Source: Candidatus Latescibacterota bacterium (GTDB lineage: Bacteria > Latescibacterota > UBA2968 > UBA8231). From it: DNA of 64,000 nt. Positions 1-64,000 of the stretch are shown in pieces; within the stretch, counting starts at the first letter, position 1, and the number at the start of each line of letters is the position of its first letter. The notes below the pieces were generated by a model that had not been told where the DNA came from, did not search any database, and saw nothing but the letters and a program-made list of their open reading frames with translations. The stretch covers positions 416,001 to 480,000 of the forward strand of contig OZ242214.1 in the NCBI GenBank assembly GCA_965206595.1. Reading direction: 5' to 3'. The position numbers and the translations under genes are program-made.

Positions 1-270
1 GGTGGGCTGGAGTGCCTGGCATCGTTCTCGAAGGAGGCCCGGCTCGGGCTCGGGTGCATCGACCACTGCGACCGCGAGATCGAGACCCCGGAGCGGGTGG
101 CGTCGCGGGTCGAGGAGGCGATGAAGTACGTCGACAAGGAGCGCATCGTCCTGCATCCGGACTGCGGCTTCTCGCCGTCGGTGCAGAACCCGATGGACCT
201 GGACGAGGCCTACCTGAAGCTGACGGCCATGTGCCGGGGGGCGGAGCTGCTGCGCTCGCGCCACGGGTAG
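1..270 (+). CDS. 3' end of cobalamin-independent methionine synthase II family protein (partial, begins before window)
   Basis: Frame 1 reads ...LGLGCIDHCDREIETPERVASRVEEAMKYVDKERIVLHPDCGFS...LKLTAMCRGAELLR, stop TAG at 268-270. ETPE and PDCG are MetE C-terminal domain motifs. Confidence 0.85.
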   Translation, partial: GGLECLASFSKEARLGLGCIDHCDREIETPERVASRVEEAMKYVDKERIVLHPDCGFSPSVQNPMDLDEAYLKLTAMCRGAELLRSRHG

Positions 271-296
271 GGGCCGGCGCGGGCCCCGGCAGCGGT

Positions 297-1029
297 TCAA
301 CCCCGGCTCGCCGGCACTCCCAGAACCCGCAGGATTTCCCCGGCCGTCCAGACTCCGGATCTCGACGGCGAGCCCCGGATCCGGACAGTCGCGCCGGTAG
401 CGGTTGAGCCATCCCGCGGCCATCCCGCTCCCCAGGACGCCGAGGACGTCGTTCTCCCAGGAATCCCCGACCATCGTCACCCGTTCCGGGGCCACGCCCA
501 GCCCGGAGAGGGCGTGCCGGAAGATCGCCGGGTCCGGCTTGGCCGCTCCCACCTCCTCCGAAATCGCCAGGGTGTCGAGGTCGTCGGGGCGGATGTCGCA
601 GAACCCGAGCTTGTCCCGCTGCCGCGCCGACGGGCCGTTGGTGACCACGCCGATCCTCACCCGTCCCCGCAGGGCCTCGAGCAGCTCCGGGACCCCCGGC
701 ACCAGGCGCGGGTTCGACAGTTGCTCGCGCGCGTACGCCGCCGCCGCCTCGGCAATCGTCGCTTCGTCCGCCTGCACCCCGTAGCGGCCGCAGATGCCGC
801 GCATGCGTTCGAGGCGGGCTTCGTCGTCCGACAGGCTGCCGTCGAGGGTGCGCAGATAGTTGGCGTGAAGCTGCTCGTCGTGGACGAGCTCCAGCTCCTC
901 GAGCGGCACCGGCGCCAGCCCCGGCAGCAGCTCCTGGACCGCGCGCAGCCCGTGCCGGCGCGAGTACTGGAAATCGATCAGCGTGTCGTCGAGATCGAAG
1001 AGGACGGCCTGGACGGCCGGAGAGCTCAT
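297..1029 (-). pseudogene. HAD-family hydrolase with 1-nt frameshift near the C-terminus (~345); pseudogene or sequence error
   Basis: Own translation from ATG 1029: MSSPAVQAVLFDLDDTL...VVTNG...KPDPAIF...MVGDSWENDV (HAD motifs I-IV). The natural-looking end EILRVLGVPASRG* (TGA 297-299) lies in another frame. Not listed in the ORF track. Confidence 0.8.
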
Positions 1030-1292
1030 GGGCCGTTCGCTCCCAACGCCGTCCTGCCGGTCCGGTGTGGGAAGGGGTGCCCGAAGGTCAGCGGATTCTG
1101 CTGGAACTCGCCCCGTCCCGAATCTCCGGCCAGCGCCTCCGAACCCCCGGAAAGCCCGGGCTCGCGGTTGCGAATCAGCCCGGAGTGGCGGTCGACCGCC
1201 TCGTTGGCGCGCTGCAGCTGGCCGCCGGCGAGCACCCTCTCGAGGACGACGTATCCCCACAGGTCGAAGAGAAACGCCTCTTTTTCCGTCAT
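1026..1292 (-). pseudogene. Truncated phytanoyl-CoA dioxygenase (PhyH)-family N-terminal fragment
   Basis: MTEKEAFLFDLWGYVVLERVL is a typical PhyH N-terminus. It stops after 88 aa, without the HxD...H triad. Confidence 0.55.
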
Positions 1293-1441
1293 CCTTGCAC
1301 CGGACCGGTTTTCAGGTTGGCCGTGGCCGGGGGCCTGCGGCGAAGCAGCATCCCCCTGTTTTTTCAATCTCATTTTATCAATCCTCGGGGGGCCGGTTCC
1401 TTTCCCTTCGCCCGTTCCCTCTACACCCACGGCTTCCCCGC

Positions 1442-2155
1442 TCAGCCGAAGAAATCCTCCCGGTGCGCCCGCAGGTCGATCTCGAAGGCCCAGGCGCCGG
1501 GCTTCTGGTTCGCCAGGTTCCAGTAGGTTTCGGCCACCGCGTCGGTGTCCATCACCGGCTCGTCCGCGTCGACGCCGGCCTCGCGCAGCTGCGGGGTGTC
1601 GAGCAGGCCGTCGATGATCACGTGGGCGACGTGCACCCCCTGCGGCCAGAGCTCGCGCGCCAGCGACCAGGCGAGCCCGCGCACCGCGAACTTGGCGCTG
1701 CTGAAGGCAAGGGCGCCCGCGCGGCCGCGGATGCTCGAGGTCGCCCCGGTGAACAGGATCGCCCCGGAACCCCTCGCCGCCATCGGGCCTGCCGCCTCCT
1801 TGCTGCACAGGAAGGAGCCGAGGGCGCAGACCCGCCAGGAGCGCTCGAACTCCGCCGCGGTCAGCCTGTCGAAATCCCCCCAGGCGGCGTTGCCGGCGTG
1901 GTTGATCAGCACGTCGACCTCTCCCAGCTCTTCGCGCACCCTGGCGAAGGCGTCGCCGACCTGCGCCGGGTCGGTGACGTCCGCGGCGATGGCCAGCGAG
2001 TCCCTGCCCGCTTCGCGCAGTTGCTGCGCCAGGCTGTTGATGAAACCGGACGACCGCGCCAGCAGCGCGGTGTCGTACCCCTCGTCGGCGAACCTGACCG
2101 CCAGAGACGCTCCCAGACCGGAGCCGACGCCGGAGATTACCGCTGTCTTTGCCAT
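1442..2155 (-). CDS. Short-chain dehydrogenase/reductase (SDR)
   Basis: MAKTAVISGVGSGLG Rossmann motif, INHAGN, FSSAKF (F at the usual YxxxK position), HVAHVIIDG. Confidence 0.9.
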   Translation of the reverse strand: MAKTAVISGVGSGLGASLAVRFADEGYDTALLARSSGFINSLAQQLREAGRDSLAIAADVTDPAQVGDAFARVREELGEVDVLINHAGNAAWGDFDRLTAAEFERSWRVCALGSFLCSKEAAGPMAARGSGAILFTGATSSIRGRAGALAFSSAKFAVRGLAWSLARELWPQGVHVAHVIIDGLLDTPQLREAGVDADEPVMDTDAVAETYWNLANQKPGAWAFEIDLRAHREDFFG

Positions 2156-2313
2156 GTCGTCCTTTCCGTGAACTCCGTTGCAGATCATCCGGGCGGCCGC
2201 CCCGGCGTCCAGGATGTACCGCCTGCAGGAGCGGCTTCCAGGCTTCCCTGTCCTTGGAACGGTGCCGGGCGGTTGCGTAGCATAGGTGGAAAGCTGAACG
2301 GGGAGCAACCGGA

Positions 2314-3769
2314 TTGCAGGATGACAGGCTGGCGATAGGGATCGACGCCGGGACCGGAGGCGTGCGCGCCCTCGCGGTCTTGGCGTCGGGGGAGGTCGCC
2401 GCGGCCGCGAAGCAACCTTTCCCGCCGCTGCGCAGGGGGCTGCCCCGAGGCTGGCACGAGCAGGACCCGGAGTCCTGGTGGAAGGCTGCGCAGGCATGCC
2501 TCGCCGAGGTCGCCGGGCTGCTCGGAAAGCGGGCGGAGGCAATCGCGGTCCTGGCGGTCGACGGCACCTCGGGAACACTCGTCTGCCTGAACGGCGCCGG
2601 TGAAGCGGTGCGTCCCGCGCTGATGTACAACGACGCCCGCGCCGGCGCCGAGGCGGAGGAGCTGTGCGCGCTCGCGGCCGACCACTGCCGCCGCCACGGG
2701 TACCGCTTCTCCTCATCCTTTGCCGCGGCCCGGATCCTCTGGCTGCTGCGTCACGAGCCGGAAACGGTCGCGGCGACGCGCTGGTTCTGTCACCAGGCCG
2801 ACTACATCGCCGCGCGCCTGTGCGGCCGCTGCGGAGTCAGCGACTACAGCAACGCCCTGAAGACGGGGTACGATCTCTTCGAAGAGCGCTGGCCGGACTG
2901 GGTCGACGCCTGTGGCGGGATGCGGGAGAGGCTGCCGGAGGTGGTGGCTCCGACAGCCCGCCTCGGCGAGCTGTCGCCCGCGGCCGCTGCCGCCACCGGG
3001 CTGCCGGCAGCGGCCGAGGTAGTCGCCGGGGCCACCGACGGCACCGCGGCATTCATCGCCTCAGGGGCCCACCTTCCGGGGGATGACAACACCACTCGGG
3101 ACGACCTTGGTCTTCAAGCGCCTCGCTTCCCGCCCCGCGGCCTCCCCGGACGGATTGGTGTACAGTCACAAGCTGCCGGGCGGGTACTGGCTGCCCGGCG
3201 CCGCCAGCAATACCGGGGGGGAGTGGATCGGGGTCCAGTTCCCGCGGCAGGATCCGGCTGCGCTCGACCGGCAGGCGGCGTCCCTGCTTCCGAGCCATCT
3301 CGTCGCATACCCCCTGGCGCGCACCGGGGAGCGGTTCCCGTTCGCCTGTGCCGGGGCCGAGGGGTTCTGCGATCCCGAGCCGGCCTCCTCCCTGGAGCGG
3401 TACGCCGCCAACCTGCAGGGAGCGGCCTTCACCGAGCGCCTGGCGTACGAGGTGCTCGACGCCGCGGCCAGGGCCGGCGACGGCTCCGTGTACGCGACCG
3501 GGGCCGCGGCGCGGAGCGACGTCTGGCTGCAGCTGCGCGCCGACGCCACCGGCCGCAGCGTTCACCGGCCGGTCTGTCCGGAGTCCGCCTTCGGCAGCGC
3601 GGTCCTGGCCGCGGCGGCAATGCTAGGGGGCCTGTGGCCGGCAGCCCGGGCCATGGTGCGGACCGAGCGCACCTTCGTCCCGGACAGGGGCCGCGGCGCA
3701 GCATTGGACGAGGGCTACGCCGCCTTCAGGGAAGCGCTGGAAGAACGGGGATACCTGGAATCTGGGTGA
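2314..3769 (+). pseudogene. FGGY-family carbohydrate kinase, frameshifted at ~3094
   Basis: IGIDAGTGGVR, DGTSGT, ALMYND and GATDG in ORF 2314. The C-half LGTTLVFK...GAASNTGG...SAFGSA is in ORF 3083..3769. A single missing base at GDDNTT|LGTT joins the two. Confidence 0.85.
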
Positions 3770-3977
3770 AGGTCGAACCGGGCCGCGGCCACAGTGGACC
3801 CCTTCGCCGGGAGCGACATGGTCTGGTTCCTGGGCGCGCAGGTCCGAGGAAACCAGCGACCTGGTGCCCGTGCGTGTTAAGCGTACGAAGGAGGTGCCGA
3901 AGCTCCCGGCTCGCAAAGCGCCCGAGCGAGTCGTACCGGGGGTGTACGGCGAGCGAAGGCAACGCGGGGAGCCGGGA

Positions 3978-4038
3978 TTGAGGGGAAAAATCGCACAGAT
4001 GAAGGGGTTTGGATTGAAACCGCGATTTTTCCCCTCAA
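3978..4038. repeat. Perfect 17-bp inverted repeat within a palindromic intergenic element
   Basis: TTGAGGGGAAAAATCGC (3978-3994) / GCGATTTTTCCCCTCAA (4022-4038). Confidence 0.85.
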
Positions 4039-4141
4039 GATGCAGCGGCGGCCGAATCACGCGGAATAGTGGGCGCAGGCACTCGTTCAGACGGAGTTGC
4101 GCGCGAGGAAGCCGTCAACCCTACATCGGAGCAACGTGGAA

Positions 4142-4819
4142 ATGAGCGCCATACTCGAAGAGCTGGTGAGAACCGCGCGGGGCCTGAGCGAAAGCGGCCT
4201 CGTCACCGGGGCCGGCGGCAACGTCAGCGCCCGCGAGGGGGGCGGCATGTGGATCTCGCCGAGCGGGTTTTCCCTCGGCGAGGCCGCCGCGGCCGACTAT
4301 CCCTGCGTCGACATCGACACCGGGGAGATCGTCAGTCCCGGCAGACGCCCTTCGTCGGAGGTGCTGATGCACCTCGGGATCTACCGCGCGCGCCCCGAGC
4401 TGGAGGCCGTCATCCACACCCATCCGCGCACCGCCATCGCCCTGACCGCGGCCGGCCACGACCTGCAGCCGATGTTCGCCGACTACTACGTGTACCTCGG
4501 GCCCAAGGTGCCGCATATCGACTACGTAACCGTTACCACGCCGGAGCTGGCGGCCGCGGTCACCGCCGGGTTCGCCGACCCGGGCGTGGTCGGCATGGTG
4601 CTGCGCAACCACGGCAGCATCACCGTGGGCGCCTCGATCAAGGAGGCGCTCTACCGCAGCCTTGCCATCGAGGAACAGGCGGATATCCAGTGGCGGGCCC
4701 TGCAGGTCGGCACCCCCACCATCCTGTCGGACGAGGAGTGCGCCAGGATGGACGAGCTCGGCAGCGAGGAGTACCGCCGCAGGCTGCTGGCGGAGATGAA
4801 GACTCGGCAGGACGGCTGA
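4142..4819 (+). CDS. Class II aldolase/adducin family protein (FucA/AraD-like)
   Basis: GGNVSAR, ISPSG, PSSEVLMH, VIHTH and LRNHG metal-binding motifs. Confidence 0.9.
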   Translation: MSAILEELVRTARGLSESGLVTGAGGNVSAREGGGMWISPSGFSLGEAAAADYPCVDIDTGEIVSPGRRPSSEVLMHLGIYRARPELEAVIHTHPRTAIALTAAGHDLQPMFADYYVYLGPKVPHIDYVTVTTPELAAAVTAGFADPGVVGMVLRNHGSITVGASIKEALYRSLAIEEQADIQWRALQVGTPTILSDEECARMDELGSEEYRRRLLAEMKTRQDG

Positions 4820-4840
4820 AAACCGCGAGCGTTTTCTACC

Positions 4841-7203
4841 TTACCGCAGCAGGGTGAGCTTGCGCGTCTGGACGTTCTCGGAGGTAATCAAGCGGTACAG
4901 GTACACTCCGCTGGCCAAGGGGTGGCCCCGGTCGTCGCGACCGTTCCAGTGAACGCGATGGACACCCGCCTTCTTCGGCCCCTGGTGCAGGATCGCCACC
5001 CGCTGCCCGGTCAGGGAGAACACCTCCACTCGGGCCGCACCGGGGCGCAGCAGGAACCAGGAGATGACGGTTTTGCTGTTGAAGGGGTTGGGAGCGTTCT
5101 GCTGCAGCTGCGGACCGTCCGGAAGGCCGATCATCTCCCGGGCCAGGGCAAGGAGCTTGCCGCGGGCCGGATCCCGGAAGTGGTCGGCGAAGAGGAAGAA
5201 ATCCCCGAAATCAACTGAACCGCTGCCGTCGAGGTCGAAGCGGGGGTCGCTGCCGCCGAAGGCGTCGGCGAAGAGGAAGAAGTCGGAGAAGCCGGTCTCG
5301 CCGTCGCCGTCGAAGTCGGGTGTGGCTTCCGCGGTGCCGGTGAAGGTGACCGGGTCGAGGCCGGCCGCGGATACGGTGACGGTGTTCGTTCCCGGTTGGC
5401 TGCCCAAAGTCAGGGTGGTGGCGGCTTGGCCGTTGGCATCTGTAGTTGCGGTGGTTGCGGAGAGCATCCCGCCGCCGGCGGTGACGGAAAAGGTGGCTTC
5501 GGCCCCGGGAAACGGGTCCCCGTTCTGATCGACCACCGAAACCACCAACGGCTGGGGCAGCGAAGCCCCGGGCGCTGCCTGCTGCTCATCGCCGGAGAGC
5601 TTGGCAAGGCTTTGGGGAATCGCCTGCCCGGTGGCGATGAAGGCCGCCGGTTTCAGCTTGGCGACCCTTACCGAGACGGTGTTTGTCCCCGGCTCGCTTC
5701 CCAGGGTCAGGGTGCTGGATGCGCGTCCGTTGGCATCGGTTGTGTCGGTCGCTGTGGAGAGGGTTCCACCGCCGGCGGTGACCGTGAAGGTCACTTGGGC
5801 GCCTTCGAACGGATTGTTGATTTGATCTCGGACTACAACAACCAACGGCGCGGACAGGGCAGCTCCGGCCGGTCCCTCCTGTTTATCGCCGGAGAGCTTG
5901 GTCAGGCTTGTTGGAACCGCCTGAGCAGTGGCGCCGAAGATTACCGGTTTCAGCTCGGCGACCCTCACCGCAACTGTATTCCTTCCGGGATCACTGCCGA
6001 GGGTCAGTGTGGTGGCGGCGAGGCCGTTTTCATCGGTGGTGGCGGTGGTTGCCGAGAGCGTCCCCCCGCCCGCGGTGACCGCAAAGGTAACGGTGGCCCC
6101 GGGAAGGGGGTCCCCGTTCTGGTCCAGTACGGAAACTTCAAACGGCCGGGCCAACGTCGAGTCGGGCAATCCCTGCTGTTTGTCGCCGGAGATCTTGGTC
6201 AGGGTGCGGGGGTGGGGTAGAACAAGCTGCGTATCCCACAGCAGTACCGTGCCGTCCGGGGACCCGGAAGCGAAGAACCTTCCGTCCGACGAAAACTCCA
6301 CAACATCGACGGTACTCGCATGACCATACAGGGTGGATGCACGCGTTCCAGCCCCGATGTCCCAAAGTTCGACTGTTGGACGATTCCGGTTGTCAGAGGA
6401 TCCGAAAACGAGCATGCTTTCATCGGGTGACAATACCGCAGAGAAGATCGGGGGATTGTTAGCATTCTCGGAGAGTTTGGCAATCCTGGTGGCCGTTGCC
6501 AGATCCCACAACTCGGCTGTCCCATCCCAGATTCCCCCTATAGCAATGGGCGTCATTTCGGGCGAAAACGATATGGAGAGTATCCAATCGGTATCCAAAT
6601 TAAAGGTCGCGGTCCTGGTACCGGTCGCCACGTCCCAAAGCCTGATCTTCGGATCTGACGCCCCCGGGAAAATTATCGCGTCACCGGAAGCGAGAATTGT
6701 CCCATCAGGAGAAAACACCACGGATGGGGCATAGGTATGGCCCTCGAGAGTGGCCGTTCTGGCGCCCGTGGCCACGTCCCACAAACTGGCCGTTAGGTTG
6801 TAATGACCCGTAGCAATCGTCGTCCCATCGGGGGAAAGTGCTACAGAGCTCACACCGTTTCTGTGTCCATGCGTTTCCAGGGTGACGACACCGGCGCCGG
6901 TGGTCACGTCCCACAGCCTGACCGTGCCATCCGAAGATCCTGAAGCCAGGATGGTCCCATCGGGGGAAAATACCAGGCTGTTGATCCTGTGGGTATGCCC
7001 CTTCAATACGGCGGTATTGTTTCCCGTCGTCACGTCCCCCAGCCTGATCGTCCCAAAACCATATCCCGAAGCGAGGGTTGTCCCGTCGGGTGAGAGCGCC
7101 AGGGACCAGATCATCCCCGTATGCCCCTTCCCGACGATGCTGGCGTTGCCGGTGGCCACCTCCCACAGCTTGACGGTTCCATCCGCCGACCCGAATGCAA
7201 GGG
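4841..7203 (-). pseudogene. C-terminal half of a secreted WD40 / Big-1 Ig-like / EF-hand-dockerin-like protein with PNPFN (FlgD/T9SS-like) C-terminal domain; 5'-truncated
   Basis: Multiple GH...FSPDG..LASGS.DGTVRLWD repeats, three Ig-like repeats (SGDKQ...TTDxNG), DFDGDG/DLDGSG motifs and QNAPNPFN...SGVYLYRL...KLTLLR. The frame opens mid-WD40 (LAFGSADGTVKLWEVA) at ~7203 with no signal peptide. Confidence 0.8.
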
Positions 7204-7988
7204 GAATTATATAGATAACTACGCAAGCGCAACTTTCGTAAACCCATCCGCGAATTTAAAGAAAATCTGGTATAATATAGTAGAGAAAATACCAGAGAGA
7301 AGGACATCCAGGTCCTCAAGTGTTTAGCCCGGAAACTCGGAAGCATGTCAGATTGACACCACGGGTTAAGCCGCTGGGGTGAGGAATCATTCCGTTTGGT
7401 TGACAAGTTCACAAAGCAAACTGAATCTAATTGCTGGGTCGGCGTGCGATACTGCCGGGAGGCAACTGGCAGCAGGTTGTCATCTTGCTGACCATTCGGA
7501 AGGATTCTCTGCTTCCCAGGTGCAGCCTGATCTTTATGCGCAAGACGGGTATTCTCCTTCGGAGAATACTGACGGGACGCAGGGGGCAGCGGTTGTCACC
7601 TTGCTGACTTTTCGGAAGGATTCGCCCTCCCTCCACCGATGATGAGTGAAGGGAGTCGGAGGGACCTCCGTCTCCACAAGATCCCGGTGCGTTAGCCGTT
7701 TCTTCATCATCCGCGCCGTCAAATACCTCATCTGCTCCTCGGAGTCCAGGTGGCGGATATTGTACCTGCCTGCGAACTCGTTGAGGTATCGGGGCAAATA
7801 CTTCGGAGATACGTGGCGATACCCGTGATAGGTTCCTTTCGCCAGAGCATTAAACGATTCCGCACGGTTCGTTCCGGGGCGGCTCTGACGTATTCACCTT
7901 TTTTGTGGTTTACGGATTCGTGCCTGCTGGCCCATCCGAAATCGGAATAGGAACTGAACTCGTCGCTGTATAGGATTCCATTCTTTTT

Positions 7989-9452
7989 GGCTATATCCGG
8001 GTTTTTCAAAGGACATTTTATAGCATGTACAGAGAGAGATATTGAGTGATTCACACGGTACGGAATCGGGCCGGAATCTGCGCAGGGATATCGAGGTCTC
8101 CGACGCACAGGTAAATGAGGTCGGCAAAGGCATCCAGAGATTTAAATCCACTGGCTCGATTCTTGACCATGCGGATGATTCGATTGAGCCCTTCGGCGGC
8201 GGCGTTGGTCAGGTGCGTGTCGACGAAGGCCGTGATGCCGGCCGCATGCTTGCGCACCGTGTTGACGAACCTGCGCAGGGGCTCCAGGCGGCTGCGCAGG
8301 GCCGCCGTCGTCCACTTCTTGAGGAAGCGTTCGGCGGCCCAGCGCGCCTTGTAGCGCCAGAAGTGCTCGAACTCGTCCTTCAGGCGCCAGGCGCGGTAGA
8401 TGCGGCGGTTGGCCTTCTCCAGGGTTTGGAGCGTGCGCCGGTCCTTTGGCGAGCGCCGGGCGGAGTGATGCAGCAGCACCCAGCGCAGGCCCTTGAGCAG
8501 CTTGCGGTCCTCGCCGCAGGCTTGCCGCCACTGTTCCTTGCGCACCTCGTCGACGGCTTCGTTGAGGGCCTTGACGACGTGGAATCGGTCCAGGACGAGC
8601 TGGGCGTTGGGGCCGTGCTGGCGGATGGCGCCGATGAAGGTCTCGCTCATATCGCAGCAGGCCCAGCGGATACGGGCCTTCCGGAAGGCGCTGAGATGGT
8701 CCCGGAAGAACGTATCGATCGTTTCGCGGGCCTTGCCCTTGCCGATCCAGACGACACAGGAGCGCTCCAGGTCGTAGACCAGGGTGGCGTATTTATGGCC
8801 CTTGGCGTAGGAGATCTCGTCGATGCCGAGGGTCGTCAGCGCGCGGATGCGATGGCCTGTACGCCGGCGCTCGATGAGCCGGTGCACCTGGTCGGACAGG
8901 GTCGAAGGAGCCAGGCCCAGCAAGCGCGCGGCGGTGACCTGCGGCATCCACTGGCAGTAGGTCAGCAGCAGGTATTCGAAGCGGTAGCTGACCCGGGCCG
9001 AGGGCGCTGCCCAGGGCACCTCCTCGACGTGCCGGCCGTGGGTCGGACAGCGGATCTCTCGAGGGCGGTGGTACAACCAGACGGTACGGCCGCAAATGCG
9101 GACGTCGCGCCAGCGGCGGGGCTCCATGACCTGTACGATCTTGCCCCGGCGCCCACACTCGGGACACCGGCACCCGTTCCTTTGGGGCTTCACCGCGACC
9201 ACGACGGCCGCTTCCTCCCCGTGTCCTTCGAACCACACGCCCACAGCGCCAAACCCCTTGAACTTGAACAGCTTGGAGACGAACTTCATAGCGGTCATAG
9301 GTCGCCTTCCCTTCCCTTTCCTGGGGAGTGCTTGATGGGGATACACCAAGCATAGGGAACGACCTATGGCCTTGTCATGTACTCAGATGAACAGCAAGGG
9401 CTCAGGTACTTTCCGTACTTACGTTTCGGCGTTGAAAAACCCGGATAGACCC
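7989..9452 (-). mobile_element. ISL3-family insertion sequence with 21-bp TIRs and 8-bp target duplication
   Basis: Left end GGCTATATCCGGGTTTTTCAA (7989-8009). Right end TTGAAAAACCCGGATAGACCC (9432-9452). TTCTTTTT is duplicated at 7981-7988 and 9453-9460. Confidence 0.92.
8051..9298 (-). CDS. ISL3-family transposase
   Basis: CPECG/CPTHG zinc finger, LGIDEISYAKGHKY, CCDM, VLDRFHV and TNAAAEGLN DDE motifs. Confidence 0.92.
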   Translation of the reverse strand: MTAMKFVSKLFKFKGFGAVGVWFEGHGEEAAVVVAVKPQRNGCRCPECGRRGKIVQVMEPRRWRDVRICGRTVWLYHRPREIRCPTHGRHVEEVPWAAPSARVSYRFEYLLLTYCQWMPQVTAARLLGLAPSTLSDQVHRLIERRRTGHRIRALTTLGIDEISYAKGHKYATLVYDLERSCVVWIGKGKARETIDTFFRDHLSAFRKARIRWACCDMSETFIGAIRQHGPNAQLVLDRFHVVKALNEAVDEVRKEQWRQACGEDRKLLKGLRWVLLHHSARRSPKDRRTLQTLEKANRRIYRAWRLKDEFEHFWRYKARWAAERFLKKWTTAALRSRLEPLRRFVNTVRKHAAGITAFVDTHLTNAAAEGLNRIIRMVKNRASGFKSLDAFADLIYLCVGDLDIPAQIPARFRTV

Positions 9453-10669
9453 TTCTTTTTCAGGTTTTTCCTTACGATGGGGAGCAAGGTCTTGCCCTTC
9501 CTGTCGGGGGTCACCTCGGTGGCTACCCTGCCGGTTTCCCGGCAGCATACTACGACCCCGATACTCACGCCCTTCTGCCAGTTGCCGTCAAACTTCTTGT
9601 TGAGGTGCCTGTTTTTATCCTTTCCCCCGAAAAAGGTTTCGTCTATTTCAACGGCGCTGCTGTTGAGGCTTTCCTGTTCTCCCCACCCTTCCCGGATGCG
9701 ATGCAGCATGAACAATGCCGACGAATACGCAAGGCCGAGGTCGCGGGCAAGCTGCCTGGCGCTGATTCCCTTCGGGCGGGACAGGTGCAGGTGGATGCCG
9801 ATGGCCCATATCTGCAAGGGGATCTTGGAGTGAGACATCACCGTTTTCGTGCGAACGCTGAATCGCTTTCGGCAGTCGCCGCACCAATACGGCTGGGGTT
9901 TGCGGTTAGGGCATTCCGTTATCATGCCGTAGCAGCCCCAATGCGGGCAGTGTATGTTGACGGGAAGGCCGTCTACCGTCTTCCCCCATCTGAGTTCTTC
10001 AAACCATTTTTCCGCTGTTTCATCATCTGGAAACATTCTGAATAATTCGATTAAGGATAAACTTTTACCATTCTTCACTCCGATTACCTTCGGGCCGTGG
10101 AATACCGAACTTGAGACCAGCGGCCCTCATAAAATATTGTGATTCACGCTCCCATAGGATTCCTTTCGGTTAGTGGGATGGTGACTCTGTCGGTGTTCGC
10201 CGACAGAAGGGACTGAGGAAGCGGCAGCGGATGCTGAGGGCTTCCTCTTCGAATTACCATTATTGTACCTGGATTTTCTAAAAAAAAAATCGGCTTGCAG
10301 GAAATTTCCATAAAGCTCGTAACGGCGAGGGCGAACTTTAGTTTCTGGAAGCGGGAGAGGGGGTGTGGCAGGGGAGGCAAGGAGGTCGGCGGTGGATGCA
10401 GGAAGGCCTGATTCAAGGGGGGATGAGCATCCAGACGGTTCCTTCAGGAGCTGGAGCCGGGGTGTGGCTTTTGCGGGGTAGGTCCTGGGGGGAGGGGATT
10501 GCGGGGCTGCAAGCCCGGTGTCGCTGGAGGTCTCAGTCCGGATCGGCGTTACCTAAAAAGGATTCAGGAACTGCGGGTCGAGGTGGCGCTGAGGGATACG
10601 ACCTGGTGCTTCGCCGACGAGGGAATCTTCATCCCTTTGGAGAAACGTCTGCTATCAGCGCCGCTACAT

Positions 10670-10752
10670 GAACGGCATGACCCAGCTGCGCGGCCTGAAC
10701 AACTACCCCGAGCAGGAGGCGAGTATCAGGGAATTACCATCAACTGTGTACA
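10670..10752. repeat. ~80-bp direct repeat, copy 1 (copy 2 at 12134-12214)
   Basis: Shared cores CTGAACAACTACCCCGAGCAGG and TCAGGGAATTACCATCA, ending in TGTACA. Confidence 0.85.
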
Positions 10753-10771
10753 TCCATAGGACTATCGAAAC

Positions 10772-11569
10772 CTACCTGAACCTACCAGCGGCTTCCCGTA
10801 ATTCAAAGATGTTATTCATCTGTTCCGCGTTTGGTCTACGTCCGATCTTACCTAAGAAATCGCTCGCAACATCGGAATCGGTGATAGGCGTATCGCCACT
10901 GGGGTCGATTGCTGAGTCGATATACTGCACTGCCTTTGCGAGCTGCTTGGTATGGGCTATAAATGCTCCGGCCCTCGGTTCAATAACAACCTTGTTCCCT
11001 ATCTGTGAGTCGAGCAACCTTATGCTGATGTAGTTCAAAACTGAATGAATTTCGTCCAAGGCGTTCCCCACTTTTTCAATGCTTGCAGAAGCCAAGGGTT
11101 CAGGATTGGGTCCTATTACTCGGGAAAGGTCAGTATGAGCGATGACTCTGTTTCTCCAGTCACGCGCAAATTCTCCAGATTCAATCGCAGTATTGACGCG
11201 ACTACTCACTTCGCAATGCAATTCTGCATCTTCGCAAAGCTCCGGCAGCTTCAAGATGGTAAGATTGTCCTTTCCCTTGCCGCTACTAACAGGGTCGGTC
11301 AACTTGCTCACGAGCAGTATTAGATTCTCCCAGAATACCCACTGAACATGCAAAAGAAATCCACCCATAATTGCTCTTAGAGGTTTGGCATCCTCAGCCC
11401 TGGTGAGTATCCGAAGCTCTCTGATTGTTATTGTTCCCCAACACCAGTTATTTACCAAGGCATGAAATATTGTCCCGAATTCTACCCCGAGCTTATCCTG
11501 GTACTCTTGCTTTACTTCAGACGAACTTCTTTGTCGCCTCTCTGTCATTTTCCATCTTCCTTTTGCCAT
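10772..11569 (-). CDS. HEPN-domain protein (AbiU2-like), putative RNase/defence effector
   Basis: LILLVSKLTDP...NLTI and RNRVIAH (R-x5-H HEPN-type motif); AT-richer. Confidence 0.7.
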   Translation of the reverse strand: MAKGRWKMTERRQRSSSEVKQEYQDKLGVEFGTIFHALVNNWCWGTITIRELRILTRAEDAKPLRAIMGGFLLHVQWVFWENLILLVSKLTDPVSSGKGKDNLTILKLPELCEDAELHCEVSSRVNTAIESGEFARDWRNRVIAHTDLSRVIGPNPEPLASASIEKVGNALDEIHSVLNYISIRLLDSQIGNKVVIEPRAGAFIAHTKQLAKAVQYIDSAIDPSGDTPITDSDVASDFLGKIGRRPNAEQMNNIFELREAAGRFR

Positions 11570-12133
11570 CTTCTGTTCTCATTGGGGAAGCATTCAAATC
11601 GTATCACTTCTGGTTTCCCCTGTTCCAGTTGCACTTCCTGTTTCATTTTCATGGCTTGTAGGGGGCGTATTTCTTCGCCGCGGTATTGCAGCCGACGAAC
11701 AGAACCCCTGCGATGAGAAGATTCACTGCCTCTCTGTCATTCCTTCACCGGAACATCGACATCGACTTCGATCTTGGCGCGCGCCTTGACCTCATAGGGT
11801 GGACGCTCCAACGACTTCTTTCTCAAGGGTCACCGTCGTGGCCGTAGAATCCCCAATCGTAGTCACCGGCGATCCGGGCTCCTCGTCCCAAGGATCTTTG
11901 TCGTCGGGCGGATTGATCAGGTCCCAACCCGACAGAAGGATGGCCGTGGCGAAGATGGTGGCCTGGAGCAGCGTGAAGACAGTCATAATACTCTTTCCTC
12001 AAGGGTTTCAAGCGAAACTTCCAGCACAATCGCCACTGGAAGGATTCGATCTGGCGGTGCTGTTCTCAACGGCAAGGCGAGGATATCGGCATCCCCTTGA
12101 GCGGAACGGACCTCAATCAGAGGTCGCCAACAG

Positions 12134-12214
12134 GAACGGCATGAATCACGCTGCGCGAACTGAACAACTACCCCGAGCAGGGGGTGAGTGTCAGGGAATT
12201 ACCATCACTGTACA
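12134..12214. repeat. ~80-bp direct repeat, copy 2
   Basis: Matches 10670-10752 and lies 10 bp beyond the stop codon of the 12224..12991 gene. Confidence 0.85.
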
Positions 12215-12223
12215 CTCTTGCAT

Positions 12224-12991
12224 TCAGTCCTCCTTCATTTTTCTCAGGTCAACAATTTGATCTACAGTCAATTCCTTTTCTATGGAATTGCAGATCTCAA
12301 CCATGCGAGATTGAAATGGCGAAAGAGGGCCTTTCTTATCCTCTCTCCACCTCAAGTGAAGAAGATATCCCAAGCAATCTGGCAATACACCACCAGGTAA
12401 ATTCTTGGCATAGAAAGATACGTCCCCAATTTTGCTATGATCAATTGACATATCCCCAGGAGATAAAAATTCGCTCATCCATTGATTGCTCACCGTGTTT
12501 CTCTGGAAAATAAAATATTGTAGGGGGGAATCGTCTCTTTCCATGAAGTAATGGAATAGATGATCAGATCTGGCAGAAGCCTTTAGTCCCATAAAGCACA
12601 TGGGAATCAACCATTCTTTTTCAAAGTTGATGTAGCTCTGTTTGCGACAATTATGGAATAACTCCTCCGCCCTTTCGTTTCTCCGATATCCAATTCGGAC
12701 AATAGGTATCTTCATTTCATTAATTATTGACGCCAGCCCTTCCATGAATTTAAACTTCGTTTTATCAGGCTCGTCAGGGAATAACTCGCATGCGTGTACT
12801 TCGGGAAGGCTGGGAATATGGTTACGAGGCGATGGGAATAAATCTCTGAGAAGAGAAAAGTATTTTTTCCTGAAAGGCACAATCTGAGTTGCCATGAGAT
12901 ATACGCCAGTCAGTGCAGTTACTTGGTTTTTCCTGGATTCGGTATGATCCGCATACTTTTCGTCAAGATAAACATGAACAGATTCAACCAT
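12224..12991 (-). CDS. DUF3800-like (RNase H-fold) protein
   Basis: N-terminal VYLDE, internal EVHACEL and C-terminal LPDCLGY resemble the DUF3800 pattern. Confidence 0.5.
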   Translation of the reverse strand: MVESVHVYLDEKYADHTESRKNQVTALTGVYLMATQIVPFRKKYFSLLRDLFPSPRNHIPSLPEVHACELFPDEPDKTKFKFMEGLASIINEMKIPIVRIGYRRNERAEELFHNCRKQSYINFEKEWLIPMCFMGLKASARSDHLFHYFMERDDSPLQYFIFQRNTVSNQWMSEFLSPGDMSIDHSKIGDVSFYAKNLPGGVLPDCLGYLLHLRWREDKKGPLSPFQSRMVEICNSIEKELTVDQIVDLRKMKED

Positions 12992-13068
12992 CTAGAGTAA
13001 CCTCCAGGAGAAAAAATGGAACCTTACAGAGATTATCATCACTGTACAGATCATCCTTCTCCGGTTAT

Positions 13069-13962
13069 CTATCTGTAGTTCGGAATCTCCAACCTTCCCT
13101 CTTGCACCTTCACGAGATACTGGAAGAAGTTTTCTCGATCATACCCCCTCATAAACTTGCAAATCTTGCGTAGCTCACCAGGAATCTGGTCACGAGAAAT
13201 TCCAGGATGAGGTGAGTTACCAGGATGTAGAAATCGTATGGCATACTCGACATTCTCGGTTATCAGGCGACTGATTCCAGAGTATATGCTCTGAAAACGA
13301 TCTTTTCTTCCCCCTTGGCCTTCCATAAGAGTGTTGGCCATTTCAAACATCTCTTCGTGCAGGGCACGACAGAGCCTTCTGGTGACATTCGGATACTCTA
13401 CCTCATCCTTCAACCTAATGAACTCATCTTCCAGGATGTATCTGATTCCTCTCGCTACTTCCAGCATCGCGCCAATGCTCACCTTCGGTTGTCTTGCACT
13501 GTCCTCGGGAAAGCCCTCAAGGAGGAAATACCTCCAAGTAGTATATCCATCCTGTCTTCCTCCATCTCCCCGAGCACCCACGTCAAGTTGATCGAGAAAA
13601 GGTTTCAACGTACGAAGAGGAATGTAGCTGTGCAGTTCAACGTACCCCTCGTACGTTCGATCCAGAGTTTCCTTGTGTTTTTCGCTCAGCTTTTCATACA
13701 GCCTGCTCAACCGATGTCCCCAACCGGATTTACCTGTATGGAACTGGATGAGTAGCTTCAGTCCCTGCTCTATGGCGGAATATGCCGACGGGACCCACAC
13801 CCACCCCTGAATCCCTTCATAGTCAGGTGCCATGTCAGGGGCTACCCCACCAGACTTATTGTACATTTTTGAGAGCGCGCTGATGGCCTCGGCAGTTCTC
13901 ATGTACGCAGGTCTCAAATGGTTGTCACTCGGCATTGCCGTTGCCTTCTCCCCTTCAGTCAT
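13069..13962 (-). CDS. HEPN-like domain protein
   Basis: AIEQGLKLL...GHRLSRLY...WRY pattern typical of HEPN domains; GGAG RBS before ATG 13962. Confidence 0.55.
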   Translation of the reverse strand: MTEGEKATAMPSDNHLRPAYMRTAEAISALSKMYNKSGGVAPDMAPDYEGIQGWVWVPSAYSAIEQGLKLLIQFHTGKSGWGHRLSRLYEKLSEKHKETLDRTYEGYVELHSYIPLRTLKPFLDQLDVGARGDGGRQDGYTTWRYFLLEGFPEDSARQPKVSIGAMLEVARGIRYILEDEFIRLKDEVEYPNVTRRLCRALHEEMFEMANTLMEGQGGRKDRFQSIYSGISRLITENVEYAIRFLHPGNSPHPGISRDQIPGELRKICKFMRGYDRENFFQYLVKVQEGRLEIPNYR

Positions 13963-14606
13963 TGGACAGTTCTCCCAATGTCCAGTACACAGTTTCCCCA
14001 TCTTTCGGAAGCCGTAGAGCCTGTCGCGTACTGCTTGCCTGAGCAAGTAGAATCTGGAAGCAGTCCATGAGATCGTCAGGAACTCCTCGACAAAAAGCTG
14101 CGCGAGGCCGAGAACTAGAGAACGCCGAGCTGGACCGGGAAAGCGACCGGCTCAAGTGCCTGTATAATGCGACGGTAGAATACCGATCAAAAGCGCGATT
14201 TTTCCGATTATCTGGTATAACCTAATAGAAAGCATTTATCCCCTCACCTCCAGGACTGCATCCCACCGAATCACGGTTTCCAACTTCGCAAGTACCGCCG
14301 ACAAAGGCGACCCGGGAACCGGCTTTTCCTTCCGTGGTTCCCCGTTTCCCTAAATCTCATATCACGCTGAGTCCATACCGACCCTTCTTGCAGACAACAG
14401 CATAGTAGTGAGTTGACGCAGTTGCCGCTACCGATTCGCTGAATTCTGCCACGGGGTTCTTCTCCGAATCCCGATCCTGCCGGAACCCGAATACCTGTCA
14501 ACACCCTGCCCGTCAGGCTGTCTCAAGGCGAGGTCAGGGCCGGTCTGTGTCCTTCTGTCTGATGGTGGCCACCGATAATCACCTCCCTGAAAAAAGGAGA
14601 ATAAAG

Positions 14607-14813
14607 ATGACGCAAGATCAGCTGAAAAGGGCCAGAGACGCCCTTGGCATGAAGCAGTGGGAGCTGGGCATCGCCCTCGGTGTCAGTGAGGCCGAAGTGT
14701 GCCTGTGGGAGAAGGGGAAGCGAACGATGCCGGAAAGGTATCTCCGTCTCATGGGAGCGATCATCCATCACCAGGAAAATGGCTTACGCCTGTCCTACAA
14801 AGCTGGGTCGTAA
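14607..14813 (+). CDS. XRE/Cro-like helix-turn-helix protein, copy 1
   Basis: MTQDQLKRARDALGMKQWELGIALGVSEAEVCLWEKG; RBS AGGAGA. Confidence 0.85.
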   Translation: MTQDQLKRARDALGMKQWELGIALGVSEAEVCLWEKGKRTMPERYLRLMGAIIHHQENGLRLSYKAGS

Positions 14814-14816
14814 AAG

Positions 14817-14969
14817 ATGGTTTTCAAGCCGGTCTGCTGTAAATGCGGCCAGGAAATCAGGCCCTATCACCTGTTCTATATGCCCACCCCCGGCGAGTAC
14901 CTATGCATCCCGTGCAGCGAGAAGGAAGACCCCGAAGAGGAAAAGAAAACTGCCGACGATGACGGATAG
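14817..14969 (+). CDS. 50-aa Cys4 zinc-finger microprotein with acidic tail, copy 1
   Basis: MVFKPVCCKCGQEIRPYHLFYMPTPGEYLCIPCSEKEDPEEEKKTADDDG*. Starts 3 bp after the HTH stop, and the frame is conserved in copy 2. Confidence 0.65.
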   Translation: MVFKPVCCKCGQEIRPYHLFYMPTPGEYLCIPCSEKEDPEEEKKTADDDG

Positions 14970-15202
14970 TTTGTGGGCAGGGGAAATCGAGTAGGTTGGA
15001 ACGGCAATTTGTCCGTCTGTTGAACTATGCCCCCCGAGCGTAGTCCCTTGAGCCGGAAAGAGAGCTCCTGCATTTTGCCGATTCGCAAAGACCCGCCTTT
15101 CGGTTCCCTCTGCCAATTTTCTCCCCCACCTCTCCGGGACAGGCGATTTCCATTCATATACTATCAGGATTGCTCTTAGAAGATTGTTCATCGATTGCCT
15201 CT

Positions 15203-17539
15203 CTATCGGAGTAATAGAAGGCGTTGTGATTGCTTCCCTCCAGAGTAGGTTAGTCGGACAAAGTAAACTCCTGATGCCTGATCCCTGGCATCCCAGGAAG
15301 TTATATAAGAACCAGCTGGGTGCGCCCGACTAACCAAGGTGTTCACCTGTTGCCCCAGAATATTAAACACGCCGAGGGATACCATACCGGGCTCTGACAA
15401 GCGGTATGGTATCTGTATCTGATTGTTGAATGGATTTGGGTATGGTTGCAGCAGCACTGACTTTATTGGATACTGCCCCGTAGTCTCGATGGCAGTTGGA
15501 ATCTTTTCTATCTGACGACTCCATATCTGACCCTGGTGGCCCACAACTATCAGTCGATTTCCAGCCCGATCCATTCGAGTAAGATAAGGGCCAAGTCCCT
15601 CACTGAAAACCGCCTCTTCTACCCAGTTTCTTCCTCCATCAGTTGTATGCAATATACGATCACCGGCAACCCATCCAGTTTTTTCATCCAAAAAAAACAC
15701 ACTGTTAAGCACATAATTTCGAGCAAAATCCCTATTGTATCCCCAGAGGCCCCTATATCCATCTTCTGTGGAAGTATATTGTACAGAAAGGTGCTCCCGT
15801 TCAATCCTATAAATTATTTCTCCGCTACCTCCGGCCCATGCTGATCCGGTCTCAAACCCAAAAACACCACCGAGAATACCACCGGCACTCCAAGCCGATC
15901 CAGTTATTCGATTCCAGGATTCCCCTCGGTCTCTGGTTTGAAAAATCATAGCCCCATCGTCCCAATCGGTTGATCCCGTTTGTTCAGTAAACCCCCCTAC
16001 AATCCATCCCCAATTGCCAGAAAAATAAAAATCTCTGAAATGTACCCATCCACAGCAGTTCAACCGCTCACAGATTCTCTCTCGACATTCCCCATCGGTT
16101 CCTTTGTAGTCTTCAGGAAGTTCCAGTTCCACCTCTTCCCAGGAAAGCCCTCCATTAATGGTGTGAAAAAGATGCTTGTTTGCTATTATCCAGCCTTCAG
16201 ATTGGCTATGAAAATAAACCCGTCGAGGACTTCCCCCTCTGTACTTCTCTGGCAGAGGGAGGTTATCATAGATGATGCTCCAGGTAGTTCCTCCATCTTG
16301 CGTTTTAACCAGATTTTGACCTTGAACCATCAGTCCGTTATCCCTATCCCAAAACCAAACCGCAGAGCCTCCCTCCGTACTTACCTGCCTCCAGGTATTC
16401 CCGCCATCTTCGGTTTTTAAAACTCCTTCATAGCCCACAGCCCACCCGGTTTGGCCGTCAACAAGCCTCAAATCAAAAAGGTCCCAGGATACAGTACTGC
16501 GGTGAATCTGCCAATCTTCGGGGACTGCAATCGATAGATTTTCATCGGGTTGGACAAACTCTGTAGTAGTAATTTGAGACGACAAATCCCACAGATAGAT
16601 ATTTCCACCCTCATAGGCTCCTCCATTAGCCATAATGGTTCCGTCTGGAGAAAATGCCACAATATCAAGTTCCCCAGACTTCTCAAACTTCATGCTGCCA
16701 AGCATTGTTCCGGATACTACATCCCACAACTGTAGTTCTCTGTAGCCTACCTTTACAGCTGCAATAGATCCGTTGGGAGAAAGGACAGATTGGCCATAAT
16801 CATAATGCCCGAACAAGTGGCCGATTATCTGCCCGCTGGGAAACTCTCGGATGCGGACAATTCCTCTTGTGTTAATGGTAACAATTGTTGAGCCGTCGGG
16901 GTTTATGACATACGAAGTAATCTCATCTGCCCCATCTTCCCCCTTAAACGAAGATATCTTTTCTCCGGTTTCTGCACTTGTTACATAAATTCCTCCTCCA
17001 TAACTTTGTTTGATTAACACTTTTCCGGTTGGATCAAAAGTAATACGTCCTGAATAATGAACACCACCCCAATCCTCCGAAGGAAATACTTCTTCAAGTT
17101 CCGTCATATCCCATACTCGTAGCGGTGCAGAATACCCAACACTTGCCAATACAGATCCATCAGGGGAAAACGCCAAGTCTCTTATACTACCGTCATCCTT
17201 GCTTAGGGAGTCCAGTAGGTCTCCGCTCTCCACATCCCAAAGATGAATGCGAGCTCCTTTATGTTCTCTCCACGGTTTTTCACTCCCGCTGGCCAGAGTG
17301 GCTCCATCAGGAGAAAACTCCAATGTGTTTACAAAAGGTTGAGATATGACAACCATCTCTGTGGAACTGGCTATATCCCATATCCGTATTCCATCCCGGT
17401 GGCTGCTGGCCATCAGTCGAGAGTCCTGTGAGATAACAAGGTCAGAAACGTCAGCCGGTGTCTCCAATTGAAAAACATCTTGACCCTGAACACTTACCAC
17501 CGAAAAACTCAGGGATAGAACTAACCCAAGCTTATTCAT
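15203..17539 (-). CDS. Secreted WD40 + YCF48/BNR beta-propeller protein with PNPFN (T9SS/FlgD-like) C-terminal domain
   Basis: Signal peptide MNKLGLVLSLSFSVVSVQG, FSPDG repeats, TxDGGxTW Asp-boxes and QPYPNPFN...SGVYFVRL...RLLLLR. Confidence 0.85.
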   Translation of the reverse strand: MNKLGLVLSLSFSVVSVQGQDVFQLETPADVSDLVISQDSRLMASSHRDGIRIWDIASSTEMVVISQPFVNTLEFSPDGATLASGSEKPWREHKGARIHLWDVESGDLLDSLSKDDGSIRDLAFSPDGSVLASVGYSAPLRVWDMTELEEVFPSEDWGGVHYSGRITFDPTGKVLIKQSYGGGIYVTSAETGEKISSFKGEDGADEITSYVINPDGSTIVTINTRGIVRIREFPSGQIIGHLFGHYDYGQSVLSPNGSIAAVKVGYRELQLWDVVSGTMLGSMKFEKSGELDIVAFSPDGTIMANGGAYEGGNIYLWDLSSQITTTEFVQPDENLSIAVPEDWQIHRSTVSWDLFDLRLVDGQTGWAVGYEGVLKTEDGGNTWRQVSTEGGSAVWFWDRDNGLMVQGQNLVKTQDGGTTWSIIYDNLPLPEKYRGGSPRRVYFHSQSEGWIIANKHLFHTINGGLSWEEVELELPEDYKGTDGECRERICERLNCCGWVHFRDFYFSGNWGWIVGGFTEQTGSTDWDDGAMIFQTRDRGESWNRITGSAWSAGGILGGVFGFETGSAWAGGSGEIIYRIEREHLSVQYTSTEDGYRGLWGYNRDFARNYVLNSVFFLDEKTGWVAGDRILHTTDGGRNWVEEAVFSEGLGPYLTRMDRAGNRLIVVGHQGQIWSRQIEKIPTAIETTGQYPIKSVLLQPYPNPFNNQIQIPYRLSEPGMVSLGVFNILGQQVNTLVSRAHPAGSYITSWDARDQASGVYFVRLTYSGGKQSQRLLLLR

Positions 17540-18294
17540 TTTGAAAACTCCTGCTATGAGTCTGTGAGAACCTCTCGACCGATGACCATAAGTCCAGGAT
17601 TCAAAATGGATATTTCATTGATAAGCCAACCCTGAAGACGGCTTTCCAGATCCAACGGCACCGATTGCACTTGTAGCAAATGGGTTTCTACCGGGGAGTC
17701 TACTTTCCAAAGCTGTATTTCATCCGGCATTCAATTCGCACTCTTCAGTTAGAGAATCCCTGACTCTTCGTCGGCCAAAGCCTGTAGCCGCCTTCCCTGA
17801 CCTGGAAGGCCGTTTTCCTCGTTCTCCCTTGTGGTTGCGTTTTATCAGATCCGCGATTTTACGAAAAATCTGGTATAATATAATAGAGCAAGAATTTATT
17901 CCCCTCCCTGCAAGACCTGCAACTGCGCGTCTTCCGCGATCCGAAGGACTTCATCCGAACCACGGTCTCTAACTCCGCCAGCACCGCCGACAAAGGCGAC
18001 CCGGGAACCGGCCTTTTCCTTCCGTGGTTCCCCGTTTCCCTAAATCTCATATCACGCTGAGTCCATACGACCCTTCTTGCAGACAACAGCATAGTAGTGA
18101 GTTGACGCAGTTGCCGCTACCGATTCGCTGAATTCTGCCACGGGGTTCTTCTCGGAATCCCGATCCTGCCGAAACCCGAATACCTGTCAACACCCGGTCC
18201 CGTCAGGCTGTCTCGGGGCCGGTGCAGGGCAGTTCTGTGTCCTTCTGTCTGTCGGTAGTCACCGACAATCACCCCTGAAAAATGGAGAATGAAA

Positions 18295-18501
18295 ATGACG
18301 CAAGATCAGCTGAAAAGGGCGAGAGACGCCCTTGGCATGAAGCAGTGGGAGCTGGGCATCGCCCTTGGAGTCAGTGAAGCCGAAGTGTGCCTGTGGGAGA
18401 AGGGGAAGCGAACGATGCCGGAAAGGTATCTCCGTCTCATGGGAGCGGTCATCCACCACCAGGAAAATGGCTTACGCCTGTCCTACAAATCTGGGTCGTA
18501 A
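18295..18501 (+). CDS. XRE/Cro-like helix-turn-helix protein, copy 2
   Basis: Near-identical to 14607..14813 (I/V and A/S differences). Confidence 0.85.
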   Translation: MTQDQLKRARDALGMKQWELGIALGVSEAEVCLWEKGKRTMPERYLRLMGAVIHHQENGLRLSYKSGS

Positions 18502-18503
18502 AG

Positions 18504-18656
18504 ATGGTTTTCAAGCCGGTCTGCTGTGTATGCGGCCAGGAAATCAGGCCATATCACCTGTTCTATATGCCCACCCCCGGCAGGCACCTATGCATCCCCT
18601 GCAGCGAGAAGGAAGATCCCGAAGAAGAAAAGAGAACTGCCGACGATGGCGGATAG
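18504..18656 (+). CDS. 50-aa Cys4 zinc-finger microprotein, copy 2
   Basis: MVFKPVCCVCGQEIRPYHLFYMPTPGRHLCIPCSEKEDPEEEKRTADDGG*; all cysteines conserved. Confidence 0.65.
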   Translation: MVFKPVCCVCGQEIRPYHLFYMPTPGRHLCIPCSEKEDPEEEKRTADDGG

Positions 18657-19032
18657 TTTGTGGGCAGGGGAAATCGAGTAGGTTGGGAGGCAATGGGCTG
18701 AAGCCTCTTTTCCGTCTGTTGAACTATGCCCCACGAGCGTAGTCCCTTTGAGCCGGAAAGAGAACTCCCGCATTTTGCCGATTCGTCAAGACCCGCCTTT
18801 CGGTTCCCTCTGCCACTAATCCACTCACCTCGCCGGGATAGGCGATTTCCCATATCCCTCACAGACCTAACCAACGGCTGAAGGCCATCGGCATCACCAA
18901 GAGCACGGCCCCATCGAAGGAGGCGGATCTAAGAGCAATACGAAATGTCCCAAATTGGTTGTCACGAGCTCCGTGAACGAAAGAAAATAATATACCTAAC
19001 TTGGTGATAACTCGCTTCCTTTTGGCACTGTT

Positions 19033-19353
19033 TCAGTCTGAAATCTCGAAAGAGGCCCACAGGTTCATCGTGCTTATACTGTTGGCCAGCTCAAGGGAGG
19101 CAATCTGGATATCGAAACCGCTGGTATTGCGTAGGGTGATCTCCCACGCTCCGGTAACATCGAACCCTTCGTCCGTTTCCCTGCTGGACAAGAAACGCCA
19201 GCGGGTATCTGCCTCGATGGGGGAGCCTTCCCAAGACAGACCGTCTTCTTCGTGGGGTGCAGTGTTCAGGCGGACATCGTTCGACGGTTCGACAACATCG
19301 GGCTTGGAATTGCAGGCCAACAGCCCAATTAGACACAGAATTCCGGTTCTCAT
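19033..19353 (-). CDS. Small putative lipoprotein (possibly truncated)
   Basis: MRTGILCLIGLLAC lipobox-like N-terminus. Confidence 0.5.
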   Translation of the reverse strand: MRTGILCLIGLLACNSKPDVVEPSNDVRLNTAPHEEDGLSWEGSPIEADTRWRFLSSRETDEGFDVTGAWEITLRNTSGFDIQIASLELANSISTMNLWASFEISD

Positions 19354-19367
19354 AAGCCGCCGGTCCC

Positions 19368-19821
19368 TTACTTGAGTCGTTGGTAGCGACCTCTTCCTAC
19401 GCGCTTGAGTTCGCCCAAGCTATTTGTGAGATGTACAATTATAATGTTGCTCAGGGTTCTATCGGGTGTACTTCGCCCAGATATGGTAGGGGAGGACAAG
19501 GTATCTCCCTCGACTGTAACGAGCAGGGTATCGCCCTCGATGGAGTAGGCGACTTCTCCCTCGAATCCGGCAACGAAACTATCTACCAAAGCCGGGCTGC
19601 GAGGGATCCCGAGGTTCTGGTAGAGGCTCCAGTTCTCCATCCGGACCAGCCGTAACTGTGACAGCGACTACCCGGTAAATCTCGTAGCTGTCTGCATCGG
19701 GAACAAGGGTCCATTCAAGATACACAAACCCCTCATCCTGTCCCTCTATCCATACAGAATCAGGAGCAGGAACACTCCATGCCGATTGAGCCAGTAGGAG
19801 CAGAAAGGCAAGGCGGGTCAT
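19368..19821 (-). pseudogene. Secreted hypothetical protein split over two frames (FN3-like start)
   Basis: MTRLAFLLLLAQSAWS signal, then LEWTLVPDADSYEIYR. Continues in overlapping ORF 19368..19640. Confidence 0.4.
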
Positions 19822-19869
19822 TCTACCTCTTCCTTCATTCATTCCAGATTTCAGACAAAGGAGCCTCAA

Positions 19870-20118
19870 ATGCCTTCAGAACTGCATCAACCTTCCCCAG
19901 CACTCGCAGTGATTGTCGGGGATGCACCGCTGTCCTGGGTGAAGATAGTCGAACTGGTAGGTGAATATATCAAGGTGAACAACCTGGAGGCGGAGCCGCC
20001 ATACATCGCCGTAGACGCCGCTCTACGGTCCCTGGTGGATCGGGGGGACAAGGTGTCCATGAACGAGCTTACAAGGGCGCTGAAGCGCCACATAACCCCA
20101 ACAGGAAGGAGTGTTTAG
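19870..20118 (+). CDS. Hypothetical protein (82 aa)
   Basis: AAGGAG RBS before ATG; plausible helical composition. Confidence 0.4.
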   Translation: MPSELHQPSPALAVIVGDAPLSWVKIVELVGEYIKVNNLEAEPPYIAVDAALRSLVDRGDKVSMNELTRALKRHITPTGRSV

Positions 20119-20236
20119 GAACTGCATAATCCGCGATAGCCCGGAAGCGAGATCCCATTATCCATGGAAAGAGCCATCCGCGACGACAAACCCCCTCCTG
20201 GAGCAAGGGAAACTCGTTCCGGTCCAAAACGCATCG

Positions 20237-21250
20237 CTACTCTCCTTTGCGTTTGATTTCTCCCCAACTTCGAAGCCTAACATTTGTAGGCTTATTGGGA
20301 GAGATAAATCTAAGTGAATAACCTGGAATTCTTGGGCCAGTTCTATGCTGGTATACGATTGCATCTCCAGCAGGGCTCCACTCGGGGCGGGAATTCCATT
20401 GTCCATCAAAGGTTATCTGACGTACTGTCTTAAGCCCTTCCCCCTCGGCAATAAACAATTCCCTTGTGCCATCCGACAGCTCTAAGTCGAAAGCTAAGCT
20501 TTTGCCGTCTGGAGACCAGGCCAGCCCCGAAAGACTTAATAATCCGTCCGCAACACGAATACTTTCTCCATTTTCGTTTTTTGCATAGATCCATCCTGTA
20601 TACTCACCCACGAAGTTTCCATACCAAGAGCATGCATACCGACCGTCGAGGGTCCAATCTACTGGACTGGAGCATGATTTACCACTTCCGTGAATTCTAC
20701 TTTCTGATTCCGGATTCAAAATAAATGCAGAGGTCCTCTCGGACATTCGCGGAGTCCAACCCTGTACACTGTAAACCGTTATCCCTAATGGTCCCCAATT
20801 TCCTACGCCGTAATCGTGATAGCCAAGTACAATTTCCCGAACATCTTCTCCGTTAATATCCCTGATGAATATAGAGAAAATATCCCAAAGGGTCTCATAT
20901 TCCTCTACATATCTCTCAGATGATTTTGATAAAGCATACTGAGTCCCATCTGGTGACCAGCCTAATAATAGGCCACCATCTGTATCAGCAATCCTACGCA
21001 GGTTGGAGCCGTCTGGCTGAACGATAAACACCTCGCCGAGATGCTGGTAAATAATTCTGTCATCGACAGGAGACCAGTCCGGCCTTATTCCAGGTCCGAG
21101 TAATACAGACTGTTCCGTATAGGCGTTTACTACAAACATATTTCCTAACGGATAGTTTGGATACACAAACCGATCTCCCTCTGGAGACCAGGATAGCCAT
21201 GCATCTACGGGCGCGGAGAGGACTACTGCCAATCCTAAAACAAAGGAGAA
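20237..21250 (-). CDS. TolB-like/PD40 beta-propeller secreted protein with C-terminal SWGEIK motif (start uncertain)
   Basis: Repeated WSPxG motifs, hydrophobic leader VLGLAVVLSAPVDA, and C-terminus TNVRLRSWGEIKRKGE. Confidence 0.7.
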   Translation of the reverse strand, partial: FSFVLGLAVVLSAPVDAWLSWSPEGDRFVYPNYPLGNMFVVNAYTEQSVLLGPGIRPDWSPVDDRIIYQHLGEVFIVQPDGSNLRRIADTDGGLLLGWSPDGTQYALSKSSERYVEEYETLWDIFSIFIRDINGEDVREIVLGYHDYGVGNWGPLGITVYSVQGWTPRMSERTSAFILNPESESRIHGSGKSCSSPVDWTLDGRYACSWYGNFVGEYTGWIYAKNENGESIRVADGLLSLSGLAWSPDGKSLAFDLELSDGTRELFIAEGEGLKTVRQITFDGQWNSRPEWSPAGDAIVYQHRTGPRIPGYSLRFISPNKPTNVRLRSWGEIKRKGE

Positions 21251-21254
21251 TAAA

Positions 21255-21473
21255 ATGCCCGACGAAGTAAACCTACCGAGCTGGGTAATCCGCCGCTGGG
21301 TTGTAGTGAAAGACGGATCGGTTTCCCGCTTTGAGACCTTGCCGGAAGCAACAGCACACAAGGAGGAGCACGGCGGAACCGTTCGTGAGCTGGAGTTTCG
21401 ACTATGCAGCGTCAAAACAGTTCCTCAGAACTACAAGCCTAATCAAGGCTGGATTAGGTGCGACGGGAAGTAG
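21255..21473 (+). CDS. Small hypothetical protein (72 aa)
   Basis: Strong RBS AAAGGAGAATAAAATG, nearly identical to that of the HTH gene; co-oriented with radC. Confidence 0.5.
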   Translation: MPDEVNLPSWVIRRWVVVKDGSVSRFETLPEATAHKEEHGGTVRELEFRLCSVKTVPQNYKPNQGWIRCDGK

Positions 21474-21581
21474 CCTCCGAAAGAAGAAGGGGGAGGGTAT
21501 CTGTTGGGAGGGGGATGATGTTTGTACAGCAGTTAAGTACATGTACTACTACTTACTAACCCATTAGAAGAAAGGACTATT

Positions 21582-22019
21582 ATGAAACTCGAAGTCGTAG
21601 AACGAACCGTGAAGCAGATATGGCAAGACGTGTGCAGCGAGGCCCTTGTCGGCCCCGGCGATGTTATCGCCTACCTGGACAGCCTGGATTTCAGGGATTC
21701 GGACAGAGAGGTTTTCATTGTCCTGCACCTCGACGCTCGCAACCGCGTTACGGCGCACGAGATAACGTCTATCGGCAGTCAGACGGCATCCCTCGTGCAT
21801 CCGAGGGAGGTATTCAAGTCGGCAGTCCTGAAGGGAGCTAACGGCATTATCCTTGCCCATAATCACCCCAGCGGCGACCCTGCGCCGTCGAAGGAAGATA
21901 TCGACCTTACCCACAGACTGCAGGAAGCGGGGGGACTGCTTGGTATCGAGGTAATGGATCATATCGTCGTTGCCCCTCCTGATGGAAGCGTGTCCATGAA
22001 GGAGCTCGGGATTGTCTGA
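21582..22019 (+). CDS. radC: RadC-like JAB/MPN+ domain protein (JAB-only form typical of mobile elements)
   Basis: REVFIVLHLD...VHPREVFK...LAHNHPSGDPAPSKEDI...DHIV. Confidence 0.92.
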   Translation: MKLEVVERTVKQIWQDVCSEALVGPGDVIAYLDSLDFRDSDREVFIVLHLDARNRVTAHEITSIGSQTASLVHPREVFKSAVLKGANGIILAHNHPSGDPAPSKEDIDLTHRLQEAGGLLGIEVMDHIVVAPPDGSVSMKELGIV

Positions 22020-22431
22020 TTTGATTTCACCACGAGGAAGGACCCTCCGTACCAAATATCCGCCGACGATAGTGCTCAATTGAGCATTAGTTTCTGATAG
22101 GTAGTATCCCCTCCTCCACAAGTCAACAACCTCTTGCCCTCCGTGGATCGGTGATCGGCTCCCGAGTATCAGCCAGGACACCGGAAGGGTCGTGGCCCGG
22201 TTCAGCCATGCAGTATCGCGTGACCCTTGCCGAAAAACCAGGTCGGAAGTGCCGGCTCACCCGTGCAGTGTCAATGTCCGCAACGGGAGGCATCCTGGTA
22301 AAAAAGGACCGCCGGGTTACCGAGCAGCGCCCCCTTGTCCGTGAACGGCGGAAATCGAGAATCGGGCAGGGGAAGGACGAAAGCAGCGCCTTCGCCCCGT
22401 GAAACACAGACCGTTTCGAGGCGGACTGAGG

Positions 22432-23570
22432 TGCAAGTCGGCAGATGCTGCCGCGACACTTCCCACAGATGGAACCTGATGCCTGCCCTGTTTCCGTCCC
22501 TGTCGACCGCGATGAGGGAAATCGGATGCACCTTCGGGTCGGAAAGATCCGTAAAGCCCCAGTCACTGCCCGAAGGGGACCACGCCGTCGAAACCGATTT
22601 CCACCTCGGCTTCCTCCTCACCCATCATTCCACGGCACAGTTTCAGTTCCCAGCCTCCTCTATCATAGGCGGGGTTGTGCGTCTCTCTCGTGGGAACCCT
22701 CAAGCGAACTAGATGGAGGCCATGCGCGTCGCTGAGTCTGAGCCGGATGGGGACACTCTCGGAGCCTTCGGGATACCCATGTGCGGAAAGGAGTTCGATG
22801 GCCGGTGCCTCTGCCCACTCGACCCCGACATCGGGATTGAAGTTGGGGTGAACGGCCAGAAATCCGGCGCTGCAAGCAGACAGGACCCTTCGTTCCTCCC
22901 GCCCGAATGACATGATGTAGGTATCGTCGCGGAAATCGTGTCCCATACCGAAGGTGTGTCCCAGTTCATGGGCCAGGGTTTGCCAGCTGAATTCCTCCGG
23001 CACCAAGAGGGCGCCGCTCTGTTTCGAGCTCCAGGTCGCCGATCCGGCCGCAGTCCTGTTGATCCGGTTGTTACTGTTATCGATGACGAAGACAGCGATA
23101 CTCTTCGACAGATCGAACAGCTGTTCAACCTCGCCGACCAGAGCCCACGTTCCGCCCAGATAGTGACTATCGGGGTGTTGCCCATCCACCCGGTGAACCA
23201 GCGGCTCCCCCTCGTCGTCGGTCTCGAAGCGGAAGGTCTTGTATCCATACCCGTGGGCCTCCATCTGCTCGCCGTAGAAGGTCTGAATGTTGCGGATTTC
23301 GTCCTTTATCCTCTGAACCACGTCCGCACGATACGGGCGGTCGTTGGGCAGGAAGTAGAAGAGGCGCACGGTGCGGGGTTCGCCGATGTCGAGATCGGCC
23401 AGCGGCTTGGCTGCGGGGCGGGGGTGATCGCGCCGCCATTGATCGAAATCGAACTGCAGGCAGAAATGCAGGCTGTCGGCAAGTGAAGGCGAAGCATGGA
23501 CCAACGCGGGCGGCAAAAGAACGAGAGCGAGCAGGGCGAAAAAGGCGGAGCGAAGAAATGGGGCTTTCAT
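22432..23570 (-). pseudogene. N-terminal half of a secreted zinc metallopeptidase-domain protein; frameshift at ~22570, truncated at ~22435
   Basis: Signal peptide MKAPFLRSAFFALLALVLLPPALVHA and HELGHTFGMGH metzincin motif. Protein-like sequence continues in another frame (DWGFTDLSDPKVHPISLIAVDRDGNR...LWEVSRQHL), then degrades. Confidence 0.75.
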
Positions 23571-23765
23571 TGGGTCAGGTCCTGTATGCCAACGTTTGCA
23601 TTAGCCGGGACAGTACGGTCAACACGCATTTATTCCTATTCCATGCAGGTGACGTCGGGCAGCGAACCGCCCTTCTCTTGCAGGAGTTCCAGGGCGATCC
23701 CTACAGTAGTTCGTCTTGATTCGGCCAGGAGATGGCCCGTTCCCGCTTCAGCAGGATGAGCCGCA

Positions 23766-24086
23766 TTGCCTCCACGCAGCTACTACACCGGTCCCAGCCC
23801 GATCCACGGCAAGGGGGTATTCGCCGCCCGCAGGATCACCTGCGGCGAGCTGATCGGGGTGTATACCGGGACCCCCACCGACCGTGACGGAACCCACGTG
23901 CTCTGGGTCGAGGGGGAGGACGGCGTCATGGCGGGACGCCTGGGAAAGAACGGGCTGCGCTTCCTCAACCACTCCAGCCGCCCCAACGCCGAGTTCGACG
24001 GGGATCATCTTTATGCCCTGCGCCTCATCCGCAAGGACGAGGAGATCACCTTCCACTACGGTGAAGAGTGGGAAGGGGTGCCCTGA
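23766..24086 (+). CDS. Stand-alone SET-domain protein (putative lysine methyltransferase)
   Basis: SPIHGKGVFA, RFLNHSSRPN and EEITFHY SET signature motifs. Confidence 0.88.
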   Translation: MPPRSYYTGPSPIHGKGVFAARRITCGELIGVYTGTPTDRDGTHVLWVEGEDGVMAGRLGKNGLRFLNHSSRPNAEFDGDHLYALRLIRKDEEITFHYGEEWEGVP

Positions 24087-24168
24087 GGGGTGCCCTGACG
24101 GCAGTGCCAAGTTTCCATCGCTTCCCTCGCAATCCTCTGAACAAGCAGCATAACAAAAGGATTGATAC

Positions 24169-25158
24169 ATGAAGACCGCGGTGGATGCCGTGCGCCCCTT
24201 TCTCCCGTTGGCCGTTGCGCTTCTACTGTGCAGCGCCGCATCGAGTCCCGCTTCCGGGTTCGAGTTCGCCGCCATCGGCGACCTTCCGTACAGCGAGACT
24301 GACAGCCTGCGCTTCCCCTTGCTGCGCGAGCGTATCGATGCCGAGGACCTCGCCTTCGTCCTGCACGTGGGGGACATCAAGGGGGGTGGGAGCTCCTGCG
24401 CCGACGCGGTGCTGGAGTCGCGGCTGCGGATGTTCTCGCGCTTCCGCCATCCCTTCGTGCTGCTGCCGGGGGACAACGAGTGGACGGACTGCCACCGCGA
24501 GAAAGCCGGGGCCTGGAAGCCGCTGGAGCGGCTGGCCAGGCTGCGGGCCCTGTTCTTCACGCCGCCGGGGCGGGTGCTCGGAGGCGGCTCGCTAGCGCTG
24601 GTCTCCCAGGCCTCCGACCCTGCCTGGGCGGAGTTCCCCGAGCACGTCCGCTGGAGTCGCGATCGTGTGGTTTTCGTGGCACTGCACCTCGTCGGCAGCA
24701 AAAACGCTTTGGCGGGCTTCCCGGCGCGCACCCAGGAAGACGATGCCGAGGTGGCGCGGCGCACGGACGCGGCCATCGCCTGGATGCGCGAGGCCTTCCG
24801 CGTTGCCCGGGAGACCGATGCTCCCGCCCTGCTGATCGCCATGCACGGGAATCCGCGTTTCGAGACCGACCAGGCCGCGGATCCGCCGGGGCCGTACTCC
24901 GGGTTCCTGGGGGTGCTGTCCGGGGAGACCTCGGCGTACCGAAGGCCCGTCCTCCTCGTCCACGGGGACTTCCACTACTTCCGCGTCGACAAGCCGCTCA
25001 TCGGACCGGAGAGCGGACGCCGCCTCGACAACTTCACGCGTCTCGAGGTCTTCGGCTCTCCCCACATGCACTGGGTGCGGGTGCAGGTCGATCCCGGCGA
25101 TCCCCAGGTTTTCCGCTTCCGCCAGGAGATCATACCCGAGCACGCCCGGCTTGACTGA
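24169..25158 (+). CDS. Secreted calcineurin-like metallophosphoesterase
   Basis: Signal peptide; IGDLPY, HVGDIK, PGDNEW and HGDFH motifs. Confidence 0.85.
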   Translation: MKTAVDAVRPFLPLAVALLLCSAASSPASGFEFAAIGDLPYSETDSLRFPLLRERIDAEDLAFVLHVGDIKGGGSSCADAVLESRLRMFSRFRHPFVLLPGDNEWTDCHREKAGAWKPLERLARLRALFFTPPGRVLGGGSLALVSQASDPAWAEFPEHVRWSRDRVVFVALHLVGSKNALAGFPARTQEDDAEVARRTDAAIAWMREAFRVARETDAPALLIAMHGNPRFETDQAADPPGPYSGFLGVLSGETSAYRRPVLLVHGDFHYFRVDKPLIGPESGRRLDNFTRLEVFGSPHMHWVRVQVDPGDPQVFRFRQEIIPEHARLD

Positions 25159-25448
25159 GCCCCGGGGTTGAGAGTTATGGCAGATCCAAAGGCCGATTCG
25201 GAAACAGCGGCCGGCAGCTGCGCCGCGCAGGTTTCCGGCCGAGACCTGCAATTGCGGCCTGCGGCCCGGTTTGAAATGGGGACGGGCTGTCGTGTCCGCG
25301 CCCCTTCGGTCAGAAGGCCCGGGTCTATTGCCCGCAGCCAGGTCCGGAACAACGGCCGGGTGCCGGGCCTTGGCAGCTTCGGCAGGCTGCAACCGGGTCC
25401 CGCGGACTTCCTGAACGGTTCGGTGAGACGCCAGGAAAGGGGCGGAGC

Positions 25449-26147
25449 ATGAAGGCGAAGGCGGTCCTGTTCGATCTCGACGACACCCTGTACGAGTACG
25501 CGCCCTGCAACAGGGTTGGGCTCGCCGCGGCGCGTGAAGTGCTCGGGGGCGCCTTCGAGATCCCGGCACAGGAGTTCCAGGGGCTTCACGACGAGGTCCG
25601 CGGACAGCTGGCTTCCGAGCTGCGTGGACAGGCCGCCTCCCACAACCGGGCGCTCTTCTTCAAGCGCATGGTCGAGGAGATCGCCGGTGGACGGCATCCG
25701 GCTTTGTCTGACCTGGTGCGGCGGATGTACGACCGCTACTGGGAGGCGTTCTACGAGCGCATGCAGCCGCAGGCGGACGCCCCGGAGGTCCTGGCTGCCC
25801 TGAAGGCCTCCCGCCCGCTGGTCCTGGTTTCCAACCACACCGCGCTGCCGCAACTGGGAAAGATCTCAGCCCTGGGTTTCGACGGCCTGTTCGACGCGGT
25901 CGTCACCAGCGAGGAGGCGGGGGCCGAGAAGCCGGCGGCGCGCATCTTCGAGATCGCCCTCGAGCGAGCGGGAGCCCGGCCGGAGGAGGCGGTGATGATC
26001 GGCGACGATCCCGAAACCGACATCGCAGGGGCCGCGGCGCTCGGGATGCGCAGCATCCAGACGCTGGAGTTCACTTCGAAGGGGGCGTCCCCGCAGGCGG
26101 ACCGGGTGGTCCGGGCCCTTGGGGAGGTGCTGCAGATTTTGAAGTGA
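25449..26147 (+). CDS. HAD-family hydrolase (YjjG-like)
   Basis: FDLDDTLY, VSN, EKP and IGDDPETDI motifs. Confidence 0.9.
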   Translation: MKAKAVLFDLDDTLYEYAPCNRVGLAAAREVLGGAFEIPAQEFQGLHDEVRGQLASELRGQAASHNRALFFKRMVEEIAGGRHPALSDLVRRMYDRYWEAFYERMQPQADAPEVLAALKASRPLVLVSNHTALPQLGKISALGFDGLFDAVVTSEEAGAEKPAARIFEIALERAGARPEEAVMIGDDPETDIAGAAALGMRSIQTLEFTSKGASPQADRVVRALGEVLQILK

Positions 26148-26475
26148 GCCGGCCGACCGCCAGGCCGAGCCGGGGAGGGATTCCGAAGTGCCGGGGCTAG
26201 GGCCCGGCTGCGTTCGGTCGGCCCCCACCATCCTCTGGCGTGCCGCGCAGGTGGGGCGGGCCAGTGGGATGCGGAAGATCATGCGCCGTTCCCGACGCGA
26301 AAGGCCAAGGCCGCATGGGCCCAGCCGCCGATCCCGCGCCGATCCCGCGGCCGCACCATCCCTTCTCGGTCGCTTCCAGGCGGCCGGCGGCGTAAATGGA
26401 AGAGACCCTGGGTTGCCTATATTCAGGTCCTCGCGCATCGACAACCGGCCCCACCCTCCGGGAAGGATGTGAAGT

Positions 26476-28314
26476 GTGATGGAGATTCTGCCACTGCTCG
26501 CCGTCGCCCTCTTTCTCCTGCTCCTGCTCTACTTCGGCAGGGGCAGGGAACCGGGGGGGCTCGATGCCTACTACGACGTCTCCCACGGCGAGCGCCACCT
26601 GCACAAGTGGGGGTACACCGACACCCGCATCGAGTTCGACGGCCCCCGCAGCGTGCGCATGACCGGCGGCCGCTACATGCTGGCCGGGTACAGCATGCCG
26701 CACCTGGTCCCGTTCGCCGAGGATGTCCTCGGGGTGGCGTTCACGCCGGATGAAATGATTGAGGAAGTGCCGCGGCAGCCCCTTCCCGAACCCAGGACCA
26801 ACCAGGCCTTCCTCGCAGCCGTTTCCGAGCGGCTGCAAGCGGACCAGATCGACGCCGGCGAGGAGGCCCGCCTGACTCACAGCCACGGCCAGCTCAGTGT
26901 CGACGAGGTCTACCGGCTGCAGTACATCGGCGGCCTGAAGCGGACCGTCGACCTCGTGCTCCATCCGCAGAGCGAGGAGGAGGTCGCCGACATCCTGCGC
27001 CTGGCGCACGAGCACGGCGTCTGCCTCGTTCCCTACGGCGGCGGCACCAACGTCAGCGGCGCCCTCGCTCTTCCCACGGACGAGGAGCGCATGATCGTCT
27101 CCGTCGACATGCGGCGCATGAACCGCGTCCTCTGGGTCGACACCGAGAACCTGCAGGCCTGCGTCGAGTGCGGGATCTACGGAAAGGACCTCGAGCGCGA
27201 GCTCGGGGCGCGGGGGTTCACCTCCGGGCACGACCCGGACAGTCTCGAGCTGTCGACCCTCGGCGGCTGGATCTCGACCAACGCCAGCGGCATGAAGAAG
27301 AACAGGTACGGCAACATCGAGGAGATCGTCCTCGAGGCGACGCTGGTGACCCCGACCGGGGAGATCGAGACCCGGCACGCGACCCCGCGCAACTCGACCG
27401 GCATCCAGCCGCGCGTCTTCCTTTTCGGCAGCGAGGGAAACTTCGGCGTCATCACCAAGGCGGTCCTCAAGATCCACCCGCTGCCCGGGGTGCGCCGCTA
27501 CGGGCTGCTGGTGTTCCCGCGCTTCGAGAACGGCGTCTCCTTCCTGAAGGAGCTGCGCGGCACCGGGGTGCTGCCGGCGAGCATCCGCCTGGTCAGCAAC
27601 TTCGAGCTGCGCTTCAGCCAGGCGCTCAAGCCGGCGCCCGGCTTCGGGAAGGGGATCGCCGACCGGCTGCAGAAGTTCGTCCTACTCAGGGTCAAGAAGT
27701 TCGACCCGCGAGCGATGGCGGCCTGCACGGTCGTGATGGAGGGGAACCGGACCGAGGTCGCCCACCAGAGGAGGGTGATCTACGCCACCGCGGCCCGCTT
27801 CGGCGCCCTGGACGGAGGGGAGAGGAACGGCCAGCGCGGCTACATGCTGACCTTCGGCATCGCCTACCTGCGCGACTTCTTCAACCAGTTCAACATCGTC
27901 GCCGAGACCTTCGAGACCTCGGTGCCCTGGAGCAGGATCCACGACGTGATCGCCGCGGTCGAGACCGAGCTGTCGGGTCAGTGCGCCGCCCGCGGCGTCG
28001 CCGGGACCCCCTACCTCGCCTACCGCGTCACCCAGACCTACCACACCGGGGTCTGCATCTACTTCACGATGGGGTTTTCAGGGAAGGGCCTCGAGGCCCC
28101 GGACGAGGTGTTTCACCAGATCGAGAGCCGCCTGCGCCAGGCGATTCTCGACAACGGCGGATCGCTCTCCCACCACCACGGCATCGGCAAGATCCGCCAG
28201 GGATTCGTCGCCCGCATCCAGAGCCCCAACAGCATCGAGGTGCTGCGCAGGACCAAGCAGGCGATCGATCCGGACAACGTCTTCGGGATCCGCAACAACG
28301 TCTTCAACGGGTGA
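26476..28314 (+). CDS. FAD-binding oxidoreductase, alkyl-dihydroxyacetonephosphate synthase (AGPS)-like, with N-terminal TM segment
   Basis: PYGGGTNVS, GHDPDSLELSTLGGWISTNASGMKKNRYGNIE, ETFETSVPW and LSHHHGIGKIR. Confidence 0.85.
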   Translation: MMEILPLLAVALFLLLLLYFGRGREPGGLDAYYDVSHGERHLHKWGYTDTRIEFDGPRSVRMTGGRYMLAGYSMPHLVPFAEDVLGVAFTPDEMIEEVPRQPLPEPRTNQAFLAAVSERLQADQIDAGEEARLTHSHGQLSVDEVYRLQYIGGLKRTVDLVLHPQSEEEVADILRLAHEHGVCLVPYGGGTNVSGALALPTDEERMIVSVDMRRMNRVLWVDTENLQACVECGIYGKDLERELGARGFTSGHDPDSLELSTLGGWISTNASGMKKNRYGNIEEIVLEATLVTPTGEIETRHATPRNSTGIQPRVFLFGSEGNFGVITKAVLKIHPLPGVRRYGLLVFPRFENGVSFLKELRGTGVLPASIRLVSNFELRFSQALKPAPGFGKGIADRLQKFVLLRVKKFDPRAMAACTVVMEGNRTEVAHQRRVIYATAARFGALDGGERNGQRGYMLTFGIAYLRDFFNQFNIVAETFETSVPWSRIHDVIAAVETELSGQCAARGVAGTPYLAYRVTQTYHTGVCIYFTMGFSGKGLEAPDEVFHQIESRLRQAILDNGGSLSHHHGIGKIRQGFVARIQSPNSIEVLRRTKQAIDPDNVFGIRNNVFNG

Positions 28315-28438
28315 CCGCGGCTGCGGCGATTCCGGTAGCCAGGTGCGGCAGCCGGCCACCCGCGGCCGTGCGTGGTCGGGCAGAGGTAATCTTTCCTCGC
28401 ACGCCCGGAGGCCCGCACCGGTTCCTGCCGCCGGTCCG

Positions 28439-29914
28439 CTATCCCCGGCGGACCTCCGGGTCGAGCGGAAAGATCGGCCGCCTCAGCTTGCGGTAGTCGT
28501 AGCTGAAGAGGTCGGGGCTGTGCACCCCGGGGGTGTCGACGTCGAGGATCTCGCAGGCGATCGGGGTGTAGTCGGCGCGGAAGTGGACGGCTGACTTCAG
28601 GGCGATCAGCTCGCAGTCCTCCGGCGCGATCCCGTTCGAGCGCAGCACCTCGGCGTCGTACGGCTGCACCCGCTCCTCGGTCAGCAGGACGGTGACGCCT
28701 CCGGCCTCGACCACCGCGGTGCGGCCGAGGCAGCCGGACTTGCCGCGTCCCATCGGCCCCTTGTGGACGAAGCGGCCGTCGGAGATCCGCCTGACGTAGG
28801 CCGTCGCCTCCACCGGCTCGCCGTGCAGGGGATCGGTCTTGCCGCCGATGCGCAGGGCGACGCGGGTGCCGGGGCCGGCCAGGAAAGCGAGGTCTACCGA
28901 CTCCGGGTCGGCGATGATGGCGACTACGGCGCCGCTCACCCCGGCCTCGATGAACGCCCTCAGCACGTGGGTGCCGTCGCAGGGGCCGCCGCCCCCGGGA
29001 TTGTCCGAGCCCTCGGCGAGCACGAACGGCTTCCCCTCGCTGGCGCGGGAACGGGCGATCGCCTCCTCCACGGAGACCAGGTCGGGGACGAGCTCGGCGC
29101 GGCGCTCCCACAGGTATTCGGCGAACTCTTCGGCGCACTGCTCAGCGAGCTGCCGGTCGCCGTCGGCGGCGACCAGCACCGAGGCCCCGGCGTCGCGGAT
29201 GTCGGCGAACGGGAACCCCATCGACAGGGTGGCGGTGAGCACCCCGGGCCGCGCCTCGAGGGCGTGCAACTGCTCTACGATGCCGCTCATCGGCTGCTTC
29301 ATCGTGCACTGCGCCGGCGGCCCGGTCAGCAGCGGCAGCTGGCGGTAGGCCGTCTCCGGGGAGACCGTCCCGGCCGCGGTGTCTCTGATGAGCCGCACGG
29401 CCTCCAGGCCGCGCTCGTAGCAGTCGACGTGCGGGTAGGTGTCGAAGCCGACGATGGCGTCCGCGTGGGCGGCCATCGCCGCGGTGATGTTGGCGTGCAG
29501 GTCGAGGGTGGTCACCAGGGGCAGCGGGCCGATGACCTCGCGCACCGCGGCGAGCAGGTCCCCCTCGGCGTCCTCGTGCGCCTCGGTGACCATGGCCCCG
29601 TGCAGGTCGAGCAGGACCCCGTCCACCGGGAGCGCCGCCTCGAGGCGCTCGAGGAAACGCTTCTTCAGGGTTTCGTACGCCGATTGCTCGATGGTCGCCG
29701 AAGGGGTTGCGAAGGTCCACAGCAGGGGAACGAGCTCGACCTCCAGTTCCGCGGCCCCGTCGATGAAGCCGCCGGTGACGGTGCCGGTCCCGGCGAAGGC
29801 GTCGAAGATGCCCTCCCCGGTCTCGTACGTCCCCTGCTCGAAGCTCTCCAGGGTGGTGGGAACCTTGGAAAAGGTGTTGGTCTCGTGGCCGATGCAGCCG
29901 GTGGCGATGCGCAT
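28439..29914 (-). CDS. M81-family metallopeptidase (MlrC-like)
   Basis: HETNTFS, LDLHGAM, LDLHAN, YPHVD, DNPGGG and KSAVHFRA. Confidence 0.9.
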   Translation of the reverse strand: MRIATGCIGHETNTFSKVPTTLESFEQGTYETGEGIFDAFAGTGTVTGGFIDGAAELEVELVPLLWTFATPSATIEQSAYETLKKRFLERLEAALPVDGVLLDLHGAMVTEAHEDAEGDLLAAVREVIGPLPLVTTLDLHANITAAMAAHADAIVGFDTYPHVDCYERGLEAVRLIRDTAAGTVSPETAYRQLPLLTGPPAQCTMKQPMSGIVEQLHALEARPGVLTATLSMGFPFADIRDAGASVLVAADGDRQLAEQCAEEFAEYLWERRAELVPDLVSVEEAIARSRASEGKPFVLAEGSDNPGGGGPCDGTHVLRAFIEAGVSGAVVAIIADPESVDLAFLAGPGTRVALRIGGKTDPLHGEPVEATAYVRRISDGRFVHKGPMGRGKSGCLGRTAVVEAGGVTVLLTEERVQPYDAEVLRSNGIAPEDCELIALKSAVHFRADYTPIACEILDVDTPGVHSPDLFSYDYRKLRRPIFPLDPEVRRG

Positions 29915-30005
29915 AGCGGTCCTTCCTTCTCCCAGTCTCTGTCTCGGTGGTGGTAAAGTGAACGGTTCGGCCGCCAAGGGGCGGCCCGGTCCCGGCCGCG
30001 AGCAG

Positions 30006-30752
30006 CTATTCGGGTTTCGGGCCCCCCGCCTCGAGCCACTCCTCGTACTCGGCGCGGCCCTCCTCGCTCAAGGGGTAGTACTTCCGCAGGTGGCCGCCCT
30101 CGGCCAGCTTCATGCGGCTGAAGTCCTCCCACTCCTCGTGGGCCGTCGCCTTCTCGATCAGCTCCGGGGCCAGGGCCGCCGGCACCACGGTGGCCCCGTC
30201 GTCGTCGGCGACGATGATGTCTCCCGGCACCACCGTGGTGTCGCCGCAGGCGATCGGCACGTTGACGGCGTACGGGAAGATGTCGGTCTGGGTGTGGAAG
30301 TTCGGGGTGACGCCGCGCAGCCACAGCCCGAGCCCGAGGTTGCGGACCTTGGGGAAGTCGCGGACGCAGCCGTCGACGACGGCGCCGATGCCGCCGCGCC
30401 CCTTGAAGAAGGTCATCATCATGTCCCCGAAGACTCCGCTCGACAGGTTGCCGCGCGCGTCGACGACGACGATGTCCCCCGGCCGGGTGTGGTAGAGGGC
30501 GTGGCGGTGCAGCTGCCTTTCCGGGTCGGCGTACTCGTCGACGTCGTAGAGGTCCTCCCTCTTGGGCATGAACTGCAGGGTCAGCGCCGGGCCGACGGCG
30601 CGCCTCCCCGGGGTGCGCGCGATGCAGCCGCTCAGGTGGGGGTCGCGAATCCCCAGGCGGGCGAGCTCGCCGCTGGCGGTGGCGCTGCTGATTGTGCCCA
30701 GCGACTCGATCAAGTCCTTCGGGGGACGTTCGATATCCGGTGTCTCGATCAT
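30006..30752 (-). CDS. RraA-like / HMG aldolase family protein
   Basis: GPALT, GDIVVVD, GVFGDMM, DGCVRD and PGDIIVADDDG. Confidence 0.88.
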   Translation of the reverse strand: MIETPDIERPPKDLIESLGTISSATASGELARLGIRDPHLSGCIARTPGRRAVGPALTLQFMPKREDLYDVDEYADPERQLHRHALYHTRPGDIVVVDARGNLSSGVFGDMMMTFFKGRGGIGAVVDGCVRDFPKVRNLGLGLWLRGVTPNFHTQTDIFPYAVNVPIACGDTTVVPGDIIVADDDGATVVPAALAPELIEKATAHEEWEDFSRMKLAEGGHLRKYYPLSEEGRAEYEEWLEAGGPKPE

Positions 30753-30979
30753 CTCATCCTTTCGGGAGCCGGCTGAGCCGGAAAGGTGTCGGGGTCCCTG
30801 GCCGGCATGTCAAAGGGCGGATGCCGCTGCCAGTCGGGGAGCAAGAGTAAGAACAGAGCGGGCCGAGGGGAACGCGGGCGGAGGGATCCGGGCAGGTGGA
30901 GGCCCGTTTCAGACAGAGGGTCGTCGGCCCAGGCGGGAGCAAGAGTAAGCAGGGAGCCGGACTTGGGCCGGTGTAACGG

Positions 30980-31945
30980 CTAGTCGATTTCCAGGGAGGC
31001 CTTGATCCGGCCCCAGGAGACCGACTCGACCGCGGAGTCATCCGGTCCGGCCGGGGCGGAGGGAAGCAGCAACCCGTCGAGAAACCTGTCCGCTCTATAG
31101 CGCAGTATATCAATGAAGGTATCGGAGTCCGTGTCAGGCATGACTTCGGGAGCCCAGAACATCCAGGAATTATCGGGCGGGTCATAATCATTCACCGCAA
31201 TCGTAAAGCCGACGATCTGACCGGCAGCAAGACCGCTGATCACGATTCCCTCGACGCTATCCCAGGCCCCACCCTTCTGGTTGAATGGCGTAACATACAG
31301 CTCGATCACGCTTATGAAGGGAGCTTCCCCTGCTACCCTACCACCGCCCTCCCCATAGGGAGGCAACGCTGTCCAGGCAAACGAACCCGTATAGAACCTG
31401 GTGGAAGAGTCATCCAAGGTCGGCCCATTGGTGCGGGCAATAGCCCCATATCTCTGAGTATGTCCAGAAATCTCCAGCCATTCCTCTTCCGAGCAACTAG
31501 AACAGCCCGCACCCCCACTGTGATCTCCGTCGACTGCCAGCATGATGCTGTCATGAGTGTACAATCTATGTCGTACGGACGTGCTCCAATCTACGCTATA
31601 GTCGTGGGTGTTCTTGTACACGTCATCGCTGGCCACGAAGGCCACATATAAGCGTGCTGGTTCGTCGTGCCAAGCCAGCCAGATCCGAAAGTCAAGGTCG
31701 GCAGGATCTGGTGCGGAGTCCTCCCATTCTTCAGTGAAATCCAGCAGAGTCATTGTGGGCTCGCCGATCAGCTCATACCACTCGTCCACCGACCCGTCCT
31801 CGAGATCGATCCTTTCCAGCATCTGGTCACTGAGATAGGCGATGGGGTACACGCGGTCGCCGACGTGGGCGCCGGCCGACATGGCAAAGCACAGGAGCAG
31901 ACCGAGAGAGGGATGCCAAAGTTTGGTGATTGGGTTGGGGCGCAT
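30980..31945 (-). CDS. Secreted CBM9/DOMON-like protein, paralog 1, C-terminal SWGRIK motif
   Basis: Signal peptide; IDLEDGSVDEW, LAWHD..RLYVA, DSI.L..DGD and GFTIAVNDYD resemble CBM9-like domains. Confidence 0.75.
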   Translation of the reverse strand: MRPNPITKLWHPSLGLLLCFAMSAGAHVGDRVYPIAYLSDQMLERIDLEDGSVDEWYELIGEPTMTLLDFTEEWEDSAPDPADLDFRIWLAWHDEPARLYVAFVASDDVYKNTHDYSVDWSTSVRHRLYTHDSIMLAVDGDHSGGAGCSSCSEEEWLEISGHTQRYGAIARTNGPTLDDSSTRFYTGSFAWTALPPYGEGGGRVAGEAPFISVIELYVTPFNQKGGAWDSVEGIVISGLAAGQIVGFTIAVNDYDPPDNSWMFWAPEVMPDTDSDTFIDILRYRADRFLDGLLLPSAPAGPDDSAVESVSWGRIKASLEID

Positions 31946-32022
31946 CCTTTGCCTCCTTTGACCGTGCAGCAGCTGAGATTATCGAAGGGACTATAGCGGC
32001 ACCCAACAAATCCGGGCGGCGG

Positions 32023-33594
32023 TCACATGCCCCAGATGTCGATCTCGACGCCGCTGTCCGCTGCCCGCCGGCAGTGGAACAGCCTGTCCTCCCAACGCCG
32101 GTCCGCGCGCCGGTCGAAGATCACCAGATGCCCCGCTTCGGCGGCGCAGCGATCCATGTAGCCGGCCGTCTGTTCCACCCCCTCGACCACGGTCTGCTCC
32201 AGACTCTTGTGCAGCACCTTGCACTCAATCACGATCTTCCGTGTGCGCCCGCCCTGCGGCCACACGATCAGCAGGTCCGTGCGCGTCCGCCCCAGGCCGT
32301 ATTCCCGCTCGATGCGCCCGCCGCTGTTGACGATGCGCTGCAAGAACCCCTGCAACAGCAGTTGCGGACCCGCTTCCTTGTATTGGAACCGTTCGACCCA
32401 GTGCTCGGAGTGCTCGCGGAAGAAGCTCTGGAACGCCGCCATCAACTCGACTGCGTTCAGGCCGCCCCCGGCATCGATGTACCAGGCGGTGTCCTGATGG
32501 AGCTCCTCCTGGGCTACCCAGGTCAGCTCGCGCGGGACGACTTCGGCGTAGATGGGATTGGCGATGCGCAGCGGACGGTCCTGGGCGATCAGACCGAGAT
32601 CCCTCGCGTACTCGATGTCGCGGTCGGTAAAACGGCGTACCTCGCCGCCGCTCAAAAGCGGCTCCACCACGCGCCGCACGCGGTCTTCCTGCAGCTTGTC
32701 GGCCAACTGGTCGAGGTGCGTCTCCCGGCGCAGGATGAGCTGCTCTTGCGCCTGGCGGACCGCCTCGGGGGTGACCGGACGGTCCCGGGCCGCCTCAGCA
32801 CCGCCCCGGAAGCAGGTTTCGTCGGCCAGCGCGTTGACCAGCCACGGCTGCCCTTGCGTCTGCTGCCAGACGGCGTCCAGCGCCTCGGGGGTGAACACCT
32901 GCCCGGTCTCCTCGGTGTGCTGGGCCAGCAGCGCGCGCACCTCCTCCGGCGAGAAGTCGCCCAGGCGTAGCGAGCGCGCCTTGATGTTGAAGGCGCTGCC
33001 GGCGGCGATGACGGCATTGGCGGAACGGGAGTGGATGCGGTAATCGCGGACGTCGCGCACCCCGCACAGCACCACGCTCTGCGGAAAACCGGCCGGACGC
33101 AGGTCGTAGCCGGCGCGCAACTGACGCAGCACCGACAGCAGCGAATCCCCCATCAGCGCGTCGATTTCGTCGATGAGCAGCACCAGGGGTTTGGGAGCGG
33201 CCTCCGCCCAGCGCGTCAACGCCTCGCGCAAGGCACCCGGTCCAAACTCGGCGAAAATGCCGGACCATGTCCCGGACAGAAAGTCGTCGCCCGCCAAACG
33301 CGCCCGGGTCGCCAACTCGCCCAGAATGACACGCATCGCCTGCTCCACGTCTTCGCGCAGGGCTTGAGCACCCTCGATGTTGACATACACGCAACAGTAG
33401 GTTCCCTCGGCGTTGAGCAGGTCGCGCAACGCCAGCAGCGCCGAGGTCTTGCCCGTCTGCCGGGGGGCGTGCAGGACGAAGTACTTCTCGTCCCGGACCA
33501 GTCCGAGCACTTCGGCCATATCCAGGCGATCCAACGGCGAGATGCTGTAGTGCCTTTCAGGCTTGATGGGGCCGCTCGTGTTGAAGAAACGCAT
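32023..33594 (-). CDS. AAA-family ATPase with C-terminal PD-(D/E)XK-like domain
   Basis: HAPRQTGKTS Walker A, LLIDEID Walker B, and REY...RTDL...IECK nuclease-like motif. Confidence 0.85.
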   Translation of the reverse strand: MRFFNTSGPIKPERHYSISPLDRLDMAEVLGLVRDEKYFVLHAPRQTGKTSALLALRDLLNAEGTYCCVYVNIEGAQALREDVEQAMRVILGELATRARLAGDDFLSGTWSGIFAEFGPGALREALTRWAEAAPKPLVLLIDEIDALMGDSLLSVLRQLRAGYDLRPAGFPQSVVLCGVRDVRDYRIHSRSANAVIAAGSAFNIKARSLRLGDFSPEEVRALLAQHTEETGQVFTPEALDAVWQQTQGQPWLVNALADETCFRGGAEAARDRPVTPEAVRQAQEQLILRRETHLDQLADKLQEDRVRRVVEPLLSGGEVRRFTDRDIEYARDLGLIAQDRPLRIANPIYAEVVPRELTWVAQEELHQDTAWYIDAGGGLNAVELMAAFQSFFREHSEHWVERFQYKEAGPQLLLQGFLQRIVNSGGRIEREYGLGRTRTDLLIVWPQGGRTRKIVIECKVLHKSLEQTVVEGVEQTAGYMDRCAAEAGHLVIFDRRADRRWEDRLFHCRRAADSGVEIDIWGM

Positions 33595-33938
33595 GACGCA
33601 GGTATCCTCGCTTTATCTCCGGGCGCGCCGACAACGGCGCCGAGGAACGTTGACCAAGGCTGAGCAGTCCGGGCAGGGGAGCCGCCAACCAGGCAATAAG
33701 ATACTCAGGAAGCCGCGACGTTGGAGGGCTTGGGGAAGTCCGTACCTGGCGCGGTCAGTTACCCGGAGCGGAGAGGGGCGGTGAACCGGGGAGGGAAGAG
33801 GCCCCCGGGCCGGTCAGACGGCCCCACATGACCAGGGTGGCCATCGCAGCACCATCGGCGGAGCAGACGAAAGAGCTGGCCGCAAGGAACGCGGGCGCAG
33901 CGATCCGGCCCCAGGGAGGGGAATCCGGTTTCGGGCGG

Positions 33939-34892
33939 TCAGTCGTCGGGCCAGTCGGTCAGCCAGTTGCTGAGCCAGCGGCGCAGTCCGTCGAGAAACG
34001 GTTCACCCCGGTTGGAGACGAAGCAGATGCTCTCGCCGTCCGGGGACCAGACCGGCTCCTGGTCTTCGACGTACCCCGTGGTCAACCGGGTGACGTTGGA
34101 GCCGTCGGCAGCCATGAGGTAGATGTGGAAGTTCCAGTCCCGGTTGGAGACGAAGGCGATCTCCCTGCCGTCCCAGGACCACGCCGGCTGCCGGTCCACG
34201 CCGGGGTGATTAGTGAGGTTGACCACTTCGCCACTGGCAACCTCTACGATGCAGATTTCAAGATTGCCGAAGCGGTCGCTCTCGAAGGCGATGCGACGCC
34301 CGTCCGGGAACCAGACCGGGCGCCCGTCGTACCCCTCATGGCGGCTCAGGTTGCGCAGGTTCCGACCGTCCCCATCGGCGAGGTACACCTCGAGATTGCC
34401 ATCGCGAAAGGTGGTAAAAGCGAGGAGCCGGCCGTCAGGGGACCAGGCCGGCTGGATGCCGTTCTCCACGATCCGCCTGATCGCCGGCTCTCCGGCCCCC
34501 AGCTTCATGACGTAGATGTCGTACAACTCCTCCTGCTCCTCGGTTCTGCCGCCGAAGGCGATCGCCGTACCGTCCGGAAACCAGGAAACGCCGGCCACGC
34601 TGGTTATGTTCGAGGGTACCGGCACTCTCATCAATTTCTCGCCGGCCACAGAAACCACTTCGAACTCATTCTCGTTCCCGTTGTGGGCAACGTACAGAAC
34701 GCTCCGGCCGTCCGGGGACCAGCGTGGGGAGGACGTTCCCCACCCCATCCCTTCGGCGGATATGCGCACGTTGGAAGACCCGTCCCGCGACATGAGAAAT
34801 ACGCTCCCGTGCTCGGAATGGGCTCCCGCATGATTTTGCCAGAGGAGCGAACAGAGCCACACAAGGACCGTCAGCTTGAACGATCCAAGCAT
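33939..34892 (-). CDS. TolB-like (PD40) beta-propeller protein, secreted
   Basis: Signal peptide; repeated P.WSPDG..IAF.S.RDGN.EIY. Confidence 0.85.
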   Translation of the reverse strand: MLGSFKLTVLVWLCSLLWQNHAGAHSEHGSVFLMSRDGSSNVRISAEGMGWGTSSPRWSPDGRSVLYVAHNGNENEFEVVSVAGEKLMRVPVPSNITSVAGVSWFPDGTAIAFGGRTEEQEELYDIYVMKLGAGEPAIRRIVENGIQPAWSPDGRLLAFTTFRDGNLEVYLADGDGRNLRNLSRHEGYDGRPVWFPDGRRIAFESDRFGNLEICIVEVASGEVVNLTNHPGVDRQPAWSWDGREIAFVSNRDWNFHIYLMAADGSNVTRLTTGYVEDQEPVWSPDGESICFVSNRGEPFLDGLRRWLSNWLTDWPDD

Positions 34893-34969
34893 GGGCGGTC
34901 AGAGGATGAGGTGTAGATAAGGAACGGAAAGAATTAGGGGTGTCTACCAGAGGATGGCCAAAACCGTGG

Positions 34970-35932
34970 CTACTCAATCTCCAAGGCGGCCTTGATTCGT
35001 CCCCAGGAATCGGACGAGATCGCAGAGACTTTCGGTTCGTCCAATTCGGGCAGCAGAATACCATCAAAATAATGATCCGCTTTATGGCCCAATATATCAA
35101 TCCAGGTATCCAAGTCTGTGTCGGACGTAGCTTCGGGGCTCCAAAGCATCCAGAAATTATCAGGTGGGTCATAATCATGCACTGCAATCGTAAAACCAAT
35201 GATTTTACCGGCACCTAGATCGCTGACCACGACATCTTCGAGGCTATCCCACGTCTCACCCTTCTTGTCGAATGGAGTAACATACAGCTCGATAACGCTT
35301 ATCGTGGGAGCTTCTCCTGCAACGCCGCCGCCCCCCTCTCCATAGGGGGGCAACGCTGTCCAGGCAAACGAGCCCGTATAAAATCTTGTGGCAGCGTCAT
35401 CCAAGTTCGGACCGTTGGTGTGGGCAATAGCTGAATATCCTTGAGTTTGTCCAGAGAGATCCAGCCATTCCTCCTCTGAGCAACTGGAACAGCCGGCACC
35501 CCCACTATGATCCCCGTCGAATGCCAGCATAATGCTGTCATAGTTATACATATTATCTCGTGAGGATGTAGCCCAATCTACGCTGTAATCGTGTCCGTTC
35601 TTGTATACGTCGTCGCTGGCCACAAAAGCCACATATAAGCGTGCTGGTTCGTCGTGCCATGCCAGCCAGATGCGGAAATCAAGATCGGCAGGATCAAGTG
35701 CCGAACCCTCCAATTCTTCCCTGAAATCCAGCAGGGTCATGGTGGGTTCTCCGAGCAACTCGTACCACTCGTCCACCGAGCCGTCCTTGAGATCGATCCT
35801 TTCCAGCATTTCGTCGCTGAGGTAGGCGATCGGGTATACGCGGTCGCCTACATGGGCGCCGGCGGACATCGCCAACGACAGGAGCAGGCCGAGAGCGGGG
35901 TGCCAAAGTTTCGTGATTGGGTTTTGACTCAT
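34970..35932 (-). CDS. Secreted CBM9/DOMON-like protein, paralog 2
   Basis: Aligns end to end with paralog 1; ends SAISSDSWGRIKAALEIE. Confidence 0.78.
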   Translation of the reverse strand: MSQNPITKLWHPALGLLLSLAMSAGAHVGDRVYPIAYLSDEMLERIDLKDGSVDEWYELLGEPTMTLLDFREELEGSALDPADLDFRIWLAWHDEPARLYVAFVASDDVYKNGHDYSVDWATSSRDNMYNYDSIMLAFDGDHSGGAGCSSCSEEEWLDLSGQTQGYSAIAHTNGPNLDDAATRFYTGSFAWTALPPYGEGGGGVAGEAPTISVIELYVTPFDKKGETWDSLEDVVVSDLGAGKIIGFTIAVHDYDPPDNFWMLWSPEATSDTDLDTWIDILGHKADHYFDGILLPELDEPKVSAISSDSWGRIKAALEIE

Positions 35933-36062
35933 CCTTCACCTCCTTTGACCAGTGCAACAGCTGGAAGTGTCGAAGCGACTATAGCGGCAACAAAAAATCG
36001 GGTCTATCCGGGTCCCCTCTTTCCAGGGAATGAGGAGGTGGCGATGTAATGGCCAGTACGAC

Positions 36063-37010
36063 CTAATCGATTTCAAGGGAGTCCTTGATCCGGCCCCACG
36101 AGACCGACTCGACCGCGGAGTCTCCCGGTCCGTCCGTTTCGGCGGGCAGCAGCATGCCGTCGATGAACATGTCGGCCCGAACAGAAAAAATCCGGACCAT
36201 TGCAGGCGGGGAACCGGGGAACATGGCTTCGGGTACCCAGTTTCCTCCACCATTGGAGTCACGGTCATGTACCACTATTGCAAAGCCGATTATCTGCCCC
36301 GCAGCCAGATGGCTGGCCAGACTCCCCTCGATGTCATCGTACAACAGGCGGTCGAACGGCGTGACGTACAGCTCGATAACGCTGATGACGGGCGTTTCCC
36401 CGGCTACCCCACCGCCCCCTTCTCCATAAGGGGGCAGGGCGGTCCAAGCCAATTTTCCGGCCAGTTGCCTGGGGAATCTGTCATCCAAGGTCGGCCCTGA
36501 AGCGGTGCGGGCGATGGCGTCATACCTCTGATTCGACTCCCGGATTTCCACCCCTTGTTCCAAGGAGCAGCCCCCTTCACAGCCTGGACCCCCGCCGTGA
36601 TCTCCGTCAATCACCAGGGTGATGCTGTCATGCGAGTTCATGACATCCTGCCCGGAGCTGCTGTAATCGTGGGTATTGATGTATTCGTCATCGCTGGCCA
36701 CAACGGCCACATAGAAACGGGGCGGATCGTCGTGCCAGGCCAGCCAGATGCGGAAGTCGAGATCGGACGGATCCAGTTCACTATTACCGAACGATTCCGT
36801 GAAGTCCAGCAGGGTCATGGTCGGCTCGCCGACCAGCCCATACCACTCGTCCACCGACCCGTCCTCGAGATCGATCCTTTCCAGCATTTCGTCGCTTAGG
36901 TAGGCGATCGGGTATACGCGGTCGCCGACATGGGCGCCGGCGGGGATCACAAACAAAAGGAGCAGGCCGAGAGCGGGGTGCCAGAGTTTAATGATCGGGT
37001 TGCGGCTCAT
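36063..37010 (-). CDS. Secreted CBM9/DOMON-like protein, paralog 3
   Basis: Aligns with paralogs 1 and 2; ends SAVESVSWGRIKDSLEID. Confidence 0.78.
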   Translation of the reverse strand: MSRNPIIKLWHPALGLLLLFVIPAGAHVGDRVYPIAYLSDEMLERIDLEDGSVDEWYGLVGEPTMTLLDFTESFGNSELDPSDLDFRIWLAWHDDPPRFYVAVVASDDEYINTHDYSSSGQDVMNSHDSITLVIDGDHGGGPGCEGGCSLEQGVEIRESNQRYDAIARTASGPTLDDRFPRQLAGKLAWTALPPYGEGGGGVAGETPVISVIELYVTPFDRLLYDDIEGSLASHLAAGQIIGFAIVVHDRDSNGGGNWVPEAMFPGSPPAMVRIFSVRADMFIDGMLLPAETDGPGDSAVESVSWGRIKDSLEID

Positions 37011-37130
37011 CCTTCACCTCCTTTGACCAGTGCAGCGGCGGGAATTGTCGAAGCGACTATAGCGGCAACAAAAAATCCGGGTCCCTCTTTCCAGGGAATG
37101 AGGAGGTGGCGATGACATGGCCAGTACGAC

Positions 37131-38087
37131 CTAATCGATTTCAAGGGCGGCCTTGATCCGGCCCCACGAGACCGACCCGACTGCGGAGTCTTTCCCCGGT
37201 TCGACCGGCAGCAGGACCCCATCAATAAAGCGGTCCCCTCGATGGTCCGTTATGTCAAAAAGCGCGGGGCGTTCACCAGACTGCATGGCTTCGGATACCC
37301 AGAACACCCCTTCCTCACTGGATTCAACAGGTTCGTCATTGTCATACACCATCATCGCAAGGCCTATAACCTGTCCCGCGGTGAGATCGCTGACCACCTT
37401 GTCTTCGGGGTTATCCCACGTTCCTCCCCAGAGGTCGAACGGCGTGATGTACAACTCGATGGCGCTGATGGTCGGGTTTTCTCCGAACGCCCCACCGCCT
37501 CCGTCTCCATAGGGTGGCAAGACCGTCCAGGGGAACGTTCCCGCCCTGTACCTGGTGCCTATGTCATCCAAAATGGGGCCGCTGGCGGTGCGGGCAATCG
37601 CCTCGTAGTACTGCGTCTGTCCACGAATCTCCAACAAATCTTCTTCCGAGCAGCTCACGGAACAACCCGCACCTCCGCTGTGATCTCCATCGATTGCCAA
37701 CAAGATACTATCATTCCACAGTATACCATCCTGTGCACTGTAGTCGTGGGTGTTCTTGTACACGTCATCGCTGGCCACGAAGGCGACGTAGAAGCGAGCC
37801 GGGTCGTCGTGCCAGGCCAGCCAGATGCGGAAGTCCAGATCGGACGGATCAGGTTCTCTTTGTCCCCAATTGTCTGCAAAGTCCAGCAGCGTCATGGTGG
37901 GCTCCCCGACCAGCTCGTACCACTCGTCCACCGAGCCGTCCTCGAGATCGATCCTTTCCAGCATTTCGTCGCTGAGATAGGCGATCGGGTACACGCGGTA
38001 TCCGACGTGGGCGCTGGCCGACATCGCCAACGACAGAACCAGACCGAGAGCGGGATACCACTGCTTTTTGGTGTGGTTACGGCTCAT
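37131..38087 (-). CDS. Secreted CBM9/DOMON-like protein, paralog 4
   Basis: True start MSRNHTKKQW at 38087 after AAAGGAGG; ends SAVGSVSWGRIKAALEID. Confidence 0.78.
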   Translation of the reverse strand: MSRNHTKKQWYPALGLVLSLAMSASAHVGYRVYPIAYLSDEMLERIDLEDGSVDEWYELVGEPTMTLLDFADNWGQREPDPSDLDFRIWLAWHDDPARFYVAFVASDDVYKNTHDYSAQDGILWNDSILLAIDGDHSGGAGCSVSCSEEDLLEIRGQTQYYEAIARTASGPILDDIGTRYRAGTFPWTVLPPYGDGGGGAFGENPTISAIELYITPFDLWGGTWDNPEDKVVSDLTAGQVIGLAMMVYDNDEPVESSEEGVFWVSEAMQSGERPALFDITDHRGDRFIDGVLLPVEPGKDSAVGSVSWGRIKAALEID

Positions 38088-38148
38088 CCTTGACCTCCTT
38101 TGACCAGTGCAGCAGATGGAATTGCCGAAGCGACTATAGCGGAAACAA
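38088..38148 (-). promoter_or_regulatory. Conserved promoter/leader of the paralog family (also at ~31946-32002, 35933-35995, 37011-37075)
   Basis: Minus strand CCGCTATAGTC (-10-like) ... GGTCAAAGGAGG (Shine-Dalgarno) recurs before all four paralogs. Confidence 0.6.
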
Positions 38149-38299
38149 CCCCCGGGTTCCTCATTGCATTGGAAAGACGGGGTGGCCATGGGATGACCGG
38201 TACACTGCCTGATCGACTTCCAGGACGAGCCCTGAACAGCGCTTGCGACCCGGTGACCCCGCTCAATGCCATGATCTTCCCGGACCCGGCCTGCAAGGG

Positions 38300-40027
38300 T
38301 CATCCCCGGGAAGCGCGAATTTCGCTGCGCTGCCTGTCGGTTTCCTCCTCGAGCACCCCCAAGCCGTCGTCGAGGACGACCCCGTATTCCCGGCGCGCCG
38401 ACTGCAGCGACACCTTGCCGTTGCCGACGTCCCGGGCGACCTCCTGGGGCGGCCGCTCCAGCGGGTCGCCCCAGCCGCCCCCGCCCGGCTGCCGGTGGTA
38501 TAGGCTCTCCCCCGCGGCGAGCCGGGTCGAGATCATGGTGGGAAGCACCTCGTCGCCTCCGGGTCCGCGCCGGATCGAGTTCGACGGCGATCCCGGCAGG
38601 CCGCCGTACAGCCCGTACGGCAGGTGGTCGCGGCGGTCGGAGCGGATGGCGAGGTGGGCGTCGTCCCTCAGCAGGGTCCACTCGCGCTCGATCGCCATGC
38701 CGCCGCGGTACTTGCCGGCGCCGCCGCTGTCGTCGACGAGGCCGTAGCGCTCGATGCGGAGCGGGTATTCGGACTCCGCCTGCTCGACAGGGACGTTGCT
38801 GGCGACGTTGGCGGGATTGGTGATGCCGTCGATGCCGTCGCGGTCGGGGCGCCCGCCCCAGGTCCCGCAGATGAGCTCGAAGTAGACGTACGGGGACTTG
38901 TCCTCGTGCTCGCCGCCTATGATCACCAGCGAGTTGCCGCCCTCGCCAGCGGCCATGACCCGGTCCGGCACGATCCCCGACAGCGCCCCGAACATGGTGT
39001 CGACGAGGCGGAAGCCGGTGATCCCGCGCATCGACGAGGCCGCGGGCATCACTCCGTGGACCACCGTGCCCGGCTCGGTGACGATCCGGATGGGGCGGAA
39101 CATGCCGGCGGTGTTGGGGATCTCCTCGCGGAAGCACGAGCGCACGCAGAGGGTGGCGACCGACGCGGTGAAGGAGAGGGAGTTGTTGATCGCCCCGGGG
39201 GCCTGGGGGTCGGTGCCGCGGAAGTCGGCGGTGAGAGAATCCCCTTCGACGGTGATCGTCACTTTTAGCTTCACGCGCGGGCCGCCGACGCCGTTGCTGT
39301 CGAGGTAGTCGGTGAAGGTGTGGCTGCCGTCCGGCCAGGAGGCGATCTCGGCGCGCACCAGCCGCTCGGTGTAGTCGATGAGGTCGGCGGCGCAGCTCCT
39401 GAAGGTCTCGACCCCGTACTTGGCGGCCAGCTCGAGGATGCGGCGTTCGCCGATGTGGCAGGCCGACAGCTGGGCGTTGAGGTCGCCGAGGGTCATGCGG
39501 GGGACGCGCACGTTGGCGCGCAGCAAGGTGTAGAGGGCGTCGTCCGGGACGCCGCGGTGATGGAGCTTCAGCCACGGAATGCGCAGGCCGTCGTGGAAGA
39601 TCTCGGTGTTGTCGCAGGCGGAGCTGCCGGGTAAGCGGCCGCCGAGGTCGAGGTGGTGGGCGGTGCTGACCGCGAACCCGATCCTCTCCTCCTCGCGGAA
39701 GATCGGCTTGACGATGAAGATGTCGGGGATGTGCATGCCGCCGTCGAACGGGTCGTTCATGATGAAGACGTCCCCGGGCTCCATGTCCCCCTCGAACTTG
39801 GCGAACAGGGTCTCCATGGCGTAGGGGACGGCGCCGAGATGCAGGGGGATGGTGACCCCCTGGGCGATCATGTCGCCGTTGGCGTCGCACAGGGAGGTCG
39901 AGTAGTCGAGGCAGTCGCGGACCACCGTCGAGTAGGCGGTGCGGTAGAGGGCGACGGCCATCTCGTCGGCGGTGGCGGCCAGGGCGTTCTGGATGATTTC
40001 CCGGGTAATGGGATCGATGGCGCTCAT
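38300..40027 (-). CDS. Hydantoinase B / oxoprolinase family protein
   Basis: MSAIDPITREI, RTAYS...DYST, NDPFDGGMHIPD, DSGGAGKYRGG and PGGGGWGDP. Confidence 0.92.
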   Translation of the reverse strand: MSAIDPITREIIQNALAATADEMAVALYRTAYSTVVRDCLDYSTSLCDANGDMIAQGVTIPLHLGAVPYAMETLFAKFEGDMEPGDVFIMNDPFDGGMHIPDIFIVKPIFREEERIGFAVSTAHHLDLGGRLPGSSACDNTEIFHDGLRIPWLKLHHRGVPDDALYTLLRANVRVPRMTLGDLNAQLSACHIGERRILELAAKYGVETFRSCAADLIDYTERLVRAEIASWPDGSHTFTDYLDSNGVGGPRVKLKVTITVEGDSLTADFRGTDPQAPGAINNSLSFTASVATLCVRSCFREEIPNTAGMFRPIRIVTEPGTVVHGVMPAASSMRGITGFRLVDTMFGALSGIVPDRVMAAGEGGNSLVIIGGEHEDKSPYVYFELICGTWGGRPDRDGIDGITNPANVASNVPVEQAESEYPLRIERYGLVDDSGGAGKYRGGMAIEREWTLLRDDAHLAIRSDRRDHLPYGLYGGLPGSPSNSIRRGPGGDEVLPTMISTRLAAGESLYHRQPGGGGWGDPLERPPQEVARDVGNGKVSLQSARREYGVVLDDGLGVLEEETDRQRSEIRASRG

Positions 40028-42129
40028 GCGGGACCGGTCTCTATCAGGAGGTTGCCCCGGTGGTCGCGGCGCGCCCGCGCCCCGGGGGGGACGACGATGG
40101 TCGAGTCGTACTCGTCGATCAGCAACGGCCCGTCCGCCCATGCGCCGAGGTCGCCGCGCGCCACCACCGGGGTGGAGATCGACCCGAGGTTGCCGAAGTA
40201 CGCGGTGCGTTCGCCCCCTTCCTCGGCAGCGCCGGCAGGCTCGGTGCGTCCGGGAAGGCCGCTTCCACCGGTGCGCCCGATGCCGCGTACGGCGATCACC
40301 TCGATCGGGTTGTCCGGGTCGGAGCGGTGTCCGTACAGGCGCTCGTGCTCCTCCTCGAAGTGCGCGGACAGCCGCGGGATCACCTCTCCGTCCATGGCCC
40401 CCCGCAGCTCGATCCGGATCTCGGAGGCCTGCCCCTTGAAGCGCATGTCGACGGAGCAGAGCAGCTCGACCTCATCCTCTGGGAACCCCTCGGAGCGGAA
40501 GCGCTCTCCGAGGGCGGCGTCGATCTCGCCGCGGATCGCCGCCAGGGCCTGAGAGGTCAGCTGCTCCCCGGAGAGCAGGCAGCTGCGGACTTCGTGGTGC
40601 TCGACCCCGGAGCAGAGCAGCCCGACGGCGCTGAACAACCCCGGGTTCGGGGGCACGATGACGGTGGCGATGGCCAGCTCGCGCGCCAGCCCGGCGGCGT
40701 GGACGGGCCCGGCGCCTCCGAAGGCGATCAGCGCGAAGTCGCGGGGGTCGCGGCCGCGCTCCGTCGAGACCGAGCGCAGGGCGCGCATGGTGCGGGCGTT
40801 GGCGATGCGGTGGATGCCCTCGGCCGCGGCGAGCAGGTCGAGGCCGAGCGGCGCCGCGACGCGGTCGGCGATCACCGCCGCGGCCGCCTCCGGGTCGATG
40901 CGGACCTCGCCGTCGGCGAGCGCTCCCGGGCGGATGTACCCGAGGGCGACGTCGGCGTCGGTCAGGGTCGGCTCGGTGCCGCCGCGGCCGTAGCAGACCG
41001 GGCCGGGAACGGCACCGGCGCTGTGCGGCCCGACCCGCAGGCCGCCGGCGGCGTCGAGGAAGGCGATGCTGCCGCCGCCGGCCCCGACCTCGGCAATGTC
41101 GAGGCTGGGAGCGCGTATCAGCTCGCCGCCGCCCCCCATCAGCCGGCTCCCGGCGGACAGGGTGGAGCCGACCTCGTACTCCGGGCTGTAGCCGACGCGG
41201 CCCCCCTCGATCATCGAGGCCTTCGCCGTCGTCCCTCCCATGTCGAGGGTGATGACGTTGCCGATCCCCCCGGCTTCGGCCGCCGCGGCCGCGGCCAGCA
41301 CTCCGGCCGCGGGCCCGGACTCGAGGACGAAAACCGGCCGCTCCACGGCGTCCGCCTCCGGGGTCAGGCCGCCCGCCGACTGCATGATCAGCAACGGGGC
41401 GTCGCAGCCAATGCCGCGCAGGCCGTCGCCCAGGGCCCCGAGATACCCCTTCATCACCGGGCGCACGTAGGCGTTGACGACCGTCGTCGCGGTGCGCTCG
41501 TACTCCTTGCGCTCGGGCAGCACCTGGTGGGATAGCGAGACCGGGATCCCGGGCAGCTCGCGGCTCAGATAGTCGCCGACCGCCTGCTCGTGCCCGGGGT
41601 GGGCGTAGGAGTGCAGCAGGCAGACCGCCACCGATTCGATCTCCTCGCCCGACAGCCGCTCCCCGACGGCGCGCAGCTCCTCCTCGACGAGCGGCCGCAG
41701 CACCTCGCCGTCGGCGGCGACGCGCTCGCTCAGCTCGAGGCGCAGGCTGCGCTCGACGAGCTGCGGCGGTTTGTCCCAGAAGAGGTCGTAGATCTGCGGG
41801 GCGCGGATGCGGCGCAGCTCGAGGACGTCGCGGAAGCCGCCGGTGGTCACCAGGGCGGTGCGCGCGCCGCGGCGCTCGAGCACGGCGTTGGTCGCCACCG
41901 TCGTTCCGTGCGCCACCTCGCCGACCTCGGAGGCGGAGGTCCCGGACCGCTCGAGCAGGTGCCGGGTGGCCTCGAGCACGGCACGCTCGAAGTCGGGCGG
42001 CGTCGACGGGACCTTGTGGGTCCAGACCGAACCGCGGCCGTCGACGAGGACGACGTCGGTGAAGGTGCCGCCGACGTCGGCGCTCACGCGCACGCGGCCG
42101 GGGGTGGATGCGATGGGTTCAGTGTTCAT
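40024..42129 (-). CDS. Hydantoinase A / oxoprolinase family protein
   Basis: DVGGTFTD, HGTTVATN, ESGPAAG, DMGGTT, GAGGGS and FGGAGP; ATGA overlap with the B subunit. Confidence 0.92.
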   Translation of the reverse strand: MNTEPIASTPGRVRVSADVGGTFTDVVLVDGRGSVWTHKVPSTPPDFERAVLEATRHLLERSGTSASEVGEVAHGTTVATNAVLERRGARTALVTTGGFRDVLELRRIRAPQIYDLFWDKPPQLVERSLRLELSERVAADGEVLRPLVEEELRAVGERLSGEEIESVAVCLLHSYAHPGHEQAVGDYLSRELPGIPVSLSHQVLPERKEYERTATTVVNAYVRPVMKGYLGALGDGLRGIGCDAPLLIMQSAGGLTPEADAVERPVFVLESGPAAGVLAAAAAAEAGGIGNVITLDMGGTTAKASMIEGGRVGYSPEYEVGSTLSAGSRLMGGGGELIRAPSLDIAEVGAGGGSIAFLDAAGGLRVGPHSAGAVPGPVCYGRGGTEPTLTDADVALGYIRPGALADGEVRIDPEAAAAVIADRVAAPLGLDLLAAAEGIHRIANARTMRALRSVSTERGRDPRDFALIAFGGAGPVHAAGLARELAIATVIVPPNPGLFSAVGLLCSGVEHHEVRSCLLSGEQLTSQALAAIRGEIDAALGERFRSEGFPEDEVELLCSVDMRFKGQASEIRIELRGAMDGEVIPRLSAHFEEEHERLYGHRSDPDNPIEVIAVRGIGRTGGSGLPGRTEPAGAAEEGGERTAYFGNLGSISTPVVARGDLGAWADGPLLIDEYDSTIVVPPGARARRDHRGNLLIETGPA

Positions 42130-43715
42130 GCGGGAACCACCTCGAAAATCACGACGTTCCTGCTCTCGCGGCTGAACTCCACGGCGATCAGGTGGATCGG
42201 CTCGCCGCGGGCACGGTACTTGTCGGCATAGCGCCGTTCCTTCAACTGCGCCATGGCGGCGCCCTCCGTCGTCAGCTCCAGGACCTTGAACTCGAACAGG
42301 TACACGTTGGCGTTGAACAGCACCGTCATGTCGAGGCGCCCGTGGCTGCTGCTGTCCTCGACGGTGACATCGAGGCCGAGGCCGGCGAAGCAGGAGTAGA
42401 AGACGCTGGCGTAGTACCCCTCGTACCCGGCGATGTCGTTGTTCGTATGCCACTGGTACGGTATCCCGGCAAGGAACGCCCGGAACAGGGTCTCCAGCCC
42501 GGCGAAGTCGTTGACCATCAGCAGGTCGTACAACCGGGCGCTGTGCTCCTCCCCGCGGCTCGAATCCCCGGCAAGATGGTTCAGGAGGCTCTCATTGAGG
42601 CTCTGCCGGACCTCCCGGTTCGGGTAGCCCAACCGGTAGAAGGTCCTTCCGCCACGAGGCTCGATAGCGTGAATGGTCAGGTACCCGGTCTGGAACAGCA
42701 GGGCTTCGGTCGCCATGTCCTCGACGTCGAACCTGGAGAGCAGCGCGTCGCTGCCGAGCATGCCGTCCAGCGAAACGGAGCTCACTCCGCGGTCCATCAA
42801 CGTCTCGACCAGGAACGCCGGCGTGTCGGTCTCGAACCACCAGGCGCCGAAGCGGCGCTTGTCGAACAGCAGCAGGATGTCGAAGGGGTTGTAGACCTTG
42901 TCGTCGCCGAGCCAGCTGTAGCCGTTGTACCAGTCGCGGACTTGCTCCCGGTCGAAGCCGGGCAACTCCGGGGCGAACACCGCGTCCAAGTCCGCTTCGG
43001 TGTATCCGCAGATGGCGGAATAGCGCGGGTCCAGGGTGATGTCGGAGAGGTTGTTGAGGCCGGAGAACAAGCTGACCTTGGAGAACTTGCTCACCCCGGT
43101 GATGAAGGTGAAGCGGATGTGGGCGTCGCAGTCCTTGACGACCGCGTAGAGGCCGCGCAGGAAGTCGCGGTTGGCGCGGGCGGTTTCCGGCTCCTCGAGG
43201 GCGTCGAGAATCGGCTTGTCGTACTCGTCGATGAGCACGGCGACCGGCTGGCCCGCCCGCTCGTGAAGGGTTTCCAGGAGAAAGGAAAAACGCCCGGGCG
43301 CCGTGGCGTACTCGGCAACGACCTCCGCACGGCGTTCGGCCGCCCCGAGTTGCTCCATGAGGTTTTTTTCCAGGTAGCCCGGCTCCTTGAAGTTGCCGCT
43401 GCCGAAGCTCAGGCGCACGACAGGATGGCGGACCGACCAGTCCCAACGGGGGTGGATATCCAGCCCCTCGAAGAGCGGCTCGTTCCCCTCGAACAGCTCC
43501 TTGCAGGTGTCGAGGAAAAGGCTCTTGCCGAAGCGCCGCGGCCGCGAAAGGAAGTAATGCCTGCCCCCCTCCACGAGCCGGTGCAGGTGGGCGGTCTTGT
43601 CGACGTAGTAACAGTTCTCTTCCCGGATCGTGCGGAAGGTCTGAATGCCGATCGGCAGCTTGCGCCGTGCCGATTGCTCCGCCGGAATACGCGCAGGGTG
43701 TTCCGTTCGCGCCAC
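42126..43715 (-). CDS. AAA-ATPase-like protein with PD-(D/E)XK nuclease (DUF1703-type) domain
   Basis: KLPIGIQTF, RPRRFGKS, LIDEYDKP, TGVSKF, WYNGY, YNPF and GRLDM...FEFK. Confidence 0.9.
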   Translation of the reverse strand: MARTEHPARIPAEQSARRKLPIGIQTFRTIREENCYYVDKTAHLHRLVEGGRHYFLSRPRRFGKSLFLDTCKELFEGNEPLFEGLDIHPRWDWSVRHPVVRLSFGSGNFKEPGYLEKNLMEQLGAAERRAEVVAEYATAPGRFSFLLETLHERAGQPVAVLIDEYDKPILDALEEPETARANRDFLRGLYAVVKDCDAHIRFTFITGVSKFSKVSLFSGLNNLSDITLDPRYSAICGYTEADLDAVFAPELPGFDREQVRDWYNGYSWLGDDKVYNPFDILLLFDKRRFGAWWFETDTPAFLVETLMDRGVSSVSLDGMLGSDALLSRFDVEDMATEALLFQTGYLTIHAIEPRGGRTFYRLGYPNREVRQSLNESLLNHLAGDSSRGEEHSARLYDLLMVNDFAGLETLFRAFLAGIPYQWHTNNDIAGYEGYYASVFYSCFAGLGLDVTVEDSSSHGRLDMTVLFNANVYLFEFKVLELTTEGAAMAQLKERRYADKYRARGEPIHLIAVEFSRESRNVVIFEVVPA

Positions 43716-43879
43716 GAGCCTGATTCCTTTCGTATACCTTTCGTATACCTAATGTCTTTTACCGGGAAAGCGGCCTGACCAATGGTGAATGAGCTGCTAA
43801 TGTGCGGAACTCGACGCGGCGTAAACAAGTCGATTCGGGCGGAAAGCCGGGTATCCCGGCTGCGCCGCGGATTGCCAGG

Positions 43880-44485
43880 ATGAATACAGGTTCGCCGATG
43901 AGGCCGCTGGTCGTCGCCGCCATCGACCTTGCCGGTTCCCCCGCCAGACCGACCGGCATCTGCATCCTGACCGGGGACCGCGCCTGCACGCGGCACGCCT
44001 TCGGCGACGCCGAAATTCTGGAACTGATCGGCGCCGCGGACCCGGACCTCGTGCCCATCGACGCGCCGCTCAGCCTGCCGCCGGGCCGGCGTGAGATCGG
44101 CGATCGCAACGGGGAACACTTCCGGCCGTGCGACCGCGAGCTGCGGCGGCGGGGAATCCGCTTCTTCCCGATAACCCTGGGGCCGATGCGCATGCTGACC
44201 GAGCGCGGGCTCGGGCTGAAGTCCGAGATCGAGGCTGCCGGCCTGGTGCCGGTGGAGTGCTACCCCGGCGGCGCCATCGATACCTGGGGACTGCCCCGGC
44301 AACAGCACGACCGCGACGGGCTGCGCAGGGGCCTGGCGCGGCTGGGAGCCAGGGGGCTGCGCGCTTCGATGAGCGGACACGAGCTCGACGCGGTCGCCGC
44401 GGCACTGGTTGGACGGGAGTTTTTCAGGGGGGCCGCCGAGGTGATCGGCGGCGAGGACGGCATGCTGCTGCCGTTGGCGGAGTAG
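43880..44485 (+). CDS. DUF429-family protein (RNase H-like predicted nuclease)
   Basis: AIDLAG, PIDAPLS, R.CDREL, ECYP and HELDAV.AA. Confidence 0.8.
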   Translation: MNTGSPMRPLVVAAIDLAGSPARPTGICILTGDRACTRHAFGDAEILELIGAADPDLVPIDAPLSLPPGRREIGDRNGEHFRPCDRELRRRGIRFFPITLGPMRMLTERGLGLKSEIEAAGLVPVECYPGGAIDTWGLPRQQHDRDGLRRGLARLGARGLRASMSGHELDAVAAALVGREFFRGAAEVIGGEDGMLLPLAE

Positions 44486-44568
44486 TTGCCGCCGGCAGGT
44501 TGCCGAACCGCGAACGGCGCCATACCCTCACCGCCTCTCAAAACCCACAGACGACAGAAGGTGAAACG

Positions 44569-47500
44569 ATGGACCCGAAAGCTTTCGAAGCCCTGAAGTA
44601 CCGATGCATAGGCCCGCCGCGGGGAGGCCGCGTCGTCGCCGTGGCCGGCCATCCGACCGAGACCCCGGTCTTCTACTTCGGCGCCTGCGCCGGCGGGGTG
44701 TGGAAGACCGAGGATGCCGGCACCTACTGGCAGAACGTCTCCGACGGGTACTTCAACAGCGCCCCGGTCGGGGCCCTGGCGATCTCGGAATCCGACCCCA
44801 ACGTCCTCTACGCCGGCATGGGGGAGACGGCGACCCGCCTCGACATCTCCTGGGGGGACGGGGTGTACCGCAGCTCGGACGGAGGCCGCACCTGGAGCCA
44901 CGCGGGCCTCGAGGATACCCGCCACATCGGCAAGATCCGCGTCCATCCGGGCGATCCCGACCTCGTGTACGCCGCCGCCTTCGGCCACCTGTTCGGCCCC
45001 AACGACCAGCGCGGGGTGTACCGCTCGCGCAACGGCGGTGCAGATTGGGAGCGGATCCTGTTCGAGAGCGACAGGGCCGGGGCGGTCGACCTGTCAATGG
45101 ATCCGAACAACCCGCGCATCATCTACGCCTCGATCTGGGAGGCGTACCGCAACTTCTGGAACATGTCGAGCGGCGGCCCCGGCAGCGGCCTGCACAGGAC
45201 GAGGGACGGCGGCGACACCTGGGAGGACCTCGCGGACAGACCGGGACTTCCCAAGGGCATCAAGGGGAAGATCGGCGTCGCCGTTTCCCCGGCCCGCCCG
45301 CAAAGGGTGTGGGCCATCGTCGAGGCGGAGAAACCGGGGCTGTACCGGTCGGAGGACGGCGGCGAGAACTGGGACCTGGTGTCGGGCAACCGCGACCTCG
45401 TCCACCGCCCGTTCTACTACTGCCACGTCTTCGCCGACCCGCAGGACGCCGACACCCTCTACATCCTCAACCTCAAGATGTGGAAGTCGACGGACGGCGG
45501 GGCGAGCTTCAGCGAGGTCTCGACCCCGCACGGCGACAACCACGACCTGTGGATCGACCCCCGCAACCCGCGGCGGATGGCCCAGGGAAACGACGGCGGC
45601 GCCTGCGTCTCCCTCAACGGCGGCGAGTCCTGGTCGACGATCTACAACCAGCCGACCTCCCAGTTCTACCGCATCAGCGTCGACAGCCAGTTCCCCTACC
45701 GGGTCTGCGCCACGCAGCAGGACAACTCCAGCATCAGCGTGCCGAGCGCCACCGAGTTCGGCGGCATCTCCTGGCAGCACTGCTACCCGGTCGGCACCGG
45801 GGAGAGCGGCGACATCGCCGTCGACCCGAAGGACCACGGCATCGTCTACATCGGCGCCGTCGGCAGTTCGCCGGGGGGCAACGGGGCGCTGCAGCGCTAC
45901 GACCACCACACCCGGCAGATCCGCCTCGTCAACGTGTGGCCGGAAGAGTCGATCGGCAGCGACACCGCCGACCTCAAGTACCGCTTCAACTGGACCTTCC
46001 CGATCGCCTTCTCCAAGCACGAGGAGGACGTGCTCTACGCCGCGGGCAACATCCTCTTCCGCACCCGGGACGAGGGCTCGAGCTGGGAGGCGATCAGCCC
46101 GGACCTGACGCGCGGCGAGCCGGAGACCCTGCTGGCGGCGGGGGGGCCGCTCACCAAGGACGCCAGCGGCGCCGAGCAATACGGCACCATCTACGCCTTC
46201 GCGGAATCGCCGCTCGAGGCCGGGGTGTTGTGGGCCGGAAGCGACGACGGGCTCGTTCACGTCAGCCGCGACAACGGCGGCGAGTGGAAGGAGGTAACCC
46301 CACCTGAACTCGAGCCGAGGACGATGGTGGCCAACATCGAGGCCTCCCACCACGAGGCCGGCACCGCGTACGTGGCGGCGACGCGCTACAAGCTCGACGA
46401 CTTCGGAGCCTACCTGTACAAGACCGAGGATTACGGCGAGACTTGGCGCGCCCTGGCAGGAACCTTCCCGGAAGGGGAGATCAGCCGCGTTATCAGAGAG
46501 GACCCGAAGCAGGCAGGACTCCTCTACGCCGGCACCGAGACCGGGATCGTCTGGTCGCCCGACGACGGCGGCACCTGGCTCTCCCTGCGCAACAACCTGC
46601 CGGTGGTTCCGGTCTACGACATCGCCATCGTCCGCGACGACCTCGTCGCCGGCACGCACGGCCGCTCCTTCTGGATCCTCGACGACCTGACACCGCTGCG
46701 CGCCCTCGCCGCCGGGGCCGCGGCGGATGCCGACGCCCTGTACCAGCCGCGCCCGACCATCCGCCACACCCTGCACTGGTCCGCGGCGATGTTCCGCAGC
46801 GACAACGAGAGCGCCAAGAACTACATGATGGGGTTGGGAGCCAACGCCGGGTACTACGTGACCACGGACGCCAACGGCGAGGTCGGGCGGAAATGGCTCG
46901 ACGCCGGGGAGAACCCGCCGAAAGGGGCGATCATCTACTACTCGCTGGCTGCCGAACCCGAGGAGCCGCTCGAGCTGATCATCAGCGACTCAGGGGGAGA
47001 GGTGGTGCGCAGCTTCCTGAGCCGCGGCTCCGACGCCGATGACGGGGAAGGGGAGAAGGAAAAGGGGAAACTCCATGCTCCCGCGGAGGCCGCCCTGAAC
47101 CGCTTCGTCTGGGACCTGCGCTATCCGGGTGCGGAGAAGATCTCCGAAGAGAGCCCGGTCCGCGGTGATCCCAAGGGCCTGGTCGCCCCGCCGGGGAAGG
47201 GCCAGGGGCCGGTGGCGCCCCCGGGCAGGTACCAGGTGCAGCTCAAAGTGGGGGAGGCGACCTTCGAGCAGTCGTTCGAGGTCGTCAAGGACCCGCGCGT
47301 GTCGGCGACCCAGGCCGACTTCGAGGCGCAGTTCGAGCTCGGGACGGCGGTCCGCGACCGCGTCGAGCAGGGGAACCAGGCCGTCGACCGCATCCGCAGA
47401 ATCCAGCGGCAGTTGCTGGAATGGAAGGCAAGGGCGGAGGAGGGCGGGGCCGGGGAGATAGCCGCGAGCGCCGGTAAGCTGTGCGACGAGTTGACGGAGA

Positions 47501-47769
47501 TCGAAGCGCTGCTCGTGCAGATCGGTGACGAATCGCCGGCCGACATCCTGCGTCTGCCGCGCAAGCTGATCTCCAAGCTCGTCACCGTGGCCAGCGTCGT
47601 CGGCATCGCCGACGCGGCGCCGCCGCGGCAGGCGCGGGAGCTGTTCGCCGATCAGTCGGCGCAGCTCGATGAGATCCGGGGCCGCCTCGACCGCTTCGTG
47701 GAAACCGAGTTGGAGGGGTTCAACGAGCGGGTCCGGGAGTCGGGGATTCCCGCGGTGGTCGCTGACTGA
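44569..47769 (+). CDS. Vps10/sortilin-like BNR-repeat glycosyl hydrolase
   Basis: YRCIGPPRGGRV, many S.DGG.TW Asp-boxes, HGDNHDLWIDP and THGRSFWILDD; no signal peptide. Confidence 0.88.
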   Translation: MDPKAFEALKYRCIGPPRGGRVVAVAGHPTETPVFYFGACAGGVWKTEDAGTYWQNVSDGYFNSAPVGALAISESDPNVLYAGMGETATRLDISWGDGVYRSSDGGRTWSHAGLEDTRHIGKIRVHPGDPDLVYAAAFGHLFGPNDQRGVYRSRNGGADWERILFESDRAGAVDLSMDPNNPRIIYASIWEAYRNFWNMSSGGPGSGLHRTRDGGDTWEDLADRPGLPKGIKGKIGVAVSPARPQRVWAIVEAEKPGLYRSEDGGENWDLVSGNRDLVHRPFYYCHVFADPQDADTLYILNLKMWKSTDGGASFSEVSTPHGDNHDLWIDPRNPRRMAQGNDGGACVSLNGGESWSTIYNQPTSQFYRISVDSQFPYRVCATQQDNSSISVPSATEFGGISWQHCYPVGTGESGDIAVDPKDHGIVYIGAVGSSPGGNGALQRYDHHTRQIRLVNVWPEESIGSDTADLKYRFNWTFPIAFSKHEEDVLYAAGNILFRTRDEGSSWEAISPDLTRGEPETLLAAGGPLTKDASGAEQYGTIYAFAESPLEAGVLWAGSDDGLVHVSRDNGGEWKEVTPPELEPRTMVANIEASHHEAGTAYVAATRYKLDDFGAYLYKTEDYGETWRALAGTFPEGEISRVIREDPKQAGLLYAGTETGIVWSPDDGGTWLSLRNNLPVVPVYDIAIVRDDLVAGTHGRSFWILDDLTPLRALAAGAAADADALYQPRPTIRHTLHWSAAMFRSDNESAKNYMMGLGANAGYYVTTDANGEVGRKWLDAGENPPKGAIIYYSLAAEPEEPLELIISDSGGEVVRSFLSRGSDADDGEGEKEKGKLHAPAEAALNRFVWDLRYPGAEKISEESPVRGDPKGLVAPPGKGQGPVAPPGRYQVQLKVGEATFEQSFEVVKDPRVSATQADFEAQFELGTAVRDRVEQGNQAVDRIRRIQRQLLEWKARAEEGGAGEIAASAGKLCDELTEIEALLVQIGDESPADILRLPRKLISKLVTVASVVGIADAAPPRQARELFADQSAQLDEIRGRLDRFVETELEGFNERVRESGIPAVVAD

Positions 47770-47882
47770 GGGGTCAGGTCGGGGTTTGACCAGCCCTATG
47801 GTTACGGTCACTTTCTTGATTAATCGTATTGTAAAAACTAAAGCGAAGGAATCCTTAACCCTTAACCAAGCGAGGGAATCAG

Positions 47883-48386
47883 ATGGCAAATAAGGCTTTC
47901 CATGTTCTTTACGCGGCCGTTTTTGTTTATGGAACGGCGTGGGGCGAGAACATAATCGAAGTGCGAAAGGACCCCGAAAAAGGGGCGATGTTCGGTCGCG
48001 TCGGTTCGATTTCAAACGGCAATCTGGACTGGGGTGTGGCCTCGAGAATCGCCAAGGCATCTTCACTGGATGTCGGGTACGACGGTGGGGGGATTGCAGT
48101 ATTGGTCTACACCGACGACGAGAAAAAGACTGATATATTTTGCCGGGTCGGCCGTGTAGATAAGGAATCACTGACCGTTACCTGGGGAGAGTCTGAGAAA
48201 ACTTCTTTCAGCGGCCGAAACCCGTCAGTGACTATCCGGGGCAATACAGTCGTATGTGTTCTCCGGGGCAGTTCAAAAGACGACCTGTATGTAGTCACGG
48301 GGCAAATCCTGGAAGAGCGAAAGCAAGTGGCCTGGGGAAGGCCAACAAGCCTTGGTACACAGGGCACAAAGATCTCAATAGATTGA
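47883..48386 (+). CDS. AT-richer secreted hypothetical protein with ~3 G-x7-WG repeats
   Basis: Signal-like N-terminus; GRVGSISNGNLDWG, CRVGRVDKESLTVTWG and VTGQILEERKQVAWG. Confidence 0.55.
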   Translation: MANKAFHVLYAAVFVYGTAWGENIIEVRKDPEKGAMFGRVGSISNGNLDWGVASRIAKASSLDVGYDGGGIAVLVYTDDEKKTDIFCRVGRVDKESLTVTWGESEKTSFSGRNPSVTIRGNTVVCVLRGSSKDDLYVVTGQILEERKQVAWGRPTSLGTQGTKISID

Positions 48387-48536
48387 TCCTGGTTTTTTTG
48401 TAATCGCCCGGTCACGACGCATCTCAGGGTGAGGGAATTGGGTCTATGTGAGCCCACTTCCCACGCCCCCCGGGATGTGGTCCTCGGCGCGTACACCGGC
48501 GCGGTCATCTGGAAGATGAGGGGCCGCCCGCAAGTA

Positions 48537-49421
48537 CTACGACCCGTCGTACTCCACCACCCCGAACTCCGCCTTGAACTCCGCCCAGAGGTCGGGGGGC
48601 ACCTCGGCATGGGCAGAGGCCCAGTTCTCTTCGACCTGCCTCACGCTCGCCGGACCGGTGAGGACGATGGCCTCGATCGGCGCCCGCAGGCATAACCGAA
48701 GGGCGAGGTCGCGGAGGTTGGCGCCCCGGTCGCGGCACCAGGACCACATGGCGTGCGCCTCCGGCGCCTCGGCGCGGTCCGGCTCCGGCCCGGCGAGCAC
48801 GCGCTTTAACGGGCTGGCGATGAGGACGCCGACCCCCTGCTTCTTCAGCGCCGGAAACAGCAGCGGCCCGGCTTCCTGGTCGAGGAGGGTGTAGTCCATG
48901 TGGGTGAGGTGGATCTCGGTGACCCCCGCCTCCATGGCGCGCAGGTGCTGGCGGATCCCGCGCACACCGAGCCCGACATGCCCGATCGCACCCTCCTCCT
49001 TCATGCGGTGGAGCACCTCGAAGGCGCGGCCGGGACCGAGGGCCGCCTCGATATCCTCCGGGTCGTGGACGAGCACCGAGTCGAGGTAGTCGGTCTTCAG
49101 CATCCGCAGGCTGTTCTCGACCGAGGAGCGGATGGCGGGACCGGAGTAGTCGTACCCGCCGATGCCGCGGTGGTACCCGGCCTTGGTCTGCAGAATCACC
49201 TTCTCGCGCCAGCCCCCCTCCAGGGCGAGGCCCACGCGGCGCTCGCTGTCGGCGTACATCGAGGAGGTGTCGTGGAAGTCGAACCCGACCTCGATCGCCC
49301 GCCGGATCGTCGCCGTCGACTCCCTGTCCGGCAGACCGGTGATCGCCGCCCAGCCGACCCCGACGGCCCGGGCCGTCAGCCCGGTTTTCCCGATCCTCCG
49401 CGTTTCGATCTCAGCCGTCAT
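48537..49421 (-). CDS. Aldo/keto reductase
   Basis: RRIGKTG, HDTSSMY..SE, QTKAG and SVENSLRMLKTDYLDSVLVHDP. Confidence 0.9.
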   Translation of the reverse strand: MTAEIETRRIGKTGLTARAVGVGWAAITGLPDRESTATIRRAIEVGFDFHDTSSMYADSERRVGLALEGGWREKVILQTKAGYHRGIGGYDYSGPAIRSSVENSLRMLKTDYLDSVLVHDPEDIEAALGPGRAFEVLHRMKEEGAIGHVGLGVRGIRQHLRAMEAGVTEIHLTHMDYTLLDQEAGPLLFPALKKQGVGVLIASPLKRVLAGPEPDRAEAPEAHAMWSWCRDRGANLRDLALRLCLRAPIEAIVLTGPASVRQVEENWASAHAEVPPDLWAEFKAEFGVVEYDGS

Positions 49422-49850
49422 TCGCCACGTAGGCCGCGTACAGGAACACGTCCCCCGGACGCTCCCCCTCCCAGTTGATCCGCACCCGCACGAGAGAGTC
49501 GATCCCCTCCAGGGTCCGCTTTTCCTTCCGGGCGACCGGCGTCCGCAGCCCGTCGACCACGGGAAGGCAATCGGCCCTGCCGAACCCGGGAAGCGGCTGC
49601 ATGCGCTCGTCCAGCAGCTCGACGGTGAGCCGGTTCTGCGGAGAAACCCCCTGGGCGTTGATATACACCGAAGGGGAAGCCCCCCTGAGATCGATGGGGC
49701 AGGAGATGCAGTGGGGTTCGGCGTACTCCGGCACCATGTCGCCGATGTGCTCCCGCCAGTAGAGCTGGTGGGTGTCCTCGCTCGGCAGCAGGTTCGGCCT
49801 GGGGTCGGGCACGACCTCGAAATAGCCGAGGCGGTCGCGCGGGAAGCGCG
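49403..49850 (-). repeat. ~450-bp diverged duplicate of 51067-51517 (3' end of the 51075..52562 gene plus AKR start)
   Basis: Same peptide ...PDPRPNLLPSEDTHQLYWREHIGDM...YAAYVANDG* in both copies, with scattered substitutions. Confidence 0.92.
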
Positions 49851-49907
49851 AAGCAAAGCCGCTCGGAATCGAGGACCCCCGCTGGTCGCGGGCGTCCCAC
49901 GGTCAGA

Positions 49908-50306
49908 TTAGTTGCGTTCCCATCGTTCAAGAGAAATCGCGTCAATTTCTTGAAAGTGATCGTCTCGTGCGACCAAAGTCAGCTGATGCTGTAGAGCCTG
50001 AGCTGCTATCCATATATCATTCTCCGGTATGGGACGACCCTTTGCCCGAAGCGCGTTCTTTATCCGACCATACTGTCGAGCCGTTTCCTGATTGCAGCCA
50101 ATGACCACCGTTGTGGAGGCGAATTCATTTATGCGCTGAATGTTTTCATTCACGCGAATGGATCGCTCAGCGCCATAATACAGTTCGCCAAGTACAATAC
50201 TGGACGAGAAAACTTCAACGGTTTAGCCCAGACGTTGCTGAATTATTCCTTCTTGAGCAAAGAGAGCGATGATGATATTGGTATCCAGTAGGTATCTACC
50301 ATTCAT
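49908..50306 (-). pseudogene. vapC: VapC PIN-domain toxin with in-frame TAA at 50223-50225
   Basis: MNGRYLLDTNIII...LG*TVEVFSSSIVLGELYYGA...PIPENDIWIAA...LVARDDHF. Confidence 0.88.
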
Positions 50307-50526
50307 GGAGATCTACGCTTTCGCAGTCGGCTTGGATCGCTTCAGCCATCTTGTCCAAGTCTTCTCTATCTATTGTTCCTGCAAAGGGCAGCAGAGTCTT
50401 GCCAGGGACGCCTTTCATCTCGGATTTTGCTAACGAACGAACGAATTCCAGCACCTCCGCTTGTTGGCCATCTTCCAATTTATGGATCTCATCGAGAATT
50501 TCTTTTTCTACAGAAGGATCTTTCAT
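50296..50526 (-). CDS. Antitoxin of the vapC module (DUF2281-like)
   Basis: 76 aa, overlaps the vapC start; QAEVLEFVRSL...GKTLLPFAG...VDLHEW. Confidence 0.7.
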   Translation of the reverse strand: MKDPSVEKEILDEIHKLEDGQQAEVLEFVRSLAKSEMKGVPGKTLLPFAGTIDREDLDKMAEAIQADCESVDLHEW

Positions 50527-50586
50527 ATTCAGCTCCCCGCGTTCACGAATTTTACGTGTCTGAAAAGATACATGGCGAGTTTGCGT

Positions 50587-50978
50587 TCACAAAGTGCGCA
50601 CTGGTTGGCCCAAGGTATTGTAGATTCTCAGCCGCACCGGGCCGGGGGTGGCCAGGTGGTAGGCAATCTGAGTGCTGGCGTTGAAAGGGTTGGGGAAGTT
50701 GGGCGAAAGGCGGCTGGTAACTGGGTAGGCGGATTTCATCTCGGGAGACGCGACCACAGTCTCAATCTGTCGATATCCAGGGTAGTCAGGTCCTGGGTGA
50801 AGCCATGAGAGATCGTCACCTCTCTCGTACCGTCGTACTCCGGCGATCCCATGGTGAAGTTGCCCGGCTCGATCCACACCATCTCCAGCGGCACTCCCCC
50901 CGGCAACTCAATGGTGATTTCGTCGTCAGCTTGCGCCAGGGTTGCCGGCAAGAAAACGAGGGCGAGTAACCGTTTCAT
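50587..50978 (-). pseudogene. Collapsed remnant of a secreted FGE-sulfatase (SUMF1)-domain protein with PNPFN domain
   Basis: Signal + LEMVWIEPGNFTMGS...EVTISHGF, then in another frame PNFPNPFNASTQIAY...IYNTLGQPVRTL*; the middle is missing. Confidence 0.6.
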
Positions 50979-51074
50979 CAGGGGCTTTCCGAAAGGGGCG
51001 AGGCGAATTTCATCAGAAAGATACAGGATGGCTATTGCGACAAGGATAGATACTGATGAATCCGCCTTTCGATC

Positions 51075-52562
51075 TCAGCCGTCATTCGCCACGTACGCCG
51101 CGTACAGGAACACGTCCCCGGGACGCTCGCACTCCCAGTTGATCCGCAGCCGCACGGGGGAGTCGATCCCCTCCAGGGTCCGTTTTTCCTTCCAGGCGAC
51201 CGGTGTCCGCAGCCCTTCCTCGGCAACGGGAATGCAGTCGGCCCTGCCGTACCCGGGAAGCGGCCGCATGCGCTCGTCCAGCAGTTCCACGGTGAGCCGG
51301 TTCTGCGGCGCCAGCCCCTGGGCGTTGATGTACACCGACGCCGGTGAGCCCTTGAGATCGATGGGACAGGAGATGCAGTGGGGCTCGGCGTACTCCGGCA
51401 CCATGTCGCCGATGTGCTCCCGCCAGTAGAGCTGGTGGGTGTCCTCGCTCGGCAGCAGGTTGGGCCTGGGGTCGGGCACGACCTCGAAATAGCCGAGGCG
51501 GTCGCGCGGGAAGCGCGCCACGTGCAGGTCGCCGCCCCGCCAGTTCGAGTACCAGACGAGGGACTCGTCGCCGACGTTGGCGAACCCCTGGCCCTGCTCG
51601 AGGGTGGGGAAGGTGGTCCCCTCCTTTTCGATCTCGTACGCGGCGATGAACTTGAAATCCGGGATCGGCTCGGTGAAGTGAAGGGCGTCGTTGCTGACGA
51701 GGAACCCGAGGTCCATGCTGGTGAAACGGCGGTCGTTTGACTCGCCGTGCCACATGCCGTAAACCCCGATGAGGACGTTGCCCCGGTCCCAGAGGCCGGC
51801 TCCGAGGTGCACCTGCTCGCCGGCGTGGCAGCCGGCGATCTGCCGGTAGGGGTGCCGGTCGCGGCGCAGCCCCAGGACCACGGCGTCGCTCCAGTTGTCG
51901 AAGTCCCAGGAGACGAAGGTGACCAGGGCTCTCTTGGTGCCGACGTTGCCCCCCTGCCCGTTGAGGAGGTAGCAGCCGTTGAACCGGATCAGCCCGGTCG
52001 GCTCGACCGCGTTGTGCTTGAGGATCGGGTTGTTCGGCCCCTCCTTCCAGTGGATGCCGTCATGGCTGTACGAGGCGGTGATGTAGTAGGGGTTGTCCTC
52101 GGTCACCATCTTGAAGCGGCGCGCCGGATCGGGGTCCTCCGGGTCGTAGAGCACCGAGCAGGAGGCCGGAGTTCCCGGCGCTTCGAAGGGGAGGAGGTTG
52201 TTCCGCTTCGAGCCGTTGAACTCGACGAGCCCCAGCTCGGGCTTCTCCCAGTCGACGCCGTCGGTGCTGACGGCGTAGCAGACCTGCGCCGGCGTCGGCT
52301 CGCCGTCGATATCCCCGTGGCCGAGGTACCAGAGCCGCAGCTCGTCCTCGACCTGGCAGATGGCCCCGTAGTACTTGACCACGCGGCTGTCCGGCGTCCC
52401 CGGGCCGCCCCGCTTCATGGCGACGAGGTGGCCCTTGTAGGGGTTCACCCCCTCGACGAGCCCGGTCTGCAGCCGGTACCGGAACGGTATCGTGCGGTCG
52501 TCGTAGGGGAACAGCACTGCTTCGCTTATCTCGATTCCGGGTCCTCCGTTCAATACGATCAT
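51075..52562 (-). CDS. Uncharacterised five-bladed beta-propeller (glycoside hydrolase-like) protein
   Basis: CYAVSTDGVDWEKPELGLVEFNGSKRNN, DPDPARRFKM, SHDGIHW and SNDALHF blade motifs. Confidence 0.65.
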   Translation of the reverse strand: MIVLNGGPGIEISEAVLFPYDDRTIPFRYRLQTGLVEGVNPYKGHLVAMKRGGPGTPDSRVVKYYGAICQVEDELRLWYLGHGDIDGEPTPAQVCYAVSTDGVDWEKPELGLVEFNGSKRNNLLPFEAPGTPASCSVLYDPEDPDPARRFKMVTEDNPYYITASYSHDGIHWKEGPNNPILKHNAVEPTGLIRFNGCYLLNGQGGNVGTKRALVTFVSWDFDNWSDAVVLGLRRDRHPYRQIAGCHAGEQVHLGAGLWDRGNVLIGVYGMWHGESNDRRFTSMDLGFLVSNDALHFTEPIPDFKFIAAYEIEKEGTTFPTLEQGQGFANVGDESLVWYSNWRGGDLHVARFPRDRLGYFEVVPDPRPNLLPSEDTHQLYWREHIGDMVPEYAEPHCISCPIDLKGSPASVYINAQGLAPQNRLTVELLDERMRPLPGYGRADCIPVAEEGLRTPVAWKEKRTLEGIDSPVRLRINWECERPGDVFLYAAYVANDG

Positions 52563-52673
52563 CTCTCTTCAACTCCTCGGCGTGCAGCCGTCTCGGGCTG
52601 TATGCGATGTGAGGTGGACCTCCTCATGTCTTCGATTCTGTCGGGTCCGCGGCATCGAAGCTACCTTCGCGCC

Positions 52674-53525
52674 ATGAACATCCACCACTGGTCCTTCCAT
52701 CCCGGCGATGATATAAAGAGACGGCTGCGCGCGCTCAAGAGAGAGATGACCGACCTCTGCCTCTGGCACTCGTTCCAGACGGCGCGCAAAGGCGGCTGGA
52801 GCTTCGAAGAGTGCCTGTACGAGCGCACCATGATCTGGCGATACCTTCCCTGGAAAAGCCGGTCGATGGCGCAGCACCCGGTCTCGGAAGAGAACGAGCT
52901 TTGGCAGGAGCTCTGCGAAGGCCTGGCCGCCATCTTCAGCTCGTTCGAACGGCGCGGCGATGCGGCGGCGTTTACCGGTGCCGCCATGGACTTCCTCGTT
53001 CCGATGTACGAGCGCGAAGAGCAGTACGAGGATGCCAACGCGGAGAGTCTTCTCGAGGAGCTCATCGCCAGGGACGCGGGGATGAACTGGTTCGGCTGCT
53101 TTCGCTACACCGCGGGGGACCCGGACAGGGACAGAGCGGAGATACACATCGGTAACAACACGGCACCCGATTCCCCTTTCGCGGACAGGCGAAGAAAGTT
53201 CGCCTGGATGCAGCAGCTGCTCGAAGACGCGGCGGGGGACGCCCCGTGGATCAGGCGCATCGGCACGAGCTCGTGGCTGAACAACTACGCTGCCTACACC
53301 GAGCTGTTTCCGGCGAGCTACCGCGATTCATTCGTTGCGGCGAGTCCCGGCCGCATGCGGGGATTGGGTTGGTGGGGGCAATTCATCACGCACGAGGTCA
53401 CGCTCAACGAGCGGCGGGCGGAGACGCTGAAGCAGGAGCAGCGGTTCGAGCTCGCGCAGTACCGGGGGACCTGTGAGTTCGGGGATTTCGTGGAGCACGT
53501 AGGGGGACGGCTTTCGGGCAGGTGA
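52674..53525 (+). CDS. Hypothetical protein (283 aa)
   Basis: Globular-looking, aromatic-rich C-terminal part of ORF 51747..53525; GC3-rich codons from ATG 52674. Confidence 0.65.
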   Translation: MNIHHWSFHPGDDIKRRLRALKREMTDLCLWHSFQTARKGGWSFEECLYERTMIWRYLPWKSRSMAQHPVSEENELWQELCEGLAAIFSSFERRGDAAAFTGAAMDFLVPMYEREEQYEDANAESLLEELIARDAGMNWFGCFRYTAGDPDRDRAEIHIGNNTAPDSPFADRRRKFAWMQQLLEDAAGDAPWIRRIGTSSWLNNYAAYTELFPASYRDSFVAASPGRMRGLGWWGQFITHEVTLNERRAETLKQEQRFELAQYRGTCEFGDFVEHVGGRLSGR

Positions 53526-53563
53526 TTTCGTAGGTGCCTACCCCCGCTATCCGGCCAGTTGGT

Positions 53564-53588
53564 AATATATGCATAATATGCATATATT
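53564..53588. promoter_or_regulatory. Perfect palindromic operator upstream of the brnA-like gene
   Basis: AATATATGCAT-AAT-ATGCATATATT. Confidence 0.7.
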
Positions 53589-53619
53589 CAGACGGTGGAC
53601 ATGGGAGAAAGGAAGATTT

Positions 53620-53871
53620 GTGAAACAGGAATATGATTTCAGCCGTGGGAGACGAGGGGCGGTAGTCCCGCAAAGGGGGAAAACGCGAATTACCATGTAT
53701 GTAGATAACGACATCCTGGATGCCTTTCGTTCATTTTCAGATGAGGCGGGGACAGGTTATCAAACCATGATCAACGAGGCATTGAGAGATTACCTTGGAA
53801 AGAGGAAGCCTCCTGTTGACGAGGATACCCTGCGTCGAGTTTTACGAGAGGAATTGCACGCAGCGAGCTGA
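53620..53871 (+). CDS. brnA: BrnA-family antitoxin (orphan)
   Basis: MKQEYDFSRGRRG...KTRITMYVDNDILDAF...GYQTMINEALR. Confidence 0.85.
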   Translation: MKQEYDFSRGRRGAVVPQRGKTRITMYVDNDILDAFRSFSDEAGTGYQTMINEALRDYLGKRKPPVDEDTLRRVLREELHAAS

Positions 53872-53929
53872 TTATTCAATTAATAGATTTTTCTTCTATC
53901 GCCGAAATTTCAGAGACTCGCTTAAATCG

Positions 53930-54010
53930 CGGGCACCCCCCGTCATAGTGACGGCCTATCGCCCCAACAGACAGGATTGGGATGATGGTTTCATCGGGAG
54001 AGGAACATGA
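53930..54010 (+). pseudogene. C-terminal remnant of a DUF4258-like toxin
   Basis: PVIVTAYRPNRQDWDDGF overlapping the next ATG; no N-terminal part is visible. Confidence 0.5.
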
Positions 54011-54216
54011 CGAACACTACGAAACTGGTTCGCGCAGGGGAATATGCTGCGGAGGTGGAGGTGGAGCTGATCGATGGGGACGCCGGCTGGCCGCCCTACC
54101 TTTCCGTCAGGGACGCTGAAAAGCTGGATGATGTTCGTGAGGCTCTAAGGAAGGGTGACCTGGAGCACGCGGCTCGGATGTCTCGTGTATTCCATCTGAC
54201 CCCCATTGAGGCGTGA
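54007..54216 (+). CDS. Small putative antitoxin (69 aa)
   Basis: TKLVRAGEYAAEVEVELI...WPPYLS...KLDDVREALR; follows the toxin remnant with ATGA overlap. Confidence 0.6.
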   Translation: MTNTTKLVRAGEYAAEVEVELIDGDAGWPPYLSVRDAEKLDDVREALRKGDLEHAARMSRVFHLTPIEA

Positions 54217-54258
54217 AGCACCCCATATTCCAGTTTGCCGGAATTCGGCCGAACCAAG

Positions 54259-54976
54259 ATGAAGTCGGTTAAATTCGTTGATTATACGTATATAGAGATC
54301 AAGTCTCTTATAGAGGCTGGGTGTTTGGCGATTTTACCCACTGGATGTACGGAACAACAGGGTCCGCATTTGCCGGTGGATTTCGACACTTGGTTTGCCG
54401 AATCGGTTGCATTGGAGGCTGCACAGTACGCGGCACACATTCATGACCTGCGTGCTCTGGTTCTGCCGGCCCTTCCATTTGGCCCGACGCCCGAGCACCG
54501 GGGCTTCGGATCAGGATATGTCGACATTCCCCACTCGGTGCATGAAGAGTGTGTCTATTTCGTTCTAGGATCGCTCGCAGAGCAAGGTTTCCGAAAGATT
54601 CTTATCTGGCGCGGGTGCGGAGAACATCGACTTCAGAAGGCAACGGATAGGTTCAACGCTAAATTTGGTCCTCAATCCATGGCCTGCCTTCCGCCCCTTC
54701 CGTACCATGAGATTTGGTGCCGGGTAGCTGATCCAAATGTACCAGGTGGGCACGCCGATAGTTTCACGACCTCAATCGCCCTGCATCGCCGCCCGGACAC
54801 GGTCCAACTCGACAGGATCCCTTCGGGCCGCTCACGATCTCGATTTCACCAAATATTCAGACACAGGTGTCATCGGTGACGCGGGCCATGCGAGTGCGGA
54901 GTTGGGGCGCAGGCTTTGGAACGAGGTCATATCCACCGCCGCCGCAATTTTAAAAGAGCTCGACCGGATGGAATGA
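54259..54976 (+). pseudogene. Creatininase/creatinine amidohydrolase family, frameshifted at ~54830
   Basis: LPTGCTEQQGPHLPVDFDT, TPEH and GGHADSFTTS; the tail SDTGVIGD...ASAELGRRL is in another frame. Confidence 0.8.
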
Positions 54977-55165
54977 GTCGATGTCTCCTTGAGGAAAATC
55001 GCACGGTGGATGAATGGGCTCCTTCGAAAGCCCTTCAAAAGAACCTTCTTTCCCGATTGGGTATGGCTTCCACGCCTTAATTCCTCTTCAGTTCGAACAA
55101 CGCATACTTTCGCCTGACCGCTTGCTTCCTTTCCAAAACCAGTCAAAATCCCGTTTATCCTGCCC

Positions 55166-58100
55166 ATGAATTCACCTAGGCCGAGCTCGGACGGTGCGAG
55201 GGTCGACAGCGCATCTTCGCTGGATGTCTTTGCCCTCCGCGACAGCGTCGTGGGCGAATACAAGCACTTCGCCACGTCGTTCACGACGATCCACGCTCCG
55301 GACATCAGCGAGCAGGTTGAGGCCATCTACGCCGAGGATCGCTATTGGCCTGAGCCGCTCATCCAGATCAACCCGAGCTACAAGCGCTCGACCGACGTTG
55401 GCACCTTGGTTTCGAACGGCGTCCTCCACCCTGGCTGCGCCGACATCTTCCGGGCGGACGGTCAGCCGCTGTCGCTCTACAAGCACCAGGAGCAGGCCGT
55501 CGCTCTCGCCGCAGAGGGGGAGAGCTTCGTGGTGACGACCGGCACGGGGTCCGGGAAGTCGCTCTGTTTCTTTATCCCCATCGTCAGCCATGTGCTTGCC
55601 GCACGGCGGGCGAACGCGCAGCGGCGCACCCACGCCATCGTTGTCTACCCGATGAACGCGCTCGCGAACTCGCAGATGGAGGAGCTGAGCAAGTTCATCG
55701 ATCCGGTGCCTGGAGATCGGCCGATCACGTTCGCCCGCTACACGGGGCAGGAGGACAGGGACGAGCGGAGGCGTGTTGCAGACGAGCCCCCGGACATTCT
55801 CCTCACCAACTTCATGATGCTCGAGCTCCTGATGACGCGGCAGGAGGAGGTCGACCGCCGGGTCATCGGAAACTGCGCGGGCCTTGGCTTCCTCGTCCTG
55901 GACGAACTCCACACGTACCGCGGCCGCCAGGGTGCCGACGTGGCGCTGCTGGTGCGCCGTGTCCGTGAGCGCCTCCAGCCCAAAAAGCTTCTGTGCATCG
56001 GCACCTCGGCCACGATGGCGAGCGAAGGATCGCTGGAGGACAAGAGCCGCGTGGTCGCCGGCGTGGCTTCGAAGCTCTTCGGGGTCCCCATCGCCGAAAG
56101 CAACATCATCGCCGAAACGCTCGAGCGCATTACCGATTCAACCGCGACCGCCGATTCGGTGAGGCCCGACCTTGGCACGGCCATCGATGACGGCGTACTG
56201 CCGGACATCTCCGACGCGGCGCTTCGGGAGCACCCGCTTGCGGTGTGGGTGGAGACGCGGCTTGGTATCTCGTTCTCCGAGGTCGACCAGCGCTGGGTCC
56301 GAGCGAAGCCCATGACGGTGACCGATGCGGTGGACAGGCTCTCGGCGGAATCCGGTCGACCTGGCGCCGCATGCGGCAAAGCGCTGCGAGATCTTCTTCT
56401 CGTGTCGAGCGTCCCCGAGCGGGTACGGACCTCGAACTCTGGCGCAAGCAAGGACAGCTTCTACTCGTTCAAGCTCCACCAGTTCATCTCGGGTGCCGGC
56501 CACGCCTATATGACGATGGAGCCGCCCGGCACTCGCAAAGTGACGGTTGATGGTCAGCAGTTCCTTCCCGGCCACGCGGACAAGCGACTTTACGCCGTTC
56601 ACTTCTGTCGGGAATGTGGGCACGAATATCACCCGGTGCGGTTGGTGCAACAGGAGGACGGTTCGGTCTTCCTCGCGCGCGACATCGACGACGCGCCTCC
56701 GACCAAGCAGGACGACGCCGAAGTAGATGCGCACGAGGCGCGGCCCGAAGGGGAGTTCGGTTTCCTGACGCCGCATCTGCCCAACGATCCCGACTTCAGC
56801 TTCGACGACCGTGACGAGGACTACCCCGAGACCTGGCTCGAGTTCGACGCCAGCGCCCGCCCGCGGCTCAAGAAGTACTACCGCGAAGCGCGTGCGCGGC
56901 ACTTCAGGGTCGCCCCGGACGGGCAAGTCGGTTCGGGCACGACGGTGTGGTTCCTGCCCGGCAAGTTCCGACTCTGTCTCCGCTGCGGGCACACCCAGGG
57001 TGGTGCGGCGCGCGATCGCACACGTCTCGCCTCTCTCTCGGCGGAGGGCCGCAGCTCGGCAACCACCGTACTCGTCGCCGGCACACTGCGCTGGATGCAC
57101 GGCACCGAGTCGGCGATGGACCGCTACACACGGAAGCTTCTCGGCTTCACCGACAACCGTCAGGACGCCGCGCTCCAGGCCGGCCATTTCAACGACTTTC
57201 TCTTCGTGAGCCTCGTTCGTGCGGGCTTCCTTGGTGCGCTGCAGGATGCAGGCTCGAACGGGCTCCGGAGCGACGGGTTGGGCGTCGCCGTGCAGCGCAC
57301 GCTTGGCTTCGACCGATCGGATGCGCAGATCCGCGCCGAGTGGCTACTGGAGCCCTCGCTGCGCGGCTTCAACTTGCAGGAGGCGGAGGGCACGCTCCGG
57401 CAGGTGCTCGCCTACCGCGTGTGGTTCGATCAACGACGCGGCTGGCGCTACACCAACCCGAACCTCGAGCAGCTCGAGATGGTCCAGGTGGAGTACCTCG
57501 GGCTCGACGACCTCGCCGCGGACGACGAGTTGTTCGCCGACTCGCACCGCTTGCTGCAGCAGGCCAGCGGCGCTGTCCGGAAAGAGGTATATCGTGAGCT
57601 GCTCGACCACATGCGGAAGTGGATGGCGATCCGCAACCAGGTTCTCGACGCCGCGGTCCTGGAGCAGTTGGTCGCGAAGTCGCACAGCCGCATCCGGTCA
57701 CCCTGGGGACTCGGCAGTGACGAGAAGCCGAGAGGTGCGCGGTGGCTGATGATCGTCGCGCCCACTCGGCGGGCAAGCAGCCTCCGCGACACGGATCTGA
57801 TCGTGCGCGGCGGCTCACGAAGTGGTCTCGGGCGGACGCTGCGCTCGACGGCGCTCTGGGGCGGCGACGCGTCCATCCGCGATCTGAAATCCAAGGAGTT
57901 CGACCAACTCGTCGAGGACCTCCTCCGTGCGGGCGCGACGCACGGCCTGGTGTCGGAGGAGAGCACTCCGTTCGACCAGCCCGGGTGGCGCCTCAACGAC
58001 GCGTGCGTCGTCTTCCAATTGGGCGACGCGCCGACGGACGGCAGCGATTCCAAGCAGAACGCGTTCTTCCGCGACCTCTACGAGAACCTCGCGACGATGC

Positions 58101-60535
58101 TACGCGCGCCGATGCATCCGCTGTTCGGGTTCGAGGCGCGCGAGCACACCGCCCAGGTCGATCCCGACAACCGGGAGATCCGGGAGAAGCGCTTTCGCTT
58201 CGGTGAGCGGGAACGCGAGGAGCTTGGGGAGGACGAGCAGCGACTCCGAGAGGCCGGCGAAACCAATCGGTTCCTGCCGGTCCTTTTTTGTTCCCCTACG
58301 ATGGAGCTCGGCGTCGACATCGCATTGCTCAACGCCGTCCACATGCGCAACGTTCCGCCCACGCCGGCGAACTACGCCCAGCGCGGCGGCCGCGCGGGCC
58401 GCAACGGACAGGCTGCCCTGGTCATCACCTACGCTTCTTCGCAGAGCCCGCACGACCAGCACTTCTTCCACGATCCCAGGGAGATGGTCCACGGAGAGGT
58501 ACGTGCGCCCGTGCTCGAACTCGCGAACCGGGACCTGATCGACAGCCATCTCCAGGCGGTCTGGCTCTCGTGCGTCGACCAGCCGCTTGACCCCTGTATC
58601 GCGGAGCTGCTCACCCTCAATGAAGTCGGCCGTCCTCTCAAGCCCGACCTCAAGGCGGCGCTGGAGGAGAGGCGCATCGCTGACGGCGCAGGCGAACGGA
58701 TCCGGCGCGTCCTGGACCTGGTGGCAGACGATCTCACGTCCGAGATCGCACCCTGGTACACGGGCCGGGATGCCTATTCGGATGCCATCGTGGCGTCGGC
58801 CGCGGAGCGCTTCGACGAGGCGTTCCATCGCTGGCGAGACCTTTTTGCAGCCGCCGAGGAGCAGCGCGACGCTGCGCGCAGGACCATGGACGACTACTCC
58901 ACCCCCTACCAGGAGAAGCGCGCGGCGCAGACCCGGCACGCGCAGGCGCTGGACCAGCTCAACCTGCTCCAGCGTGGGACGAACGCGCTCTCGAGCGACT
59001 TCTACACGTACCGGTACCTCGCCACCGAGGGCTTCCTGCCCGGGTACAACTTCCCCAGGCTCCCCCTCCTCGCCTACATCCCGGCGAGTAGGGATGGTGG
59101 TGGACGGCAGACGTACCTGCAGCGTCCGCGCTTCCTCGCGCTTGCCGAGTTCGGCCCTCGCAGCCTCGTCTACCACGAGGGGCGCGCCCACCGGGTCGTG
59201 CGAGCCCTCCTGTCGCTCGGTCACCGGGATTCCGCGACGCCTGACGCGCAACTGCCCACGAGGGCCGTGCGCATCTGCGCGAGCTGCGGGGCAGGACACT
59301 TCGGAGATGATCTGTCGATCTGCCACTCCTGCGGAACGTCCCTCGGCAGCGCCGAGGTCGTGGGCAACACGTACCGGATCGAAAACGTTGCGACCATGCC
59401 GGCCGAGCAGATCACCGCGAACGACGAAGAGCGCCAGCGCCAGGGTTTCGACCTGCAAACGACGTTCGAGTGGGCGATCCGCGACCAGGAGATCGACGTG
59501 CAGCGCGCGTCGGCCTGCGACGAGGAGGGCGCGATCGCGAGCATGGCGTACGGCGCCGGGGCGACGATCACGCGTCTCAACAAGGGCCTGCGTCGAAGAG
59601 CCGACAAGAAAGTCCTCGGCTTCCGCATCGACCCGGTATCCGGGTACTGGGCCAGGAACGAGGACGACGCGGACGAGAGCGCACTCGATCCTACGGCGTC
59701 GCCTCGGCAGTGGATCGTCCCCAGCGTTCAGGACCGCAGAAACGCGCTTCTCTTTCAGCCCGTCGGCGACACTCTTTCGGAAATCACCATGGCCACGGTG
59801 CAGCATGCGATCCTGCGCGGCCTCGAGGCGGTGTTCCAACTCGAGGAAGGCGAGATGCTCGCCGAACCGATGCCGACGCGTGACGTCCGTAACGGCTTCC
59901 TGCTCTACGAGGCCACCGAAGGCGGAGCCGGCGTGCTCACGCGGCTCGTGAGCCAGGAGAAGGACCTCGCCACCGTCGCACGCAGGGCGCTGCGGATCAT
60001 GCATCTCGCTGTCGGCGAGGAGCCTTTGCCAGAGTCCACATCGGGCCTTTCAGACCAGGGAACGACCTGCGTGGCCGCCTGCTACCGGTGCCTGATGTCG
60101 TACTACAACCAGCCCGACCACGAATGTCTCGATCGCCGCGACGAGGACGCTCGCGCGATGCTGCTGCGCCTGGCGCGCGCTCGCACGCTCCCGCCGTTGG
60201 AGGTGAGCCCTGTCGAGAACGCGCTCGGTGGTAGTATCAGTGCAACCGCCACCCTGTCGAAGCCGGTCCTCACCGTGTCGGTCGAGGACCGGTGGCTCGC
60301 CGAAGCAACGCGGCGCGGAATTCCAGCTCCGGATCCGAAGCCGCTCACGGCGGGCGACCGGTCCGTGCGCTGCGTCTGGCGCAGGCATTACGTTGCGGCG
60401 ATCATCGACCAGGCCGACCGTCCGGCCCTGGAGCCGATGGAGGATCTCGGCTTCGAAGTCGTCCAGTTCGAGGAGCCCGCAGGCTGGCGTGCTGCCTTCG
60501 CGCGGCTGGCTTCGGCCTTGGGGCAAGCGTCGTGA
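55166..60535 (+). CDS. Large SF2 DEAD/DEAH helicase with Zn fingers and C-terminal DUF1998 (YprA/MrfA, DrmAB/DruE-like)
   Basis: LYKHQ, TGTGSGKS, YPMNAL, DELH, TSAT, FTDNRQDA, PTMELGVDI, QRGGRAGR, CRECG/CLRCG/CASC/CHSC and EGGAG...CVAACYRCL. Confidence 0.92.
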   Translation: MNSPRPSSDGARVDSASSLDVFALRDSVVGEYKHFATSFTTIHAPDISEQVEAIYAEDRYWPEPLIQINPSYKRSTDVGTLVSNGVLHPGCADIFRADGQPLSLYKHQEQAVALAAEGESFVVTTGTGSGKSLCFFIPIVSHVLAARRANAQRRTHAIVVYPMNALANSQMEELSKFIDPVPGDRPITFARYTGQEDRDERRRVADEPPDILLTNFMMLELLMTRQEEVDRRVIGNCAGLGFLVLDELHTYRGRQGADVALLVRRVRERLQPKKLLCIGTSATMASEGSLEDKSRVVAGVASKLFGVPIAESNIIAETLERITDSTATADSVRPDLGTAIDDGVLPDISDAALREHPLAVWVETRLGISFSEVDQRWVRAKPMTVTDAVDRLSAESGRPGAACGKALRDLLLVSSVPERVRTSNSGASKDSFYSFKLHQFISGAGHAYMTMEPPGTRKVTVDGQQFLPGHADKRLYAVHFCRECGHEYHPVRLVQQEDGSVFLARDIDDAPPTKQDDAEVDAHEARPEGEFGFLTPHLPNDPDFSFDDRDEDYPETWLEFDASARPRLKKYYREARARHFRVAPDGQVGSGTTVWFLPGKFRLCLRCGHTQGGAARDRTRLASLSAEGRSSATTVLVAGTLRWMHGTESAMDRYTRKLLGFTDNRQDAALQAGHFNDFLFVSLVRAGFLGALQDAGSNGLRSDGLGVAVQRTLGFDRSDAQIRAEWLLEPSLRGFNLQEAEGTLRQVLAYRVWFDQRRGWRYTNPNLEQLEMVQVEYLGLDDLAADDELFADSHRLLQQASGAVRKEVYRELLDHMRKWMAIRNQVLDAAVLEQLVAKSHSRIRSPWGLGSDEKPRGARWLMIVAPTRRASSLRDTDLIVRGGSRSGLGRTLRSTALWGGDASIRDLKSKEFDQLVEDLLRAGATHGLVSEESTPFDQPGWRLNDACVVFQLGDAPTDGSDSKQNAFFRDLYENLATMLRAPMHPLFGFEAREHTAQVDPDNREIREKRFRFGEREREELGEDEQRLREAGETNRFLPVLFCSPTMELGVDIALLNAVHMRNVPPTPANYAQRGGRAGRNGQAALVITYASSQSPHDQHFFHDPREMVHGEVRAPVLELANRDLIDSHLQAVWLSCVDQPLDPCIAELLTLNEVGRPLKPDLKAALEERRIADGAGERIRRVLDLVADDLTSEIAPWYTGRDAYSDAIVASAAERFDEAFHRWRDLFAAAEEQRDAARRTMDDYSTPYQEKRAAQTRHAQALDQLNLLQRGTNALSSDFYTYRYLATEGFLPGYNFPRLPLLAYIPASRDGGGRQTYLQRPRFLALAEFGPRSLVYHEGRAHRVVRALLSLGHRDSATPDAQLPTRAVRICASCGAGHFGDDLSICHSCGTSLGSAEVVGNTYRIENVATMPAEQITANDEERQRQGFDLQTTFEWAIRDQEIDVQRASACDEEGAIASMAYGAGATITRLNKGLRRRADKKVLGFRIDPVSGYWARNEDDADESALDPTASPRQWIVPSVQDRRNALLFQPVGDTLSEITMATVQHAILRGLEAVFQLEEGEMLAEPMPTRDVRNGFLLYEATEGGAGVLTRLVSQEKDLATVARRALRIMHLAVGEEPLPESTSGLSDQGTTCVAACYRCLMSYYNQPDHECLDRRDEDARAMLLRLARARTLPPLEVSPVENALGGSISATATLSKPVLTVSVEDRWLAEATRRGIPAPDPKPLTAGDRSVRCVWRRHYVAAIIDQADRPALEPMEDLGFEVVQFEEPAGWRAAFARLASALGQAS

Positions 60536-63312
60536 CCGACCTCGTCTACACGCCAGGAAGCCTCGTCAGCGCGCGCGGGCGGGAGTGGGTCGTCCTCACC
60601 GGAAGCTCGGCGGAGACCTTGCGGGTCCGTCCTGTCACGGGAACGGATGAGGACCGGACGCTGATCCACCTGCCTCTCGAGGTCGAGCCGGTTCACGAGG
60701 CCCGGTTCCCCTTGCCGAGTTCGGATCAACTCGGCGGGCACGACTCGGCCCTGCTGCTCCGCGACGCCTTGCTGCTCTCGCTGCGACGGGGTGCCGGACC
60801 GTTTCGGAGCTTTGGACAGATCTCGGTTGAGCCGCGCGCCTACCAGCTCGTGCCGCTGCTGATGGCGCTCAAGCTCGATCCGGTGCGCCTGCTCATCGCC
60901 GACGACGTCGGGGTCGGGAAGACGATCGAGGCTCTGCTCATCGCTCGCGAGCTTCTCGACCGCGGCGACATCGATCGCACCGTCGTCCTCTGCCCGCCGC
61001 ACCTCGTGGACCAGTGGGTCACCGAGCTGGAGGTTCGCTTCCATATCCGCGCCGCAGCCGTCACCGCCCGGAGCACGCGACGCTTGGAGCGGGGCATTCC
61101 GCCGGGCGCAAGCATTTTCTCGGAGTACCCGCACACGGTCGTCAGTCTCGACTACGTGAAGACCAGCGAGAGACGAGACCACTTCCTCCAGGCGTGTCCC
61201 GACTTCGTGATCGTTGACGAGGCCCACACGTGCGCCTCCGCCAGCCGGGGCCGGCATCAGCGACACGAGCTGCTCAAGGGCTTGGCCGGCACCGCATCGC
61301 GGCACCTCGTCCTGCTCACGGCGACTCCGCATAGCGGCGATGACGCCGCCTTCTACCGGCTGCTCGGCCTGCTCTCACCGGACTTCGAGGGCCTGGGGGA
61401 GGTCACGGGTACGGCGCGCGAACGTCTTCGCGACCGACTGGCGAGGCACTTCGTCCAGAGACGACGCCCCGACATAGCCGAGTGGCACGATGGCGACATC
61501 TTCCCACGCCGCGAAACCAGGGAACTCACCTACCAGCTCACCGGAGCCTGGGAAGCCTTCTTCAACAACGTCCTCGATTATTGCGCCGAAGTCGTGGCGA
61601 CAGGCGCCGGGGACGAGATGCGGCAGCGCCTCAACTTCTGGGGAACGCTGGCGCTCCTGCGCTGCACCGGGTCGAGCCCCGTTGCGGCCGTGCTGGCCTT
61701 GCGCACCCGTGCCGGCGAGGATCTCGGCGACGAGACCCGCGAGGATCTTCTCGATCGCATCTTCGACGGTGACGTCGACGCACTCGTCGCGGACGACGTC
61801 GAGCCGCCGGTCGGGGGCGATAGCCCGGCGCTGGCACGGCTGATCAGGCGGGCGGAGAGCCTCGCGGGCCAGAGCGGCGATCCGAAGCTCAAGACCGCCT
61901 CGGAACACGTCGCGGAGCTGGTCGAGGCGGGGTTCAACGTGGTGGTGTTCTGTCGCTTCATCGCGACCGCTCACTACGTGGCCCGCCACTTCCGCGAGAA
62001 CCTGAAGGGAAGTGCCGTCGGCGTCGTGACCGGCGAGATGCCCCCGGAAGAGCGCCAGGCGCTAGTAGCGCGGATCGGCGCGACGGAAGGCGCCAGGGTC
62101 CTGGTCACCACCGACTGCCTGTCGGAGGGCGTCAATCTGCAGGAGTACTTCGACGCCGTCGTTCACTACGACCTGTCGTGGAACCCGACGCGGCATGAGC
62201 AGCGCGAGGGCCGTGTGGATCGCTTCGGCCAGCCGAGCAAGACGGTGCGCGCAACGCTCCTCTACGGCGACAACCCGATTGATGGCGCGGTGCTCCAGGT
62301 CATCCTGCGCAAGGCCGCCCGTATCCGGGAGGAGCTCGGCGTCCCAGTGCCGGTGCCGGACGAGGGCCACTCGCTCACCCAGGCGCTCCTCAAGGCCGTG
62401 CTTCTGCGCCGGCGCGGCCGCTCCGCCGGCGCCGAAGGTCGACAGCTCGAGCTGTTCGAGAGTCAGTGGGAGGACACGAGGGAAAAGGCGAAACGGAGTC
62501 GGACCGTGTTCGCCCAGCGGCGTATCAACCCCGAGGAGGTGCTGCCCGAGTGGCACAAGAGTCTCGCCGCGGTCGGCGGCCGCGACGATGTGCAGCGCTT
62601 TGCGAGTCGCGCTCTCGCCCGGCTCGGCTCCGGGCTCGAACCGCTCGGGCGGGGATTCAAGGTTCCAACGGCCCCGCTGCCGGCGGAGGTCCGCGAGCGT
62701 CTGGAGACGGAAGACATCGCGGGTACGATTGCCATAGACTTCGCCTATCCCTCGGCCCCGGGATGCCGTCCCGTCCAGCGCAGCCATCCTCTCATCGCGG
62801 TGCTCGCCGAGACGCTGCTCGGTCGGACCCTCTCGGTCGACAACAAGGGCGCCATAGCCAGCGACCCCTCGGTCCTCGGACGCGTCGGCTGCTGGATCTC
62901 CGAGGGAGTGCGCGTCCGATCAACGGTCGTCCTTCTCCGGCTGCGCCACCAGCTCTCGTCCCGCACGACGCGCCAAGAGACGCTGATGGTTGAAGAGGCG
63001 ACCGCGTTGGCCTGGCTCGCTGCCGGAACCGCAGGGCCGACCACCGGGCCCGAAGCCCTCTCACTGCTCGCGCTCGCTCCCGCCGATGATCCCCCGCGGC
63101 ATGTTCGCGAACGCGAGGTCGCACGAGCCCTCGCCCTGCTGCAGAAGCGCGCGGAAGATCTCGAGGAATTCGCGGCCCTCCGCGCGGGTGCCTTGCTCGA
63201 CGACCATTTGCGGGTGCGCGAAGCCAGCAGGGCGACCGGGAGAACCTCCGTCCAGGCCCACCCGCGTCCCGACGTGATCGGCGTGTACGTGCTCCTGCCG
63301 GCGGTGGACTGA
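60532..63312 (+). CDS. SNF2-family helicase (DrmD-like)
   Basis: GTGA overlap with the upstream gene; ADDVGVGKT, DEAH, TATPH, SEGVNLQ and WNPTRHEQREGRVDRFGQ. Confidence 0.9.
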   Translation: MTDLVYTPGSLVSARGREWVVLTGSSAETLRVRPVTGTDEDRTLIHLPLEVEPVHEARFPLPSSDQLGGHDSALLLRDALLLSLRRGAGPFRSFGQISVEPRAYQLVPLLMALKLDPVRLLIADDVGVGKTIEALLIARELLDRGDIDRTVVLCPPHLVDQWVTELEVRFHIRAAAVTARSTRRLERGIPPGASIFSEYPHTVVSLDYVKTSERRDHFLQACPDFVIVDEAHTCASASRGRHQRHELLKGLAGTASRHLVLLTATPHSGDDAAFYRLLGLLSPDFEGLGEVTGTARERLRDRLARHFVQRRRPDIAEWHDGDIFPRRETRELTYQLTGAWEAFFNNVLDYCAEVVATGAGDEMRQRLNFWGTLALLRCTGSSPVAAVLALRTRAGEDLGDETREDLLDRIFDGDVDALVADDVEPPVGGDSPALARLIRRAESLAGQSGDPKLKTASEHVAELVEAGFNVVVFCRFIATAHYVARHFRENLKGSAVGVVTGEMPPEERQALVARIGATEGARVLVTTDCLSEGVNLQEYFDAVVHYDLSWNPTRHEQREGRVDRFGQPSKTVRATLLYGDNPIDGAVLQVILRKAARIREELGVPVPVPDEGHSLTQALLKAVLLRRRGRSAGAEGRQLELFESQWEDTREKAKRSRTVFAQRRINPEEVLPEWHKSLAAVGGRDDVQRFASRALARLGSGLEPLGRGFKVPTAPLPAEVRERLETEDIAGTIAIDFAYPSAPGCRPVQRSHPLIAVLAETLLGRTLSVDNKGAIASDPSVLGRVGCWISEGVRVRSTVVLLRLRHQLSSRTTRQETLMVEEATALAWLAAGTAGPTTGPEALSLLALAPADDPPRHVREREVARALALLQKRAEDLEEFAALRAGALLDDHLRVREASRATGRTSVQAHPRPDVIGVYVLLPAVD

Positions 63313-63314
63313 CC

Positions 63315-64000
63315 ATGCCGCCTCGTCGAAGCAGCCCGGGCGAGGCTCATATCGCCTTCGATGCCCTCGCGATCGAGGGCGGTCTTCTTGGCGCCGAGTG
63401 GCTTGGAAGGGTGGCTCAGCTCCAGGCCGCGGCCCAGGAGCCAGCCGACTACCGCGTTCCGAAGGGCCTCGAAATCCGCGACGAGATTGCCCGGGGCTGG
63501 CGCATTGCCCAGGCATGCTTTCAGGAAATGGAAACCGGTCGGGCCTCGGGAGGCGATGCCCGTGCGCTTGCCGAGCAATTCCTCGAGGCTCTTCTCCGCG
63601 ACGCGCTTGGTTTCGCGTCCGTCGCGCGCACGGCGCCAAGGACAATCGGCGACCGGGTGTACCCGGTTCGGTTCTTCGCACTCGGCGACCGTGTTCCTGT
63701 CGTGGTTGCTCCGGCAGGAGCGGGCCTGGACGCCCCCCTGCCCGAGCTGGGAGACGACCGGCGGCGCCGGACCGCATTCGGGCTCCTGCAGGAGATGCTG
63801 AACGCCTCCGACGCGGCGCTGTGGGGCCTCGCGTCGGACGGGCTCTCGCTGCGGATCGCGCGCGACAACGCGAGTCTCACGCGCCCGGCGTGGATCGAAG
63901 CCGACCTCGGCAGGATCTTCACGGAGGATCTGTACCCCGACTTCGCCGCGCTCTGGCTCCTCGCGCACGAGTCCCGGTTCGGCCGCGCTGACGACCCGCC
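63315..64000 (+). CDS. N-terminus of a large N6-adenine DNA methylase / type IIG-like protein (DrmMI-like); partial
   Basis: Own translation MPPRRSS...IEGGLL...DEIARGW...LLQEMLNASD..LWGLASDGLSLRIARDNASLTRPAWIEADL..IF...DFAALWLLAHESRF, open to the window end. Catalytic motifs lie outside the window, so the call rests on N-terminal resemblance and context. Confidence 0.65.
   Translation, partial: MPPRRSSPGEAHIAFDALAIEGGLLGAEWLGRVAQLQAAAQEPADYRVPKGLEIRDEIARGWRIAQACFQEMETGRASGGDARALAEQFLEALLRDALGFASVARTAPRTIGDRVYPVRFFALGDRVPVVVAPAGAGLDAPLPELGDDRRRRTAFGLLQEMLNASDAALWGLASDGLSLRIARDNASLTRPAWIEADLGRIFTEDLYPDFAALWLLAHESRFGRADDP

What the first reader, a model, noticed from the sequence alone, without database searches (positions are those of the whole stretch)
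14190..18855. Duplicated ~1-kb module (promoter, structured RNA, HTH, Zn-finger microprotein, structured RNA) bracketing a cargo gene
Seen: two direct copies (14190-15155 and 17848-18855) enclose the 778-aa beta-propeller gene. Each has a TGGTATAA promoter-like motif, a ~320-nt non-coding leader, a 68-aa XRE HTH, a 50-aa CCxC...CxxC protein and a ~170-nt trailer. The non-coding parts look as conserved as the ORFs, and there is no recombinase or transposase in the unit. Inference: either a non-autonomous mobile or cargo-capture unit, or an RNA-plus-microprotein regulatory system. I recognise no named family with this architecture. It is the best candidate here for an undescribed system.
Basis: partly seen in the sequence, partly recalled or inferred. 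Interest (0 to 1): 0.8.

Follow-up and report, generated by a model that had tools for sequence, protein, structure and literature searches.

The report
Repressor mini-operon of giant IS1595-type transposons
The duplicated 1-kb unit is a real, multi-copy mini-operon (a Cro-like DNA-binding protein plus tiny zinc-ribbon proteins) that sits inside giant IS1595-type transposons of an uncultured Latescibacterota bacterium and most likely represses their transposase, and its long leader shows no sign of being a structured RNA.

Summary
Two direct copies (window 14186-15160 and 17844-18860, ~91% identical) flank the 778-aa WD40/T9SS gene. They are 2 of 6 copies in this genome and 18 in three genomes of one Latescibacterota genus. 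The ancestral unit is an extended -10 'P-box' promoter, a ~390-nt leader, a Cro-like XRE HTH, a 73-aa and a 50-aa zinc-ribbon ORF, and a ~165-nt trailer. Both the HTH and the 50-aa ORF are under purifying selection (pN/pS 0.1 and 0.24). The leader evolves almost neutrally and shows no covariation. The trailer is about twice as conserved as synonymous sites, but a structure is not proven. The unit is not self-mobile. It lies inside giant IS1595/ISXO2-type transposons. One 24.9-kb element holds copies E and F and has 195-nt terminal inverted repeats, an 8-bp target duplication and uninterrupted target copies in relatives. The P-box is also part of the transposon's terminal repeat. A 20-bp palindrome (CTGTCGGTGnnCACCGACAG) lies 27-48 nt before each HTH gene and about 100-150 nt before transposase genes, or directly before radC-tnp. 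Best reading: a transposon-encoded repressor operon acting in trans on all copies. This is a new variant of a known kind and moderately interesting.

The parts
7201..7405 (+). Left terminal repeat of the IS1595-type island. It has a sharp outer boundary (GG)GGAATTATATAGATAACT and contains a P-box at 7264-7285.
   Evidence: 8-9 copies in the genome share this end next to unrelated outer flanks. It is 97.5% identical to the copy at genome 958104.
7594..10078 (-). IS1595/ISXO2-type DDE transposase gene, split by an ISL3 insertion (7989-9453)
   Evidence: Pfam DDE_Tnp_IS1595 E 2.3e-8 on the N-terminal piece. tblastn finds the C-terminal piece at 7594-7988. ISL3 transposase E 1.1e-67.
10187..10206 (.). 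20-bp palindrome CTGTCGGTGTTCGCCGACAG, 109 nt upstream of the transposase start (putative operator)
10772..14046 (-). Variable low-GC cargo: HEPN_AbiU2 protein (10772-11569), a 255-aa ORF (12224-12991) and a 325-aa ORF (13069-14046) of no known family
   Evidence: Pfam AbiU2 E 6.2e-14. No family for the other two. GC 41-47%.
14186..14230 (+). P-box of copy A (GCGCGATTT...TATCTGGTATAACCTAATAGA), an extended -10-like promoter
14231..14606 (+). Leader of copy A (non-coding, mosaic). A degenerate palindrome lies at 14561-14576.
14607..14813 (+). HTH gene of copy A (68 aa, Cro/XRE-like)
   Evidence: Pfam HTH_31 E 1.7e-4. phrog_14076 E 1.2e-7. 434 Cro E 0.008. pN/pS about 0.1.
14817..14969 (+). Zn50 gene of copy A (50 aa, CCxC...CxxC, acidic tail)
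   Evidence: 13 copies with 4 invariant Cys. pN/pS 0.24. No family.
14970..15160 (+). Trailer of copy A (conserved non-coding; a 12-nt deletion removes the hairpin apex)
15203..17539 (-). 778-aa WD40 + BNR/Sortilin-like + T9SS C-terminal sorting domain protein. It is convergent with A and divergent from B.
   Evidence: Pfam
17844..17888 (+). P-box of copy B (CCGCGATTTTACGAAAAATCTGGTATAATATAATAGAG). By eye about 36 of 40 bases are identical to the P-box of the terminal repeat.
   Evidence: sequences printed
17889..18294 (+). Leader of copy B, with the palindrome CTGTCGGTAGTCACCGACAA at 18249-18268
18295..18501 (+). HTH gene of copy B (68 aa)
18504..18656 (+). Zn50 gene of copy B (50 aa)
18657..18860 (+). 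Trailer of copy B
19870..22019 (+). Backbone genes shared with other islands: SWIB (19870-20118, +), PD40 propeller (20237-21415, -) and RadC-like JAB (21582-22019, +). Homology to the radC-tnp units of G002 runs on to about 22360, and no right terminal repeat was found.
   Evidence: Pfam SWIB E 2e-11 and RadC E 3.6e-40. Paralogous sets at 6.05 and 6.74 Mb. Homology extent.

Best explanation
The two copies belong to a lineage-specific mini-operon. Its parts are an extended -10 promoter box (P-box), a ~390-nt untranslated leader, a 434-Cro-like XRE HTH, one or two translationally coupled zinc-ribbon microproteins (Zn73, Zn50) and a conserved trailer. The operon is a resident part of a family of giant IS1595/ISXO2-type DDE transposons that carry defence-like and eukaryote-like cargo. 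The HTH most likely acts as the family's repressor. As a dimer it would bind the 20-bp palindrome CTGTCGGTGnnCACCGACAG, which lies just before its own gene (autoregulation) and before the transposase genes or the radC-tnp operon. Because the HTH copies are nearly identical, every copy would act in trans on all islands in the cell. That includes islands with no module of their own, as in an immunity system. The Zn microproteins would be modulators of unknown action. The 'bracket' around the WD40 gene arose by accretion or recombination of module-bearing island segments, followed by local gene conversion. It did not arise by transposition of the 1-kb unit. Shown here: copy number, coding selection, motif positions, transposon ends, target duplication and uninterrupted target copies. 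Inferred: DNA binding, repression, action in trans and any role of the Zn proteins.
For: Copies: 6 in G000 and 18 HTH copies in three genomes of the genus. HTH-only copies are still intact where an IS cut off the rest. Selection: over 45 pairs, HTH pS is 0.313 and pN 0.033. Over 78 pairs, Zn50 pS is 0.292 and pN 0.069. Transposon: DDE_Tnp_IS1595 E 8e-26. The ends at genome 2741459 and 2766321 are inverted (195 nt, 78% identical) and are flanked by GGTCGATC on both sides. The 8-mer occurs once in uninterrupted target copies of G001, and the same uninterrupted junction with one base different (GTGTCGATC) is in G016. Copies E and F lie inside this 24.9-kb element. The window island starts with the same kind of end at 7201. 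12 of 18 modules have an IS1595-type gene within 7 kb. P-box: 15 hits in G000 against 1 in the reversed-genome control; 8 of them lie 61 nt inside a terminal repeat. Palindrome: the perfect 16-mer GTCGGTGnnCACCGAC occurs 4 times against 0.08 expected from base composition. One is in copy F, two lie 109-111 nt before transposase starts, and one lies 15 nt before radC-tnp. In 303 kb of module contexts from three genomes there are 19 relaxed sites: 11 lie 27-48 nt before an HTH start and 6 are nearest a transposase start (5 of them 103-151 nt away, 1 at 370 nt), which leaves 2 others. Genome-wide there are 33 relaxed sites (6 in the control), and 11 of them lie before HTH or tnp/radC genes. The palindrome is invariant while the surrounding leader differs at 23% of sites. 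The HTH is the size of Cro; 434 Cro scores E 0.008. The A-B pair is a mosaic: 97-100% identity at -284 to -93, but 74-83% in the outer leader, where B is closer to copy C and to a copy in another genome.
Against: No binding or expression data exist, and no RNA run holds the locus. The palindrome lies about 370 nt downstream of the P-box, which is unusual for a repressor unless it blocks elongation or a second promoter exists there. Copy A's palindrome is degenerate. With the relaxed palindrome pattern, no site was listed in front of the transposase copies at 2742-2747 kb. In the G002 module contexts only 3 non-HTH relaxed sites were listed. Of these, 1 (370 nt from a tnp start) may lie in a radC-tnp unit, 1 lies before the transposase of a separate upstream element, and 1 lies near a SWIB gene. 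The right end of the window island was not found, so placing A and B in a transposon rests on the left end and on analogy with the 24.9-kb element. The shared 30 nt could reflect common descent of a regulatory segment bound by some other factor. The role of the Zn proteins is unexplained.
Confidence: 0.55

Rival explanations
1. The HTH regulates the neighbouring, divergently transcribed cargo (defence-like genes). On this reading the module is a portable regulator of defence cassettes and not of the transposase.
For: Every copy examined in G000 has a variable operon pointing away from it. A has the 325-aa and 255-aa ORFs and AbiU2. B has the WD40 gene. E has a SIR2_2 protein (E 1.9e-9). Copy G2e has large ORFs that looked like DUF262, ATPase and PLD-helicase proteins by eye (no family scan was run).
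Against: No relaxed-palindrome site was listed in the module-to-cargo intergenic regions. The cargo differs between copies while the HTH recognition region is invariant. The palindrome does recur before tnp and radC.
Confidence: 0.15
2. It is a toxin-antitoxin-like addiction module that stabilises the islands. The HTH would be the autoregulating antitoxin and a Zn-ribbon microprotein the toxin.
For: The operon is tight, with overlapping or 3-nt-spaced ORFs. A palindrome lies before the operon. The module is multi-copy on mobile DNA.
Against: Neither Zn ORF matches any toxin family. Zn73 is lost in 5 of 6 G000 copies and Zn50 is missing in E. At least 4 copies keep only an intact HTH under purifying selection. 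The palindrome also lies before transposase genes.
Confidence: 0.12
3. The 1-kb unit is a non-autonomous mobile or cargo-capturing element. Its P-box would act as an internal transposon end recognised by the IS1595-type transposase.
For: The P-box is shared with the terminal repeat. Modules occur in pairs around single genes in three loci. An 82-nt direct repeat flanks the AbiU2 cassette.
Against: The outer 45 nt of the terminal repeat is absent from the modules. No common sharp outer boundary was seen in the type-1 copies compared or in F' against the 4411311 P-box. The unit has no inverted ends and no target duplication. The pairs are direct in two loci and convergent in the third.
Confidence: 0.08
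4. It is an RNA-based system in which the leader and/or the trailer are structured regulatory RNAs.
For: The trailer is about twice as conserved as synonymous sites (p 0.151 against about 0.3). 96.7% of its cells are paired in a consensus fold, and 7 of the 15 pairs of its main helix vary only by wobble-compatible changes. Its fold z-score is -1.92.
Against: Rfam finds nothing at E <= 1. Leader: covariation term +0.38, 2 of 30 pairs with a change on both sides, z -1.14. Trailer: 0 of 30 pairs with a change on both sides, and 500 of 500 shuffles reach the observed pairing. The leader is a mosaic of unrelated segments in different copies.
Confidence: 0.07

Closest known systems
IS1595-family elements with passenger genes (ISNwi1+/ISNha5-type; Siguier, Gagnevin and Chandler 2009, recalled and seen only as a cited title in PMC12561309)
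   Same: An ISXO2/IS1595 DDE transposase domain, terminal inverted repeats that start GGGG, and an 8-bp target duplication. PMC12561309 (abstract and passages read) reports 8-bp repeats and GGGG-initial inverted repeats for ISApl4. The end pattern GGnnATTAT matches what I recall for the ISNwi1 group.
   Different: The element here is 24.9 kb with about 195-nt terminal repeats and several tandem transposase copies. It has an inward promoter box in each terminal repeat and a separate HTH/Zn-ribbon operon. The known size range (up to about 8 kb) is recalled and was not checked.
IS1 InsA (recalled): a zinc-finger + HTH protein that binds the IS1 ends and represses transposase expression
   Same: A small Zn-binding plus HTH regulator encoded by an element related to IS1595, with a proposed role as transposition repressor.
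   Different: Here the HTH and the Zn ribbons are separate proteins in their own operon, kilobases from the transposase. The palindrome is not in the terminal repeat. No sequence similarity to the transposase Zn ribbon was found.
Phage 434 Cro/cI-type and mobile-element XRE repressors (for example ICEBs1 ImmR and SXT SetR, recalled)
   Same: A ~70-aa XRE HTH, a palindromic operator before its own gene and before the element's mobility gene, and likely action in trans (immunity).
   Different: There is no phage or ICE context: no match in the phage or plasmid collections, and neither an anti-repressor protease nor an integrase turned up among the ORFs I scanned. The mobility gene is a DDE transposase.
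MqsA-type antitoxins (recalled): a Zn-binding domain fused to an XRE HTH
   Same: The combination of a CxxC...CxxC zinc module with an XRE HTH.
   Different: The proteins are separate and in the opposite order, and no partner toxin family is present.

Membership tests
IS1595-family transposon (the island, not the 1-kb unit) | DDE transposase with the ISXO2/IS1595 catalytic domain | tested here: met
   PF12762 E 8e-26, 91.3 bits against cut-off 27, for the intact copy next to E. E 2.3e-8 for the split copy in the window.
IS1595-family transposon (the island, not the 1-kb unit) | Terminal inverted repeats | tested here: met
   2741453-2741645 against 2766327-2766134, 195 nt, 78% identical. The tips are identical: GGGGATTATATACATAATT.
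IS1595-family transposon (the island, not the 1-kb unit) | 8-bp target-site duplication and an uninterrupted target | tested here: met
   GGTCGATC lies on both sides in G000 and occurs once in uninterrupted copies of the target repeat in G001. G016 has the same uninterrupted junction with one base different. This is shown for the 24.9-kb element only. The window island has a left end but no recognisable right end or duplication.
IS1595-family transposon (the island, not the 1-kb unit) | N-terminal transposase zinc ribbon | tested here: inconclusive
   PF12760 E 0.002, 18.5 bits, below the cut-off of 25.4.
XRE / Cro-C1 HTH regulators | Match to the HTH_3 or HTH_31 profile | tested here: inconclusive
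   HTH_31 E 1.7e-4, 22.2 bits, below the cut-off of 27. phrog_14076 transcriptional regulator E 1.2e-7. 434 Cro E 0.008.
XRE / Cro-C1 HTH regulators | Binds a palindromic operator as a dimer | not testable with these tools
   A conserved 20-bp palindrome is present, but binding is inferred.
Type II toxin-antitoxin module | A recognisable toxin partner | tested here: not met
   Zn50 and Zn73 match no family in Pfam, PADLOC or PHROGs.
Known structured RNA family (Rfam) | Covariance-model match | tested here: not met
   0 matches at E <= 1 over window 13500-19500.
Prophage early (immunity) region | Similarity to phage genomes or a phage gene context | tested here: not met
   No blastn match in 50,697 phage records. 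The neighbours are a transposase, AbiU2, WD40, SWIB and RadC genes.
MITE-like non-autonomous element (the 1-kb unit itself) | Own terminal inverted repeats and a target duplication | tested here: not met
   No inverted repeat spans the unit's ends. Only the P-box region matches the transposon terminal repeat, in direct orientation.

The most novel reading that the evidence does not exclude
The P-box and the module together form a portable docking and regulation cassette of a new class of giant IS1595-derived transposons. The transposase, or the Zn-ribbon microproteins, would recognise P-box sites both at the termini and at internal modules. Module-bounded segments could then be mobilised or exchanged, capturing cargo. 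The HTH would impose cell-wide immunity on all copies.
Probability: 0.12. Interest if true: 0.7.

Novelty: new variant of a known kind. Interest (0 to 1): 0.5.

Why it matters
IS1595-family elements are usually thought of as 1-kb insertion sequences. Here a 25-kb member carries defence-like genes (AbiU2, SIR2) and eukaryote-like proteins (WD40, SWIB, and ankyrin-like repeats seen by eye in a relative's copy). It also carries a dedicated, highly conserved repressor operon whose palindrome lies before the transposase genes. If the circuit works as inferred, it is an immunity-like control for a DDE transposon family in an uncultured phylum. It would also give a compact, testable repressor-operator pair. 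The case is a caution too: long conserved 'leaders' in recent paralogues can look like structured RNAs when they are close to neutral.

Tried and rejected
Rfam at E <= 1 over 13500-19500 found nothing.

Leader structure: RNAalifold on 11 copies gave no covariation support, and the fold z-score was -1.14.

Trailer structure: a fold is possible, but 0 of 30 pairs changed on both sides and z was -1.92.

A fourth ORF in the trailer was rejected because the frame shifts between copies.

Zn proteins. No Pfam, PADLOC or PHROGs family matched. They show no similarity to the transposase Zn ribbon or to each other. The PDB profile search gave nothing below E 0.33. The ESM Atlas gave only unnamed small proteins, some viral, which is a lead only. 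The AlphaFold2 model of Zn73 had mean pLDDT 58.7, so I ran no fold search.

Complex prediction (HTH + Zn50 + Zn) returned 'no answer' with a score of 0.01. It is not used as evidence either way.

Expression: no RNA holder is listed.

The joints in read laying (for example 14974->18663) are best explained by contigs of other paralogous copies, because the loose ends match copy C and the P-box at 4411311. I do not take them as excision products.

Right end of the window island: I found no inverted terminal repeat and no 8-bp duplication. Homology to G002 units fades near 22360. The left flank belongs to a large WD40 paralogue family, so no orthologous empty site could be identified.

I looked by eye for an inner terminal repeat in the trailer and found none.

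Phage and plasmid collections gave no match.

Supplementary files of papers were not consulted. Siguier 2009 was not read and is recalled.

Slip: my reference for copy B's Zn50 (18505-18654) was one base out of frame. That row is void; the correct range is 18504-18653.
Full report
OBSERVATION. The duplication is real. The repeat finder lists collinear direct-repeat blocks between 14186-15154 and 17844-18850, spaced about 3688 nt. The pairwise alignment shows homology from about 25 nt before TCTGGTATAA to GGCGATTTCC about 190 nt after the second ORF. Each copy holds a 68-aa HTH (14607-14813; 18295-18501) and a 50-aa CCxC...CxxC ORF (14817-14969; 18504-18656) that starts 3 nt after the HTH stop. 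The 778-aa gene between them lies on the minus strand. It encodes WD40 repeats, a Sortilin/BNR-like region and a T9SS Por_Secre_tail. Contigs of a public run bridge 12500-14352, 15033-18000 and 18657-20500, and runs of two further studies hold 99%-identical pieces. The arrangement is therefore not an assembly artefact.

HOW MANY COPIES, AND WHERE. The genome (7.05 Mb, one contig) has six copies in three pairs:
- A and B in the window.
- C (295116-296006, minus strand) and D (289157-289677, minus strand).
- E (2757589-2758487, plus strand) and F (2761124-2762004, minus strand). These two converge on an amidohydrolase gene.

By DNA, 4 of 41 related genomes match. These are G000, the two other genomes of the same genus, and one 62-nt promoter-region hit in another genus. 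tblastn finds 18 HTH copies (6 + 5 + 7) and 13 Zn50 copies. Zn50 was found convincingly only in the 3 genomes of this genus out of 168 in the phylum; three further hits had E 0.002-0.007. In the 5.8-billion-protein collection, Zn73 has 49 clusters (53-92% identical) and the HTH profile 29 clusters (all 81% or more). None carries a Pfam domain or a name. Record titles of the relatives read 'MAG: Candidatus Latescibacterota bacterium'.

ANATOMY. In the relatives the unit has three ORFs: an HTH (up to 82 aa), a 72-80-aa CDIC...CIEC protein (Zn73), and Zn50. The ORFs overlap or abut. Copies A, B, C, D and F have lost Zn73. E has HTH + Zn73 only. Four copies in G001 and G002 keep only the HTH because insertion sequences or other DNA follow it.

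The leader is a mosaic:
- Type 1 (A, B, C, E, G1b, G2a, G2b) has the promoter box about 390-420 nt before the ATG.
- Type 2 (D, G2e, G2f) has the same box about 235 nt before the ATG, followed by an unrelated sequence.
- Other copies have other segments.
- All converge in the last ~100 nt.

SELECTION.
- Ten alignable copies (45 pairs): HTH pS 0.313 and pN 0.033; the last 210 nt of the leader differ at 0.234.
- Zn50 (13 copies, 78 pairs): pS 0.292 and pN 0.069.
- Trailer (11 copies): p 0.151.

Both ORFs are therefore real genes. The leader is close to neutral, apart from invariant islands. The trailer is constrained.

A-B is a mosaic. The two copies are 97-100% identical at -284 to -93. They are 74-83% identical in the outer and proximal leader, where B is nearer to C and to a copy of another genome. 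This points to recombination or gene conversion between paralogues and not to a simple tandem duplication.

RNA STRUCTURE.
- Rfam: nothing.
- Leader: consensus energy -13.9 kcal/mol over 251 columns, covariation term +0.38, 2 of 30 pairs with a change on both sides, z -1.14.
- Trailer: a long imperfect hairpin directly after the stop codon and a second helix. 96.7% of cells are paired. No pair changed on both sides, and every shuffle reaches the observed values. z is -1.92, with 8 of 200 shuffles folding as well.

A structured trailer remains possible but unproven. A structured leader is not supported.

THE LARGER ELEMENT. The promoter box (CCGCGAaTTT-N9-AAATCTGGTATAAyATArTAGAG) occurs 15 times in G000 at 4 or fewer mismatches, against 1 in a reversed-genome control. 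Eight occurrences share a sharp outer boundary 61 nt upstream (GGrATTATATAsATAAyT) next to unrelated flanks. Where a transposase gene lies next to such an end (window, 2126 kb, 2741 kb, 6.74 Mb), it is an IS1595-type gene converging on the end, at most about 540 nt inside it.

Two such ends, at 2741459 and 2766321, are inverted (195 nt, 78% identical). They enclose 24,863 bp. Inside are four transposase copies in tandem 3.8-kb units, a SIR2_2 gene, modules E and F, and an amidohydrolase gene. GGTCGATC flanks both ends. In G001 the two flanks are contiguous with a single GGTCGATC. G016 has the same uninterrupted junction with one base different. The flanks belong to another repeated element, so these are uninterrupted copies of the target and not necessarily the orthologous site. 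An 8-bp duplication and GGGG-initial inverted repeats fit the IS1595 family (PMC12561309, abstract and passages).

The window island begins with the same kind of end at 7201. It continues, in order:
- the transposase gene (7594-10078, minus strand, split by an ISL3 at 7989-9453);
- AbiU2;
- two ORFs of no known family;
- module A, the WD40 gene and module B;
- small minus-strand ORFs;
- SWIB, a PD40 propeller gene and RadC.

Homology to the [module ... radC-tnp] units of G002 runs to about 22360. I found no right terminal repeat and no duplication. 12 of 18 modules have an IS1595-type gene within 7 kb.

THE PALINDROME. The invariant core of the proximal leader is GTCGGTGnnCACCGAC, which extends to CTGTCGGTGnnCACCGACAG. 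The perfect 16-mer is expected 0.08 times from base composition and occurs 4 times: in F, 109-111 nt before two transposase starts, and 15 nt before radC of a radC-tnp pair at 6.05 Mb that has no module nearby. The split transposase in the window has it with one mismatch at 10187-10206.

Across 303 kb of contexts from three genomes there are 19 relaxed sites. Eleven lie 27-48 nt before an HTH start. Six are nearest a transposase start (five at 103-151 nt, one at 370 nt). One lies near a SWIB gene and one is far from any of these genes. Genome-wide there are 33 relaxed sites (6 in the control), and 11 of them lie before HTH or tnp/radC genes. The flanks (GTCCyTTCT...) are shared too.

The HTH is Cro-sized and its best solved relatives are weak: 434 Cro at E 0.008.

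INTERPRETATION. The simplest account is a transposon-encoded repressor operon. The HTH would autoregulate and would repress the transposase (or radC-tnp) through the shared palindrome. It would do so in trans across all islands, because the HTH copies are 90-99% identical within the genome. The Zn-ribbon microproteins are conserved and translationally coupled, but their role is open.

The pairs of modules around single genes (direct in two loci, convergent in one) fit island growth by accretion and recombination. The tandem 3.8-kb amplification inside the 24.9-kb element and the mosaic A-B identity show that such events occur.

Weak points:
- There is no expression or binding evidence.
- The palindrome lies far downstream of the P-box.
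- Copy A's palindrome is degenerate.
- No relaxed-pattern site was listed before the transposase copies at 2742-2747 kb.
- The right end of the window island is unresolved.

COMPARISON AND NOVELTY. The island meets the tested defining features of an IS1595-family transposon but is far larger than the members I recall. The module resembles IS1 InsA in function (zinc finger + HTH repressor, recalled) and XRE repressors of phages and ICEs. It is not a member of any named family. It is not a prophage region, not a recognisable toxin-antitoxin pair, and not an Rfam RNA. I rate it a new variant of a known kind, with moderate interest.

No RNA run was available.

Noticed in passing
window 7989-14216 = G000 89371-95598: A 6.2-kb segment (ISL3, half of the transposase gene, AbiU2, the two unknown ORFs, and the P-box of A up to TCTGGT) is duplicated with one mismatch. 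The second copy ends exactly where a 1.86-kb insertion sequence begins. Contig depth in the best run is 53 for this part against 34-38 next to it.
   Followed up: partly
G000 95599-97458 and about 30 other places: A 1.86-kb insertion sequence is present about 30 times, 27 of them full-length at 99.8% identity or more. It is followed here by a ~125-nt repeat family with dozens of copies. The genome is very rich in insertion sequences; the ISL3 at window 7989-9453 has at least 10 copies.
   Followed up: partly
window 10666-10747 and 12130-12211; also G000 2755900-2755987, 6065189-6065250, 291335-291379: An 82-nt direct repeat (88% identical) flanks the AbiU2 cassette. In the window and at copy E it recurs about 600 nt upstream of the IS1595-type transposase start. 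It could mark a cassette junction.
   Followed up: no
L080 (G000 2741001-2761000), about 850-13800: Inside the 24.9-kb transposon, transposase-plus-cargo units of about 3.8 kb are tandemly amplified at 92-96% identity. One unit is broken by other DNA.
   Followed up: partly
G000 2763634-2763708 (minus strand) and 4411248-4411331 (plus strand): Two P-boxes with the same upstream sequence as copy A's are followed by something other than the HTH leader. In F the box is separated from the leader by 1.6 kb that holds two antisense ORFs (93 and 177 aa). The box is therefore a portable promoter and is not specific to the HTH operon.
   Followed up: partly
G000 6.047-6.050 Mb and 6.735-6.742 Mb: Further islands carry SWIB, RadC and an IS1595-type transposase but no HTH module. 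One has the perfect palindrome directly before radC, and the other has a near-perfect one 250 nt before the transposase gene.
   Followed up: partly
window 4841-7159 (minus strand) and 22563-23570 (minus strand): The island sits between a WD40-repeat ORF and a reprolysin-like metallopeptidase ORF. Their paralogues lie about 2.6 kb apart elsewhere (2.872-2.877 Mb). The island may therefore have split a member of a large WD40/peptidase gene family, or landed beside one.
   Followed up: partly
terminal repeats, e.g. window 7264-7300: In the terminal-repeat version the P-box is part of an inverted repeat (TCTGGTAT ... ATACCAGA). It points inward, antisense to the transposase gene, which would allow an antisense transcript.
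   Followed up: no
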